Shown here in pieces: positions 1 to 64,000 of a DNA stretch of 64,000 nt (the first letter of the stretch is position 1; each line of letters opens with the position of its first letter). This DNA is from Macrostomum lignano (taxonomy: Eukaryota). The notes under the pieces were generated by a model. That model had not been told where the DNA came from. It did not search any database and saw nothing but the letters and a program-made list of their open reading frames with translations. The stretch covers positions 1 through 64,000 of the forward strand of contig NIVC01001591.1 of assembly GCA_002269645.1 (NCBI GenBank). The letters run 5' to 3'. The translations under genes and the position numbers were made by a program.

Positions 1-436
1 TTAATGCTAAGATTATGACTGTTTTACATGCACCAGATCAGGGGAGTTGTGGCAGGAATGGCCACTTATTCGAGAGGGGGCTCTGGCACTGCTGCAATTC
101 AAAGCGGCAGTACGTACAGCGAACCAGGCTCGATTCCAAGTGCAGCCACATTAATTCAGGGCTGAATTGGAATCTCGGCTTGGCTCTGCTCGTGCAATTA
201 ACGGCCTTGAGGGCCAACCCCCAAGGCGCAGTGAAGTGTACATGCCTAACGATAAATAAAGTTAGGGCCGCTGTACACTCCTGTGTGTGTGTGTGCCTGT
301 GCGTATGACTGCTCAGGGGGAGTCGGCAGAATGGGCATCAGTAATAATGCCTCTCGCCGGTTGTGACAATGTCACTTAAAGTGCGCCAGGGTGCACACAG
401 CCGCCTTTGCCTAGTTAAAAGATGGTTACTAGGGAT
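1..436 (+). mobile_element. Possible SINE-like interspersed repeat fragment ending in an (ATA)n tail, inside the glycoside hydrolase intron
   Basis: Non-coding, ends at the ATAATAATAAT run (434-447). Motif AGGGCCAACCCCCAAGGC (210-227) resembles AGGGCCAGCCTCCAAGGC on the minus strand at about 1744-1761. Family not identified. Confidence 0.3.
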
Positions 437-748
437 AATAATAATAATTTATTACACCTGCCTTAATAACCAGATGTGCAACCGACAGCTCAGCCGCAGC
501 TATTGCGCGGCGCATCTGAAGGCTGCGTACGGCTGTTCAGTCCAAGGACTGGGGGGGGGGGGGGGTCGCCACACACACCCTCAATTACCCACAGCTAATG
601 CTGGCACCCATTTTACAGCTGGGTGAACTTAAGCAATGCAGAGTTGAGTGTCTTGCTTAAGGACAAGATTTTTTTCCGAGTGAGTCGAGAATCGAACTTC
701 CGACCTTTAAGTCGTGAGTCCGACGCACTAGCCACAAGGCTACAACCC
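434..748 (-). mobile_element. tRNA-derived SINE with CORE-like central domain, copy 1
   Basis: Minus strand reads GGGTTGTAGCCTTGTGGCTAGTGCGTCGGACTCACGAC...AAGTTCGATTCTC (A/B-box-like tRNA head), then CCTTAAGCAAGACACT...CTGTAAAATGGG, then a (TTA)n tail. A near-identical second copy lies at 10414-10678. Confidence 0.75.
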
Positions 749-828
749 TAAGAGCATTACTAGGGATGCTAGATGGAGAACTTCGAGATGCTGGAATAGG
801 TATTAAGCATGCTATTAAAATCTCTCAC

Positions 829-2782
829 CTGTACAAATCCACAGCGGCCAGTACAGACAGGGGAGGTGTCACACCCTCCGGTCGGTACTCGTCAGCGTAC
901 ATGGATCCGTCCTCCCTAATCAATGCCATGAGCAGCATCATCTCATCAATTGCCTGCCTACGATCGAAACAGCTCAAACAGAGGCAATGCACAGCCGTGT
1001 CCCACGCAGCTAAGTACGGCTGCTCCCATTTGTCGGGCACAGTCACTAAGCGATTTGGTAGGGTTCCAGCCCCAGAGGAGAGCACTCTCCACAGGTGAGG
1101 CATCTGGTCCAGGGATAGTACTGCCGATTCCACAGCAGATTAGTGTAGGCCGCATTAAGAATATCCTGCTCAGCCGGGACTAGGGAACCTGGCAGCGACT
1201 GATAGGTGTCGACATTGTTCTGCAGTCGAACCATTTCCATGCTACTTGTCAGGCCTTTCCAGTTCAGCATCGCCGACTCTCCAGATCGCTGGGACATTAG
1301 AAAGCATCGCAGCTTGATTTGTTGCTTCGGCGCCAGATTTAACCGATAACAAATGCCTGCCTTGCTGGCTGGCAGACTGCCAAGATTGGCTATCAACCCG
1401 CTACTGTCGCCTCGAGTAATGTAACGATGAAACGCGTCCTTCGACGGAGAATGCGCCGATGCGTCTTTGGAGGCCGAGGAATTGACATTGTCAGTCAGGA
1501 GAATTTCTGGCACGCCAGCTTCCGAATCGAAATAGTAGCCCAAGTGGAACTCTTTGTTGTCTGCGTTTTAAACAGGATTAACCAGGTGCATAAGCGAAAA
1601 TTCAAAGGGAAAAGTTCCCTCTGAGCACATACAACCGCGCTGGTACGTCCCGTACGCAGGCACGCACTTATATACACGCTAACACAGGGTCTACAGTGGC
1701 CCCCCATACTTTCTAATCGTCGGGTTTGTGTACGCTCTCTCTGCCTTGGAGGCTGGCCCTTATGGGTGTGAAGCGCACCAAAACCCCAAGCCAATTTTCG
1801 TGTACACAAGCCCCAAACTAATGTAGTCACGCGCGCGAAATCGAATCAAGGATCGCGGCGTTAGAGTCAGAAGCTTTTACCGCTGAGCTGCTCTGGTAGA
1901 CACTGAGACACGCTAAGACAAACGTCAAGAGACTAGGCGGCAGTTTTAACTAAGTTCTTGTGCTAAGAAACGACAAAAAGCACTCGTAGCTACATGTTAA
2001 CTCACAACGATCCTTGAAGCAGACAATCAAACAGTTGTCTTTCGCTTGAATGACCTTCTCAACGTTAAAGTCGTCTCCGGTTTGGCCAGGCGACCAAGTG
2101 TTTCTGAGAAACAGCATCGGCATAGCAACCAGCCTGGCAGGCAGCGCTGAGCAGTTAGTGATGCTTAGCTGCAGGTAGAGCCGTTCAGGCGTCAGTTTGC
2201 ACATTTCGAATTCCATTTCAAAGTAGCGCTGCTCCGAATACCAGTTGTTGAAGTCAGTCAGAGAGACAGCGGCACTGCGAACCGAGTTCATTGCGGACAC
2301 ATCGGCTGCACCTTCCAGCCTCTCCATCTGATGCAAGTGCCTGTAGGGATACTCAGTCTGAGGATAAAGGAAATCGGCTCCGATGTACTTGTACTGCGGA
2401 TCGGCCGCCTTGTACGAGTAAACCTCCTTGACGTCCTCTCCGTGAGCACCCTGCGAGTTAGTCAGCCCGTAGAATCGCTCCTTAAGATGATCGTCCCTGT
2501 AGTTCCAGAAGGCGTAGGAGTGGCAGACTCGGCAGTCGCGATCGCACACGCCGAAAATGCCGTCCTCGCAGTAGCGTACGGCACGCTGGCGGCTTGTTCG
2601 TAGGGAAACTCGGCCCAGTTCGAGCCGTCAAGACCGCCAGTCTCGCGTACCGTGCCCCACTCGCGCTGGCTCATGTAGGGTCCCCAGAGCTGCCAGCGCG
2701 GATCCGTGCTTGGGGGCAGCTCGGCAGAATCGAACTCGTTGCCCTCCAGTTTGTTGCTAGGAGATTTTTTATTATTAATCAT
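829..2782 (-). CDS. YMR196W/MGH1-like glycoside hydrolase (GH63-related), 5' part; gene continues beyond the left edge
   Basis: Motifs WQLWGPYMSQREWGTVRE, LKERFYGLTNSQGAHGEDVKE, SKDAFHRY, LLWNRQYY, PDKWEQPYLAAWD match this family. Exons 2782-2006 and 1560-829; phase-1 GT-AG intron 2005-1561 (GTGAGT...ACGCAG); donor GTGAGA at 828. Needs +1 base near 2575 and at GGG 1112-1114. Confidence 0.85.
1640..1900 (-). mobile_element. Probable second tRNA-derived SINE inside the hydrolase intron
   Basis: Minus strand AGCAGCTCAGCGGTAAAAGCTTCTGACTCTAACGCCGCGATCCTTGATTCGATTTC has A-box and B-box-like motifs in tRNA spacing (about 1893-1837). Body shares a motif with 1-436. Confidence 0.45.
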
Positions 2783-3465
2783 CTTGCTAGCTACGTTAAT
2801 ATAAGACCAATTCCAAACGTTCTTTAAATTGTTTTTTCCCTCTCATCAATTTTTGCCTAAAAAACGGGTTTGTCCACAGACAATAAACGCAATCGAAACT
2901 AGTATACTTTGTAGAAGCCGAGGTTTAGCTCAATTTGAAATTTACAAGCAAGTTTTTCAGTCAAAGCATGTTGACGTTCAATAAGAAAGTTCTCTATAAC
3001 ATCAACAATATGCCAGAATCATCCTATCAACAACGTCGGTCAAAGATGATCTTGTCATTAATTTTCCGACCATCAACTACACTCAGCTTTCTGTGCGGCC
3101 AGAGCTAGTGTGCTGGACAGCATTGGCAAAGCTGTCAAATACTGTTTCTCCGTGTTTCTTCCGACGTCTCGATTGAACACCCTCGTCCCCTTTGATTCAT
3201 AGTCACATAGACAATTGACTTGATCTATGGATCCAGTTCGTCAATGGCACCATCAGCCAATGAAATAGCACGTAGTGTGCGGACAAGCCATCAACGTTGT
3301 AACAATGTACGCATTAGTTTGAGGAATTCCAAGTAGGAAAAACACGAGCCAATGAAATTTATCCAATCAGACCAGCTAGTTTTAGTAGTATGCAGACAAT
3401 ACACAATCATAAAGATAAGCTACGTCGCTAAATAGTCCATTGATTCTATCCTCTAAATCACGAAC

Positions 3466-5201
3466 ATGTCAGACAAGAAACCAACCGCAGTCCACAAGGC
3501 AGCAATTCTGCTACCTGTTCAAGCTTGGCTGTCGAGCACATCTGCTCACGGATTGAGCCGACTCTCTGGTCAGCGACCAATCTACATCAAACTAATTTGG
3601 CTGCTGGCTTTCACCTCATTCATGACGATCTTTGTCATCCAGGTGCAAGTCTTTGTGAAAAAGTACCATGAAAAGCCGCAGACGACTACCCTACAGGAGG
3701 ACTCGGTGGAGTTCGAGTTCCCGGACCTGGTCATCTGCAGCACGAACATTGTGTCGGGAAGTTATCCCTACCTGCTGGACTCACAACAAGTGTTAGAAAT
3801 CAACAGCTATGTGAATAAAACCAAGGAGATGCTCGGTGAACCTCATCGTGAAGACATGGCCCGCAGTTTTGCCCAATCCCTGACGGCGACTCTGCCTTAT
3901 CGATTGCTGAGTGACAGCTTCGGTCACAAAGCCGACCAGATGGTTATAATAAACTCAATCAACGGATTTGGCGGAGAAAGGGTTCACTTCAGCACCTTCC
4001 ACAGCCCGTCAGAGCTTAACTGTGTCCGCTTCGAGCCCACAGATGAGCAGAGAGAAGCTCTGAGCATTGAGAACAACTTCTTGCACATAATCTTATTTCT
4101 CGATGCCACATTTTACAAGTTTCCAAAGACCTCAAAAATCTCCCGGTGCCTATGAAAGATCAACCTGGTTACGATTTTCTTTCCTGGGATCTTGATGGAG
4201 GTTTGAATTTTCAGGATTCGAATGCTATAAATTTGTACTTCGCTAAACGAGGTCACTACCCGAGTCCTGACTCTGTTCTGCAGCTGAGCTCTGGAAAAGT
4301 GTACACAATTAACCTGGAGATGGAGAAGCTGACACTGTCCAAGGGGATGCAGTGCCTCCCTGATCCTGAGCCCATGAGGATTGTAAGTCCGTACAACGGG
4401 TCCGAGACGGCTTACCAGTACAGCCAGTACCTTTGCCGCTCTGAGAGAATAAACGAGTTGTTGATGGAGCAAAGCGGCTGCGTGAACCACCTGCTGCCGA
4501 GAAGCAAAAGATTCGAAAGCGCCCTCGGATGCATGAACGCTAGCTGGGTTCATGAAAGAAACTTGACGTTGGCCAAATATATTGCGCTTTTAAAGATCTT
4601 CGAATCCATCGATCAAAAGGATATCCAACAGTACTGCAATGAGCGACGCCCCTGCAAAACTTCGAGCTACACTTATGCATATTCTTTCGGTGCCTGGCCT
4701 AGAATTTATTCGACTAATCAAGCCTCAATACTGAATAAAATCTTAGAACTGGTTAATAAATCCAATAAAAAGCATCCCGGATACGTTGACTTGGCGTCTA
4801 TCCTTATGGAGATGCTAGACAACATGACCACGGAACGCAGTCTGATCGCGAGCAACTATATGCAGGACCAGCTGATGCGAATCAAAGTCAAAGCCGGAAA
4901 ATCCTTCGGGCCGACAGTCACAATCGAGCGCAGCTACGAGTTGGCTAACCTCGTGTCGGACACTGGTGGCATTCTGGGCCTCTACATGGGCTGCTCTCTG
5001 CTGACTGTGCTGGAGGTGCTCGAGCTGCTGCACGACTGCCTGCTCGGCTGCTGTTCCGTCGGGACCGGAGCCGTGGCGCCTCGGACAGGCGACGACGAAG
5101 AGGACAAGAACGATCCGGCCGGAAGGGGGACGCGCGTCAATGCGGATGCCAGCGGCAACACTGGATGCCTTAATACTACTTTGGTCGAGCCTTTCGGTTA
5201 G
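3466..5201 (+). CDS. DEG/ENaC (amiloride-sensitive sodium channel family) subunit, intronless, about 578 aa
   Basis: N-terminal STSAHG motif, TM1, FPDLVIC (FPAVTIC-like), Cys-rich ectodomain, TM2 LVSDTGGILGLYMGCSLLTVLE. The two ORFs join with +1 base at TTT 4120-4122 (YKF|SKDLKNLPVPMK); corrected length 1737 nt is a whole number of codons. Confidence 0.9.
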
Positions 5202-6983
5202 GACGCGTATCATAAAAGTTGTTGACCTACTTGGAACTTGAATATAAACGATAAATACTGACTCTTTACTTACATATAACTGTTAGCTACTGAACTAAAA
5301 AGGAGTCCCGTGGGTGTTTTGGGCCCTGTTGAAGATTAAAGCGACAATCGCACGATGATGACCTTTGACAAGAATGTGCGCACGAGCCTCAATACGAGCT
5401 ATAGATACTAGTTGGATGCGTTACCGATGCTACACACCTTGTTATTCCTTTTGATTCTATCTATTAGTAACGAAAAAATCTCAGTTTAAAACTTTATAAT
5501 CTGGCACATTTTACAGTTTTATTCTAAATCTTGCTGATATATTTCACTCGCTGTGTCGCGCACTCTTGAATACGCAGGTAAATTAACTCACGGGGTATCA
5601 TTAACAATCAATATTTTAGTTATGTACTCGTAGAAAAAGCAAAACTGTTTGTTTTAATGGCTAATCTAATTTTCAAATCCCAAGTCTTTTCAAGTCTGAC
5701 TCAGGAAATTTCCTGTGCAGAAAACAAGAAGTCAAAAAGGAAATCTCAAGGATCTTTTTTAGGACGCTGAAATGCGCAATTTTTATCAGCTATCAGCACT
5801 GGCAGCACGACTCCGAAAAATTTCAAAGATCAGACAGTCATTCGGTTGTTAGGCGAATTTCGCGAATTCAGCCTCAGATAAAACATGTTTATAATCTACT
5901 TGCAACTGCTAATTTTCCATTAGGAAAAATTTGCATAGCCACAAGTATTTACTGATTCCAAATAATGGTTAAATGAACCGGCCAAGGTAGATGGCTAAAT
6001 GACGGATATAATTGATTCAAATTTTGCATCAATGCGTGTCAGTCACTTCAGCTGTGGTGCTGCATCCAATGTTTGCATCAGACTGACCTGCTCGCTTCTG
6101 TGTTACAGTGTAGGTCACAGTCGCAGATCCAGCCTCTTATATTTGCAGGGCGTTAGATAAATACGAATTTGGGCCTACATTGACTCATTTGCTGTATTAA
6201 TTAACTTCATATTAATTGATTAGCTACAGAAATTAAGGGACTATTATTGCCAGACTGACCAACATTGTATATAGATCAGCTCTGGCTCAGCTCTGGAAAA
6301 GGCTTAGTCCAGTATAAATCAACGAGGCGGTCTTAAACTCAAGCAATAACGCTGCCGTCGATGACAGCTGGACGGTTTTGAGGCCACTTGAACTACACCC
6401 AGGGGAGTGGCAGGATGTTTCTTAGCCAAGACTTCAGCTGCAGCCTGTGCGTTGCCAGAGCAAACAACCGACAAGGAACAAAAAGAATACAAACAATGTT
6501 TAAAAACAAGAACGACTAAGTGTGCTTCTAAGGTGACTTTGGTTAAAAAGTGAGAGAAATGACTGTTTCTTGGTTAATTTTTTTCACCTATGCTACACTG
6601 ATAAAATTAAGTTGTCAAGCTTACAATTATTTACAGTTAATTGTTTGACACGCACTAAATAAAGAGCATGCTTAATTATAAGTCGTATATTAAATTTAAT
6701 AACATGCATGTTACCGAGTGAAATAAACTGAACCGTAGCTGAAAATTGAGTAAAACAGAGTGACTGTAGTAAAGAAAAAATGCTTCCGTTATAATAGCAA
6801 CATATCAATGCAATCAAGCAACGATAATAACCTGCTAGACACAAAATCCCATTTAGCACCAATAATCCTCTCTAGAGAATAGTTTAAATTAATAAAGAAA
6901 TACAGCTGACGTTTGTTTGATGCTTCAGTGATGGGATCTGTCAGATCGGTCATTTGAGGACAGACGTATCAAACCAACTCTGT

Positions 6984-9102
6984 TCACTCCGGATCGCTCT
7001 CGTACTGATGCATCTGCTTGTAGATATCCTTCAACAGCAGAACCGCTTTCTTCCGGGGCAATGGACGGACGCCGTATTTTCGCAACGACTCGGCCAGTTC
7101 AGGTGTGCTTGACGCTTCGTAGTCGCGCATCGGCGTAAACGGTGAAGGCGAACGTTGTTGGCGACGGTTGCCCGACTTGCGCCTGCTCCACCGCTACCGC
7201 CTCCACCGCCTCGAATGGTTTTAAATCGAAAGCGTTGCTGCTTCTGCTGCTGCTGCTGCGGTTGCGTCTCTTGATTATTATCTATGCGCTGCGTCGCATA
7301 GGATACTGGCAATATACGCGGCGTCGTTGGCAACGGTTGCGACGAGATCCGACGAAATTGAACAGTTGGCGAAGATACCGATTTGACTTTGGTGGAATTT
7401 TTCAATTCACTGGGAGTCAAAGGAACGGGTGTCGGTGGTTAGGTGACACGGGATCTGTGGTGAGAGGCGCGGTTGTCAAAGGCGGTGTTGAAGGATCAGT
7501 AGCTAAGGGCGCGGATGTAAAAGTCAGAGAATCAGACTTTTTCTGTTCAGGCGTCAAAGACGCCGGTATCAACGGATCAGAAACTGGAGGCGCAGGCGTC
7601 GGAGGCTGATCAAAAAAGGACGCCTCGCAAAGGTGATCGCAGGCTGGAACAGAAATCGCTGACAAATTGTTGAAACTGGATCCACAATCAACTTGTTCCT
7701 CGGCAACGCAGTCGTCAATGCCATCGGAATTCTGTTGCTGATTTTCATAATCTTCATCGTCATCGGAAGCGGCAAACAGATCGCAGCAGCTACTGTTATT
7801 GGCATCGGATTTTATTGTCGGTTCAATCTGGGCATCATCGACTGCAGTTGGAACTTCTTTTATAACTGGTTGGCTAGAGACATTGTCGTTTACAACATCG
7901 TCAGCATTACTAACCGGAAACCAGCCGTAAGTCTCTTCCATAATCAAAGAATTTTCGAGTTTACGCCGCTTTTCCGAGTTCGATAGTGCTACATCAGCGT
8001 CTTCATCATCATTGATAGACTCTGAACGACGCTTTTTTGAGATTATGGTTGCATCGACAATAGGACTATCGGAACGCCACGAGGACAGAAGCTGCTTAGC
8101 CGCATCGGAAAGTGGCTCTTCGCCGCCGGAATACAAGAAGTTCAACGAAGAAATCAGATCATCTTTACTGATACCTGTCAAAGGAATTCGACCTTCAGCA
8201 TCCGTGCTTCGATCTAATCGTTGCAAGCATGACAAAGGACAACGAGCGGCAAAGACGAATCGATGCGCTGGAATGATACAGCCATCTGATGATTCGATTA
8301 GAAAATGCAAATCCGCGCATAGTTCGTTCCCGACCATCGATTGGAAATCGGACAAAACTTTATCGATTGTTGGTGCGGTTTCTGAAGTAGCAGTAACAGC
8401 TACAGTTTGCGATTGGTTGGCAAGTTTTACTGGACTCTCCTCAGTAGAGGGTGTAGGCTTATCGACAGATTCAACCGTATCTACTGGAACGGCAGCTACA
8501 GATTCTGTCTTCAACGAATCATCTTCCGCTGCCATACAGACCACGCCGGGCAGCAACTCCAACAGATCCGGTACAAGATAGCGCAATCGCGGCTGCATTT
8601 CAATCGAAGTCAAACGCCACAGATCGCTGCGAACTGTGCCGCTAGCAATTTGAGCCGGCGCATCCGATGCTGGTCGGAGAATTTCTGCAACAGCGGCTAG
8701 AAGTCGTTCCCGTCGAGCCTCCGGAGTGAGTCGGAACACGGACGGCACCGAGGCAACAGCTCGTCGGGTTTCTTCGGCTTCTTTCGCCGCAACTTTACGA
8801 GCAGCTTCGACGCTACGCGACAAAGCCAACGCCGTTTGAAGATCTTCGTCTGCTGCTCGCCGAAGCAACGACTTCAACGAGGGCTCTGGTCGTTGACGAT
8901 TATCCGAGCTATCTATCAAACGCTTCGATTGACGTCGATTTGACGATTCATTGTTAGATTTCTTAGCGCACCTGGCCAGGTGTTGATCTCGACGAGCTTC
9001 CGTCCAGGTGGACAACAAGCGACCGCAAGTTGGACAGCGACCGTCGGCTGTGAGAGGGTCGGCGACGGGTTTGGCCGCTTCAAATGGGAGCTCCGTTTCA
9101 GG
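6984..9102 (-). CDS. SLX4: SLX4/BTBD12-like structure-specific endonuclease scaffold (UBZ4, MLR, BTB, SAP)
   Basis: UBZ4 CPTCGRLLSTWTEARRDQHLARC; MLR-like DEDLQTALALSRS; BTB ADLHFL...IPAHRFVFAARCP; SAP found in a third frame (about 7140-6990): FTPMRDYEASSTPELAESLRKYGVRPLPRKKAVLLLKDIYKQMHQ. Acceptor TTTCAG at 9103. Two +1 corrections (7437-7438; 7140-7195) give 707 codons. First exon not located. Confidence 0.8.
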
Positions 9103-9334
9103 CTGAAAGTGATGCGTATTGTTAAATGACCAATTACTGAATGCATAAATGGTTTGAAATTGCATGCACATAATAAAAGCCTAACACTAATGAGCACATT
9201 CACTATAAGTGAATTCTTGTTCGCAGTCCTCGACTTGCAATACTACACGCACAAGTTTGTTAATACTATTGGTGTAGTTCGGATGCAAAAAGCCTGACTA
9301 TATGCAAGAATAATGGAGGATGGTTCAGTCTGAC

Positions 9335-9872
9335 GATCTGGGAGGCTGGCCCAGCAACTGAGGATCTGGGAGGCTGGCCCAGAAACTGAGGATCTGGGAG
9401 GCTGGCCCAGTAACTGAGGATCTGGGAGGCTGGCCCAGTAACTGAGGATCTGGGAGGCTGGCCCAGTAACTGAGGATCTGGGAGTTGTGGCCCAGCAACT
9501 GGGGATCTGGGATGCTGGCCCAGCAACTGGGGATCTGGGAGGCTGGCCCAGCAACTGGGGATCTGGGAGGCTGGCCCAGTAACTGAGGATCTGGGAGGCT
9601 GGCCCAGTAACTGAGGATCTGGGAGGCTGGCCCAGCAACTGAGGATCTGGGAGGCTGGCCCAGTAACTGAGGATCTGGGAGGCTGGCCCAGTAACTGAGG
9701 ATCTGGGAGTTGAGGCCCAGCAACTGGGGATCTGGGATGCTGGCCCAGCAACTGGGGATCTGGGAGGCTGGCCCAGCAACTGAGGATCTGGGAGGTGGAT
9801 GGCCCAGCAACTGAGGATCTGGGAGGTGGATGGCCCAGCAACTGAGGATCTGGGAGGCTGGTCCAGCAACTG
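9335..9872. repeat. 28-bp minisatellite (GAGGATCTGGGAGGCTGGCCCAGCAACT)n, array 1
   Basis: About 19 tandem copies between NSUN6 and SLX4; same unit at 11232-11535 and 12965-13380. Confidence 0.95.
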
Positions 9873-10098
9873 GGGGTCTAAGAAGCCTTATAAACATAAA
9901 GTTAAAAGTAATTAACAAGCAGACTCTGTAAAAAAATTGGCTCAGTTGTCACAATTTCTGTAATTGGCTAATCCCAGCGCCTTTGACTTATTCATCCATA
10001 CAACAGAGCATTGTTTTAAATGCAACGGAATCATGTTGAAAAGTAAAAACAAAGTGAGAATAGTAATGACATATTGACACTAAATCTATTATTGTAAA

Positions 10099-13000
10099 TC
10101 AGTCAAAAACAACAAATTTAGCCACAAAGAAGCCAATAGTGTCATAGTTGCAAGCATTAGTAACGTCGCTAGCATCGTATGGCACTTCCGGATCGAATTT
10201 CTGCACCAAACCGACACTTCCGTCCGGTTGGTAAATACCAAAAGGCCGCAGGTTGGGAGTCTGTTCCACTAGTTTAAGGTTAGGCCAGTTCATCTGCAGA
10301 GCAAGGCTGACCTGCCGTTCGTTTTCTTCTGGTCTTGTTGTGCATGTGCTGTAGACAAGGAACCCGCCAGGCTTAACCAATTTAATGGCCTAAAAATTGG
10401 CAATACACAAATTAATAATAATAATCGATTACACCTGTTTTAATAGGCAGATATGCAACCGACAGCTTAGCCGCAGCTATTGCGCGGCGCATCTGAAGGC
10501 TGCGTACGGCTGTTCAGTCCAAGGACTGCTGGCACCCATTTTACAGCTGGGTGAACTGAAGCAATCCAGAGTCAAGTGTTTTGCTCAAGTCTACAAACTG
10601 TTCCAGTGGAATCGGGAATCGAACCCCCGACCTTCGAGTCGTGAGTCCGACGCTCTAACCACAGGGCTACAACCCCCTAATAATGCAAATCTCGCAGGCA
10701 AATATTAATCAAATTATATTATTAATTTACCTCACGAAACAATCGATTCTGTATTTGAGCATACGAACTCAACTGAGATGCAGTTTTGCTCAACTGACTA
10801 CTACTGTCTGATGACGTGAGTAGTCTAGGCCGCTGTCCCAGAGCGCTGCAGGGTGCATCCAGGAGAACACGATCAAACTGTTTAGGACGATACGGCGGCT
10901 TACTGTCAGGCTCGCCAGCGTCTGTCAAAAAATGATAGTAAATTTTCATCTGCTAATATTGCTACTGACAGTAGCACAGCTTAGACATGAAGATTTAAAT
11001 CAAGATTCAAAAGCCAAACACAGACCTGTTCCGTTATCATCGCACAGTCGACAAGCATCAAAACAATGAATTCGAAGAAAATTTTCGGTGTCAATACCCA
11101 ATTTGACAGCTTGTTCAGCAACTGTGTTTAACCGCTTTGCAGACTTGTCAATGGCGATTAGAGTGCCCTGTGGGAGATCAGGATTCTGTTAGCTCACAGA
11201 AGACTGGGCTAAATTGGGCAAGTGGCGGTGGCACAGCAACTGGGGATCTGGGAGGCTGGTGGCCCAGCAACTGGGGATCTGGGAGGCTGGTGGCCCAGCA
11301 ACTGAGGATCTGGGAGGCTGTCCCAGCAGCTGAGGATCTGGGAGGCTGGCCCAGCAACTGAAGATCTGGGAGGCTGGCCCAGCAACTGAGGATCTGGGAG
11401 GCTGGCACAGCAACTGAAGATCTGGGAGGCTGGTACAGCAACTGAGGATCTGGGAGGCTGGCGACACAGCAACTGAAGATCTGGGAGGCTGGCCCAGCAA
11501 CTGACACTCTGGAAGGCTGGTGGCCCAACAACTAGGGACCAATAAAATAAATAAATAAGTATATAAATTCACTGATAATGAATGAAGTATGGCACTCAAC
11601 CTATACAGCTTATAACTACAAACCTGCAACTGCATAAGGTCAGCCAGGTGCAGACATTTTCCGCCGGGAGCACAGCACATGTCTAGCACTGTCTGCCCAG
11701 GCTGCGCGTCCAATACTCGAGCGCACACCAACGAAGGCAGATTCTGGGCAACCAGATTGCCGGACTGGAACAGGCAGGACTGAAAGCTGGGACACACGAC
11801 TAAGGGTTGCGTCATGCGGACCGCTACACCACTGCGGGAACATTAAGAAGATTAACAATGCCCCTTTAATTATCGCCAAATACACATCAATGCAGTGTTA
11901 CAACCTAAACAACAGAATCTACCACTACAGTCTACAAAATATCTACCCTAAAAACTATACTACAGGCTACCCCGAAACCTACCACTACAATCTACCCCAA
12001 TACCTACCACTAAAATCTACCCCAAAACCTACCACTACATTCTACTCCAATATCTAAACTACAATCTACCCCAATACCTACCACTAAAATCTACCCCAAA
12101 ACCTACCACTACGTTCTACTCCAATACCTACAACTGCAATCTACCCCAATACCTACCACTAAAATCTACCTCAAAATCTACCACTAAAATCTACCCCCAA
12201 ACCTACCACTACATTCTACTCCAATATCTACAACTACAATCTACCCCAAAACCTACCACTACAATCTACCCCAATATCTACCACTACAATCTACCCCAAT
12301 ATCTACCACTACAATCTACCCCAATATCTACCACTACAATCTACCCCAATATCTACCACTACAATCTACCCCAATATCTACCACTACAATCTACCCCAAT
12401 ATCAAGTACTAGTATCTACTTAAATCTCTACTATAGGTATCTACCTGAGAAACCAATCTACCACCTAGAATATCGAAAGTCAGTTTAATTATATGAATTT
12501 ATGAAAGAAGCAGCTATAAAATTTACATTTAATGCATTCAATAAAAATAAAAGAATCAATTCCAAACCTATTTGAATGAATATCTCCAAGCAGCTGCTTC
12601 CGCTCCATCACCAGGAGTCCATTGCCAAGAAATCTAGTAGCTCCTGTGTAGGCTTTAGTGAACCCTGCATTGAATTTTTCTAAACAGGCGTAGACAGACA
12701 CTGGGCAGTCTTTGCTGGCACCTGGAGATCAGAATTATTGTAACTCAATGAGTAAAAAACAAATTGTAATAAAAATGTATGCCAACACTGCCTCATCATG
12801 GAACAGAATTCGAACCTGGCTCAATCCCAATCACTCCGCCGGCAAAAATATCGGATCCGCGAAGAACCGCGACTCCGCACAGAGGATCAACGTACAAGCG
12901 GGGGTGCGTCTGAGGTAGCTGAAATGGAAAACGCGCGCAAAAGTGCATTTTTAAGAGGCTGGTCTAGTAACTGAGGATCTGGGAGGCTGGCCCAGCAACT

Positions 13001-13731
13001 GAGGATCTGGGAGGATGGCCCAGCAACTGAGGATCTGGGAGGATGGCCCAGCAGCTGAGGATGTGGGAGGCTGGCCCAGAAACTAACACTCTGGGAAGCT
13101 AGCCCAGCAATTGAGGATCTGGTAGGCTGGCCCAGCAACTGAGGATCTGGGAGGATGGCCCAGCAACTGAGGATCTGGGAGGCTGGACAGAAACTGAGGA
13201 TCTGGGATGCTGGCCCAAAAATTGAGGATCTGGGAGGCTGGCCCAGCAACTGAGGATCTGGGAGGCTGGCCCAGTAACTGAGGATCTGGGAGGCTGGCCC
13301 AGCAACTGAGGATCTAGGAGGCTGGCCCAGCAACTGAGGATCTGGGAGGCTGGCCCAGCAATTGGGGATCTGGAAGGATGGCATGGCAGTGTGCATAAAA
13401 CTCTTCAAAAAAAGAAATAACATACACTTTTTTCCGCAACCAGGATATTTTCTATAATTATCGCATCTGGCAAACTTTTCTGAAGAAAAATTTTTGGAGA
13501 CACCGATGTTGCACCTTTTGATTTGTATTCCTAATAATGAGGTGCAGTTATACAGAACAGACATTCTATTAAAAGTTTCAAGTGATTAATAAATGTTTCT
13601 TAAATAAACAAAACTTCAATTACCTCTTCTAGTGCTGATTTTAGCTGCAAAATAATTTCTTCATATGACTTGCCTCTAAATCTTACAGAGGTAAAGCAGA
13701 CATAGTCCATGTCTTCCGGCTTTGGTGTCAT
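10099..13731 (-). CDS. NSUN6: NSUN6-like RNA m5C methyltransferase (PUA plus RsmB/NOP2 domain)
   Basis: Phase-consistent GT-AG exons 13731-13624, 13530-13426, 12918-12816, 12721-12568, 11831-11624, 11167-11026, 10921-10731, 10389-10099 (1302 nt). Motifs AVLRGSDIFAGG, QNLPSLV, VLDMCCAPGGK, FDRVLLDAPCSALG, LVYSTCT. 5' end uncertain; candidate extra first exon 16618-16530 (MVKVPP...PNSL). Confidence 0.9.
10414..10678 (-). mobile_element. tRNA(Val-like)-derived SINE with CORE-like domain, copy 2, in the last NSUN6 intron
   Basis: Head GGGGTTGTAGCCCTGTGGTTAGAGCGTCGGACTCACGACTCGAAGGTCGGGGGTTCGATTCCC; body CTTGAGCAAAACACTT...CTGTAAAATGGG; (TTA)n tail. Highly similar to 434-748. Confidence 0.8.
11232..11535. 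repeat. 28-bp minisatellite array 2 (NSUN6 intron)
   Basis: Same unit as 9335-9872 with 27-31 bp variants. Confidence 0.95.
11925..12402. repeat. 25-bp minisatellite (CTACCCCAATATCTACCACTACAAT)n in an NSUN6 intron
   Basis: Tandem copies, degenerate at the left end and homogeneous at the right. Confidence 0.9.
12965..13380. repeat. 28-bp minisatellite array 3 (NSUN6 intron)
   Basis: Same unit as 9335-9872. Confidence 0.95.
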
Positions 13732-15692
13732 ATGATGTCACTGCAGCAATAATTGAAGTTATAAACTATATATAACTATTTTCCATATAAATTGAAAATT
13801 GATTTAGTCACTCTTCAAGAGTCACTTTATAAAACTGTGAGTTTAAACAGAGCATAAACAAGAACTTGTCAAGAAATAAAAGGAAAAAATATTTACGACA
13901 ACTTAAATCTATTTTGACAAATTAAACAATTATCAAATAGATACTGTGTCAAAAAAATTCACCACACATTGCATATGGAGTACAAAATATCTATTGTTTG
14001 AATCTCTAACCCTGAAAACTTAGAGTTCCCTTCAAAAGCTTTAAAACTGAAACATTTATTCATTTCAACTGTTATACTCCTTTCTCACTTTTTAAATCAA
14101 GAGCTTTAATGATATATTAAATTTTTTTGGTCCCAATTGTTAAGTGGCCAATTTTACTAGATATAGGCAATATAAACATATAGCAAGGATTAATAGTGAA
14201 TGTATTATAGTAAGTTTTCAAGAAATATTCTAGACGTGTTTTTTGAGTTAATTATTTGCAGAGTAGAGTGAAATAGACTGAACCATATACAGTATATACT
14301 ACTGCAAGGTAAAGTAGTAGATTAAAACAAAGTAGATCCTAAATCGATACATACAAGAATAACTGGAGGCTGTCCTCTGATCTTGATAACACCCAGGATT
14401 GGAAATACATGCAATACATATACCAGTAAACCAATATACTGCTTAGGCCAAATTACTAGAACACTACCAAACTAACTGTAAATGCTACCAGAATAACAAA
14501 AGAACAATACTTGTGAGGGTTAAATAGTACTCAAAGAATAATTCATAAATAAATATTCAGACTTATTCTAAGATTAATAAACTTATAATTTATTATTAGA
14601 ATAGTCTTGATGGCAGCTACTAGCATTAGAAAATTTAATATAGAAAGAAGTATAGCCCTAGTATAACTTAGTAACAGCTTTAGGATAATTCATAAAGAGA
14701 GAGGACTAGGCCTAACCCCTAGTACACTAGCAAGCTAAAAAGAGATACAAATGCAGAAAGGTGCAACATGGTATAGTGCAATTAGTATTAAGCCAATTCA
14801 TTTTTAATTTAATGGATATGCATCCAATGCACTTAAGCTTAAGCTATGTATCTATGGCTATATGCTGCATATGCCTTTTAAGCAATAACTTGTTAAATGA
14901 CTAGCTAGATAAAACAAAGTATTTATATACTTAGACTAGAGTCTAGACTTAATTTAGCCATTTAGACCTAAGCTAAGACCTACTTAATGTGATAGTAGCT
15001 AATTTGTTGTTTACCAATAACATTAAATATAGCTATAGGTCAATTAAATATAATTAGCCATATTAGACCTTATGTCCCTACCTAAGGTCCTCAGCTATAC
15101 TTACTTTAGAAGGTATACATCATGCCAGAAAATTCCGGCGTGCATTTGGTTTGGCCTAAAAATTGTATCATGTATTGCTATTAGTGTGCATTTGGATATT
15201 ATATACCAAAAATAATATATTCAACATATTGGTGTGCTATGGTATAGAATAGCTTGATTTAACATTGTAAAATGTGGCGTGGCATGATGATAGGGCATGT
15301 TTTGTTGAGATAAAAGTTTGTTAAAAGACATGGTTTTATAAAGAAAAAAATTATACTTATTTTTATTGAAAAATGACAAATAAATTTTAATTTTAAGGCC
15401 TAGTATAGGCCCTATTGTCATGCTAAAACAATTATAAAATACTTGAAAGCTAAGTTTTTTCAAAAGTGCAATTTTTAAACATAAAAAGTTGTATGTTTTT
15501 TTAATATGTATTTGTTTTTTTTGCACATGTGCAACTAGGGGGCCTATCAAAAAAGGTCCTTTATAGTTAGAACCAAAAAAGGCATTTGTTTTGCAACTGC
15601 TAAAAAGTAAGCTGGCATTGGCATATATTTTCTTGGCACTGGCATGCATTGGTTCAGAGCATTCTGGCATGCATTCAACATGATCTAGACTA

Positions 15693-15859
15693 CAGAGGTG
15701 TAGCTAGGCCTAGGAATTTCCTATGGGGGGATACACCAAGGTAAAAGTGCTTTGACAGAGTCACATGGTAGCATGTATAGTAACAAAGGGCAACAAAAAA
15801 GTTTTAGTCAGGCTCTTCAGGGGGATATATCCCCCTATCCTACCCTCCCTACGCCCCTG
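15693..15859. mobile_element. hAT-type MITE, 167 bp
   Basis: Terminal inverted repeats CAGAGGTGTAG ... CTACGCCCCTG, flanked by a perfect 8-bp duplication CTAGACTA (15685-15692 and 15860-15867). An 8-bp TSD is typical of hAT elements. Confidence 0.8.
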
Positions 15860-17483
15860 CTAGACTATAGGTCCTAGATAGCATAGTAGGCCTACCGCCT
15901 ATCCTTAATAAATAATAAGAACTTCAAGTTCTAAGAGCCACAACCTATCAATAAGCCTTTCATCCTTTTATTTATAATAAAAAATAAAATTGGCTTAACA
16001 GTTAACATCTTAACAGTCAACATTTTAACATCTAATGTCTCTAGGACTCTAGGGCAAGGGCCTACTTCATCTTCATGTAGGCCTGCTAGTGGCTAGTGCT
16101 AGCTACACCTACACTCTGACTAGTCAGTCGTCTGCCAAAAATCACAAGTCAAATAGACTAGTAGCCTAGTAGAGTAAGTAGACCTATCAGCAAAAGTAGC
16201 AGCAATCTCCGATCCTAGTTTGCTGCACTAAATTATTTTTCAAATTTACAAACTTTAAAGATCCGCCTATGCTCTGAGACTGAGAACCGCAAATCACTGA
16301 ACTCGGTCTATTCATCATATATTGGATCAGTAGAAGCACCGGCTTTCGGCTTAGTGGATTTCATTGACGCCTTCTTTGGTCCGTGCAACAATGGGACATG
16401 GATTTAAAAGTAGTACAAATTCTTATAAAATTTGCGTAGTTAAACACATAAATAAAACGTTTCGAAAGAATTTTCCAGCGAATATTTTTAGCGAAGCACG
16501 TAAAAAGGCTTTTCTGCACTTTATAAAACCTTAAAGAATTTGGGACTGTGTTGTCTAAGTCCAGTTGTCGCGCCGGCAATTCAGCTTCTGTTGCTGTGCC
16601 GGGTGGGACCTTGACCATGCACTACAATTTTTCCAAAAGTTGAATGCTCATGATTTTAGTGTTATTTATCGGAACCAACAAGCTCTATGAATATCAATGG
16701 AGCTAAAGGAAAGGCAAAACATATAAAAAAGATGAACTTTGGGTATGGCTTCCTAATCAAAAGCAATAACTCATTTTTTGTGCTGAAAAATGAAAACCTT
16801 TTTATCTCCGAACGTTTTTTTCGAAAAAAACCTACGTAGTTTATCGTCCTTCTACTTAAGTAGTTCTTGCCAAATGCAATGCATGGTACCCATGGCCTCG
16901 CTCCCTCCGGACCGTTCACTCAGTTTATCTCTGTTGCCTGCGGTGCAAGTTGCAACGGAGGCCCCGTGAAGTAAAAATTTCTGGGGGAATCGCTAATATA
17001 AATTGTCTAGCCTTATGGGGGGCTTTCTAAGATGTCAAGCCCTATGAAGCTACATAAGCTTCATCAACTTCAGCTGAAAAGATTCCAAACTAATAGAAAT
17101 TGAAAAAAGGCGGGGGGTTGGAAGGGAGAAGAGGAAAAAAGAAAGACAAAACAGACTCGACGTGAGCGCACAGCAGTTGTTAAACAGATACATGTAGGAA
17201 GACTACCCTAGGTCAGACAGCCATCACCGGCCCAATCAAAGAACCATGATGGGTACCGCGCCACTGCACCTCAACTGGACACTGTGGAGCGCCGTGTACA
17301 GTGGAGAAAGAGATCGTGGAGGGGTGGTCTGTCATGCGCTTGGCAACCGGATATTTATCAGCTCTATGGGAGCGGCGGAATTATTTCAGGAGCCCCATCA
17401 GGAGCTGAGCTCCATCGCGGATCATCTTGCATTAGCAAAGCCGATCGCTGACTGCAAAATCTGCCCAGCAACTCCTGCTTGCA

Positions 17484-20182
17484 ATGAAGCTGACAGCCAA
17501 GTGGTCCCAGCCGCTGCAGCTGCTTCTGTGCCAGCTGCTCACGGGTGAGTCTGCATGAAAATGATGCCACCTATTGAGGGAGAGACTCGCTGCTATGCAG
17601 CAAAATGCCCCGCACTCACTACTCGCTGACACCTCCTTCAGCTGTGATCTCCGCCAAAGACACCAGCGCCGTCACCGGAGGCTCCTATCATCGGGTGACC
17701 AGCGGCTTCATCGACATCCGCAGCTACGTGAGCAGCAAAGTGCTCAACGAAACGGGCCTTCGATCAAATGTTCACTGTCTGTGGAAGTGCTGGGCAACGT
17801 CATGCGCCGTCGCAATCGTTAAGGAAACCGCGATCCTCGAATGTCAGATTATCGTCATCAACCATGCGAGCGAGCCGAGCTTGAGCAACGGCAGCTTTGT
17901 TGCCAGGGAGATTCGGCTTGAAGATGGTGTGCAAATCTGGAAGGCTTACGACTTTGAGCAGCAGATGCTCAGAGGCTCCGACGCCGGGCGCCTACTCAGC
18001 GAGTTTTGCGATGAAAACCTAGTCTTTACCTGTAGTCAAGCTATTATCACCTTAATGCGCATCATTTTTAATCCCAAATAACCATCTTTCACAGAGTACC
18101 TGGCTTCTAAGAACGTGACTCTGAAGCAGGTCTACATACCCAACAACTCGGTAAAGATCTTCGCCGCCTTCCTTCAGCACCAGCCGACTGTCTCATCGCT
18201 CATTGGCTGCGTTGACAAGTGCAGCGAGGTACCGGCCTGTCGCGGGATTGTGTTCAACTCCAGCAACTGCTCTCTGCTCACCGACTACCCGCTGTGCCGC
18301 TGGTTCGAGCAGCCCCCGGGGAACTCTGCGCTGGGTGTCTATGTGAGTGTTGGAAAAGCAGTGCTGGATCTGTGCTATCACTGTAGACACTTCTCTTTAT
18401 TGCTCATCAATTTCCAAACACAGGAGTTCTACACTGTGAGCACTCAACAGTGCTTTGAGACCGTCAATCTGCGAGTGTCGGACGAGCTGAGCTTCGACCG
18501 GCTCTGGGCCGAGTACAAGACCGGCTTCGGCACTTACCATGGCAACTACTTTGCTGGTGAGGCGGAACTTTATATTTTACATGTCAATACTTGATGTCAT
18601 AAACCACTGTATATCGTCGACAAACTAAAAGTAACAAATAGGAGTCATGGCAACCAACTCAAGCCTTAGCGTTCTTCGGTCGAACCACAGAACCACAGAA
18701 CCTAATTTGGCTCGTGAAATATCGTCTTTTCTATACGCTCGTAGTTGCAGAAATTGCCGCTTTTGCCTTCTATAGGGGCTGGAAAAAGGGGCCCCCTGTT
18801 CCAGTAACTCCTTGAATTGAATGCCGAATCAAACGGCATTTCATTACGTGCGAATTTCATAACGCCAGGCCTGGAGTGGCTGCACAACCGGACCAGCGCT
18901 CAACCCAGCAACAACCGGTTCCGCGTTGACCTGCTGTACTGGAACGACACCTACATCTACGCCTACTACCTGAATGTGCTCATTCTGGCCGAGAGCACCA
19001 ACTACACGTTTTCTGCTTACACCTACGTACCGGCTGGAGGCCTTGGAGACTGCCTGCTTAGAGGATCAAACCTGCAGTTCTGTAGAGTGTTCTACCTCCC
19101 GTTAAAAAAGGAAAAAAGAAGATAATCGTATAATACTACTATAAGTAAGTAAGTACACGCATGTGCGCCTAAGCTTTGAATGAATCACGCTACCAGAAAA
19201 AGATGTTACCAGAATAATACGCCATGAGCCATTTTCCCCTTTTAGCGCAACACGTGAATTGTCATGATACTATTTTGGATCAAAAACTTGTCTATAAATA
19301 CAAGCGATCTGAAGCGGTACCGGAGCCATTCTCCCCACGGAAGAGGAGCGCTCCGAAGAGGAAGCCTTAGGAGGACTTCCTGATCTACCAAGTCAATCGA
19401 GACTCGGTCGAGTTGTTGCGGTAAGCCTTCCTTATTTGCGCCCGTTGTGTTAGAGACGTCTCGCTCAAGTCTATTGAGACTTGAGTCTAATTGAGTCTGT
19501 TGAGACTCTTGAGTCTGTTTAGACTCCATTGGTTGCAGTCTCCAGAAGGACTGCCCCTGATAGATCTTAGAGGACTATCAGTGGTTTCCGGAGCTATACC
19601 TAGAGTGCATAGAGGCACTGCTAGAAGAAGGAGGCTTAATTTAGACCGCAGTTTGGCGCAGGGTACCCATTGTTGCTACGAGGCCTCTGATTGGTCCTGA
19701 CGGAAGATACCGGCCGGAAGAACTTATCGGAAGTACAAGAGGAACCAGGACCAGAGCAACTGAAGAATCAAGGCGCCTGATCTACGAGATCTACTGACAA
19801 GTTCCTAGCGAGAACTACTCAAGAAATTCAAATCCGGATTAAAGGTAATTGAATACCTTCGTTTGACTTACTGGGTTGCCTAGCTGTTGAGCTAGAAGTG
19901 ATTGTTCCTTGATTATCGAAAGTCGGGTAATAAGGAACACATCAGTTCGTCACCCGAGATCGCGGATTGAGCAGATGCGCAAACTGTGCGATTACCTACC
20001 AGCAGCCTCACTGGCACAATTGCTGCCACAACTCCGGTCCGTTCGGCAAGTACTTCAACTACCCGACCGCGCTAGCTGCAGACCGAGCCAAGGGCATCGT
20101 TTGGGCTTGCAATGCCCCGACAAACATCACTGACGGATGGTACTACAGCTTCAAGCAGCTAGAGATTCTCATGCTCACCTGA
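17484..20182 (+). pseudogene. Secreted PAN/Apple x2 plus fibrinogen-related domain (FReD) protein; this copy is disrupted by a solo LTR
   Basis: Signal peptide MKLTAKWSQPLQLLLCQLLTAVISA (exon 17484-17544, intron 17545-17641). Two PAN-like Cys patterns. FReD motifs RVSDELSFDRLWAEYKTGFG, GLEWLH, NCA...WHNCC, GIVW, YSFKQLEI. Intron 18557-18868. In-frame TAA at 18079-18081 (or an unresolved small intron). LTR insertion at 19081-19944. Confidence 0.8.
19081..19944 (+). mobile_element. Solo LTR, 864 bp
   Basis: Begins TG, ends CA; imperfect terminal inverted repeat (GTGTTC/GAACAC); 4-bp duplication GTTC (19077-19080, 19945-19948); TATAAATA at 19293; ATTAAA at 19838. Removal restores the FReD reading frame. 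Unrelated in sequence to the LTRs at 24379/32322. Confidence 0.85.
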
Positions 20183-20421
20183 ACATCAACCATGCAGCTA
20201 TGAGTAGAGACATGATTGCTGTGTACTTCTTTGATATTAAATAATAAATCAATTTCGATTTGTTAATCTCGACTCTTGAGACACTATACCCAAAAAATTA
20301 CGAGTACATTACCTTCTGTATGTTTATTTCTACAATGAAATAACGAATCGCCTATTAAAATTACCAAAGTTAATCTGCATTCAATTGCTTTTTTTCTCTT
20401 CTTTGGCATGTTGTCAACTTC

Positions 20422-21685
20422 TTAAGCAGGTGATAGCTGCCCTGCTTGCTCCGAATTGTAATTTGTGTTCGATCTTATTCTTATTTCGCCTTTGCTGTCA
20501 TAGTGAGACAAAAAACGTTTCGCGCAAAGTTGGTGGTGTCCTGAAATACACATTGGTGTAGTGTGTGGGTAGAGATTGGGGTAAAGTGTGGGCAGAGATT
20601 GGGGTAGAGTGTGGGCAGAGATTGGGGTAGTGTGAGCAGAGATTGGGTAGAGATTGGGGTAGAGTGTGGGTAGAGATTGGGGTAGAGTGTGGGCAGAGAT
20701 TGGGTAGAGTGTGGGTAGAGAGTGGGGTAGAGTGTGGGTAGAGATTGGGGTAGAGTGTGGGTAGAGATTGGGGTAAAGTATGGGCAGAGATTGGGGTAGT
20801 GTGAGCAGAGATTGGGTAGAGTGTGGGCAGAGATTGGGGTAGAGTGTGGGCAGAGACTGATGTAGAGTGTGGGCAGAGATTGGGGTAGAGTGTGGGTAGA
20901 GATTGGGGTAAAGTATGGGCAGAGATTGGGGTAGTGTGAGCAGAGATTGGGTAGAGTGTGGGCAGAGATTGGGGTAGAGTGTGGGCAGAGATTGGGGTAG
21001 AGTGTGGGCAGAGATTGGGGTAGAGTGTGGACAGAGATTGGGGTAGAGTGTGGGCAGAGATTGGGGTAGAGTGTGGGCAGAGATTGGGGTAGAGTGTGGG
21101 CATGTTATCACAGAGATCTTCCGTTCTTCTAGCCCTGGTCGTAGCCTGCCCTCTAAATTGTCGCTATGGCAGTCAATTGCATTGTCTGTCACAATCTTTT
21201 TCTGCATTTAATGTACCCTCACGATCAGTATTGGAAAATCCTGGACGATCGGTACTTCCTCTTTCACTCTGCGGCCTGTTAAAAAGAGTGACTCAGAAGG
21301 CTGCATCCACGCGTAGTCACATACATTTTGGGTTCATTTGCAAAGTTTGGCGTCGCTAAAAGACCCATGAGAGCCAACAACCAAGACACAAGGTATACAT
21401 GCATGCACACCATGGCCTGCAGGAGGAGAATAGGATGAGAAAGCATCCCTTCTATGAGCTTGCCTGATGAGTTTGTGCGCATATTCGGGTAAAGTAGAAA
21501 GCCTTTGCAAACATAGAACTTAATGCAAGTCCATTAATCTTGTTTAAATTTACACCCTGACACATCCACTGTCAGGCGGTGTAAGCTTCTGGTAGCTGTT
21601 GGATCCGTTAAAATCCAGAAGCTTGTTTGCAAAGGAAAGAAGGATAAGACTGGGTAAACATTTCAAATCCGGCGGCAACTTCGCG
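20422..21685 (-). CDS. Unidentified multi-exon gene (3' exons)
   Basis: Chain of GT-AG-bounded segments 21502-21411, 21355-21325, 21275-21217, 20540-20422 that stays open after splicing (two frames possible), plus a further acceptor near 21686. No recognisable family. Confidence 0.35.
20560..21101. repeat. 23-bp G-rich minisatellite (GGGCAGAGATTGGGGTAGAGTGT)n, left arm
   Basis: About 23 copies; reverse complement of the array at 21968-23983. Confidence 0.95.
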
Positions 21686-21967
21686 CTGGAATGTTGACAG
21701 ACAGCTAAATTGCAATTTAACTTGCTGCTTTTCACACAGAATTTGCTGAGCCTGATTGCTCTGTCCTCCAATAATCCTATCGGTGGAAGTTACAATTACT
21801 TTAACTTCCTCAAGAATAGTTCAAATTATTAAATACTAGTTTTCTCTGACCTGTTTTCTTTATCTATATAGTTTCTCTCGCTTAGTGGATACTGATTATA
21901 ATTGGTAGTTCGCTGCCACCGGGTCCCAGGGTCACAAGTTATCCGAATCTCATGCTTTCAGAGTACA

Positions 21968-23983
21968 AATCTCTGCCCACACTCTACACCAGTCTCTGCC
22001 CACACTCTACCCCAATCTCTGCCCACACTCTACCCCAATCTCTGCCCACACTCTACACCAGTCTCTGCCCACACTCTACCCCAATCTCTGCCCACACTCT
22101 ACCCCAATCTCTGCCCACACTCTACCCCAATCTCTACTCACACTCTACCCCAATCTCTGCCCACACTCTACCCCAATCTCTGCCCACACTCTACCACAAT
22201 CTCTGCCCACACTCTACCCCAATCTCTGCCCACACTCTACCCCAATCTCTGCCCACACTCTACACCAATCTCTGCCCACACTCTACATCAGTCTCTGCCC
22301 ACACTCTACATCAGTCTCTGCCCACACTCTACATCAGTCTCTGCCCACACTCTACACCAATCTCTGCCCACACTCTACCCCAATCTCTGCCCACACTCTA
22401 CCCCAATCTCTGCCCACACTCTACCCCAATCTCTGCCCACACTCTACCCCAATCTCTGCCCACACTCTACATCAGTCTCTGCCCACACTCTACATCAGTC
22501 TCTGCCCACACTCTACATCAGTCTCTGCCCACACTCTACATCAGTCTCTGCCCACACTCTACATCAGTCTCTGCCCACACTCTACATCAATCTCTGCCCA
22601 CACTCTACATCAGTCTCTGCCCACACTCTACATCAGTCTCTGCCCACACTCTACATCAGTCTCTGCCCACACTCTACATCAGTCTCTGCCCACACTCTAC
22701 ATCAGTCTCTGCCCACACTCTACATCAGTCTCTGCCCACACTCTACATCAATCTCTGCCCACACTCTACATCAGTCTCTGCCCACACTCTACATCAGTCT
22801 CTGCCCACACTCTACATCAGTCTCTGCCCACACTCTACATCAGTCTCTGCCCACACTCTACATCAGTCTCTGCCCACACTCTACATCAGTCTCTGCCCAC
22901 ACTCTACATCAGTCTCTGCCCACACTCTACATCAGTCTCTGCCCACACTCTACATCAGTCTCTGCCCACACTCTACCCCAATCTCTGCCCACGCTCTACA
23001 TCAGTCTCTGCCCACACTCTACCCCAATCTCTTCCCACACTCTACCCCAATCTCTGCCCACACTCTACATCAGTCTCTGCCCACACTCTACCCCAATCTC
23101 TGCCCACACTCTACATCAGTCTCTGCCCACACTCTACCCCAATCTCTACCCACACTCTACCCCAATCTCTGCCCACACTCTACCCCAATCTCTGCCCACA
23201 CTCTACCCCAATCTCTGCCCACACTCTACATCAGTCTCTGCCCACACTCTACATCAGTCTCTGCCCACACTCTACATCAGTCTCTGCCCACACTCTACAT
23301 CAGTCTCTGCCCACACTCTACATCAGTCTCTGCCCACACTCTACATCAGTCTCTGCCCACACTCTACATCAGTCTCTGCCCACACTCTACATCAGTCTCT
23401 GCCCACACTCTACATCAGTCTCTGCCCACACTCTACATCAGTCTCTGCCCACACTCTACATCAGTCTCTGCCCACACTCTACATCAGTCTCTGCCCACAC
23501 TCTACATCAGTCTCTGCCCACACTCTACATCAGTCTCTGCCCACACTCTACATCAGTCTCTGCCCACACTCTACATCAGTCTCTGCCCACACTCTACCCC
23601 AATCTCTGCCCACACTCTACATCAGTCTCTGCCCACACTCTACCGCAATCTCTGCCCACACTCTACCCCAATCTCTGCCCACACTCTACATCAGTCTCTG
23701 CCCACACTCTACCCCAATCTCTACCCACACTCTACCCCAATCTCTGCCCACACTCTACATCAGTCTCTGCCCACACTCTACATCAGTCTCTGCCCACACT
23801 CTACATCAGTCTCTGCCCACACTCTACACCAATCTCTGCCCACACTCTACCCCAATCTCTGCCCACACTCTACATCAGTCTCTGCCCACACTCTACCCCA
23901 ATCTCTACCCACACTCTACCCCAATCTCTGCCCACACTCTACATCAGTCTCTGCCCACACTCTACATCAGTCTCTGCCCACGC
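21968..23983. repeat. 23-bp C-rich minisatellite (CTCTGCCCACACTCTACCCCAAT / ...ACATCAGT)n, right arm
   Basis: About 87 copies of two variants; explains the 715-aa and 694-aa ORF calls. Confidence 0.95.
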
Positions 23984-24064
23984 CCACCTCACATGCGGCC
24001 CGCGAAGTCTCTCTATCCGGCCGTCGGTTCCTTTAAAACTTCACAATAGCAATCCGATCCGCTC

Positions 24065-24230
24065 ACAGTTTGTCTCTTCTCAGCTCTCTTCTCTCTAATC
24101 GCCTCTTCTCTTTTCTCTAATCTCTCCTCTCCCTTCTTCTCACACTTACTCTCCTCTCCCCCCTCTCTACTCTCATCTCCTTTCCTCTTCCCTTCTCTCC
24201 TCTTTCCTTTCATCTTCTCTCCTCCTTTTG
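24065..24230. repeat. CT-rich low-complexity tract
   Basis: Almost pure pyrimidine on the plus strand. Confidence 0.85.
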
Positions 24231-24378
24231 AGGGGTGGAGCAATCAATGCAGCGTATTGCTTAAAATATAAAGCAATTGTAATCATGAAAACTTAATCAA
24301 CGAAAAAATTAACCTGGTACTACGTAAGACAAAAATTTTATTTTTCGATCAGATTTAAATAATATTTTAATTCAATTT

Positions 24379-25080
24379 TGTTGGGCTGCGCCCTTCCAGT
24401 GTGTATGTACTCGTACTTTTGTTTTCAGTTTTCATGCCACCCCGCCCCGTCCCCCGTCTCGCGCCCGGGCCAGGGTTTGTGAGAGGCGTAAGTCTCAACC
24501 CTGGCCTAGCCCTTTGCACCCAGCCCCCGGCCCAATCTCTGTCCAATCTGGGTGCCCCCCCCCCTCCCTCGTTGCCCGCCTCACCCTGGGGCTGCTCGTA
24601 TTGGCTGGCTGGCTGATAAGCCGGCTGGGCCCCAGGGTTTGGCTCGCCGTCTCCATTCTGCCCCACCCCTCCCCCTTTTTTGTGTATTATTTAAATGCTA
24701 GCCCTGAGCGGGCTGCGCTCCACGTTTGCTCTCTATTGGTGTCCGCTTCGTTCTTACTGTTTTTGCGTTCATCGGCGTACCTCTGCCTTCGCGTGCCAAT
24801 AACTGCTTCGGGCCAATAAACGCTTCGTTAGTAACTCGATATATCAAGAGGAGGTGAGCTCGAGCTTTCGTTCTTCTGGGTTGCCGCGTGGGGCCGGGAT
24901 CTGCAGGGACCTGGGAACGGTGAACTCTCGCCGATCCCAGGGTGTTCGGTCAGGCGAACTCTCGCCGAACCGAGCGAGACAGGGTAGGAATAGCCGGGGT
25001 GAGGGCTGGGACCGGGGTGTCTCAGGCGGGGAGGGCCCGAACCTTGACCCGTCCAGCGGCCATTAGGCCGAGACACAACA
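24379..25080 (+). repeat. 5' LTR (702 bp)
   Basis: TGTTGGG...CACAACA; AATAAA at 24815-24820. By eye it differs from the 3' LTR only by a 3-nt indel and one C in a homopolymer. Confidence 0.97.
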
Positions 25081-25082
25081 AG

Positions 25083-25100
25083 TGGTGCCGTGACCAGGAT
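25083..25100 (+). promoter_or_regulatory. Primer-binding site, tRNA-His
   Basis: TGGTGCCGTGACCAGGAT, 2 nt after the LTR; its complement ATCCTGGTCACGGCACCA matches the 3' end of eukaryotic tRNA-His (...GTCACGGCA-CCA). Confidence 0.85.
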
Positions 25101-25204
25101 CAGCGGTCCTCTCCCCTGCTGTCCTGCCGTGTGTTTAGGGTTGTGTGTGTTGCCTAGTTTATTTGTGTGTTGTTTGCTTCGGTTGTCTCTGTGTTTTTGT
25201 AGCC

Positions 25205-26185
25205 ATGGCCAATTTAGACGATCTGATTGACGCCCTGACGGCGCGTCTGCAAAACGAACTTAATGTGGCACAGCGGGTGCCGAGGCCAAATAAGTACGTG
25301 CCCACACAGGACTTTGCCCTTTGGATGCAACAATTCACAGGGTATTGTGAGGCGGCTCATATTCTAGGGGATCAGCGCAAGCAGGCGCTGCTCAGTCTGC
25401 TTGACTTTAATACTGCTTTTAAGGCTGTTGCGAATCTTGAGTTGGCCGATGATTTGCCGTATGATGAGTTTGTTGAGCAGCTAGAAGCTAGGTTTGATGA
25501 GAATAGGACTGCTCAAGATTACAAGACCGAGTTCCAGAGTAGGAATCAGAAAGATGGCGAGCCCATTGAAGAATATGCAGACGTGCTCAAGGAGCTTATG
25601 AGAAAATCGTACCCAATGCTGCCAGCGGCCCAGCGAGAAGAGTTGGTGAAAGACAGGTTTTTGAAGGGGATTCGGGTGCCAGCCCGGGTGCTGGAGAGCG
25701 TGCTGCTGCAAGCGCCAGAGACGCTCCAGGACGCTATTAGGCGGGTGCGTCAAGTGAGGGCATCGTTGGCTCTGATGGAGCCTGAGGGTAAGCGAGCTGT
25801 GCACATGGTGGGGGGTCAGGCCGCAGCGGCTGGCAACAGCCAGGAGTCCAGGGCAGCCGCCGAGATAGCAGCTCTGAAAGCGGAAGTGGCTCAGCTAAAA
25901 GCAAGTGCTGCAGCGCCCACTGCGCCGATGGCGACAGCAAGGTCTGAGCAGCCAAAAGTGAGCTTGCAGCATCGAGCCCCTGAGCAGAGTCAGCAGCAGA
26001 GGCAGTGTGGTCGGTGCCTGCAGACAGGGCATACTACGGCTCGGTGCCGTAATGCAGTGGTCTGCCGGGAGTGTGGCCAGTCAGGGCACATGCGCAACCG
26101 CTGCGATCGTCGGTGGGACCAGTCGGGTTCGGGAAACGGATTGGGGGCTCGGCCGGGGCACCCGTCCGGGCCCCAGCGTCAGTGA
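25205..26185 (+). CDS. gag: Gag with two CCHC zinc knuckles
   Basis: ATG at 25205 (GCCATGG context); capsid-like region; CGRCLQTGHTTARC and CRECGQSGHMRNRC. Confidence 0.93.
   Translation: MANLDDLIDALTARLQNELNVAQRVPRPNKYVPTQDFALWMQQFTGYCEAAHILGDQRKQALLSLLDFNTAFKAVANLELADDLPYDEFVEQLEARFDENRTAQDYKTEFQSRNQKDGEPIEEYADVLKELMRKSYPMLPAAQREELVKDRFLKGIRVPARVLESVLLQAPETLQDAIRRVRQVRASLALMEPEGKRAVHMVGGQAAAAGNSQESRAAAEIAALKAEVAQLKASAAAPTAPMATARSEQPKVSLQHRAPEQSQQQRQCGRCLQTGHTTARCRNAVVCRECGQSGHMRNRCDRRWDQSGSGNGLGARPGHPSGPQRQ
26131..26174 (+). promoter_or_regulatory. -1 programmed ribosomal frameshift signal (gag-pol)
   Basis: Heptamer G GGA AAC in gag phase at 26131-26137; about 7 nt downstream a GC-rich stem GGGGCTCGG...CCGGGCCCC with inner CGGG/CCCG. 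pol is in the -1 frame. Confidence 0.85.
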
Positions 26186-29100
26186 ATCCGGGTGCATCGG
26201 GGGCCGCGGCCTTGTCCCAGAGTGTGCTGAGTCGGCAGGGACTGGGCTATGTGGATGCACAGTTTAGGTTTGGGCCCCCGATTGCATGTCTGCTGGACAG
26301 CGGGGCCACCGTGTCGTTGTTAAGCAACCGTTTCCTGAAGTCTAGAAAAGCCGACATTGACTTATCGCCGAATTTGCCGAATTTTTCCGTTTTCGCTGCC
26401 AATGGGGAACCGATTGCTGTACATGGAATGGTGACGATGAAGTTTTCTGTTGGGGACACCGAGTTTTTGCACGAGTTCGCTGTGGTCGAGGAACTGGCTG
26501 TGGCATGTATTCTGGGCACTGACTTTTTCGTGAGACACGGGATGGCGATTGACTTTGCTAGGAATTGCTTGCAGACTGCATCCTGTGTGTATCCGTTTCG
26601 CTTATCAGCAGATAAGCCGCGTCTTTGCCGTCTGGTGCTGAGTCAGCCTGAGCAGTTCAATGCAGGTCAAGAGAAGGTGGTGCACGTCAGGTTGCAGAGA
26701 AGGGTTCCCTCTGGGGTTCAGTTCCTAGGCATTGTGGAGTCTGAGAGGAGAGTGAGTAACGAGCAGATGGTGGCCAGATCGGTACAGATGCCTGACGGGG
26801 ACGGTCGCTTGGCTGTCAGGGTGTTGAACACGTCAGGATGCAGTCTGTCATTAAGGAAGGGAAGCCGAATTGGTTGGTTCTCCCCAGTGGCGGCCCAGCA
26901 GCCAGCTGGGTGGCAGGTGAACTCGGTGGAGAGTGTCCGAGACGACTGGAACCCCCTCAGCGATGTCAAGGAGTGGGGAGGATGTGGCCTGACGGGCGAT
27001 GAGAAGCACGAGTTTGAGCGCCTGATGGCTCGGAATCGTGATGTCTTTGCCAGGGATAGCTCGGAGTTGGGACAGTCACACTTGATGGCGCATGAGATTG
27101 ACACCGGCAACGCCAAGCCAGTAAGTCAGCCCGCGCGTAGGATTCCACCGCGCTGGAAGGAGGAAATTGATAAGCAGGTTGATGAGTTGTTGCAGCAGGA
27201 TCGCATCTATCCCTGCTACTCTCCGTGGGCGAGCCCGATCGTGCCGGTTAAAAAGGCCGACGGTAGCTTGAGGTTGTGTCTAGACTATCGGCGCCTTAAC
27301 GAGGTCACAGTGCCAGATCCTTACCCACCGCCGCGGATGGACGAGACGCTTGATGCGCTAGGAGGGAACTGTGTTTTCTCGACGATGGATCTGGCCTCCG
27401 GCTATCATCAGTGCCCGATTGAGCCGAAGGACCAGTTGAAAACGGCGTTCGTGGTACCCAACAGGGGTCAGTTCGCCTGGAAGTGCATGAGTTTTGGCTT
27501 GCGCAATGCTCCCGCTACGTTCGCCAGGCTAATGTCTATGGCCCTGTCTGAGGTTAACTGGAAGGAGTGCCTGGTGTACTTTGACGATATAGTCGTGTTC
27601 GCCAAGTCGGTGGGTCAGCATCTCGAGCGATTGAAGCATGTTTTCCAGTGCCTGAGGGATGCCAATGTCAAGCTGAAGCCCGCCAAGTGTGTGTTCCTCG
27701 CAGAGCGGGTGAAGTTTCTGGGCCACATCGTCTCTCAGGAGGGGATCGCAACGGACCCGAGCAAGTGCGAGGAGATCCAGAATTGGCCGAGGCCATGTAG
27801 CGCCAAGAAGGTGCAGGCATTCCTGGGTACGTGCGCCTACTATCAGTCATTTATCCCGCAGTTTTCGGAGATTGCAGCGCCGCTGTATAGGTTAACCGCA
27901 GACGGAGTGAAGTTTGAGTGGGGTAGTGAAGAGGAGAGTTCGTTTTGCAGGCTGAAAGACGCTTTGTGTTCACCGAATGTGATGGCATTCCCGGATTTTT
28001 CGCCTGGTGCCGGGGAGTTCATCCTCGACACGGACGCCAGTTCGCGCGTCGGGCTGGGAGCCGTCCTGTCACAGCGTCAAGCAGATGGCCGTGAGAAGGT
28101 GATCGCTTACGGGTCTAGGATGATTCATGCGGCGGAGAAAAATTATTGCACCACCAGGTTAGAGTTGCTTGCCGTCGTGCACTTCGTCAAAAAGTATAGG
28201 TACTATTTGTTAGGTAGAAAGTTCACTGTTCGTTCAGACCACAAAGCTTTGCAGTGGCTAGCCAGTCTGAAGGACGTAGAGGGTCAGTGCGCAAGGTGGC
28301 TTGAGTCGCTCCAGAACTTCGACTTTGAGATCATTCACAGGCCAGGCAAGGAGCACGGCAACGCTGATTCGCTGTCTCGCAAGTACCGAAAACACGCTGG
28401 CCATGAGAGCTGCCCTAGCTGCCAGTTTAGCGAGAATGTGCCAGTAGTGAACGCGGTGTTTGGCAGTGGGCTGTCTTCGAAGGAAGTCCAGCAGGCGCAA
28501 GTGGCCGAGAAGAAGCTTGCAGCTGTCCGCTCCTATGCCCTGGACCCGGGTTCGAACCCCAGTGCGCCTAGAGTGATGTCGTGGGAGGAGCGTGTGCTGT
28601 GGGCACAACGGCAGCTGATAAGAGTAGAGTCTGATCTGTTGTATTTTCAGAGTCCCGGGAGTGGGTGCCAGAAAAAGATCTTGCTGCCGCCGGCTTTGCT
28701 GCCGAAAGTGCTCAGTGAGCTTCATGATGGGGTTGCAGGAGGGCACCTTGGGGTTAGGAAGACACAAGAGAAAGTGAAGGCGAGATACTGGTGGCCGGGG
28801 CTGAGTCGTTCCGTGGAAGAGTATTGCCGGAGCTGTGTCCACTGTGCGAAGGCGAAGCCTGGGCGCAGCAACCGGGCGCCTTTGCAGCCAATCTGCTCGG
28901 AAGGAGCTTTCCAGAGGATCATGAGTGACATTGTCGGGCCGTTGCCCAAGTCCAGAGGTGGCAATCGATTCGTGCTGACAATCCAGGATTCTTTTACTAA
29001 GTGGCCGGTGGCGGTGCCCTTGTCCAATCAGCGAGCCCCGACGGTGGCGCGAGCGATTTTTGATCACTGGATTGCGCACTTTGGTTGTCCTGAATTTCTA

Positions 29101-30068
29101 GTCACCGATAAGGGCACCAATTTTGAGTCGGCTTTGATGAAGCAGTTGTGTCGGTTGCTTGCCGTTAAGAAATGCAGAACGTCCTCCTATCACCCGATGG
29201 CTGATGGTCAGGCTGAGAGTTTCAATAAGACGTTGAAGTCAATGATCAAGTGCAGGATGAGTGAGTCGGTGGGCGAAGGAGACTGGGAGGATCTGATCCA
29301 CCCGTCTCTCATGGCGTACCGTAGCAGCGTTCACAGAGGCACGGGGTACACCCCGTACTACATGCTGTACGCCAGGGAGATGCGGCTTCCAGTGGACATC
29401 GGAACCTTGCCTGAGTCCATTCCTGCCAGTGCTCCGGCGTATGTTCAGTCATTAGGTAATAGTCTGGCTGAGGCTCATTCGCAGGTGCGGACCAACCTGC
29501 AGCAGTACCAGAGGAAACAGAAAGTGCTGTACGACTCAAGGGTGCGAGGCCCGGCCATAGAAGTGGGGATGCCGTCCTAGAATACTCGCCTGCGCTGCAG
29601 GCAGGGGAGGCAGCCAAGTTCCATTGCAATTGGAAGGGGCCGGCGAAGGTGTTAGAGAAGATATCCGATTTGAATTACCGGGTAAAGCACGCCAATAGGG
29701 GAAAGAGCAAAATAGTGCATTATAATAATTTGCGAAAAGTACCCGAGCGGCCTGAGCAGTTCAGGTTGATGAATAGGCATACGGCAGTGCAGCGCCGGTC
29801 GGCGCATCCGCCTGAGCCGGCAGGGTGCAGACAGGAGCCCGCGGGGCCGGCGACTAAAGAGCCGGAACTTGAGGAGGAGGAGGAGTTTTACTCGTATGTG
29901 GTGCCACCAGTTGCCGTTGGGCCTCGGCATGGGATAGTAGGGCCGGGAACGCCAGTTGCGCCATGCGCACCGGTGGCTCCAGCGGCGCCAGCCGTGTCTC
30001 CGCGCAGACTGCGCGAGCGTCGGGGTGTGCCCCCAGCGTATTACGGGAATCCGGTATTGTATCGTTAA
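26131..30068 (+). CDS. pol: Pol polyprotein (protease, RT, RNase H, integrase with GPY/F-like tail)
   Basis: LLDSGAT protease; YFDD RT; FILDTDAS RNase H; HHCC and DDE integrase (IMSD, LVTD, QAESFN). The stop at 29580 is removed by +1 G in the run at 29565-29568, joining WKGP-containing ORF 29649-30068. Confidence 0.95.
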
Positions 30069-30405
30069 TTCGCAGTGGGCTCACAAGGCGGTCGTCATAA
30101 ATTGATTTTTAATATGCACTTGTATTAATGCCTCCACGCTGTTGTCTATGGTAGAAAGCCTAAAATAACCTAAAATGAAAAAAATGATACAACCCCAAAG
30201 CACAAAAAAATCATAAAATGGAACGCATGGAAAGCACGTAAAAAACATTAAATGTATTAAAATTACAAAGTATGCTAGGCAAGAAGCGTTCTCAATCGTA
30301 TTGTAAAATAAACATGTCATAGGATGGGTCAGGTCAGGGTCACAGTTGCTAGTCCGCAAGGCATAGGTAGTGATTGGGTTTAAATGTCATCATTGCAGGA
30401 GGACC

Positions 30406-32081
30406 ATGTCGTCGCCAACGACACCGACTGATTTGTATGGCGTGTTAGGCGTGGGTCGGACTGCTAACTCTGCGGAGATTGAGGCAGCGTGTAGTCGTCT
30501 GTACTCAAAGCGGCCCCGCGTCTGTCCTGCCGAGGTAGAGTCTCCGGAGTCTCAGCGAGACGTGATGGCGATGTGCGTTTTATCTGACCCAGTGTTTCGG
30601 GAAGTATACGATCGGGTTGGGGAGGCAGCGTGTCAAGGGGTGTTAAAGTACGCCTACTTTTTCAATCCTCCCCCTGACGTTGAGTTGCCCGAGCAGGTCA
30701 GGTTAGCTTTGGCTAGTCTTAAGGGAAGCGCCGCAGGGGAAGCTCCAGTTCACGCGGAGATCCCAGCCGAGTTATTGGCTCCGGCTGCGCTTGCTGAGTG
30801 TAGGCGGCTGAGGGGTGCGCTGCTGGCGCGGTTGAGGGCTGGGGATAGTGAAGGAGCTTGCCTGGTGGTTCAGGAGGTGGCGAGGTTTCTTGATGGGGCT
30901 GGTGTGAGTGTGCCTGAGCAGTTGTCTAGATTCTTAGCAGTGTCTGTGTCGTTTCTGTGCAATCAGTATGGGCGGAAGAGAGGTTCTGGTGGTGGCTCCG
31001 GGAGGTGTCGGAGGGTCCCGCCTTCGGTGCTGCAGGCGGCGTTTGAGTGCGTGTTGTTGGCTGTGCGGGGTTTTGAGCTGTGTGAGTTGGGGGGTCCCTT
31101 GTTGGGGAGGCTCCGGGGTCTGTCTCTCTTAGTGGATCCTGGCCTCGCGCGGCGCCCGGAGGAGGGGAGTGACGGGCCGCACCTTTCGCAGACTCCGCTG
31201 ACGGCCCAGCGCGACTTGGCGACCGAAGAGTTAACGGGTGTCGACCCCGAGCAAGTACGACCGGCCGACACGGTCCAGGAGGTCTCCCCCGTGACGACCC
31301 GAATCAGCGCAAGGTCAGCTCGGCTAAGCGTCTCGTCGATGCAAAGGCATACCTAACGAGGCTGGGCCGGTCGATTCAGCCCGAGGACCTTCGTGGCGTG
31401 CGTCGATGTCTAGCGGCTGTAAACTCGCCGTACTGCCTGCGTCTAGAATGTCCCGTTGTCCGACCACTGCTGCAAGACCGACGGATCGTGTTCGCCCTGG
31501 GCCTGAAGGCCAGTGCTGCACCGTGGTGGCCATCGCTGCGAGACGATGTACGACGATTTCTAGCGGGTAGCTGGCCGCGTGTCGTGGCGGTCGGCGAAGT
31601 CGAGCTCAATTGGGACGCTGAGAGGTCGCAGCGCCAGGACCAGTTAACGGCGGCGATGGAGCAGTTCTTGCTTGCCAAGGAGTTCGGCCTGCCGGTTTTG
31701 TTCCGAGTTGAAGGCGGCGAACCTGCCTGGGCGGTCGCCCTAGGATTCCTCCGGCAGCCGGAGTTTCAAGCGATGAGCGTCATGCTGGCCGAGGACCTGG
31801 ACTTGCCGGAGGCCGTCGAGGCCGCGCTGGTGAGCAAGTGCCACGGGGTCTTCTTCGAGGTGTCCGCTCGGTGCCGAGGATCCCCGCGAGCGGTCCAACG
31901 GGCTAAGCGTCTCCCGCGGCAGCGCCTGCTAGTGACATCGGCCGCACCGTTTGGTGGAGACCCCAAGGACCCGACAGCCATCAAGTTCGTGCCGGAAGCC
32001 CTAGCGGACAGTGAATGTGATCGCAGGTACTGGACTCGACTGTTTGCGACCAACTGTAGTAGATTTTTTGGCCGATTGTAG
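30406..32081 (+). CDS. ORF3: degenerate J-domain plus helical linker plus TatD-like TIM barrel (about 558 aa after one +1 correction)
   Basis: DLYGVLGV...EIEAA...VLSDPVFREVYDRVG is J-domain-like. LVDAKAYL, ALGLKAS, VVAVGEVELNW, AKEFGLPVLF, LPRQRLLVTSAAPF, NCSRFF follow the TatD motif order. ATG at 30406 (ACCATG). Frames join with +1 C at 31286-31290. Confidence 0.8.
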
Positions 32082-32309
32082 AGTAGAATTGCGTTCTTAA
32101 GCCCGTTTTCAATCTTTGCGTACGCAATAGTTTGTGTCCCGTTTTCATTTTTTCGTTTTTGTTTTTTGTAATGCCGGCGATATCCACGCGTCGCGTCAAA
32201 GTTTTTCTGTTATTTTTCGGCCGTCGTTTTTTGAATTAACTTTTTTTCAGACTTGCTTGTTCATGCGTTGCTTTTTGCTTGACATCCCCTTTCTCCTCTT
32301 CTTTTTCGT

Positions 32310-32321
32310 GGAGGGGGAGGA
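32310..32321 (+). promoter_or_regulatory. Polypurine tract
   Basis: GGAGGGGGAGGA immediately before the 3' LTR. Confidence 0.9.
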
Positions 32322-33019
32322 TGTTGGGCTGCGCCCTTCCAGTGTGTATGTCGTACTTTTGTTTTCAGTTTTCATGCCACCCCGCCCCGTCCCCCGTCTC
32401 GCGCCCGGGCCAGGGTTTGTGAGAGGCGTAAGTCTCAACCCTGGCCTAGCCCTTTGCACCCAGCCCCCGGCCCAATCTCTGTCCAATCTGGGTGCCCCCC
32501 CCCTCCCTCGTTGCCCGCCTCACCCTGGGGCTGCTCGTATTGGCTGGCTGGCTGATAAGCCGGCTGGGCCCCAGGGTTTGGCTCGCCGTCTCCATTCTGC
32601 CCCACCCCTCCCCCTTTTTTGTGTATTATTTAAATGCTAGCCCTGAGCGGGCTGCGCTCCACGTTTGCTCTCTATTGGTGTCCGCTTCGTTCTTACTGTT
32701 TTTGCGTTCATCGGCGTACCTCTGCCTTCGCGTGCCAATAACTGCTTCGGGCCAATAAACGCTTCGTTAGTAACTCGATATATCAAGAGGAGGTGAGCTC
32801 GAGCTTTCGTTCTTCTGGGTTGCCGCGTGGGGCCGGGATCTGCAGGGACCTGGGAACGGTGAACTCTCGCCGATCCCAGGGTGTTCGGTCAGGCGAACTC
32901 TCGCCGAACCGAGCGAGACAGGGTAGGAATAGCCGGGGTGAGGGCTGGGACCGGGGTGTCTCAGGCGGGGAGGGCCCGAACCTTGACCCGTCCAGCGGCC
33001 ATTAGGCCGAGACACAACA
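32322..33019 (+). repeat. 3' LTR (698 bp)
   Basis: Near-identical copy of 24379-25080. Confidence 0.97.
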
Positions 33020-33438
33020 ATTTTGACTAATTTCTCTCTATCTCAGTTGAAGATCCTTGAAACCTGTAGGTAAGGTAGTTTGAAATTCTTTTAACAAAAA
33101 ATTGACGATAAAAAATGAAAAATCATGCTGTATGAGTTGGCTATAGCTTCCAATCAGGAAATTCAGTAAAACAAATATTACCCGCACAAGCATTGAACAA
33201 TTTCCGGTCGTGACACAGAAAATTAATCATTGTTTATAAAACCCTAAACTGAAAAAAAAATATTCTCCCACACCAAAAATATATATTTGATTCAAACTGG
33301 TAGCTTCAAATATCGAAATTACAGTAAATAGCAAAACTTGAGTTACCAGCTGACAGTTCAACGTGGCAATGACCTGCAATTTCATTATATGGACAATAGT
33401 TTTATTGGCTGGCAGAGAGTCTAACGCTTATCCTGCAG

Positions 33439-33648
33439 TGTCGACAGATCCTACGGACAGCGATAACGTGGGTAGCGGGGCCGCTGGCGGGGCGGCACCT
33501 TCGTGTACAGGAGCAACGACAGTCGCCTTCTGGTTGCCGCAGGCGGTGGCGGAGCAGCCGCGGTGCTCCGGCAGCGGCTGCAGCGCCACGACGGGCGGCA
33601 GCACGGTTGACGCCGGCAGAGCCGTCCTGACACCCGTCGGTCAGGAAC
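33439..33648 (+). other. GC-rich exon-like segment of an unidentified gene
   Basis: Preceded by CTAAC branch-like motif and CCTGCAG; open frame; a further 23-nt acceptor/donor-bounded segment at 33047-33069. Strand and frame not certain. Confidence 0.3.
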
Positions 33649-34200
33649 TGTGCGTCTGATGAGGCTCAGAGTCTGTGTGATGTCAGTTCTGAGTCTGATG
33701 AGGCTCAGAGTCTGTGTGATGTCAGTCAGGAACTGTGCGTCTGATGAGGCTCAGAGTCTGTTTGATATCAGTTCTGAGTCTGATGAGGCTCAGAGTCTGT
33801 GTGATGTCAGTCAGTCAGGAGCTGTGAGTCTGATGAGGCTCAGAGTCTGTGTGATGTCAGTCAGTCAGGAACTGTGAGTCTGATGAGGCTCAGAGTCTGT
33901 GTAATGTCAGCTCTGAGTCTGATGAGGCTCAGAGTCTGTGTGATGTCAGTCAGTCAGGAGCTGTGCGTCTGATGAGGCTCAGAGTCTGTGTGATGTCAGT
34001 CAGTCAGGAGCTGTGAGTCTGATGAGGCTCAGAGTCTGTGTGATGTCAGTCAGTCAGGAGCTGTGAGTCTGATGAGGCTCAGAGTCTGTGTGATGTCAGT
34101 CAGTCAGTAGCTGAGTCTGATGAGGCTCAGAGTCTGTGTGATTTTAATCAGTCAGGAGCTGTGAGTCTGATGAGGCTCAGAGTCTGTGCGATGTCAGTTA
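33640..34200. repeat. 40-50-bp minisatellite (GTCTGATGAGGCTCAGAGTCTGTGTGATGTCAGTCAGTCAGGAGCTGTGA)n
   Basis: About 12 tandem copies. Confidence 0.92.
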
Positions 34201-34859
34201 GACAAAAAATTTCGAACGTATGTCAAAAATATCAAATATAATACTTTTCAAGTTTGAATCTTCGCAAAATCTTTTAAAACTTTTTATTAGATGGCTCGGT
34301 ACACAAAATTCACCGTATTAGCATTTTTAGTTGTGCCATGCACATTGTCCAGTGTACTCCAGACGACTATGGTTTGTTTTACTACTGTTGTTCTGGCAAT
34401 CTTCGAAGCACACTATGTACTTTAGAAATCTTAACCTATCTACTATATATATAGCTGATATGCTTCTTTCTGCAGCACAAATTTAGTGTCTCTAATAAAA
34501 ATTCCTGTGTTTAAGGCGTCTGACTCAGGTTTGATGAAGTACGCCAGGTTCTGAATTTGTGGCTTCTTCTTACTGAATGAGACCTCTTTACGAGCCCTAC
34601 TATTAGTAGTCAGTACAAAGCATGAATTGTCAAATATATAACGTCAGAATGCATTGCGAAAGAATTCCAATTAAATATGAGAAGAGATTTTTTATGACTT
34701 GCGGGGGCCGCAGAACAAGGGGTAGCCAGAGGGGGTAGTGTCGAAAGGCAGATCCTTCGCAAAGGGGACCCATCTAGGGGAAGTCAAGGTGGTCAAAGGC
34801 ACTGCATGGGAGTCAATTGGAATCTCTACTGCCCACAAAATGCGAGTAGTACCAAAAAT

Positions 34860-35670
34860 CTACAGGCTGTGGCGCTAAAATCTAGACTGTGGCGCTAAAA
34901 TCTATAGGCTGTGGCGCTAAAATCTAATCTGTGGCGCTAAAATCTAGACTGTGGCGCTAAAATCTATAGGCTGTGGCGCTAAAATCTAGGCTATGGCGCT
35001 AAAATCTAGGCTGTGGCGCTAAAATCTAGGCTGTGGCGCTAAAATCTAGACTGTGGCGCTAAAATCTAGGCTGTGGCGCTACAATCTAGTCTGTGGCGCT
35101 AAAATCGAGTCTGTGGCGCTAAAATCTAGGCTGTGGCGCTAAAATCGAGGCTGTGGCGCTAAAATCTAGACTGTGGCGCTAAAATCTATAGGCTGTGGCG
35201 CTAAAATCTAGTCTGTGGCGCTAAAATCTAATCTGTGGCGCTAAAATCTAGACTGTGGCGCTAAAATCTATAGGCTGTGGCGCTAAAATCTAGGCTATGG
35301 CGCTAAAATCTAGGCTGTGGCGCTAAAATCTAATCTGTGGCGCTAAAATCTAGGCTGTGGCGCTAAAATCTAGGCTGTGGCGCTAAAATCTAATCTGTGG
35401 CGCTAAAATCTAGGCTGTGGCGCTAAAATCTAGGCTGTGGCGCTAAAATCTAGGCTGTGGCGCTACAATCTAGTCTGTGGCGCTAAAATCGAGTCTGTGG
35501 CGCTAAAATCTAGGCTGTGGCGCTAAAATCGAGGCTGTGGCGCTAAAATATAGGCTGTGGCGCTAAAATCTAGGCTGTGGCGCCAAAATCTAGTCTGTGG
35601 CGCTAAAATCTAATCTGTGGCGCTAAAATCTAGGCTGTGGCGCCAAAATCCAGTTTTTGGCGCTAAGATC
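34860..35670. repeat. 20-bp minisatellite (GGCTGTGGCGCTAAAATCTA)n
   Basis: About 40 copies, running directly into a dispersed repeat. Confidence 0.95.
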
Positions 35671-35785
35671 TAGGCTGCAAAGTGTTATGCTTTGGTTGGT
35701 GGTCATGAGACGTGAGCAGCGTCTGCATACGAACCCACGGGACCGATCAGCTCACCGTTGCTATGCAATTGCGTCACCATTTTTC
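35655..35785 (-). mobile_element. Short dispersed repeat, possibly a SINE; copy 1
   Basis: About 130 bp homologous to 40790-40920 (GTGTTATGCTTTGGTTGGTGGTCAT.AGACGTGAGCAGCGTCTGCATACGAACCC); B-box-like GGTTCG on the minus strand. Confidence 0.55.
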
Positions 35786-36102
35786 AGCCTAAAGCGTTGA
35801 ATATTGGAGTTAAAATTTCTTTAGTTTTAATTGCAATATATGCAGATTGGTTATCTGTCTTAGTCCCGTAATGGTCATTTCGAGTCACGACTTTATATAT
35901 GAACAATAAATTCATTAGATATAATCTTTTATTTCTATACTATAGATGCCCCAGTAGAAATTCTGTTGAAATTTTTCTCTATTGTGATGTCACGAGCTCA
36001 ATAAGGTAGAAAGTTTATCGCTATGGAGATCAAACGTTACGATGTATAGGGGTCCGAAGACTTACGAGAAAATAATTCTACTCAAATTTAGCTCCGGTGT
36101 GG

Positions 36103-39100
36103 CATAAGAATGGCACTCCTTTAATAAGAATGGCACTCCTTTAATAAGAATGGCACTCCTTTAATAAGAATGGCACTCCTTTAATAAGAATGGCACTCCT
36201 TTAATAAGAATGGCACTCCTTTAATAAGAATGGCACTCCTTTAATAAAAATGGCATCCCATTTATAAGAATGGCACTCCTTTAATAAGAATGGCACTATT
36301 TTAATAAGAACGGCACTCCTTTAATAAGAATGGCACTCCTTTAATAAGAATGGCACTCCTTTAATAAGAATGGCACTCCTTTAATAAAAATGGCATCCCA
36401 TTTATAAGAATGGCACTCCTTTAATAAGAATGGCACTATTTTAATAAGAACGGCACTCCTTTACTAAGAATGGCACTCTTTTAATAAGAATGGCACTCCT
36501 TTAATAAGAATGGCACTCCTTTAATAAGAATGGCACTCCTTTAATAAGAATGGCACTCCTTTAATAAGAATGGCACTCCTTTAATAAGAATGGCACTCCT
36601 TTAATAAGAATGGCACTCCTTTAATAAGAATGCCACTCCTTTAATAAGAATGCCACTCCTTTACTAAGAATGCCACTCCTTTAATAAGAATGGCACTCCT
36701 TTAATAAGAATGGCACTCCTTTAATAAGAATGGCACTCCTTTAATAAGAATGGCACTCCTTTAATAAGAATGGCACTCCTTTAATAAGAATGGCACTCCT
36801 TTAATAAGAATGGCACTCCTTTAATAAGAATGGCACTCCTTTAATAAGAATGCCACTCCTTTACTAAGAATGCCACTCCTTTAATAAGAATGGCACTCCT
36901 TTAATAAGAATGGCACTCCTTTAATAAGAATGGCACTCCTTTAATAAGAATGGCACTCCTTTAATAAGAATGGCACTCCTTTAATAAGAATGGCACTCCT
37001 TTAATAAGAATGGCACTCCTTTAATAAGAATGCCACTCCTTTACTAAGAATGGCACTCCTTTAATAAGAATGGCACTCCTTTAATAAGAATGGCACTCCT
37101 TTAATAAGAATGGCACTCCTTTAATAAGAATGGCACTCCTTTAATAAGAATGGCACTCCTTTAATAAGAATGGCACTCCTTTAATAAGAATGGCACTCCT
37201 TTAATAAGAATGGCACTCCTTTAATAAGAATGGCACTCCTTTAATAAGAATGGCACTCCTTTAATAAGAATGGCACTCCTTTAATAAGAATGGCACTCCT
37301 TTACTAAGAATGGCACTCCTTTACTAAGAATGGCACTCCTTTAATAAGTATGGCACTCCTTTAATAAGAACGGCACTCCTTTACTAAGAATGGCACTCCT
37401 TTAATAAGAATGGCACTCCTTTACTAAGAATGGCACTCCTTTAATAAGAACGGCACTCCTTTACTAAGAATGGCACTCCTTTAATAAGAATGGCACTCCT
37501 TTACTAAGAATGGCACTATTTTAATAAGAACAGCACTCCTTTACTAAGAATGCCACTCCTTTACTAAGAATGCCACTCCTTTAATAAGAATGGCACTCCT
37601 TTAATAAGAATGGCACTCCTTTAATAAGAATGGCACTCCTTTAATAAGAATGGCACTCCTTTAATAAGAATGGCACTCCTTTAATAAGAATGGCACTCCT
37701 TTAATAAGAATGGCACTCCTTTAATAAGAATGGCACTCCTTTAATAAGAATGGCACTCCTTTAATAAGAATGGCACTCCTTTAATAAGAATGGCACTCCT
37801 TTAATAAGAATGGCACTCCTTTACTAAGAATGGCACTCATTTACTAAGAATGGCACTCCTTTAATAAGAATGGCACTCATTTACTAAGAATGGCACTCCT
37901 TTAATAAGAATGGCACTCATTTACTAAGAATGGCACTCATTTACTAAGAATGGCATTCCTTTAATAAGAATGGCACTCCTTTAATAAGAATGGCACTCCT
38001 TTAATAAGAATGGCACTCCTTTAATAAGAATGGCACTCCTTTAATAAGAATGGCACTCCTTTAATAAGAATGGCACTCCTTTAATAAGAATGGCACTCCT
38101 TTAATAAGAATGGCACTCCTTTACTAAGAATGGCACTCCTTTACTAAGAATGGCACTCCTTTAATAAGAATGGCACTCCTTTAATAAGAATGGCACTCCT
38201 TTAATAAGAATGGCACTCCTTTAATAAGAATGGCACTCTTTTACTAAGAATGGCACTCCTTTAATAAGAATGGCACTCCTTTACTAAGAATGGCACTCCT
38301 TTAATAAGAATGGCACTCCTTTAATAAGAATGGCACTCCTTTACTAAGAATGGCACTCCTTTAATAAGAATGGCACTCATTTACTAAGAATGGCACTCCT
38401 TTACTAAGAATGGCACTCCTTTAATAAGAATGGCACTCCTTTACTAAGAATGGCACTCCTTTAATAAGAATGGCACTCCTTTAAAAAGAATGGCACTCCT
38501 TTAATAAGAATGGCACTCCTTTAATAAGAATGGCACTCATTTACTAAGAATGGCACTCCATTAATAAGAATGGCACTCCTTTAATAAGAATGGCACTCCT
38601 TTAATAAGAATGGCACTCCTTTACTAAGAATGGCACTCCTTTAATAAGAATGGCACTCATTTACTAAGAATGGCACTCCTTTACTAAGAATGGCACTCCT
38701 TTAATAAGAATGGCACTCCTTTACTAAGAACGGCACTCCTTTAATAAGAATGGCACTCCTTTACTAAGAACGGCACTCCTTTAATAAGAATGGCACTCCT
38801 TTACTAAGAATGGCACTCCTTTAATAAGTATGGCACTCCTTTAATAAGAATGGCACTCCTTTACTAAGAATGGCACTCCTTTAATATGAATGGCACTCCT
38901 TTAATAAGAATGGCACTCCTTTAATAAGAATGGCACTCATTTACTAAGAATGGCATCCCATTTATAAGAATGGCACTCCTTTAATAAGAATGGCACTATT
39001 TTAATAAGAACGGCACTCCTTTACTAAGAATGGCACTCTTTTAATAAGAATGGCACTCCTTTAATAAGAATGGCACTCCTTTACTAAGAATGGCACTCCA

Positions 39101-39240
39101 TTAATAAGAATGGCACTCCTTTACTAAGAATGGCACTCCATTAATAAGAATGGCACTCATGTAATAAAAATGGCAATCCTTTAATAAAAATGGCACTCCA
39201 TTAATAAGAATGGCACTCCTTCAACAAAATGGCACTTCTA
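36103..39240. repeat. 20-bp minisatellite (AATAAGAATGGCACTCCTTT)n, about 3.1 kb
   Basis: About 155 copies in perfect 20-bp register; followed by related AAAAATGGCACCCGTAGATAA units to about 39415. Confidence 0.97.
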
Positions 39241-40304
39241 AAAAATGCCTCTTCTTAAAAACATGGCCCCCGTAGATAAAAAAATGGCACCCGTAGATAA
39301 AAAATGGCACCCGTAGATAAAAAATGGCACCCGTAGATGAAAAATGGCTCCAGTAGATAAAAAAATGGCACCAGTAGATAAAAAATGGCACCAGTAGATA
39401 AAAAATGGCACTCCTAATACAAAAAGCTGTCAGTAAAATCTAAAGAAATCCAGAAAGAGAGTTTGAATCTAACAAAAACAATGAAAAATATATGATCAAC
39501 TGGTCCCAGTGTAGTAAACAGCGAGCGTGTTTTCCTGGAGCAACAATGCTTCATTTCTATCTTCATCATATTAATTATCAATGCACCTGTCATTAAATAA
39601 TAACAACATGCTAAAATTTATTTATGACCCACGATTTTGAAAACACTTTACAACTATAAGCTAGCGCCTATATGCCTGCTTGTATTGCAGCAAGCACAGC
39701 GACTCTCTGTGTGGTTGGGGTTGGGGTTGGGGGGCGCGGTCTGCACTCATGACCGGCTGTGGATGCAGCCATTGTATGCGCGAAGCAAACACACACACAG
39801 AACAGCCTATGCATGGGACTCTGTAGTCTTTGCCTAAATATATATTTAATTTACTCGATGGCTTTTATCTTCTTTATATAGTATGATAATAAAGGGCCAG
39901 TCTGCATGTATTAGGATTTACCTTGCATAACCTAACTATATGCAGCCTAACTATATACAGCTTATTCAACATTGCGCGTACATAAGTAAAATTCCTGTAC
40001 AACATTGCCACGGTACTCGCCTGCTGACTCATTGACTTACGAGTATTTGGTGTCAGAATTTACTATCTGTTACATGACGTCTATGGTCCATACCCCTAGA
40101 CCCCCCTATAGAGATCCACTCTTATAAAGTCCCATGTTGAATGTGCAATCTGAATGTTTTTTAGCTTGGATGACCTCTTTTAATTTAGTTAGTTTGGTGC
40201 CCAATATTTCCTTTAATTTTGGTGCTCAGTAAAATCTATGGTCCCCCTACCCCAGCTTGTGATCCGTTATGGAAATCAATAGTTTTGCTTCAGGGCGACA
40301 AAAT

Positions 40305-40625
40305 GAGTGCCTGCGGCGCCAAAATGAGTGCCTGCGGCGCTAAAATGAGTGCCTGCGGCGCTAAAATGAGTGCCTGCGGCGCTAAAATGAGTGCCTGCGG
40401 CGCTAAAATAAGTGCCTTTGGCGCTAAAATGAGTGCCTGCGGCGCTAAAATAAGTGCCTTTGGCGCTAAAATGAGTGCCTGCGGCGCTAAAATGAGTGCC
40501 TGTGGCGCTAAAATGAGTGCCTGCGGCGCCAAAATGAGTGCCTGTGGCGCTAAAATGAGTGCATGCGGTGCCAAAATGAGTGCCTGCGGCGCTAAAATGA
40601 GTGCCTGCGGCGCTAAAATGAGTGC
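40305..40625. repeat. 21-bp minisatellite (GGCGCTAAAATGAGTGCCTGC)n
   Basis: About 15 copies. Confidence 0.95.
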
Positions 40626-40789
40626 TGGCAACACCGATTCTGAAAATAATGTGCATGTAGGAATTAGTTGATGTACATGTAAATATAGAATAATTGGCTT
40701 TGTTCCTCCTCGCACCATAAAATCCATGGCTATTTCCAAGTTTGCCGTTTAATATTTATAACTTTGGCGTCCTATATTTCCTCCTATCA

Positions 40790-40920
40790 GTGGTGCTAAA
40801 ATCTAGACTGCAACGTGTTATGCTTTGGTTGGTGGTCATCAGACGTGAGCAGCGTCTGCATACGAACCCAGGGAACCGAACTTCCTACCCTACTCACCGT
40901 TGCGTTGTTTGCGTCACCAT
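40790..40920 (-). mobile_element. Short dispersed repeat, copy 2, carrying a single unit of the 20-bp motif
   Basis: Homologous to 35655-35785; preceded by one GGTGCTAAAATCTAGACTG unit only. Confidence 0.55.
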
Positions 40921-41427
40921 AATAATTGACAGAATTATTATTTCCAATGTTTCTGTTAATTCTACCAAAGTTTGTCACGGACTCGTGTGGTCTAAGTCCC
41001 AAGTCCAAAGCTTATTATTGAACAAATTAAAGACTAACTAGCTAATAAAAATCTCTTCTAAAAGAAGAGGAAAAACAACTTGAAAATACACCTTAAACAT
41101 AAGAAGCAAACAATAAAGCCACTTACTTCATCCAAGCCATCACACCCGTCAATAGTGAACGTGGAGGGGGTTGGCGGGCAAGCCGTGACCAGAGACGCCC
41201 AATAGAAGCGTTTCAACAATTCATTCCCATTGGCTCACGGAAATTCCACAGCCGGTCTCTTGCCTGGCTGTCCCCGTCCCCCAATTTTCTGTCCATTTTT
41301 TGCACCTGCAGAAGCAATTCTGAAGACAAAACACGATTTTGCTAAGCAATTATATTGTAAAATGAGACTGTTGACTTTGTTCAGATGAAGCGATGAGATT
41401 GATCGAGAGCTACAACTCCAACTAAAG

Positions 41428-44400
41428 ATGCGTCAGTATAGCGTTCTTGCTTTAAGTCTGCTTCTGGTGGGCCTTCTGCTTTTAGCAGCAGCAAGCGACG
41501 GGTTGCCTATGAGAACAGATGAGACGAATCGAGACGATTGCAGCCAGGTAAGACCAAGAGTTTAACTTGCTAATTTGAATAGGGTGGTGGGTGGCTCAGA
41601 CAGTGAACAGAACTCATAAAATTCTGAGCTTCCCTGAACTTGTCTGAGCGTGTCTGAGCGTGGCGCCAGAATAGAACTCAGGATTTACTCAGGGAAGGCG
41701 CCAGAATAGAAATCAGGATTTACTCAGGGAAAGCGCCAGAATAGAACTCAGGATTTACTCAGGGAAGGCGCCAGAATAGAACTCAGGATTTACTCAGGGA
41801 AAGCGCCAGAATAGAACTCAGGATTTACTCAGTGAAGGCGCCAGAATAGAACTCAAGAATTTACTCATGGAAGGCGCCAGAATAGAACTCAGGATTTACT
41901 CAGGGAAGGCGCCAGAATAGAACTCAGGATTTACTCAGGGAAGGCGCCAGAATAGAACTCAGGATTTACTCAGGGAAAGCGCCAGAATAGAACTCAGGAT
42001 TTACTCAGGGAAGGCGCCAGAATAGAACTCAGGATTTACTCAGGGAAGGCGCCAGAATAGAACTCAGGATTTACTCAGGGAAGGCGCCAGAATAGAACTC
42101 ATGGAAGGCGCCAGAATAGAACTCATGGAAGGCGCCAGAATAGAACCCATCGAAGGCGCCAGAATAGAACTCAGGATAGGCGCCAGAATAGAACTCATGG
42201 AAGGCGCCAGAATAGAACTCATGGAAGGCGCCAGAATAGAACCCATCGAAGGCGCCAGAATAGAACTCAGGATAGGCGCCAGAATAGAACTTAGGATAGG
42301 CGCCAGAATAGAACTCAGGATAGGCGCCAGAACAGAACTCATGGAAGGCGCCAGAATAGAACTCAGGATTTACTCAGGGAAGGCGCCAGAATAGAACTCA
42401 GGATTTACTCAGGGAAGGCGCCAGAATAGAACTCAGGATTTACTCAGGGAAGGCGCCAGAATAGAACTCATGGAAGGCGCCAGAATAGAACTCATGGAAG
42501 GCGCCAGAATAGAACCCATCGAAGGCGCCAGAATAGAACTCAGGATAGGCGCCAGAATAGAACTCAGGATAGGCGCCAGAATAGAACTCATGGAAGGCGC
42601 CAGAATAGAACTCAGGATTGGCGCCAGAATAGAACTCAGGATTGGCGCCAGAATAGAACTCAGGATTGGCGCCAGAATAGAACTCATGGAAGGCGCCATG
42701 CAGATAAAAAAAAAGAAACCCCAAAATGGATCGAAGCCTTTTTCAACCAAGCAGAAAAGCAGAATTAGTCAGTTTAAAAATAGCGCATGACTCTAGCTAA
42801 AGTGATTCAGTGATTCAATGATTCAGTCCACTCTGCTTAAATTAAAACTTCAGCGAACCAGCAAGCCCTGTCTTTCTCAATGTGGAAAATCCCCTCCGCC
42901 ACAGGCTCAAGTGCCGATTTGGGAATTTAAGAGAATTGGGAAGAAATTATACCCCCGTGCATAACACTTGACTGTATAACGCAGCCAAAAGACTGCGCAA
43001 CAAAATCTATAAGTCGACCTCTTTAAGCTAATTCCTTCCCATTATTTCGTTAAGCACTGCCATTCCCAATCCCCATGGGAGTTTTTTCTGGCGGGGAGGA
43101 GAGGGTCGTTTGGGAATCGACCCTAACACATTATATACAGAATCTATAGTTAGGGCGAAAGCGGTCCACCAACACGCGAAGGAAATAAAAAGTGTCCTTG
43201 AACGGGACCGGTGAGTCGCCTTTTGGGCCTTGACTGGCAGCTGTCACTCAACCCCGGCCGTCCCCGGGGAGGGAGCCTCGTGCATCCTCTATAGACTCTC
43301 CTCGCTTTTGGTCCAGAAATTTTGAGCGCCAGTTGCACGCGGGGCCGGGGCGAAAGCGTATATACAGCTTGTTGAAGAAGTCCGTCTGGCCCCCGGCTTT
43401 TATTTCTTTCACTTCCTCTCTCCATGGCCTACCGGACGCCATGGGGCCGGACACTGCGGGACTGCAGCTTAATTGTTCTTCAGTTCTCATGGCGCCCCGC
43501 CCTGTCCTACCACTTCAAATCAACTCAGGCCTCATACAGACTCTCTGCTCGTAGCCTCTTTCTCCTATCTCTCTGCCAGACTGTGACGTCACAAAATGAG
43601 ACTCATATTGAGACTGCAATGCGAAATCTGAGTGGACTTCAACTTTCAAGGCTCTTAACTAAATCCAAGTTGGTCCTATATGTATGGTATGCGAGTAGTG
43701 CTTGCGTCATCTGCTTCAATTCACATCGGGCAAGTAAAGAAGACGCCTCTGCATGCGTGCTGAGAAGGCACTACTACTGAACATCGGATGCAGCATCGAA
43801 AATTATGTACCCTTATGCCTAATGTTCGATAACACAATGGAAGAATCTCATGACGTCCACGATGCACCATGAAAGAATCTTGTGACGTTCCGAATGCATC
43901 ATGGAAAAATCTCACGACGTCCCGAATGCACCATCGATGACGTCCCGAATGCATCATGGATGACGTCCCGAATGCACCATCGATGACGTCCGGAATGCAC
44001 CATCGATGACGTTTCGAATGCACTATGGATGACGTCCCGAATGCATCATGGATGACGTCCCGAATGCACCATGGATGACGTACCGAATGCACCATGGATG
44101 ACGTACCGAATGCACCATGGATGACGTACCGAATGCACCATGGATGACGTTCTGAATGCACCATGGATGACGTCCCGAATGCACCATGGATGACGTCTCG
44201 AACGCACGCACAACTGAAGAAAACATAATGACGTGACATGACATCATGACGAACCCTAACAGTCCTCAAGACGCTCTATTGCAGTCGATAGACTGCCACT
44301 CCGTCTTTTAACCAACCGTTCACACCTGCAGAGATCATCCTTACAAGATTACATATAGAGCAGCTGCATGTCAAATTGGGACAGTCAAATGTCGTGGACC

Positions 44401-47400
44401 CAACAAGCCACAGCCAGTCCAAAGATTCTAAAACGAATATTGTACCGCCAACCGCCAGCACACATCAAAACTCGGCAACTCTGCGACAGCGACCCTTCTT
44501 CTTCGCGTCTTCCCTCAAATCCACAGACCACCAAAGCTGATCTATAGCAACTGTCGTAAACAGACACATATCAACTTACAACTAGCAGTATACATGTAGA
44601 CCGCAGCATGCAGTTTAAAACAAACATTTCATAAAGGCCCACACACAGATCGTAAAAGTTAGTATTTTTTTACAACAACAACAATCGGGCACCGGGCCGG
44701 CTTGTAAAGGCTGCAAGCACGAAATTACAAAACACATTCTTTGAGGCGGACTTGGGTTGCAAAAAAGAAATTGAAATTTTCGTGCGCAATACTCGTAATT
44801 AAGTGCACTGTGAGAGTCGCAGGTTAACATTGGCAGTGCCTCTAGGCTCTACTCGCTCAGTAATAATGACTCTTTGGGTGGCTGCATGCATGCGGTGCTC
44901 CGGAGACCAGAAAATGGACGGAACACATAACTGTAGTCGATTGAGCTTTCTCATAAAAATGATTAAATATAAAAAGTCGTAAGATGAAACTGGGAGTAAG
45001 ATTCTCAAAGTCTCAAACCCAGATTCATGGAATCACAGGGAGACTAGATGTTTCCAATTCTCAGAATCTCAGTGAGACCAGATGTTTCCAATTCTCAGAA
45101 TCTCAGTGAGACTAGATGTTTCCAATTCTCAGAATCTCAGTGAGACTAGATGTTTCCAATTCTCAGAATCTCAGTGAGACCAGATGTTTCCAATTCTCAG
45201 AATCTCAGTGAGACTAGATGTTTCCAATTCTCAGAATCTCAGTGAGACTAGATGTTTCCAATTCTCAGAATCTCAGTGAGACCAGATGTTTCCAATTCTC
45301 AGAATCTCAGTGAGACTAGATGTTTCCAATTCTCAGAAGCTCAAATAGACTAGATGTTCCAATTCTCTAAATCTCAATTAGACTAGATGTTTCCAATTCT
45401 CAGAATCTCAAATAGACTAGATGTTCCACTTCTCAGAATCTCAAATAGATTAGATGTTTCCAATCCTCAGAATCTCAAAGAGACTAAATGTTTCCAATTC
45501 TCAGAATCTCAATTACACTAGATAATAGATGTTTCCAATTTTTAGAATCTCAGTAAGACTAGATGCTTCCAATTCATAGAATCTCAAATAGATTAGATGT
45601 TTCCAATCCTCAGAATGTCAAAGAGACTAAATGTTTCCAATTCTCAGAATCTCAATTACACTAGATAATAGATGTTTCCAATTTTTAGAATCTCAGTAAG
45701 ACTAGATGCTTCCAATTCATAGAATCTCAAATAGACTAGATGTTTCCAATTCTCAAAATCTCAATTAGACTAGATGTTTCCAATCCTCAGAATCTCAGTG
45801 AGACCAGATGTTTCCAATTCTCAGAATCTCAAATAGACTAGATGTTTCCAATTCTCAGAATCTCAAATAGACTAGATATTTCCGATTCTCAGAATCTCAA
45901 TGAGACTAGATGTTTCTAATTCTCAGAATCTCAATGAGACTAAATGTTTCCAATTCTCAAAATCTCAATTAGATTAGATAATAGATGTTTTCAATTTTTA
46001 GAATCTCAGTGAGACTAGATGCTTCCAATTCCTAGAATCCCAATGAGACTAGATGTTTTTAGTTCTCAGAATTCCAATTAGATTAGATGTTTCCAATTCT
46101 CAAAATCTCAGTGAGACTAGATGCTGGCTTTTATTAAAGATATTTTTAGATACCTTTTTAAATTAGAAGATTAGCAAGATTAAAATAAATTTAAATAATT
46201 CCCATTCCAAAATAAGCGAAGCTCAATCAAGGTGCAAAATCTTTTCCCAGACAAGGAGAGCATGGACTGCACAATCAGATCAAACTGAAGTGATCAAGTT
46301 CAAAGGGAATATCCGCCACTACGCTATTTAGCGATGAGATCAGATTGAATTGGACCAAATAAAACTGAGAATTGGGTTCACGGCGGTGAACTACACACAC
46401 ACACAGAAGAGCGAGCGGTATCTTTTGATCTCGCCAAGTGGGCGAAGTGAGGAACGAAGTGTTTTTTAAAGGAAATCTTGATTAGGTTTTTTGCATAGGA
46501 TCAAATGACGGCGAGGCAATTTTGGTCACGCAAATTCATTTTCTTTAGTTTTTTTTTCACTTTCACTTAAAAAGGGGGACGGTTGCCTAATGTCGACCTT
46601 GGCGTCTTCTTGTCGGCTTATTTTGTTTAAAATGGATCTGTCCATTTATTTTTTTCTCTGTGCACTGGACATTGGGAACGAGGCGGTTTTGCATGGTCAC
46701 GTGATTTCGCCCTAGTTTATGTCACCGCTGTGTTGTGCAATGCCATTTAGAAAATGGCCTCGTGTATTAGCCAGTGAAGCAGGGAGATCTTTAAATACAA
46801 CATCTGGAGTGCTAGCTATTTAGGCTGGTAGTTTTATTTTATGGAACGTTGAACATTTTGACATATTTTAAATTAAAACAAATATTATTTCATTTATGTA
46901 GAAGTCTTGAGTATTTATCATTCAGAATTATAAAAAAAATAAAAACAATATAATCGTTTTTTGTTATAATGTTTGCATTCTTTTCGTTTTCCAGCATTAT
47001 TAGTCTTTGGTGTCATATTTTAAAAATGAATTAAAACGATTTATACAACTATAACCTAAAGTCTTAAAAATTAATTGTTTATTTATAAGCTTTAAAACAA
47101 AGAATATAACAAAAAACTAAAGTTAATTTGTTGCTAATTGGCTCAAAAAATAAAATTATGACTGCATGCTGTTTTCACTCTAGAGTATTACGCTCGTAGT
47201 AGCAATAGCAATTATATAGCCAGTGCTCCATGTCTTTGGCATGGGAGGAAAAACTCCCGTCGAAATCCATTTGCTTTCCCAGCCTAAAAGGCCAGGCTTG
47301 CTTAGGAAATGCATTTCTGGGGGGGGGGGAGAAAGTGGCTGTGCCAACCAACCACTTCAAACAGCCGCTTGCATGCATGGTTTCTTGAAAACATCCATAA

Positions 47401-50400
47401 GAAAGGCGACTGTGAAATGGCCACCTCGACTAGCAATTTGCGTCAAAGTCCGATCCAAGTGCTTTCCTAAGCTAATAGGCATTTTGTATAGGCAAACACG
47501 TTCACGCAAGGCCTCAATTTGTTAAACACAAAGTTTCTACGAGTAAAACGTTTTTTTGCCTGTGTCGAATGGTTTCCAGTCCCCCCAAAAAAATCGGTAG
47601 ACCTGATTTACTTTCTTTCCTGTTGACTTTAGATTAGATAAATTCTTCATAATCTTCTTTTGAAAGCTTTGACTTTGTAGAATAAATACAGAAATACAAT
47701 TTGGTAAAATTGGTAATCACTGAGGGCTGCAATGGTTTGTGGGAATATTCTGCGTAAACATTGCCTTTTGAATGGTTTTCCTGTAAACTGCTAAATTGTT
47801 AACTTAGCATTTATGGCGAAATTTCTCAATTCTGTTTCTTCACCTTTATCTTCTTAGCTCTCCCTTCTCCCTATCCATCCCCCTCTCTCCCTCTCCCTCT
47901 CTCCCTCTCTCCCTCTCTCCCTCTTTCCTCTCTCCCTCTTTCCCCTCTCCCCTCTCTCCCTCTTTCCCCTCTCCCTCTTTCCCTCTTTCCTCTCTCCCTC
48001 TCTCCCTCTCTCCTCTCTCCCTCTCTCCCTCTCTTCCTCTCTCCTCTCTCTCCCCTCTCTCCCTCTTTCCTCTCTCCCTCTCTCCCTCTCTTCCTCTCTC
48101 CTCTCTCTCCCCTCTTTCCCTCCCCTCTCTCTTGCCCCTCTTTCCCTCTCCCCCCTCTCCCTCTCCCCTCTCTCCCTCTCCTCTCTCCCCCTCTCTCCCT
48201 CTCCCCTCTCTCCCTCTCTCCCTCTCCCTTCTCTCCCTCTCCTATCTCTCTCTCTCTCTCCATTTCCCTCACCTTCGCATCATCTCACTTTCACCTCAAT
48301 ACGCAGCCAGCCTCTCTATCTACCCCTCATCCGCCCACGCCCGCTCCAACCGCCCAGACGAGAAGCTCCTACCTTTGGCGGATCGATCGCAGCCCGCCAG
48401 CCTACCTGCTGGGCACAATTCACGTACCGTACACGGCAGTATGGGACAGCTTGAGTCCCACAGTGCTCAGAGTGCTCGACTCGGTACAGTCGGTGCATCC
48501 CGAGCTCGACCTGACCAGGCCGGAGACACTGGCGGAGTTGACCAGGTGTCAGATGATTGAGGATGACCGAACTCAGCTGGAGGATCTGCTGCCAGATGGC
48601 ATGGTGGATCGGTGAGTCAGTATGGGGATTCTAGATGGGTCAGGGATTCTAGATGAGTCAGGGATGGGGATTCTATGTGGGACAGGGATGAGGATTCTAA
48701 GTGGGTCGGGGATGGGGATTCTAAGTGGGTCAGGGATGGGATTCTAAGTGGGTCAGGGGTGGGGATTCTACACTGTAGATTGGTTAAGGGATTGGGATTC
48801 TAAGTGGGTCAGGAATTGGGATTCTAAGTGGGTCAGGGATTGGGATTCTAAGTGGGTCAGGGATTGGGATTCTAAGTGGGTCAGGGATGGGATTCTACTT
48901 AGATAGGTCAGAATGGTGCTGTATATGGTTCAGTGTGGTAAACAGCACCAACAGCATGCTTAAAAAAATTTTGAACGCACAAGCAGAAGACATATCTTTG
49001 TCCATTGGACCAGAAAAATGACCTGCTGTTAAACTAAAGCCTGCTTGTAAGATTTTGATAGGACAATTAGTTCGTTCTCATGTCGGCTATTAATCTTCTT
49101 TTAATATTCTCGAAGTTTCTGCTTCCCTTAAAGGAATAATTTCCTTTACTTGACCTTTCTTTGACCTCTTTGACTTCGACTGAGTTGTAGAACAGCAGTT
49201 TTTGACTGATAAAGAGATTGATAGGCTTGAACATTTTGATGGATTTCGGTTGTACAAGCAATATTAAGTTCCCTAATATGATATCACGATCGGGAAAAAC
49301 TGCCGTCGAAATGTGGTTTCAAGAAAAATTTAGGAGAAAAATAGTACGTTGTGGGATACCGACAGACCCTTTTTAGGATTGGATATTTGGAGATAGTAAA
49401 CATTGTGTAGACAGAATGTAAAATTCCAAGGGAATGTGACATTCAGGGGGAATGTGAAATTCGGGGGAATGTGAGATTCAGGGGGAATGTGAAATTCAGG
49501 GGAATGTGACATTCAGGGGAATGCGAGATTCAGGATAATGTGACATTCAGGGGAATGTGAAATTCAGGGGAATGTGAGATTCAGGGGAATGTGAAATTCA
49601 GGGGAATGTGAGATTCAGGGGAATGTGAAATTCAGGATAATGTGAAATTCAGGGGAACGTGAGATTCAGGGGAATGTGAAATTCAGGGGAACGTGAGATT
49701 CAGGATAATGTGAAATTCAGGGGAACGTGAGATTCAGGGGAATGTGACATTCAAGGGGAATATGAAATTCGAAAATCACCGCCTGACCAACCCCCCCACC
49801 CGCAGCATTGCCACCTACTTAGCCTCGATGTCTCAGCGCCTATCAGATCCGCGCCAATCGAGCGCGCTCAGCGCCCAGACCAGCGGTTGGCGCCGGCGCC
49901 GCCCAATCTGGTTGGCACTCAATTTGGCCTCGCTGACCCCGGCTGACCTCGCGGCCTTCGGCACCGCACCGATGGATGTACACCTGACCCAGCGGGCAGC
50001 CCGCCGAGGCCAGCAGGTGCTGCCGCTGGAGTCGGCCCAGGACCAGTGCCGGCCGCTGAACTCCGTGCCTCGAGATGAAGCCGCCCTGGCCCTGCGGCTG
50101 ACTCTCCAGCATCTGGAACAAAGACTCGAGGCGAATCAATTCAATGGTGGCAACAAAACCAGCGACCTCGTTAGCGACTATCGCTGCGGCAGACTCGGAC
50201 CTGCTGTAGTCAATGCCAGCTTCTTGCCAGATGAAGCCGTGAGAAGTCTGTCTGGCAGAGAGCTGCTGCTGTACCAGCGACTGGCGAGGCGCCTGCGGAA
50301 GTCGCTGATGAGGCTGAGGGATCTGAGAATGGCGGAGAGGATTCAGAGGCGTCTGGGGATGAAAGAGGGCCAGTCCATGCTGTTCGCTGTGGGAGTTGGT

Positions 50401-52006
50401 GAGCGGTTCGGCATTAGCTGTTAGATTTGGCGGCTAGATTTTTAATGGGGGTTAGATAGAGCCACTTCACCGGTTAGATGTTGCGATTCTGTTCGCGTGT
50501 TAGACAGGGGATAGTGTCACAACTGTTAGACAGGGGATAGTGTCACAACTGTTAGACAGGGGATAGTGTCACACCTGTTAGACAGGGGATAGTGTCACAC
50601 CTGTTAGACAGGGGATAGTGTCACACCTGTTAGACAGGGGATAGTGTCACAACTGTTAGACAGGGGATAGTGTCACACCTGTTAGACAGGGGATAGTGTC
50701 ACACCTGTTAGACAGGGGATAGTGTCACACCTGTTAGACAGGGGATAGTGTCACACCTGTTAGACAGGGGATAGTGTCACACCTGTTAGACAGGGGATAG
50801 TGTCACAACTGTTAGACAGGGGATAGTGTCACACCTGTTAGACAGGAGCTAGTGTCACACCTGTTAGACAGGAGCTAGTGTCACACCTGTTAGACAGGGG
50901 ATAGTGTCACACCTGTTAGACAGGGGATAGTGTCACAACTGTTAGACAGGGGATAGTGTCACACCTGTTAGACAGGGGATAGTGTCACACCTGTTATACA
51001 GGGATAGTGTCACACCTGTTAGACAGGGGATAGTGTCACACCTGTTAGACAGGGGATAGTGTCACACCTGTTAGACAGGGGATAGTGTCACACCTGTTAG
51101 ACAGGGGTTTGGGTTCACCTGTTAGACAGAGGTTGGGGTTCACCTATTAGCCAGGGGTTTGGGTTCACGTGTTAGACAGGGGTTTAACACGTGAGACAGG
51201 TCCATAAGCAGCACGATCTCGCACCCGCAGGCCACCTGCTCCCCAGTGAGCACAGTGTTGTGGCCCATCTGAGATCTGCAAATTTCAGCCTGCAGCTGCT
51301 GCCCTGGAATGACACGGAGCAGCGGTTAGACGGGATCTCCGGAACGTTCGGTCCGTCAAACAATCGACGTCCCATAGAATTCCCCAGCTACCCGAACTCC
51401 AGGTGGAGGTGAGCTGCTGATTCTGCGTTGATAGATACCTGTTATTATCACTAATGGGCTGTTGGGGCAGCCTAATAGACACCGTTAGAGATACTGTCAG
51501 ACATACTGTAAGCCTGTCAGACGTACTGTAAGCCTGTCAGACATACTGTAGGCCTGTCAGACATACTGTAAGCCTGTCAGACATACTGTAAGCCTGTCAG
51601 ACATACTGTAGGCCTGTCAGACAGGCTGGTGTAAAACGCTCAAGCCCCGCCAACGGCTCCCTAAGGTACCCAGATCGTCAGCGAGAATCCGCCGAGAGTC
51701 AAGCAGAAAGAGACATCTGGGAGGAAGCCAAGAAGTTCGCCCGTCAGAGATGGGAACAATTAAAAGCCGAACGAGTCGAGTAAGCATATTTTTATTGTCT
51801 ATATTTTGAGCAGTAGTTAAAAAACGAATCTACAAAATGTAATCTTTCTTTTTTGCAGTCAGGAAGAAAGCTCTGAGCCTTCATCGACATCATTTAAGCA
51901 GTCCAAATCTGGATCTCAGAATCTCATCAATACTGCTAAATTATGTCTAGCAGATCGACTTCTGACAGTTATTTCAGTAACTACAGTTCTGAAAACATTG
52001 CTTTGA
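41428..52006 (+). CDS. TRABD2: Tiki/TRABD2 family Wnt-cleaving metalloprotease homolog, about 503 aa
   Basis: Phase-consistent exons 41428-41547, 48307-48611, 49806-50398, 51231-51408, 51612-51779, 51859-52006 (1512 nt). Signal peptide; SYLWRIDRSPPAYLLGTIHVPY, PELDLT, RRPIW, EQC-like QDQCRPLN, YRCGRL, FAVGVGH; hydrophobic C-terminus. Confidence 0.92.
41680..42700. repeat. 35-bp/24-bp minisatellite with GGCGCCAGAATAGAACTCA core (Tiki intron 1)
   Basis: Blocks of 35-bp and 24-bp units. Confidence 0.95.
43850..44200. repeat. 23-bp minisatellite (GATGACGTCCCGAATGCACCATG)n
   Basis: Tandem copies, degenerate on the left. Confidence 0.85.
45040..46105. repeat. 34-bp minisatellite (AGACTAGATGTTTCCAATTCTCAGAATCTCAGTG)n
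   Basis: About 30 copies. Confidence 0.93.
47865..48262. repeat. CT-rich microsatellite tract upstream of Tiki exon 2
   Basis: About 400 nt almost entirely C/T. Confidence 0.92.
48620..48900. repeat. About 24-bp minisatellite (GGGATTCTAAGTGGGTCAGGGATT)n
   Basis: Starts directly after the exon 2 donor. Confidence 0.88.
49430..49765. repeat. 17-18-bp minisatellite (CAGGGGAATGTGAAATT)n
   Basis: Tandem copies ending about 40 nt before the exon 3 acceptor. Confidence 0.9.
50500..51185. repeat. 26-bp minisatellite (CTGTTAGACAGGGGATAGTGTCACAC)n, array 1
   Basis: About 24 copies in Tiki intron 3. Confidence 0.95.
51494..51620. repeat. 20-bp minisatellite (CTGTCAGACATACTGTAAGC)n overlapping a Tiki splice acceptor
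   Basis: About 6 copies; the last contains the TAG|G acceptor at 51611. Confidence 0.85.
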
Positions 52007-52434
52007 TTTTTGGGGGCATTGATAACAATTTTAATTTCAATTCAAAAGAGCATTGACACCTAAATTGTACACACATGTGTTTATTTTCATTCCGGGTTTT
52101 CTCACGCTAACATCTACCTCTGGTTTGCAACCATTGTCACAATTACATTCTTCATTATCCTGTGTTTATATGCTATTCGAAAATAAGTTGCGCTTATTCG
52201 TTCCTGACATTCAAGTTTGTGATTTTTTTTTAGCTGAGCTGCTTGATGAATAAAACAAATATGACAAAAATCAATACTTATTTTAGTATTGTGTACAATG
52301 TACTTTAAACATTTTATTTATATTTATGCTTTTTCGTACGACTTGAGCTTACTGTAAGTAGAGTTAATTGTAAATTGTTATAAAAAAATACTCGTCTTTT
52401 GATATTGTAAATTGTTGGCCCTTAAAAGATTCAC

Positions 52435-53405
52435 CTGTGTGTCACCTGTAGACACCTGGAATAGTGTCACACCTGTTAGACAGGGGATAGTGTCACACCT
52501 GTTAGACAGGGGATAGTGTCACACCTGTTAGACAGGGGATAGTGTCACACCTGTTAGACAGGGGATAGTGTCACACCTGTTAGACAGGGGATAGTGTCAC
52601 ACCTGTTAGACAGGGGATAGTGTCACACCTGTTAGACAGGGGATAGTGTCACACCTGTTAGACAGGGGATAGTGTCACACCTGTTAGACAGGGGATAGTG
52701 TCACAACTGTTAGACAGGGGATAGTGTCACACCTGTTAGACAGGGGATAGTGTCACACCTGTTAGACAGGGAATAGTGTCACACCTGTTAGACAGGGGAT
52801 AGTGTCACACCTGTTAGACAGGGGATAGTGTCACACCTGTTAGACAGGGGATAGTGTCACACCTGTTAGACAGGGGCTAGTGTCACACCTGTTAGACAGG
52901 GGATAGTGTCACACCTGTTAGACAGGGGATAGTGTCACACCTGTTAGACAGGGGATAGTGTCACACCTGTTAGACAGGGGATAGTGTCACACCTGTTAGA
53001 CAGGGGATAGTGTCACACCTGTTAGACAGGGGATAGTGTCACACCTGTTAGACAGGGGATAGTGTCACACATGTTAGACAGGGGATAGTGTCACACCTGT
53101 TAGACAGGGGATAGTGTCACACCTGTTAGACAGGGAATAGTGTCACACCTGTTAGACAGGGGATAGTGTCACACCTGTTAGACAGGGGATAGTGTCACAC
53201 CTGTTAGACAGGGGATAGTGTCACACCTGTTAGACAGGGGATAGTGTCACACCTGTTAGACAGGGGATAGTGTCACACCTGTTAGACAGGGGATAGTATC
53301 ACACCTGTTAGACAGGGGATAGTGTCACACCTGTTAGACAGGAGATAGTGTCACACCTGTTAGACAGGGGATAGTGTCACCTGTTAGACAGGGGTTGGGT
53401 TCACC
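52435..53405. repeat. 26-bp minisatellite array 2
   Basis: About 36 copies of the same unit as 50500-51185. Confidence 0.95.
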
Positions 53406-53469
53406 TGTTATTCGATCTCTAAGTGCACAAACGAGTTTCAGGTGGTATCGCAATATCCTTTAGCCGTCC

Positions 53470-55387
53470 TTATGTCGCATCCGTCACCTTGGCAGTGAGC
53501 TCCCGGCCTCCTCCAGCATTGCTTTCGGGCCGCTTGCAGACGGAGCAGCAACCTGTCAGCAGCAGGATTCGAACTCGCGTACGCAATCGGCTGGACATTG
53601 TTAGGCAGATATAGAAATTGATGCCGTGGTTTGTGTAGGCCAGTAGCAGTAAGAAGCTGTACAGCCTCTGAGATTCGTTCGACCAGTGGATGACGCTCAG
53701 CGATTGAAGGACCATCAGCAGTCTGAGGGAACGATTAGATGAAAAACAGGGTGTTATATATTGTATATAAGGTACCACAGTGAAAGCTAAAATTGCTTTC
53801 ACGTGTTAATAATTACCATAGGAAGCCTAATTTACAGTCAAGCGATGAGTGCCAAGAATAGTGTCAGTAGGGACGCCAAAGTGAGTGTCAGTAGGGACGC
53901 CAAGTTGAGTGTCAGTAGGGGCGCCAAGTTAGTGTCAGTAGGGACGCTAAGTTGAGTGTCAGTAGGGGCGCCAAGTTAGTGTCAGTAGGGGCGCCAAAGT
54001 GAGTGTCAGTAAGGGCGCCAAAGTGAGTGCCAGTAGGGGCGCCAAAATGAGTGTCAGTAGGGGCGCCAAAATGAGTGTCAGTAGGGGCGCCAAAGTGAGT
54101 GCCAGTAGGGACGCCAAGTTGAGTGTCAGTAGGGACGCCAAGTTGAGTGTCAGTAGGGGCGCCAAAGTGAGTGTCAGTAAGGGCGCCAAAGTGAGTGCCA
54201 GTAGGGGCGCCAAAATGAGTGTCAGTAGGGGCGCCAAAATGAGTGTCAGTAGGGGCGCCAAAGTGAGTGCCAGTAGGGGCGCCAAAGTGAGTGTCAGTAG
54301 GGGCGCCAAAGTGAGTGCCAGTAGGGGCGCCAAAGTGAGTGTCAGTAGGGGCGCCAAAGTGAGTGCCAGTAGGGGCGCCAAAATGAGTGTCAGTAGGGGC
54401 GCCAAAGTGAGAGTCAGTAGGGGCGCCAAGTGAGTGTCAGTGAGGGCGCTTAAGTGAGTGCCAGAGACACTGCAACAAGCAACAAATTGTGCATCTTATA
54501 CCTGGCAGGTAGCATGGTAACTAAAAAGAACGCCGACAAGACTAGCAGCATTCGAAAAGTTCGAATTTCCTTTCGAGCAGTTGAGGCCGCAGACGTTTTC
54601 GTTAACGAAGCCATTGAGGCGAGTTTTGCCAATGCGATCAAGTTGCTTAGCAACAAGATGATTGCAGGTAGAAGCAATCTTAAAATCAGATCGGCAATGG
54701 AGAAAGTAGACAGCAGATCTACTAGAGCTATACAGCATTGGCTACCAGGCGATTCAAGTCGCATGGCAACCAGCACAACGACATTCTTAGCGCAGGAAGC
54801 AACTAGCATGGTTGTCATAGCAGTGAGCGGCGCCAAGATACAAGCCAGCCTCTCGCAGCTCACGGTGCAGAGAAGCCACACGGCCAATTCTGTTGCTAGG
54901 TGCGAGCCAAAAAAGTCTGACCTGGACAGAGCAGCTGACCCAGCAACGATTCGGCTGGCAGAGCCTCGCGGATGTCCCAGTTGGCCAGCGCGAGGCCGGC
55001 GTGACGTCCTGCGGCAACCAGCAGGCTGGCGAGGTCGGCAACAGCGAGATAGCGTAGCAGAACTCGCGTTGATTCGGCAACGACAACGGGTGCTGCAGCT
55101 TGGCGATGCTTTGCAGCAGCAGAGAAAGCCAGTACAGCAATAACGTTGCCGATAGCTCCGAAGATTAGCAGTCCAACGGCCGACAGGCCGAGAATTAATC
55201 GGCCGGTGTCAATCTCGACTTGATGGCCGAGTTCAAAGTCGTCCGAGGAGGTGAAGTTACTTGCGTTGCTCGCTTTGGAACTTGCTATGGAAGAGGCAGA
55301 AATTACGGACGGGCAGGTTAAGCTGATTCTGGAAGACTCCCAGTTGTCGAATTGAGTATGTTCCAACATTATGCTTGTTGAATCCAT
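53470..55387 (-). CDS. Rhodopsin-class GPCR of the invertebrate peptide-receptor type, about 379 aa
   Basis: Exons 55387-54502 and 53722-53470 (phase 2; branch CTAAT, acceptor CCCTCAG). TM1 GAIGNV, TM2 LAVAD, TM3 CERL, TM6 FFLVTMLP, TM7 TNHGINFYI. Needs +1 base in A6 at 54909-54914. Confidence 0.85.
53865..54445. repeat. 24-bp minisatellite (GGGCGCCAAAGTGAGTGTCAGTAG)n in the GPCR intron
   Basis: About 24 copies. Confidence 0.95.
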
Positions 55388-56493
55388 GCATTTAGTGTGG
55401 TGAGCTTTTTTGTGTCCACAGGTTTAGTCTTTAATTTATATTCCTATGGATGCCGAATCCTTGCGATATGCATTGATAACTTTGTTTGTTTAAGTGTTTC
55501 AAACTCTGAAGTACGAGAGTACGTGCGAGAGTACGCGTTTGCACGGTAGAAATGACGTATTCCAACGAATCAATCGAGAAACTGATTAATTTTGCTCAAA
55601 CGTCAGCACGATATTTATAGTCACAATATATACTCATGGCCGGGATTAAATTTTATGGTTGATAAGACTCATAGTACTCGAGTACATGATATTTGTACAG
55701 GTTTGAGCACACGCTATCATTTTATTACTTGTCAAGCTTTAACTGCAAATATATGATTTATTATCTATACGGACTGGCATATAGACTTGATAACAATTTT
55801 CTAATTCCGTGCTAAGCATATGTACTATAGCGTTCCAGACATGTACTGTACATTTGTATTTTCCTGTCATGAAATACATACATGTACATGTTTTTTAGCG
55901 CTCCTGACGCATGTACATGTGCATAGTAAGATGTAGTCTGGCACCCCTCAAGCATTTACAACAAGTTAATTATTTTGTTAATTATTGTTAAAGTGAATAA
56001 ATAAAGCAATATATTTATAAACAACAATAATTCTTTGAACCTCTCACAGCAAAGCAACACAAACAAGAAGGCATATATAGGACATTCCGGATATCACAAA
56101 AACTTTCAACACTAAACAGGTGTCTTTTTATGATTTTGAACTAGTAACTATAAACTACAGTATACGTGACAATCAAAAGTTTAATATTGCATTGTCATTG
56201 AAATTGAAGCTAATGTTGTACAAGTAACGAAGTGTACAAGCAAAATTGTACATAATTCTGGTTGCTAGAATGGTTCTGGGTAATAATATCACTAATATTT
56301 GAAAGAGAGCATTTAAATTTATGCATTAAAAAAGACGTCTAACAAAATACAAACCCCTGCAGACTACTACTCATAAAGAGTCAGTAGCATATACAGGTTA
56401 GATTTTTGTTTAATTTTGTGCAATCAAAAAACTTTCAATTGTCTCAAACAGTAAAACAAAATAAAAGGCCGATTTTTTAAGTTAACGAGCCAC

Positions 56494-59400
56494 TTAAACC
56501 AATCCGTTGCCGTTGCTACGGTCAACTTGTTGCTTAGTAACCACCAGAGACGTAGCATTCCTAGCAACCATCCTAGCTTCGTCATCAACGTTGCCGTTGT
56601 CTCGATCAGCCTGATCCTCTGCATCAATGACGGCCTGATCGCGGAGTCGAATGCGCCTTGGCGGCCCGCTGACCACCAGGTCATCGTCCACTTCGCCTGA
56701 GCATTCGACATCCAATTGTTCTTCATCAATCTCAGCGCTGCCGGCTGCAGCATCCCCGTTGCAGCCGCTGACTGACAGAGATTGAGCCGCAGCCGCCGTT
56801 AACGTGGACATTGCCGAGTGCACCGCCGCCGCGGCCACTCCGGCACCCAGAGCGACGCCTCCAAGTACGTCGCTCCAATGGTGTTTATAGTCTGACACCC
56901 GACTGTAGCCGACACAGAGGCCAATAAGGATTAGGAACAGCTGGGCACCGAATCTGCAGGTGTTGTCATTGGAAACAATTAAAATATACTAATTTTAGTT
57001 ACTAAATACGCTGAAATGGCGCCAAAATGAGTGTCAGTTGGGGCGCCAAAATGAGTGTCAGTAGTTATCTACGGGCGCCAAAATGAGTGTCAGTAGTTAG
57101 TAGGGGCGCCAAAATGAGTGTCAGTAGTTAGTAGGGGCACCAAAATAAGTGTCAGTAGGGGCGCCAAAATGAGTGTCAGTAGTTAGTAGGGGAGCCAAAA
57201 TGAGTGTCAGTTGGGGCGCCAAAATGAGTGTCGTAGTTAGTAGGGGCGCCGAAATAAGTGTCAGTAGGGGCGCCAAAATGACTGTCAGTAGTTAGTCGAG
57301 GCGCCAAAATGAGTGTCGTAGTTAGTAGGGGCGCCGAAATAAGTGTCAGTAGGGGCGCCAAAATGACTGCCAGTAGTTAGTCGGGGCGCCAAAATAAGTG
57401 TCAGTAGTTAGTAGGGGCGTCAAAATGAGTGTCAGTAGTTAGTAGGGGCGCCAAAATAAGTGTCAGTTGGGGCGCCAAAATGAGTGTCAGTAGTTAGTAA
57501 GGGCGCCAAAATAAGTGTCAGTAGGGGAGCCAAAATGAGTGTCAGTAGGGGCGCCAAAATGAGTGTCAGTAGGGGCGCCAAAATGAGTGTCAGTAGTCAG
57601 TAGGGGCGCCAAAATGAGTGTCAGTAGTTAGTAGGGGAGCCAAAATGAGTGTCAGTAGGGGCGCCAAAATGAGTGTCAGTAGTTAGTAGGGGCGCCAAAA
57701 TAAGTGTCAGTTGGGGCGCCAAAATGAGTGTCAGTAGTTAGTAAGGGCGCCAAAATAAGTGTCAGTAGGGGCGCCAAAATGAGTGTCAGTAGTTAGTAGG
57801 GGCGCCAAAATGTGTGAGTAGTTAGTAGGGGCGCCAAAATGAGTGTCAGTAGGGGCGCCAAAATGAGTGTCAGTAGAGGCGCCAAAATGAGTGTCAGTAG
57901 AGGCGCAAAAATGAGTGTCAGATGGGGCGCCAAAATGAGTGTCAGTAGAGGCGCCAAAATGAGTGTCAGTTGGGGCGCCAAAATGAGTGTCAGTTGGGGC
58001 GCCAAAATCCGCGACACAAAGAACCGAACTTTTCTCTCTGAAAAGACACTATTCCAAATCTCAGCTCCTTTCATTTTGACTCATTAATATTACTCAAGTC
58101 AGCCTGTTTCATCCATAACTGAGATCGATTTCCTGGAGACTATGCGCAATCATGATGAACCGAACTGGTACACGTAGTAATGTTATAAAATGTATAATGT
58201 TGTTATACATCATTATAATGAAATTTACAAGCCAATCAATATTGCTGTTACATGTTAAACATAAAGCGATCGAATATGCCAATTTGTGTCGCAGGAAGGA
58301 TCGGATGAAAAGGGACAGGCAGACTAATAATTCAACATTATCAGGAATTATCAGGAATATTTTCTGTTCTATTCTCTCTGATATGATAATTTCACCAAGA
58401 GAATCTCACCCCTTTTCTCTGATAAACTCACCAAGAGAATCTCACCGGCTTATCTGATAATATTACCAAGAGAATCCCACCCGTTTCTCCTATAATCTCA
58501 CCCTTTTTCTCTGATAATCTCACCGGCTTATCTGATAATCTTACCAAGAGAATCTCACCCGTTTCTCCTATAATCTCACCCTTTTTCTCTGAGAATCTCA
58601 CCGGCTTATCTGATAATCGTACCAAGAGAATCCCACCCGTTTCTCCTATAATCTCACTCTTTTTCTCTGATAATCTCACCGGCTTATCTGATATTCTTAC
58701 CAAGAGAATCTCACCCGTTTCTCCTATAATCTCACCCCTTTTCTCTGATAATCTCACCGGCTTATCCGATATTCTTACCAAGAGAATCCCACCCGTTTCT
58801 CCTATAATCTCACCCCTTTTCTCTGATAATCTCACCGGCTTATCCGATATTCTTACCAAGAGAATCTCACCCCTTTTCTCTGATAAACTCACCAAGAGAA
58901 TCTCACCCGTTTCTATGATAGCCTCACCAAAAGAATCTCAATCCTTTTCTCTGATCTCACAAAGAGAATCTCGCCGTTTCTCCGATAATCTCACCAACAA
59001 AATTTCACTAGTTTTTCTGATAATCTCACTCGAGAGAGACTTATAGACCAATGATAATCTCAATCAGGAGAATCTTACACCTCTGATAATCTCACTCAGG
59101 AGAATCTTGAATTGTTATAATTCTCTCGGGCTCACCTGGCAGCGGGGCAGCCTCCGAGCTTCATGTGCAAATAGCCAGCCAAAAACACAACAACAAACAG
59201 ACTGTAGGACGTGTGGCCGCTAGGAAACGACATTTGAGCATCTTTAAACTCCCATTTCGACATAGTTGGCCGACAAATCGACACGGGATAAGAGACGCTG
59301 GAATTGCACAGATCGCCGAGAATGTCAGGATCTGGTTTGCAGGCCTCAAGGAAGTAGGGCCGGTGCCTGCCCAGAGCCAGTTTGGCACTGACTGTCAGCA

Positions 59401-59812
59401 GCTCAGTGGCGGAGCAGCCCAAGCAGAAATAGTACAGCCAAATCAGACAGTTCGACCAGCGATGGCGCCTCCGTTGATGCCGGTAATTCTGTGCAGAGGC
59501 GGTATTGTCGCCATTAATATTATTATTAATATCATTTGAATTGGGACCTCGCAGCACTTCGAACCAGAAGATTAGGATGGTTGCCAAGGCTACGCCTAAC
59601 GGTGCGCAGACGGCGTATGGTACGGTGCTGCCGGGCGGGATGGGATACCTCAGGCTCTGATCGGTGCAAAAAAAACGCCTAGGAAATGGTGCGACAAACA
59701 GGTGCAGAGAGCCGAATATTAAACAGATAGACAGTAGGAAACAGATTCGTGAGATTACAGTTAGCACTAATCTGTGCCTGCTGTTGGCGTTCCGATAGCA
59801 GCCAGGAGACAT
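56494..59812 (-). CDS. PAP2-family phospholipid phosphatase (PLPP/wunen-like), about 378 aa
   Basis: Exons 59812-59136 and 56953-56494 (phase 2). Intact catalytic motifs KLALGRHRP, SFPSGH, SRVSDYKHHWSDV; multiple transmembrane segments. Confidence 0.93.
57020..58008. repeat. 24/31-bp minisatellite with GGCGCCAAAATGAGTGTCAG core in the PAP2 intron
   Basis: Same family as 53865-54445. Confidence 0.95.
58390..59110. repeat. Hierarchical repeat: 78-bp higher-order unit built from ATCTCACC-core subunits
   Basis: 26-aa periodicity in ORF 58428-58895; degenerates toward the donor at 59135. Confidence 0.88.
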
Positions 59813-61175
59813 GTTTTATTTAATCGGTCGAGTTTTGCTAGTTTTCCTCATATAGGTTATACAATAAAAAAAATCTAACAGTTCACTCGGCCATAGACAA
59901 TTCAGCTGTCGCTCTTTACTTCTTATGTTATGGCATGAGCCTTGTATTTAGGAGAGAGTGGAAACGGAAGGCTAGAGTATTAAGAGAGAGCTTATATTAT
60001 TGTGCTGTGACTGTGACTCATTTCTAATGGAATAGGACTGCTGAGCGAGCGGACCTAACTGAAGGGGGTGGGGGTGCCACGCCTCAGTCACGCCTAAGCA
60101 TTGGGTTCACTGCCTGGCCCCATCCCCCACAAAACCCACCACCTCACACGCCCCTCACACACAAGCGAATCCAGCGCGGGTGAGAGTGGACAACCCCCGC
60201 CCACTAAAAATAACCCGTCAAAGAGGCGCACGAACACAACCCCAAGACCAACCCCCAGCCTTCCCTCCAATTAACAGCACCCGCCACCCCAATCGGTCCG
60301 TCCATTTCATTTTCATTTTAACTGGGTTTTTGCCACACGCCACACGCCACACGCCTCTCGTGTACTCCAGTCCACACTCCACAGTCCACTTGTGAAATGA
60401 AATGTTAATGTAATGGAAGGTGGAACGATCAGGAACCTTTTGTTCGTTCGTGCATTCGTTTACTTCCACCTCGCAGAGTAAGCTGAATAAACTTACCACT
60501 ATATAAGTATGCGCGAACTTGGTGCGCCCTGCGGACTTCAGTTTAGCAAAACCTAATTTCATTTTTTGTAATTAATAACAATTAAACTTTGCAACAAACA
60601 AGGCATAGGCAACTGGCACTCCGTTTTAATACAGTAGATCTTACTAATTTTAAGTTTGGAGTGGTCCACACTTTTTACTGCTCTTATCTTATCTGTACTG
60701 TTATCTATCCATTAAATAGTATATTTAATTTATGATCTTCACATACGCATGCATAATCATACCAGCATTAAACTAAATTGCAGTTAATTTCACAAACTGC
60801 TATTTGCCTTACAATATAGTAAGTAAATATTTTAATCTATTTGAGCGCAAAAAGGCTAGAAGTCAAAAGACAAAGACTCAGAGTCAAAACACAAAAATTA
60901 AATCGATAGATCGAATGTAAAGCTTGCACTTTTAAGCCATAAGGGCATAGTGCAGAACGGCGCTGGTTCGTGTTATGCCATTTCATAAACGGGCGCCATT
61001 TCATTCGAAAGAGGCACCATTTCATTTGAGAGGGGCGCCATTTCATTTTATGGAGGCGTCATTTATTTTCAGAGGCGCCATTTAATTTAAGAAATTATAA
61101 ATCTCTTTTCCCTGAGTCTGGCTCGCGAGTATGGGAAATTGTTTTTACCGATTTTAACTTCCGGAATGCTATACA

Positions 61176-61177
<2 letters not shown>

Positions 61178-61232
<55 letters not shown>
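61178..61232. repeat. (CT)n microsatellite
   Basis: About 27 perfect CT units. Confidence 0.95.
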
Positions 61233-61235
<3 letters not shown>

Positions 61236-61444
61236 ACATGACCGTGGCGACTAATGCTACATGTAATGTGTAAATTGTATACTAGTATAAAATGCAATAC
61301 CAAAATGTATTGGCCATTTTGTATTTCGTAGATATGTATTACATGCGAGTGTTGATGCAAATTCGATTTAAATAGATTTAAAAAATGATATAGATGTGAT
61401 TAAAGTAGTGATAGATCGAGGAACAGGATGTGACAGGAAGGACA

Positions 61445-61735
61445 TAGGAGGGTGATAGAAGGGTACAGTGTGTGATAGAAGGGTACAGTGTGTGATAGAC
61501 GGGTACAGTCTGTGATAGAAGGGTACAGTGTGTGATACAAGGGTACAGTGTGTGATAGAAGGCTACAGTGTGTGATAGAAGAGTACAATGTGTGATAGAA
61601 GGCTACAGTGTGTGATAGAAGAGTACAGTGTGTGATAGAAGGCTACAGTGTGTGATAGAAGAGTACAATGTGTGATAGAAGGCTACAGTGTGTGATAAAA
61701 GAGTACAATGTGTGATAGAAGGCTACAGTGTGTAC
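61445..61735. repeat. 20-bp minisatellite (GTGTGATAGAAGGGTACAGT)n
   Basis: About 14 copies. Confidence 0.92.
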
Positions 61736-62477
61736 AGTATAGATTGACAGATTAGAGTACAGTACAGTATGGAATAAAGAGTTTCACAGGAAGTGCCAGA
61801 GGACAGCATGCCAGAGCAAAAATATCATTTTATTCAACTTTATTAACCGAAAGAGACGTATTTGCGTATCTAAGACAACCGTTTTATCTATTACAGTAGG
61901 TGATTTGTGCGCATAATAAATTAATGTATATGGAATAAATAATATTTCTGTATGGTGGGTGTTAGTAGCTTTTTAGTGGCACAGCTATGTGAAACATAAT
62001 TACTAATTACTAGATCAACAATCAACCGAAACTTACTTAAAGAAGTTAGACTATGTGTTACCTGTTAGACAGAAGTGTCACCTTTTATGACTGTTTGACA
62101 AAGAGTGTCACTTGTTAGACAGTATAGTGTCACTTGTTAGACAAAGAATGTCACCTGTTTGCCAAATAGTGTCTAAGACAGGAGTATCACATGTTAGACA
62201 GGAGATAAGTGTCACTTGTCAGTAATAATAGGAATAAGTGTCATCCTATAAGGTCGACCTGAGAAGTTGCTGAACTACAGCAACAATTGGCCGTTCTGAG
62301 TACATATAATATAAATTTGCTAAACACTCTACTTACGAACTAAATAAGTAGAGTAACCAGAATGCTGAATTTAAACGCGCTGTTTGTTTCAAAAAATATA
62401 TATTGTATTGACTGTTTACGAGTAGTCAAGTCAGTGAGTTAGCGCATGAATTTCTTGTTTAACGTATTGTCTTCTAG

Positions 62478-63400
62478 GGGAAGAACTGCAACACGGCAGC
62501 AGGATGCACTCAACGTAACGACCGGGACTGCTATTGAAGCTGAGATGTTTAGCTTGGCGCCAGCACTCCGACACTCGAATTCCGCTGCCATAGACAACTG
62601 CAGGCTGGCGATGGGGTGCCAGGTAGATTGTCTCCGAGTAAGTTAAACAACCTTCTACTGATGGAGCCACGGAGGCTGCGTAATAATAGTCAGTTGACTC
62701 ATTTTCTTCTGTAGTAAGTTGATTGGCCCCGATGCAGAAGACAGTGGACGGAGTGTTGGCGCAGCCGCTTTGCAGTGTTGACTAAAAAGAGGATTTAAAC
62801 CACAGACAAAAATTGGTGAGAGTAATAACCGTGAGAGTCACAGAGAATCTACCGTGAGAGTCACAGAGAATCTACAGTGAGAGTCACAGAGAATCTACAG
62901 TGAGAGTCACAGAGAATCTACAGTGAGAGTCACAGAGAATCTACAGTGAGAGTCACAGAGAATCTACAGTGAGAGTCACAGAGAATCTACAGTGAGAGTC
63001 ACAGAGAATCTACAGTGAGAGTCACAGAGAATCTACAGTGAGAGTCACAGAGAATCTACCGTGAGAGTCACAGAGAATCTACCGTGAGAGTCACAGAGAA
63101 TCTACAGTGAGAGTCACAGAGAATCTACCGTGAGAGTCACAGAGAATCTACAGTGAGAGTCACAGAGAATCTACAGTGAGAGTCACAGAGAATCTACAGT
63201 GAGAGTCACAGAGAATCTACAGTGAGACTCACAGAGATTTTACTTGGGTTAGTCACGAGTTTAATAAATAATTTTATTGATTTATTTATTTTACAGGAAA
63301 GCAGTTTAAATTAGCCTTACCACTTGAGTCATGCTCAGATGAAGAATCTGTTTGGAGTGTGGAATCGCCAGTTGAACTTATCTCGGTGGCACAGGGGGGG
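62478..63400 (+). other. Putative exons of an unidentified gene
   Basis: Strong splice signals (TTCTAG at 62477, GTAAGT near 62639, GTGAGA near 62816, TTTTACAG near 63296), but no consistent or recognisable reading frame could be built. Confidence 0.25.
62828..63238. repeat. 23-bp minisatellite (GTGAGAGTCACAGAGAATCTACA)n
   Basis: About 18 copies starting just after a GTGAGA donor-like site. Confidence 0.95.
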
Positions 63401-63699
63401 GGGGGCGCTACTAGCAAGCCATTGACTTGGTATTTAAAAGGAACGGTTGCAAATATAAAGTCCCTGACAATTAAAATACTAGCATATAGCTAGCATATTA
63501 AAATACGAGCATATAGCTGAAACCAACACTCGAATAAGTGCTCATTTCCGGTCGAATTATTTTTTGAGTTTGGCCAGCTAAAAAAACTAAAATGTTTTTC
63601 GTTTTAGCTGTCAGGGTTATTTTGAAGGTCAGTCGCTGGTGTGTCTTTTGGATTTAACTCTCTGGCTGTGAGGGTAATTTTAGCGACATCATGTATATA

Positions 63700-63955
63700 T
63701 TGTTGAGATTTCAGTGTCTAACATGTTACAGTGAAAATCTAACAGATCTCCAGTGTCTAACATGTCTAACATGTTACAATGAAAGTTTAACAGATATCCA
63801 GTGTCTAACATGTCTAACATGTTACAATGAAAGTTTAACAGATATCCAGTGTCTAACATGTCTAACATGTTACAGTGAAAATCTAACAGATATCCAGTGT
63901 CTAACATGTCCAGCATGTTACAGTGAAAATCTAACAGATATCCAGTGTCTAACAG
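63700..63955. repeat. 48-bp minisatellite with TCTAACA subunits
   Basis: About 5 copies; 16-aa periodicity in ORF 63689-64000. Confidence 0.9.
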
Positions 63956-64000
63956 TTCAAAAAGAGACTTTTCTGTCGAAATTCTGTCCATCTGCGCCAA

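Follow-up and report, generated by a model that had tools for sequence, protein, structure and literature searches.

A non-env third open reading frame built on J and helical domains in a Ty3/Gypsy retrotransposon lineage of Macrostomum lignano

The retrotransposon and its third open reading frame

The window analysed here, a 64,000-nucleotide stretch of the Macrostomum lignano genome (contig NIVC01001591.1, assembly GCA_002269645.1), holds one complete Ty3/Gypsy LTR retrotransposon at 24379-33019, with all of its directional features on the plus strand. The element is bounded by a 4-bp target-site duplication (left copy 24375..24378, right copy 33020-33023), and comparison of the LTR pair delimited a 5' LTR of 702 bp (24379..25080) and a 3' LTR of 698 bp (32322..33019), both with TG...CA ends, which show 0 substitutions over 699 aligned positions and two small gaps. 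The primer-binding site (25083..25100), which we take to be of the tRNA-His type, is identical in L053, a locus of the related family B, and the polypurine tract (PPT) occupies 32310..32321. Pfam searches identified gag with CCHC knuckles (25205..26185) and, after it, pol with the Gypsy domain order PR-RT-RH-IN (26053..30068); a slippery heptamer read from the sequence (26131-26137) leads into the pol frame at -1. The first-pass annotation of this DNA had called a young Gypsy element, and the unsubstituted LTR pair, the target-site duplication, the priming sites and the order of the genes bear this out.

In the window copy, a frameshift near 29560-29580 breaks the C-terminal part of the integrase; the integrase tail is open in 10 of the 19 loci scored. 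When the region 3' of pol was used as a DNA query, 29 matches were obtained in the genome, 21 of them longer than 1,200 nt at 94-100% identity. Since the M. lignano assembly is described as redundant in the accessible text of PMC12801592, these 21 long matches are not 21 independent insertions. LTR motifs given for the species in that paper have exact matches in this genome. In run X2, one contig omits the whole element (window 24380-33033), which suggests that the insertion is polymorphic and that an empty allele exists. The element is flanked by long minisatellites (approximately 20400-24000 and from approximately 36000), whose units measure 23 and 20 nt. Elsewhere in the window, four frames resemble host genes by eye, presumably encoding a DEG/ENaC channel (3457-5198, plus strand), a zinc-finger repair protein (7420-9180, minus strand), an RNA m5C methyltransferase (11192-11842, minus strand) and a lipid phosphatase (59135-59815, minus strand).

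Between pol and the PPT, on the sense strand, lies a third ORF (ORF3), which starts at 30406; its TatD frame runs to 32081. The window copy is split into two overlapping frames by a frameshift near 31280-31295. An uninterrupted ORF3 of 558 codons is present at 9 of the 19 other loci, which confirms the ORF of about 558 aa first proposed from the window; nine further loci are broken at varied places and one was left unparsed. The window's break is missing from the contigs of all four public runs, which show the majority form and read through, and the window's 302-codon 3' frame is also found at two other loci; either an assembly error that recurs or a genuine lesion common to these copies could account for this. 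The protein analyses of the window's family (family A) were carried out with the uninterrupted copy P0002. From its N-terminus, ORF3 encodes a J-like domain (residues 9-69; 30430..30612) recognised by Pfam, alignments and structure and profile matches, a five-helix domain with a basic loop (30766..31143), a low-confidence linker that holds the window frameshift (31144..31316), and a TatD-fold barrel (31317..32081).

Third ORFs are usually made from spliced subgenomic RNA. In the window, a splice-donor-like site in the 5' LTR (24851..24859, exon end at 24853) is the putative donor for ORF3, and a splice-acceptor-like site (30384..30398) ends 7 nt before the ORF3 start codon. The public gene model P0005 joins the LTR donor to the ORF3 acceptor at 30398, and gene models P0001 and P0003 use the same acceptor. 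A YAG stands 1-31 nt ahead of the J motif in all eight families that carry ORF3 (within 6 nt in six of them), and the LTRs of family B1 contain a canonical donor, at a depth similar to that of the family A donor-like site. Because family B2 lacks any in-frame ATG upstream of the J motif, either splicing or initiation at a non-ATG codon is required there. These signals suggest that ORF3 would be made from a spliced subgenomic RNA, joining the LTR donor to an acceptor just 5' of the ORF. No donor-acceptor joint was found in the contigs of the four runs covering ORF3, none of which is on record as RNA. Contig breaks near 24850 were rejected as splicing evidence because they are present in a DNA-type run too.

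Domains of the ORF3 protein

The N-terminus of ORF3 had been read as a J-domain, and a J-like domain is indeed supported by profile and structure matches, but the window's piece lacks the HPD motif and matches Pfam DnaJ below the cut-off of 27.8 (E 0.0011, 19.4 bits). The J-domain score is 18-19 bits in the window's family and 45-65 bits, above the 27.8 cut-off (PF00226), in its sister families. The HPD motif is missing in family A and present in all seven aligned sister-family representatives; one other B1-type copy, L050, has RPD instead. A family profile matched DNAJB6, DNAJB2 and Ydj1 at about E 1e-20. Because the HPD motif is absent, plain recruitment of Hsp70 by the family A protein appears doubtful. 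ORF3 resembles the class C J-domain (Hsp40) co-chaperones in joining an N-terminal J-domain to unrelated client-binding domains, and differs from them in being encoded by a transposon, in having lost HPD in the window's family and in carrying a helical domain without known relative.

The five-helix domain between the J-like domain and the barrel, which the first-pass annotation had missed, was modelled with a pLDDT of 88.7 when folded alone. All seven complete helical domains have a basic loop with 5-7 K/R. The fold search returned no clear relative for this domain (best Z 8.6, to generic helical bundles), and Foldseek against PDB and BFVD gave no match at E 0.001 or better.

For the C-terminal part, the structure model, built from element sequences only, predicted a TatD-type barrel at residues 316-558 (Z 22.5, rmsd 2.6 A, 229 residues aligned). 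Eight TatD structures matched at Z 19.7-22.5, other amidohydrolases at about 15 or less, and Foldseek also returned TatD (E 5.4e-07), so that structure prediction and fold search agree on the fold proposed earlier. With Pfam, the window's piece matched TatD_DNase at E 1.3e-05 and 25.2 bits, below the cut-off of 27; profile searches thus left both DnaJ and TatD_DNase under their cut-offs in the window, while sister families B1 and B2 passed both.

According to the accessible part of PMC10085689, the TatD active site comprises an N-terminal HxH or (G/A)xN and, in TATDN1, the phosphate-binding H77, the metal-bridging E112, the metal-binding H149 and H174, and D222, the ETD Asp. Mapped by sequence alignment with bacterial TatDs, family A keeps one of the seven canonical active-site residues (HxH counted as two), namely the equivalent of the central metal-bridging E112. 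The equivalents of H77, H149, H174 and D222 are replaced in families A and B; of the HxH, neither His is left in family A and one in family B, and some family A replacements at the metal site are Arg or Lys. The earlier statement that every TatD barrel motif is present in order therefore holds for the scaffold and fails for the active-site residues. The E112-equivalent Glu is invariant across all six aligned element TatD pieces, and so are two new Glu. In human TATDN1, of the metal ligands, only the single loss of E112 strongly cut both activities, and the single mutants H149A, H174A and D222A had little effect; TatD proteins are also described as binding DNA ends (PMC10085689, accessible part).

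Since one of seven active-site residues is left, plain nuclease activity of the family A protein seems doubtful. A rebuilt active site is possible on these alignments, and we consider that the element barrel is probably not a nuclease and may serve for binding only. Like the TatD/TATDN nucleases (PF01026), ORF3 has the full TatD barrel with the central Glu; unlike them, it is encoded by a retroelement, has the barrel fused behind J and helical domains and, in family A, has six of the seven residues replaced.

The host genome has its own TatD genes. L055 and L056 are TATDN1-like and TATDN3-like genes with introns and with catalytic motifs in the exons read, and no TATDN2-like host gene was found among 21 matches. 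These host genes are far from the element TatD in sequence. Bacterial TatDs outscored the host exons against the element TatD profile, in a comparison of pre-selected bacterial matches with partial host genes; among solved structures the gap was small (YjjV 38 bits, human TATDN1 25).

Related families, inheritance and selection

With the TatD part as genome query, 39 matches were obtained from 48 candidates, including families at 32-45% identity. Families B1 and B2 carry J, helical and TatD domains behind the integrase tail and have HPD intact; their pol is 54% identical to the window pol, and all B copies examined are interrupted or partly deleted. Among the remaining loci, L051 has no pol match, L054 a TatD piece only and L074 no element sequence. 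L052 and L045, on the same contig, are 95% identical to L053 in RT and 67% in the TatD part, with dS rising from 0.12 in RT to 0.37 in RNase H, and are likely, on these values, a recombinant between B subfamilies. Next to the B2 element, L052:4371-5627 (minus strand) holds an ORF of 419 codons with an rve integrase core. This ORF, which also has a weak match of phospholipase A2 type, looks like another type of mobile element.

J-domain ORFs were found about 2 kb behind RTs of 56-61% identity on many contigs among the candidates scored (150 of 226 in the search with the B2 J-domain, 98 of 5,386 in the RT search). Five further families, C-G, each represented by one copy picked for a J match, all have a J-domain with HPD (48-65 bits in Pfam), together with an acidic linker and the helical domain, which is cut short in the family G copy. 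Their ORF3 lies between the pol end and a PPT-like tract, and the integrase tail was detected in two of the five by tblastn and in a third by eye. None of the five copies has TatD, which is thus present in three of the eight families (A, B1 and B2). Across the eight families, whose RTs are 57-66% identical, ORF3 has a common core of J-domain, mostly acidic linker and five-helix domain with basic loop, and the other modules are optional.

In family E the optional module is a chromodomain, placed inside ORF3 between the linker and the helical domain (Pfam 47.7 bits, cut-off 25.1); its nearest solved structures are Swi6 and HP1. At what we take to be the aromatic-cage positions, two aromatics are retained and the third is Val. 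The domain lies at L059:1150-1350 (minus strand) in the one copy read, and about 20 loci have open frames of similar length. Chromoviruses are Ty3/Gypsy elements with a chromodomain as integrase tail; in family E, by contrast, the chromodomain is in the separate ORF3 and not on the integrase.

Phylogenetic analysis of RT grouped family A with its sister family, B1 and B2 at 99/97, within a J-bearing group at 88/94. Trees of the J and helical domains of ORF3 gave the same main split of A and B from C-G, at the moderate and unstarred supports of 86/94 and 90/95. Judged by these trees, ORF3 is inherited along with RT. On midpoint rooting, the J and helical domains would be ancestral, TatD would have been added once and HPD would have been lost in family A. 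The first-pass annotation had suggested that the J/TatD fusion may define a lineage. That suggestion is not upheld: the lineage-defining unit would instead be the J plus helical domain shared by eight families, with TatD a later addition in one sub-clade and a chromodomain in family E.

The expectation that ORF3 travels with this RT clade holds for the eight families and fails in the closest sister family of A. In that family (80% RT identity), ORF3 is absent in both copies with an intact 3' region, and an unrelated stretch occupies its position. A 247-codon open frame without Pfam match was read there at L062:2106-2846 (minus strand), and part of the frame is left in the second copy, L075 (minus strand). 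Since this family has spread without ORF3, the gene is, by this comparison, dispensable and can be lost.

The window RT groups with the locus of the Gmr1/Osvaldo family Mlig-id38 at 96/96, in a tree with one reference per cluster and two long-branched outgroups; its identity is 52% to Mlig-id38 and 33-35% to the CsRN1 and Mag families of PMC12801592. The element thereby resembles the M. lignano Gmr1/Osvaldo cluster in the accessible text of that paper, and differs from the elements described there in not being Mlig-id38 and in having no canonical heat-shock element. A link to the heat-induced families was rejected on that account and because its LTR is unlike that of Mlig-id38. The examples for which genomic context is available all belong to a single genome.

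Selection was assessed with dN/dS by the Nei-Gojobori method, with the A-versus-B rows saturated and the 'mid helical' row (33 codons) dropped for poor alignment. Between B1 and B2, dN/dS was 0.10 for the J part and 0.13-0.14 for the helical and TatD parts, at dS values of 1.7-1.9 that are near saturation. Values were 0.28-0.33 among family A copies and 0.19-0.37 within B1, and one pair within a subfamily, L053 versus L042, gave 0.81 on 16 differences; pol in family B gave 0.20-0.21. Because these values are low, the codon comparisons place ORF3 under purifying selection and rule out a neutral passenger, and we hold it very likely that ORF3 is a selected accessory gene.

Comparison with known systems and possible role

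A phmmer search of 1.84 billion representatives gave 14 matches, consisting of three Macrostomum gene models of family A, P0004 (51% identity) and 10 ordinary TatD or DnaJ proteins (30-44%). P0004 is a 166-aa TatD-like piece on a 1.2-kb public contig that matches no family seen in this genome, and its active-site residues are replaced over the part covered. Word-index searches returned only Macrostomum entries or no match, no relative was found among 598 pattern matches in metagenome contigs, and the protein atlas gave no usable match. The libraries are weak for animal transposons, and these searches do not show that ORF3 is restricted to Macrostomum. The public Macrostomum entries P0001, P0003, P0005, P0040 and P0041 are chimeric gene models with element pieces, and several Macrostomum entries named 'J domain-containing protein' are pieces of these elements rather than host chaperones.

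In the openly accessible papers searched, no description of the J/TatD ORF3 architecture was found; the earlier impression that the fusion is undescribed agrees with this. The accompanying remark that extra ORFs at this position are usually env-like understates the precedent. Bdelloid rotifer elements, Juno and Vesta, carry non-env ORF3s with a DEDDy exonuclease and a GDSL esterase (PMC5408684, accessible part). As described there, these elements are likewise animal and Ty3/Gypsy-like, their ORF3s are sense-oriented, placed after pol and built on a captured cellular enzyme fold, and the products have no membrane anchors, are family-specific and can hold two modules per ORF. The bdelloid ORF3s retain catalytic residues, for example those of a 3'-5' exonuclease, whereas the M. 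lignano TatD has most ligands replaced; and they show no significant departure from neutrality within genomes, whereas the M. lignano ORF3 is under purifying selection with a constant J and helical core. The accessible part of PMC5408684 has no mention of DnaJ or TatD. Plant LTR retrotransposons, too, have conserved additional ORFs, located downstream of pol and ahead of the 3' LTR; some are nuclear, and an accessory role has been proposed, but the ORFs are mostly antisense and without known domains (PMC7264820, accessible part). DnaJ and TatD are not mentioned in the accessible part of that review, nor are DnaJ, TatD or ORF in the accessible main text of the M. lignano LTR paper (PMC12801592). 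A captured non-env ORF3 is thus already known as a kind, and the variant with J, helical domain and module appears undescribed.

J-domain proteins bring clients to Hsp70, with client choice resting on their remaining domains. On this pattern, the ancestral ORF3 protein would be a J-domain adaptor, in which the HPD-bearing J-domain hands a client to host Hsp70 while the helical domain and the added module pick that client. The modules may point to chromatin or nucleic acid, as an HP1-like chromodomain in family E and a TatD barrel in A, B1 and B2 that would most likely bind rather than cut. Since chromatin or nucleic acid is the target suggested by both of these readers, we favour a role in countering host silencing or surveillance, in which the protein would most likely loosen or block the host complexes responsible on the DNA or RNA of the element. 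The family A protein, having lost HPD, would probably not stimulate Hsp70 itself and would serve as a scaffold for binding or as a decoy. One precedent is provided by plant J-domain proteins that belong to methyl-DNA reader complexes. Another is the occurrence of inactive nucleases in piRNA pathways (PMC5408684, accessible part). From the domain content, we put a non-env ORF3 acting as a counter-silencing Hsp70 adaptor at nucleic-acid or chromatin targets slightly short of an even chance.

Other explanations of ORF3 were weighed against this one. The protein might be a private co-chaperone through which Gag or Pol obtains Hsp70 for assembling particles, activating RT or uncoating, with TatD holding or shielding cDNA ends. 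HPD is intact in seven of the eight families, with the J-domain as the constant part, and viral precedents include the J-domains of polyomavirus T antigen and pestivirus Jiv and the dependence of hepadnavirus RT on Hsp40/Hsp70; the reported binding of DNA ends by TatD proteins also fits (PMC10085689, accessible part). This explanation leaves the HP1-like chromodomain of family E unaccounted for, and it sits poorly with family A, which lost HPD and yet has many near-identical young copies, and with the sister family lacking ORF3; we regard it as unlikely though worth serious attention. Somewhat more improbable is an active TatD nuclease with a rebuilt acidic metal site, which would trim cDNA or RNA ends or degrade small RNAs in the manner of the bdelloid DEDDy ORF3s. 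The essential bridging Glu and two further Glu are invariant in all six pieces, the modelled barrel is complete and under purifying selection, in human TATDN1 a His or Asp ligand can be lost singly at little cost (PMC10085689, accessible part), and nuclease ORF3s exist in rotifers (PMC5408684, accessible part). Against it, family A has substitutions at six of the seven canonical residues at once, including Arg or Lys at the metal site, and five of the eight families lack TatD altogether.

If ORF3 were a one-off transduced host gene fragment decaying as a passenger, the frameshifts in the window, and in roughly half the other loci as well, would fit, as would the loss of HPD and catalytic residues and the gene-free sister family; however, eight families with RTs 57-66% identical carry it, dN/dS is 0.10-0.33 in most comparisons, and the TatD genes of the host contain introns, retain catalytic motifs and are distant from the element TatD. 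Taken together, dN/dS, the further families and the RT tree largely refute the passenger reading, which we consider very improbable. An unusual env or cell-to-cell fusion protein would suit the env position and the inferred spliced expression. The first-pass annotation had seen neither a signal peptide nor a transmembrane anchor in ORF3, and hydropathy agrees: no transmembrane-like stretch or hydrophobic N-terminus was found in any of the eight ORFs or pieces (19-residue hydropathy, maximum 1.49), no viral fusion protein or env family appeared among the Pfam and structure-search matches to ORF3, and the folds are of cytosolic or nuclear types, so that we give this explanation hardly any weight. 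ORF3 is best read as a clade-wide accessory gene and not an envelope gene, and its clade-wide presence, the trees, hydropathy and dN/dS agree with the original proposal of a captured accessory gene and mark it as maintained and non-env.

Returning to the counter-silencing adaptor, its fullest form is that an LTR lineage encodes a modular Hsp70 adaptor whose swappable readers target silenced chromatin or element nucleic acids and which dismantles host silencing complexes; we put this forward tentatively, as a possibility with clearly less than even support. If true, it would be a retrotransposon-encoded counter-silencing factor acting via the chaperone system. In the literature searched, animal LTR retrotransposons with accessory genes other than env are rare, and the lineage bears on the question of how animal transposons counter host silencing. 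It contributes a likely pseudo-enzyme of the TatD type, together with a well-folded helical domain for which no relatives are known. It also provides a natural comparison series in one genome, with eight families that share the J core and differ in their modules, one of them without HPD and a sister without the gene, in an animal used for transgenesis and stem-cell biology (PMC12801592, accessible text).

What the first reader, a model, noticed from the sequence alone, without database searches (positions are those of the whole stretch)
31332..32081. The TatD-like domain looks like a pseudo-nuclease: five of six canonical metal ligands replaced
By eye alignment to the TatD consensus: DxHxH reads DAKAY; GvHP reads GLKA; GE.GLD reads GEVELN (Glu kept); P..iH.R reads PVLFRVE; vlHcF reads VMLAE; ETDaP reads TSAAP. 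The structural positions survive while the His/Asp ligands are lost. Inference: a fold kept for nucleic-acid or protein binding rather than catalysis, for example capping cDNA ends or acting as a decoy for host nucleases.
Basis: partly seen in the sequence, partly recalled or inferred. Interest (0 to 1): 0.72.

Follow-up and report, generated by a model that had tools for sequence, protein, structure and literature searches.

The report
Dead TatD barrel in flatworm retrotransposon
A recently inserted flatworm retrotransposon carries an extra gene built from two borrowed protein folds, a TatD DNA-cutting enzyme and a chaperone J-domain, each missing its working residues, which suggests the element keeps them as binding modules rather than as enzymes.

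Summary
Confirmed. Window 31332-32081 encodes a full-length TatD-family barrel (34.9 bits against at most 4.3 for shuffles). Five of six class II metal ligands are replaced: H5>K, H7>Y, H125>R, H153>A, D204>A. The bridging E89 is kept. The GxHP His and the ETD Glu are also gone, and the domain has only one His, so no other alignment can restore the His ligands.

The barrel is the 3' part of a third gene of a very young Ty3/Gypsy element, most likely of Macrostomum lignano. Its 5' part is a J-domain that lacks HPD. Two other copies carry the same residues. A 50%-identical relative (P0004) shows the same losses at the four lost sites it covers, so the state is old.

Caveats: the retained Glu is the one residue human TATDN1 needs; new acids (E154, D155, E176) are shared with P0004; the first two motif assignments rest on global alignment only; loss is not significantly concentrated at the active site (p=0.11); this copy changes frame before the barrel; there are no expression or activity data.

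Best reading: a non-catalytic accessory protein, comparable to Cer1 CERV. cDNA capping and decoy roles are untested. I found no report of TatD in an LTR element.

The parts
31332..32081 (+). TatD-like TIM barrel with replaced metal ligands (P0001, 249 aa); 3' part of the third gene; lies in the open frame 31173-32081; no ATG in this frame ahead of the barrel start
31338..31352 (+). Strand-1 motif D-A-K-A-Y at the DxHxH position (H5>K, H7>Y); assignment from global alignment only
31500..31511 (+). G-L-K-A at the GxHP position (H59>K, P60>A); assignment from global alignment only
31593..31610 (+). GEVELN at GExGLD; bridging Glu E89 kept, also in P0004
31704..31706 (+). R125 in place of the strand-5 His; Arg also in P0004, His in 47 of 47 canonical rows
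31725..31766 (+). Residues 132-145, the stretch best conserved between P0001 and P0004 (13 of 14 identical) and largely unlike canonical TatD; candidate new binding surface (inference)
31788..31796 (+). A153-E154-D155 at the strand-6 HCF position; His lost; E154 and D155 are new acids shared with P0004
31857..31859 (+). E176 at the end of strand 7; new acid shared with P0004
31935..31949 (+). T-S-A-A-P at ETDxP (E202>T, D204>A; A and G in P0004)
30406..31356 (+). 5' part of the third gene (316 aa from ATG): J-like domain, then a region with no Pfam match, then a linker; overlaps the barrel frame in 31173-31356, where the reading frame changes in this copy
30430..30651 (+). J-like domain without HPD (reads K-R-P-R-V at about 30508-30522); best sequence match DNAJB13, E=4.3e-6
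30904..31191 (+). In-frame 288-nt stretch with GT..AG ends that two gene models (P0002, P0003) leave out; possible intron, no transcript evidence seen
24379..25080 (+). 5' LTR (702 nt, TG..CA) with TATA-like 24688, AATAAA 24815 and a splice-donor-like site at 24854; 4-bp target duplication ATTT at 24375-24378
25083..25100 (+). Primer-binding-site-like stretch starting TGG, 2 nt after the 5' LTR; primer tRNA not tested
25205..26185 (+). gag (Retrotrans_gag E=9.5e-5, two CCHC knuckles)
26053..29580 (+). pol: protease, RT, RNase H, integrase, in that order
29472..30068 (+). Integrase C-terminal part in another frame (pol is broken in this overlap)
30381..30408 (+). Splice-acceptor-like site (exon start 30399) just ahead of the ATG at 30406; gene model P0014 joins LTR sequence to this point
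32310..32321 (+). Polypurine tract
32322..33019 (+). 3' LTR (698 nt); 0 substitutions and 4 gap columns against the 5' LTR; target duplication ATTT at 33020-33023

Best explanation
The barrel is a catalytically dead TatD. It forms the C-terminal domain of one accessory protein of a Ty3/Gypsy family (J-like domain without HPD, middle region, pseudo-TatD). SHOWN: TatD homology, loss of the ligands, place between pol and the 3' LTR, presence in other copies, and the same degenerate state in a 50%-identical relative. INFERRED: (a) the gene is made from a spliced subgenomic RNA (LTR donor to an acceptor before the ATG); (b) copies with an uninterrupted frame make the whole protein; (c) without the His cluster and the strand-8 acids the two-metal site cannot form, and Lys/Arg at positions 5, 59 and 125 beside the kept Glu leave a basic, metal-free pocket; (d) the domain binds nucleic acid, most likely the element's own RNA or cDNA, or a host protein through its new conserved surface, and so helps export, protection or trafficking, as CERV does for Cer1. 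I put about 0.85 on no TatD-type catalysis, about 0.7 on the fold being kept for a function, and much less on any one ligand.
For: Ligand table; single His; E201A and D203A inactivate E. coli TatD and H62A reduces it (PMC4176340); D218A lowers TATDN3 30-fold (PMC10085689). Identical motifs in P0002 and P0003. P0004 covers residues 85-246 and has E kept, H>R, H>S, E>A, D>G, so the loss predates 50% divergence while the frame and core stayed intact. P0003 runs from the 5' part into the barrel with no residue skipped. The J-domain has also lost HPD. Net charge +7, against -2 to -21 in 47 of 47 canonical rows. Donor, acceptor and gene model P0014 fit a spliced RNA. Precedent: CERV, a spliced accessory protein with a G-protein-like domain that lacks hydrolysis residues, is needed for Cer1 RNA export (PMC10309623).
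Against: No activity, binding or expression data. Active-site columns kept 1 of 8 against 13 of 28 other conserved columns, Fisher p=0.11, so selective loss is not shown. E89 is kept, and single His or Asp mutants of TATDN1 stay active. The window copy and P0002 change frame before the barrel; 1 of 3 copies seen is continuous. The positive charge lies in residues 1-84, which P0004 lacks: by hand count residues 85-249 are about -1 in both proteins, and a GC-rich gene favours Arg. The genomic setting of P0004 is unknown. The confident model (pLDDT 90.8) was driven by 47 TatD rows; the single-sequence model was poor and matched nothing.
Confidence: 0.55

Rival explanations
1. Rewired enzyme: the His-based site was replaced by an acidic Mg-type site (E89 with E154/D155 and E176, R125 holding the phosphate), so the domain is still a nuclease or another hydrolase.
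For: E89, R125, E154, D155 and E176 are all shared by P0001 and P0004, and apart from E89 occur in under 10% of the 47 canonical rows. They lie at strand ends 4-7, the side where TatD ligands sit (secondary structure). The bridging Glu is the key residue in TATDN1/3. Migrated catalytic residues are known in pseudoenzymes (PMC10211241).
Against: Both strand-8 acids, essential in E. coli TatD, are gone. Arg at the metal-B His position should repel a cation; an Arg-Glu salt bridge filling the pocket explains the same residues (inference). Side-chain geometry could not be inspected, as no coordinates were available.
Confidence: 0.13
2. Decoy: the protein mimics host TatD and a host J-protein and competes for their partners or substrates, blunting a nuclease or chaperone pathway that limits the element.
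For: Two host-type folds, both stripped of their working motif. TatD can be a defence nuclease (QatD, PMC13434339 abstract). Viral pseudoenzymes act by competition (PMC7605207 abstract).
Against: Identity to canonical TatD is only 17-29%, and the best-conserved surface is family-specific rather than TatD-like, which is not what mimicry predicts. None of my searches showed animal TatD restricting retrotransposons.
Confidence: 0.12
3. Passenger: a captured TatD fragment that is decaying without function; its frame is open only because the insertion is young.
For: Loss at active-site columns is not significantly above background (p=0.11); 2 of 3 copies change frame before the barrel; residues 1-80 are unrecognisable alone; there are no relatives beyond P0002-P0004 in 1.84 billion representatives. 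Rotifer ORF3s showed no clear departure from neutrality (PMC5408684).
Against: P0004 differs at half its residues yet keeps an unbroken 166-aa frame, fold residues and a 13-of-14 identical block. The barrel is full length, ending in the terminal N..R.F motif. GC by codon position (0.70/0.49/0.68) is like gag and pol. pol is also broken in this copy, so such breaks may be copy- or assembly-specific.
Confidence: 0.12
4. Already dead when captured: P0004 is a host (or other cellular) pseudo-TatD, and the element took the domain from such a gene; the function would then be a host one that the element borrowed.
For: The source and neighbourhood of P0004 are unknown. An unrelated degenerate TatD exists (P0006: GE>GS, H>E, H>R, D>G), so dead TatDs arise outside elements.
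Against: P0004 starts inside strand 4, as expected for a called fragment of a longer or spliced gene; this does not decide the matter. P0006 has lost the Glu and is much closer to bacterial TatD (116 bits against 35), so it looks independent.
Confidence: 0.08

Closest known systems
TatD family, class II (S. aureus and E. coli YcfH, YjjV, human TATDN3) and class I (E. coli TatD, TATDN1)
   Same: Full-length barrel, GE motif, Q..LA.E..LP, RLL..S..P and terminal N..R.F; best PDB matches by sequence profile (2gzx, E=3e-5) and by model (6l25, Z 28.8, rmsd 2.1, 236 aligned; the model was TatD-guided).
   Different: No HxH and no (G/A)xN; no GxHP His; no strand-5 or strand-6 His; no ETD acids; basic overall; attached to a J-like domain inside a retrotransposon.
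CERV of C. elegans Cer1 (PMC10309623, passages read)
   Same: Accessory protein of an LTR retrotransposon, made from a spliced RNA, with an enzyme-like fold that lacks catalytic residues.
   Different: Its fold is G-protein-like, not TatD; no homology was tested or is implied; its export role is shown, ours is only inferred.
Bdelloid rotifer LTR-element ORF3s: DEDDy exonuclease and GDSL esterase (PMC5408684, passages read)
   Same: A nuclease-fold third ORF in place of env.
   Different: Other folds; their catalytic residues are reported intact in the LTR elements; shared among several element types.
Pseudonucleases Ssd1/Dis3L2 (PMC8097288, abstract), Maelstrom and EXD1 (as described in PMC5408684)
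   Same: Nuclease fold kept for RNA binding after the active site was lost.
   Different: Host genes, other folds.
DNAJB13/RSP16 and class B J-proteins
   Same: Best sequence match of the J-like part, including the stretch after the J-domain; the matched DNAJB13 chains also lack the canonical HPD.
   Different: No C-terminal DnaJ domains were detected; descent from DNAJB13 was not tested.
QatD (PMC13434339, abstract)
   Same: A TatD fold recruited into host-parasite conflict.
   Different: Active, bacterial and on the host side; matches to QatD models are only E=0.07-0.09.

Membership tests
TatD family (homology) | Sequence match to TatD profiles above chance | tested here: met
   Pfam E=7.2e-6 (26 bits, gathering score 27 not reached); 34.9 bits against at most 4.3 for shuffles; HH probability 98%
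TatD family (homology) | Full (beta/alpha)8 barrel like solved TatD | tested here: inconclusive
   Alignment-led model pLDDT 90.8, TM 0.83 to 6l25, Z 28.8, but led by TatD rows; single-sequence model pLDDT 38.8 with no match
Active TatD nuclease, class II | N-terminal HxH | tested here: not met
   K5, Y7; no His before residue 171
Active TatD nuclease, class I | N-terminal (G/A)xN | tested here: not met
   KAY at that position; no Asn in residues 1-30
Active TatD nuclease | Bridging Glu (E. coli E91, TATDN1 E112) | tested here: met
   E89, also in P0004
Active TatD nuclease | Strand-5 and strand-6 His (H127, H152) | tested here: not met
   R125 and A153; R and S in P0004
Active TatD nuclease | Strand-8 ExD acids (E201, D203) | tested here: not met
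   T202, A204; A and G in P0004
Active TatD nuclease | GxHP His (H62 / H77) | tested here: not met
   K59; no His in the region in any register
Active TatD nuclease | Metal-dependent 3'-5' exonuclease and AP-endonuclease activity | not testable with these tools
   needs purified protein
Pseudoenzyme (pseudonuclease) | Enzyme fold lacking conserved catalytic motifs by sequence | tested here: met
   7 of 8 active-site columns replaced; definition as in PMC10211241
Pseudoenzyme (pseudonuclease) | No migrated catalytic residues, no activity | tested here: inconclusive
   E154, D155, E176 are new and shared with P0004; geometry could not be inspected
Pseudoenzyme (pseudonuclease) | Kept by selection rather than decaying | tested here: inconclusive
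   P0004 conservation is for it, Fisher p=0.11 is neutral; no DNA of relatives for dN/dS
Ty3/Gypsy LTR retrotransposon | Paired TG..CA LTRs, target duplication, PBS, PPT | tested here: met
Ty3/Gypsy LTR retrotransposon | gag, then pol in the order PR-RT-RH-IN | tested here: met
Ty3/Gypsy clade (Mag, CsRN1, Gmr1/Osvaldo, Mdg3) | Placement in an RT tree | not tested
   no reference RT set was held and no tree could be built
Functional J-domain co-chaperone | HPD motif between helices II and III | tested here: not met
   K-R-P-R-V against Q-Y-H-P-D-V of DnaJ2
QatD anti-phage nuclease | QatD profile score, HxH, qat operon | tested here: not met
   12 bits against a cut-off of 230; no HxH; animal retrotransposon context

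The most novel reading that the evidence does not exclude
An animal LTR retrotransposon encodes a double-decoy counter-defence protein: a dead TatD barrel that clamps cDNA or RNA ends (or AP sites) against host TatD-type nucleases, carried by a dead J-domain that holds off or redirects Hsp70. That would point to animal TatD nucleases as restriction factors for retroelements, echoing QatD in bacteria, and would be testable in a transgenic flatworm model.
Probability: 0.12. Interest if true: 0.85.

Novelty: new variant of a known kind. Interest (0 to 1): 0.55.

Why it matters
Extra genes of LTR elements that are not env are mostly unexplained. This one has two recognisable folds, each with its working motif removed, in a family young enough to have LTRs with no substitutions and in a host with transgenic tools. 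It gives a natural, apparently long-kept catalytically dead TatD, which I did not find described in the library searched. It can be used to ask what TatD folds do besides cutting DNA, and whether host TatD nucleases act on retrotransposon intermediates.

Tried and rejected
Word-index homologue search with the barrel alone: 0 of 2630 candidates. 'Shorter' search with the J-to-barrel region of P0002: 2 of 8000 scored. 'Longer' search with P0001+P0004: 1 of 8000 scored, P0002 only; both were capped at 8000 candidates, so absence is weak evidence. Single-sequence fold: pLDDT 38.8, no Foldseek match at E<=0.001; not used. N-terminal 80 residues alone: not above chance. Test for loss concentrated at the active site: not significant. 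Genome scan aimed at the degenerate P0006: 80 loci kept of 83, best-segment identity to P0006 at most 42%; the 66 of 80 with a motif-bearing frame had GExGLD, so no close relative of P0006 and no context for it was obtained. PADLOC and QatD: only weak matches. Tree of the barrel among TatDs, and charge over matched regions: not obtained (searches gave no result), so bacterial versus host origin is open; the PDB ranking (S. aureus YcfH 26.9 bits, TATDN3 21.2, TATDN1 17.6) is too close to decide. Perfect three-unit heat-shock element in the LTR: none by pattern. 'Post-insertion decay of this copy' rejected: the LTRs have 0 substitutions and the ligand states are the same in P0002 and P0003. 'One-off capture at this site' rejected: P0002, P0003 and P0014 each join the gene to LTR-derived sequence, and the non-element parts of P0002 and P0003 do not match the window. 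No complex prediction was run, because no binding pair is claimed.

Full report
THE OBSERVATION. It lies in an open frame of 302 codons, 31173-32081. Pfam gives one family, TatD_DNase, at E=7.2e-6 and 26 bits, one bit under the gathering score. NCBIfam gives TIGR00010 at E=3.8e-5, and the three ESM Atlas rows listed are TatD clusters at 0.93. Against a profile of 47 canonical TatD proteins it scores 34.9 bits; the best of 1000 shuffles (419 reported) scores 4.3. Profile-profile alignment gives 98.2-98.9% probability over 242 columns.

THE REFERENCE SET. The 47 are 4 hits and 43 of the 80 loci. I dropped 37 loci: 14 had no GExGLD frame by my pattern, 12 had an unclear start, and 11 were near-duplicates or had long insertions. 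Because the set was picked by the GE and DxHxH patterns, its conservation at those columns is partly by construction. The strand-3, -5, -6 and -8 columns were not selected for.

LIGANDS. In the alignment the six class II ligands read H5>K, H7>Y, E89 kept, H125>R, H153>A, D204>A. The phosphate-binding GxHP His is Lys (K59) and the ETD Glu is Thr (T202). The canonical rows have His at 59, 125 and 153, Glu at 202 and Asp at 204 in 47 of 47. One argument does not depend on alignment: the domain has a single His (H171), against 6-16 in each canonical protein. Two limits apply. Residues 1-80 alone are not above chance (140 of 1000 shuffles reached the real score), so the first two motif assignments rest on global alignment. 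The strand-6 register is uncertain by one residue. An alignment-led AlphaFold model has pLDDT 90.8 and matches TatD structures first (TM 0.83 to 6l25; Z 28.8, rmsd 2.1 over 236 residues), but it was driven by TatD rows. The single-sequence model was poor (38.8) and matched nothing.

WHAT THE LOSSES MEAN. In E. coli TatD, E91A, E201A and D203A are inactive, H62A is much reduced, and H127A and H152A stay active (PMC4176340; passages and section 13). The barrel lacks the equivalents of E201, D203, H62, H127 and H152 together. In human TATDN1 only E112A cut both activities significantly, D222A and E220A did not, and class I enzymes work without HxH; TATDN3 D218A fell 30-fold (PMC10085689; passages and sections 14, 15). 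So the one ligand kept here is the most important one, and 'five of six' is a class II count. No tested enzyme in these two papers lacks all these residues at once, so TatD-type two-metal catalysis is unlikely (inference, about 0.85).

CONTEXT. The barrel sits in a Ty3/Gypsy element. Its LTRs are 24379-25080 and 32322-33019, with 0 substitutions and 4 gap columns, a 4-bp target duplication, a PBS-like stretch and a polypurine tract. gag and pol (PR-RT-RH-IN) are recognised by Pfam, with the integrase tail in another frame. Between pol and the barrel is a 316-aa ORF from ATG 30406. Its first 80 residues are a J-domain (best PDB match DNAJB13, E=4.3e-6) in which HPD reads K-R-P-R-V; the rest has no Pfam match. 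That J-proteins need HPD to stimulate Hsp70 is recalled, not from a call. This ORF overlaps the barrel frame in 31173-31356, and the barrel frame has no ATG before the barrel starts. The LTR has a TATA-like box, AATAAA and a donor-like site at 24854, and an acceptor-like site lies 7 nt before the ATG. Gene model P0014 joins exactly these two points, but that is a prediction, not a transcript. P0002 (99% over the barrel) and P0014 (100% over the J-like start) are named Macrostomum lignano in UniRef, so the window is most likely from that species.

RELATIVES. An exhaustive search of 1.84 billion representatives gave 12 hits, 3 of them under E=1e-30. P0002 and P0003 are gene models that contain other copies: their non-element parts do not match the window and they carry the same motifs. 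P0003 passes from the 5' part into the barrel with no residue skipped, whereas P0002 changes frame as the window does. So 1 of 3 copies is continuous, and whether the breaks are real or assembly errors was not testable. P0004 (166 aa, 50% identical, source unknown) covers residues 85-246. It keeps the Glu and has H>R, H>S, E>A and D>G. It shares 39 residues with P0001 that are rare in canonical TatD, among them R125, E154, D155, E176 and most of the block 132-145. P0006 is a separate degenerate TatD that has lost even the Glu. A scan of bacterial and archaeal genomes found no close relative of it. Viral and metagenome contig collections were not searched, and the sources of P0003-P0013 stayed unknown.

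RESULTS AGAINST A TIDY STORY. Active-site columns kept 1 of 8 against 13 of 28 other conserved columns (Fisher p=0.11), so selective loss of catalysis is not shown statistically. The net charge of +7 (canonical -2 to -21) comes from residues 1-84; by hand count residues 85-249 are about -1 in both P0001 and P0004, and Arg is favoured in a GC-rich gene. The shared new acids leave a rewired site possible. No tree was obtained, so the donor (host TATDN or bacterial) is open; PDB profile scores are too close to decide.

MECHANISM. Most likely the third gene makes one accessory protein from a spliced RNA. Its TatD barrel can no longer hold the metal pair, has Lys/Arg where His was, and serves as a binding module for the element's RNA or cDNA or for a host partner. 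The nearest precedent is CERV of C. elegans Cer1, a spliced accessory protein with a G-protein-like domain that lacks hydrolysis residues and is needed for genomic RNA export (PMC10309623; passages). Rotifer LTR elements carry DEDDy exonuclease and GDSL esterase third ORFs, reported with intact catalytic residues (PMC5408684; passages). Pseudonucleases that bind RNA are known (PMC8097288; abstract). Rivals: rewired active site 0.13, decoy 0.12, decaying passenger 0.12, captured already dead 0.08.

NOVELTY. Full-text searches for TatD with LTR retrotransposon (2 papers) and TatD with gypsy and transposable elements (1 paper), and broader searches, showed no title or abstract on TatD or a J-domain in an LTR element; I saw these as listings only. 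'TatD' and 'DnaJ' occur 0 times in the main text of the M. lignano LTR paper (PMC12801592; passages, section 7, supplement 1), of DARTS (PMC8775202) and of the metazoan errantivirus survey (PMC13524379). The one TatD passage in PMC6962438 is unrelated. Supplements 2-5 of PMC12801592 could not be read, and the earlier classification paper it cites, Repbase and subscription journals were not seen; any of these could already note the domain. I saw abstracts only for PMC13434339 and PMC7605207, and passages of PMC10211241.

VERDICT. The domain is a TatD homologue but not a member of the active TatD nucleases by motif, and the finding is larger than first stated, since the same gene also carries an HPD-less J-domain. 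It is a new variant of a known kind (enzyme-derived accessory genes of LTR elements), with function unshown. Interest 0.55.

Noticed in passing
window 30430-30651: The J-domain of the same gene lacks HPD; its best match, DNAJB13, also lacks the canonical motif in the chains shown.
   Followed up: partly
window 29472-29580 and 31173-31356: Both pol and the third gene change frame in this copy although the LTRs have no substitutions; real mutation or assembly error not resolved.
   Followed up: partly
window 30904-31191: In-frame stretch with GT..AG ends that two gene models drop; it is also an open reading stretch, so two protein forms are possible.
   Followed up: partly
window 24815-24860: A splice-donor-like site lies 39 nt after AATAAA in the LTR, the layout that (recalled) suppresses 5' polyadenylation in some retroviruses.
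   Followed up: no
P0006: A second, apparently independent degenerate TatD close to bacterial TatD (116 bits) with GS for GE and all seen ligands replaced; no close relative found in the genome scan.
   Followed up: partly
window 26053-26185: gag and pol overlap by about 130 nt in different frames; the recoding signal was not looked for.
   Followed up: no
window 3457-5198: DEG/ENaC (Pfam ASC) channel gene in two overlapping frames.
   Followed up: no
window 11192-11842 (-), 49714-50421 (+), 56497-59815 (-), 18082-18591 (+): Host exons: RsmB/F-type RNA methyltransferase, TraB/PrgY family, PAP2 phosphatase, weak PAN domain.
   Followed up: no
window 20949-24050 and 35965-39300: Long minisatellite arrays flank the element: 23-nt units with an inverted block at 20949-21102, and 20-nt units; a further array at 33636-34199.
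   Followed up: no
window 10607-10676 (-): Weak Rfam tRNA match (33.6 bits, E=0.003) that ARAGORN does not call.
   Followed up: no
L025, L027, L028, L037, L038, L041, L045, L047, L051, L057: Bacterial TatD frames of about 457-465 aa, that is about 200 extra C-terminal residues; not identified.
   Followed up: no
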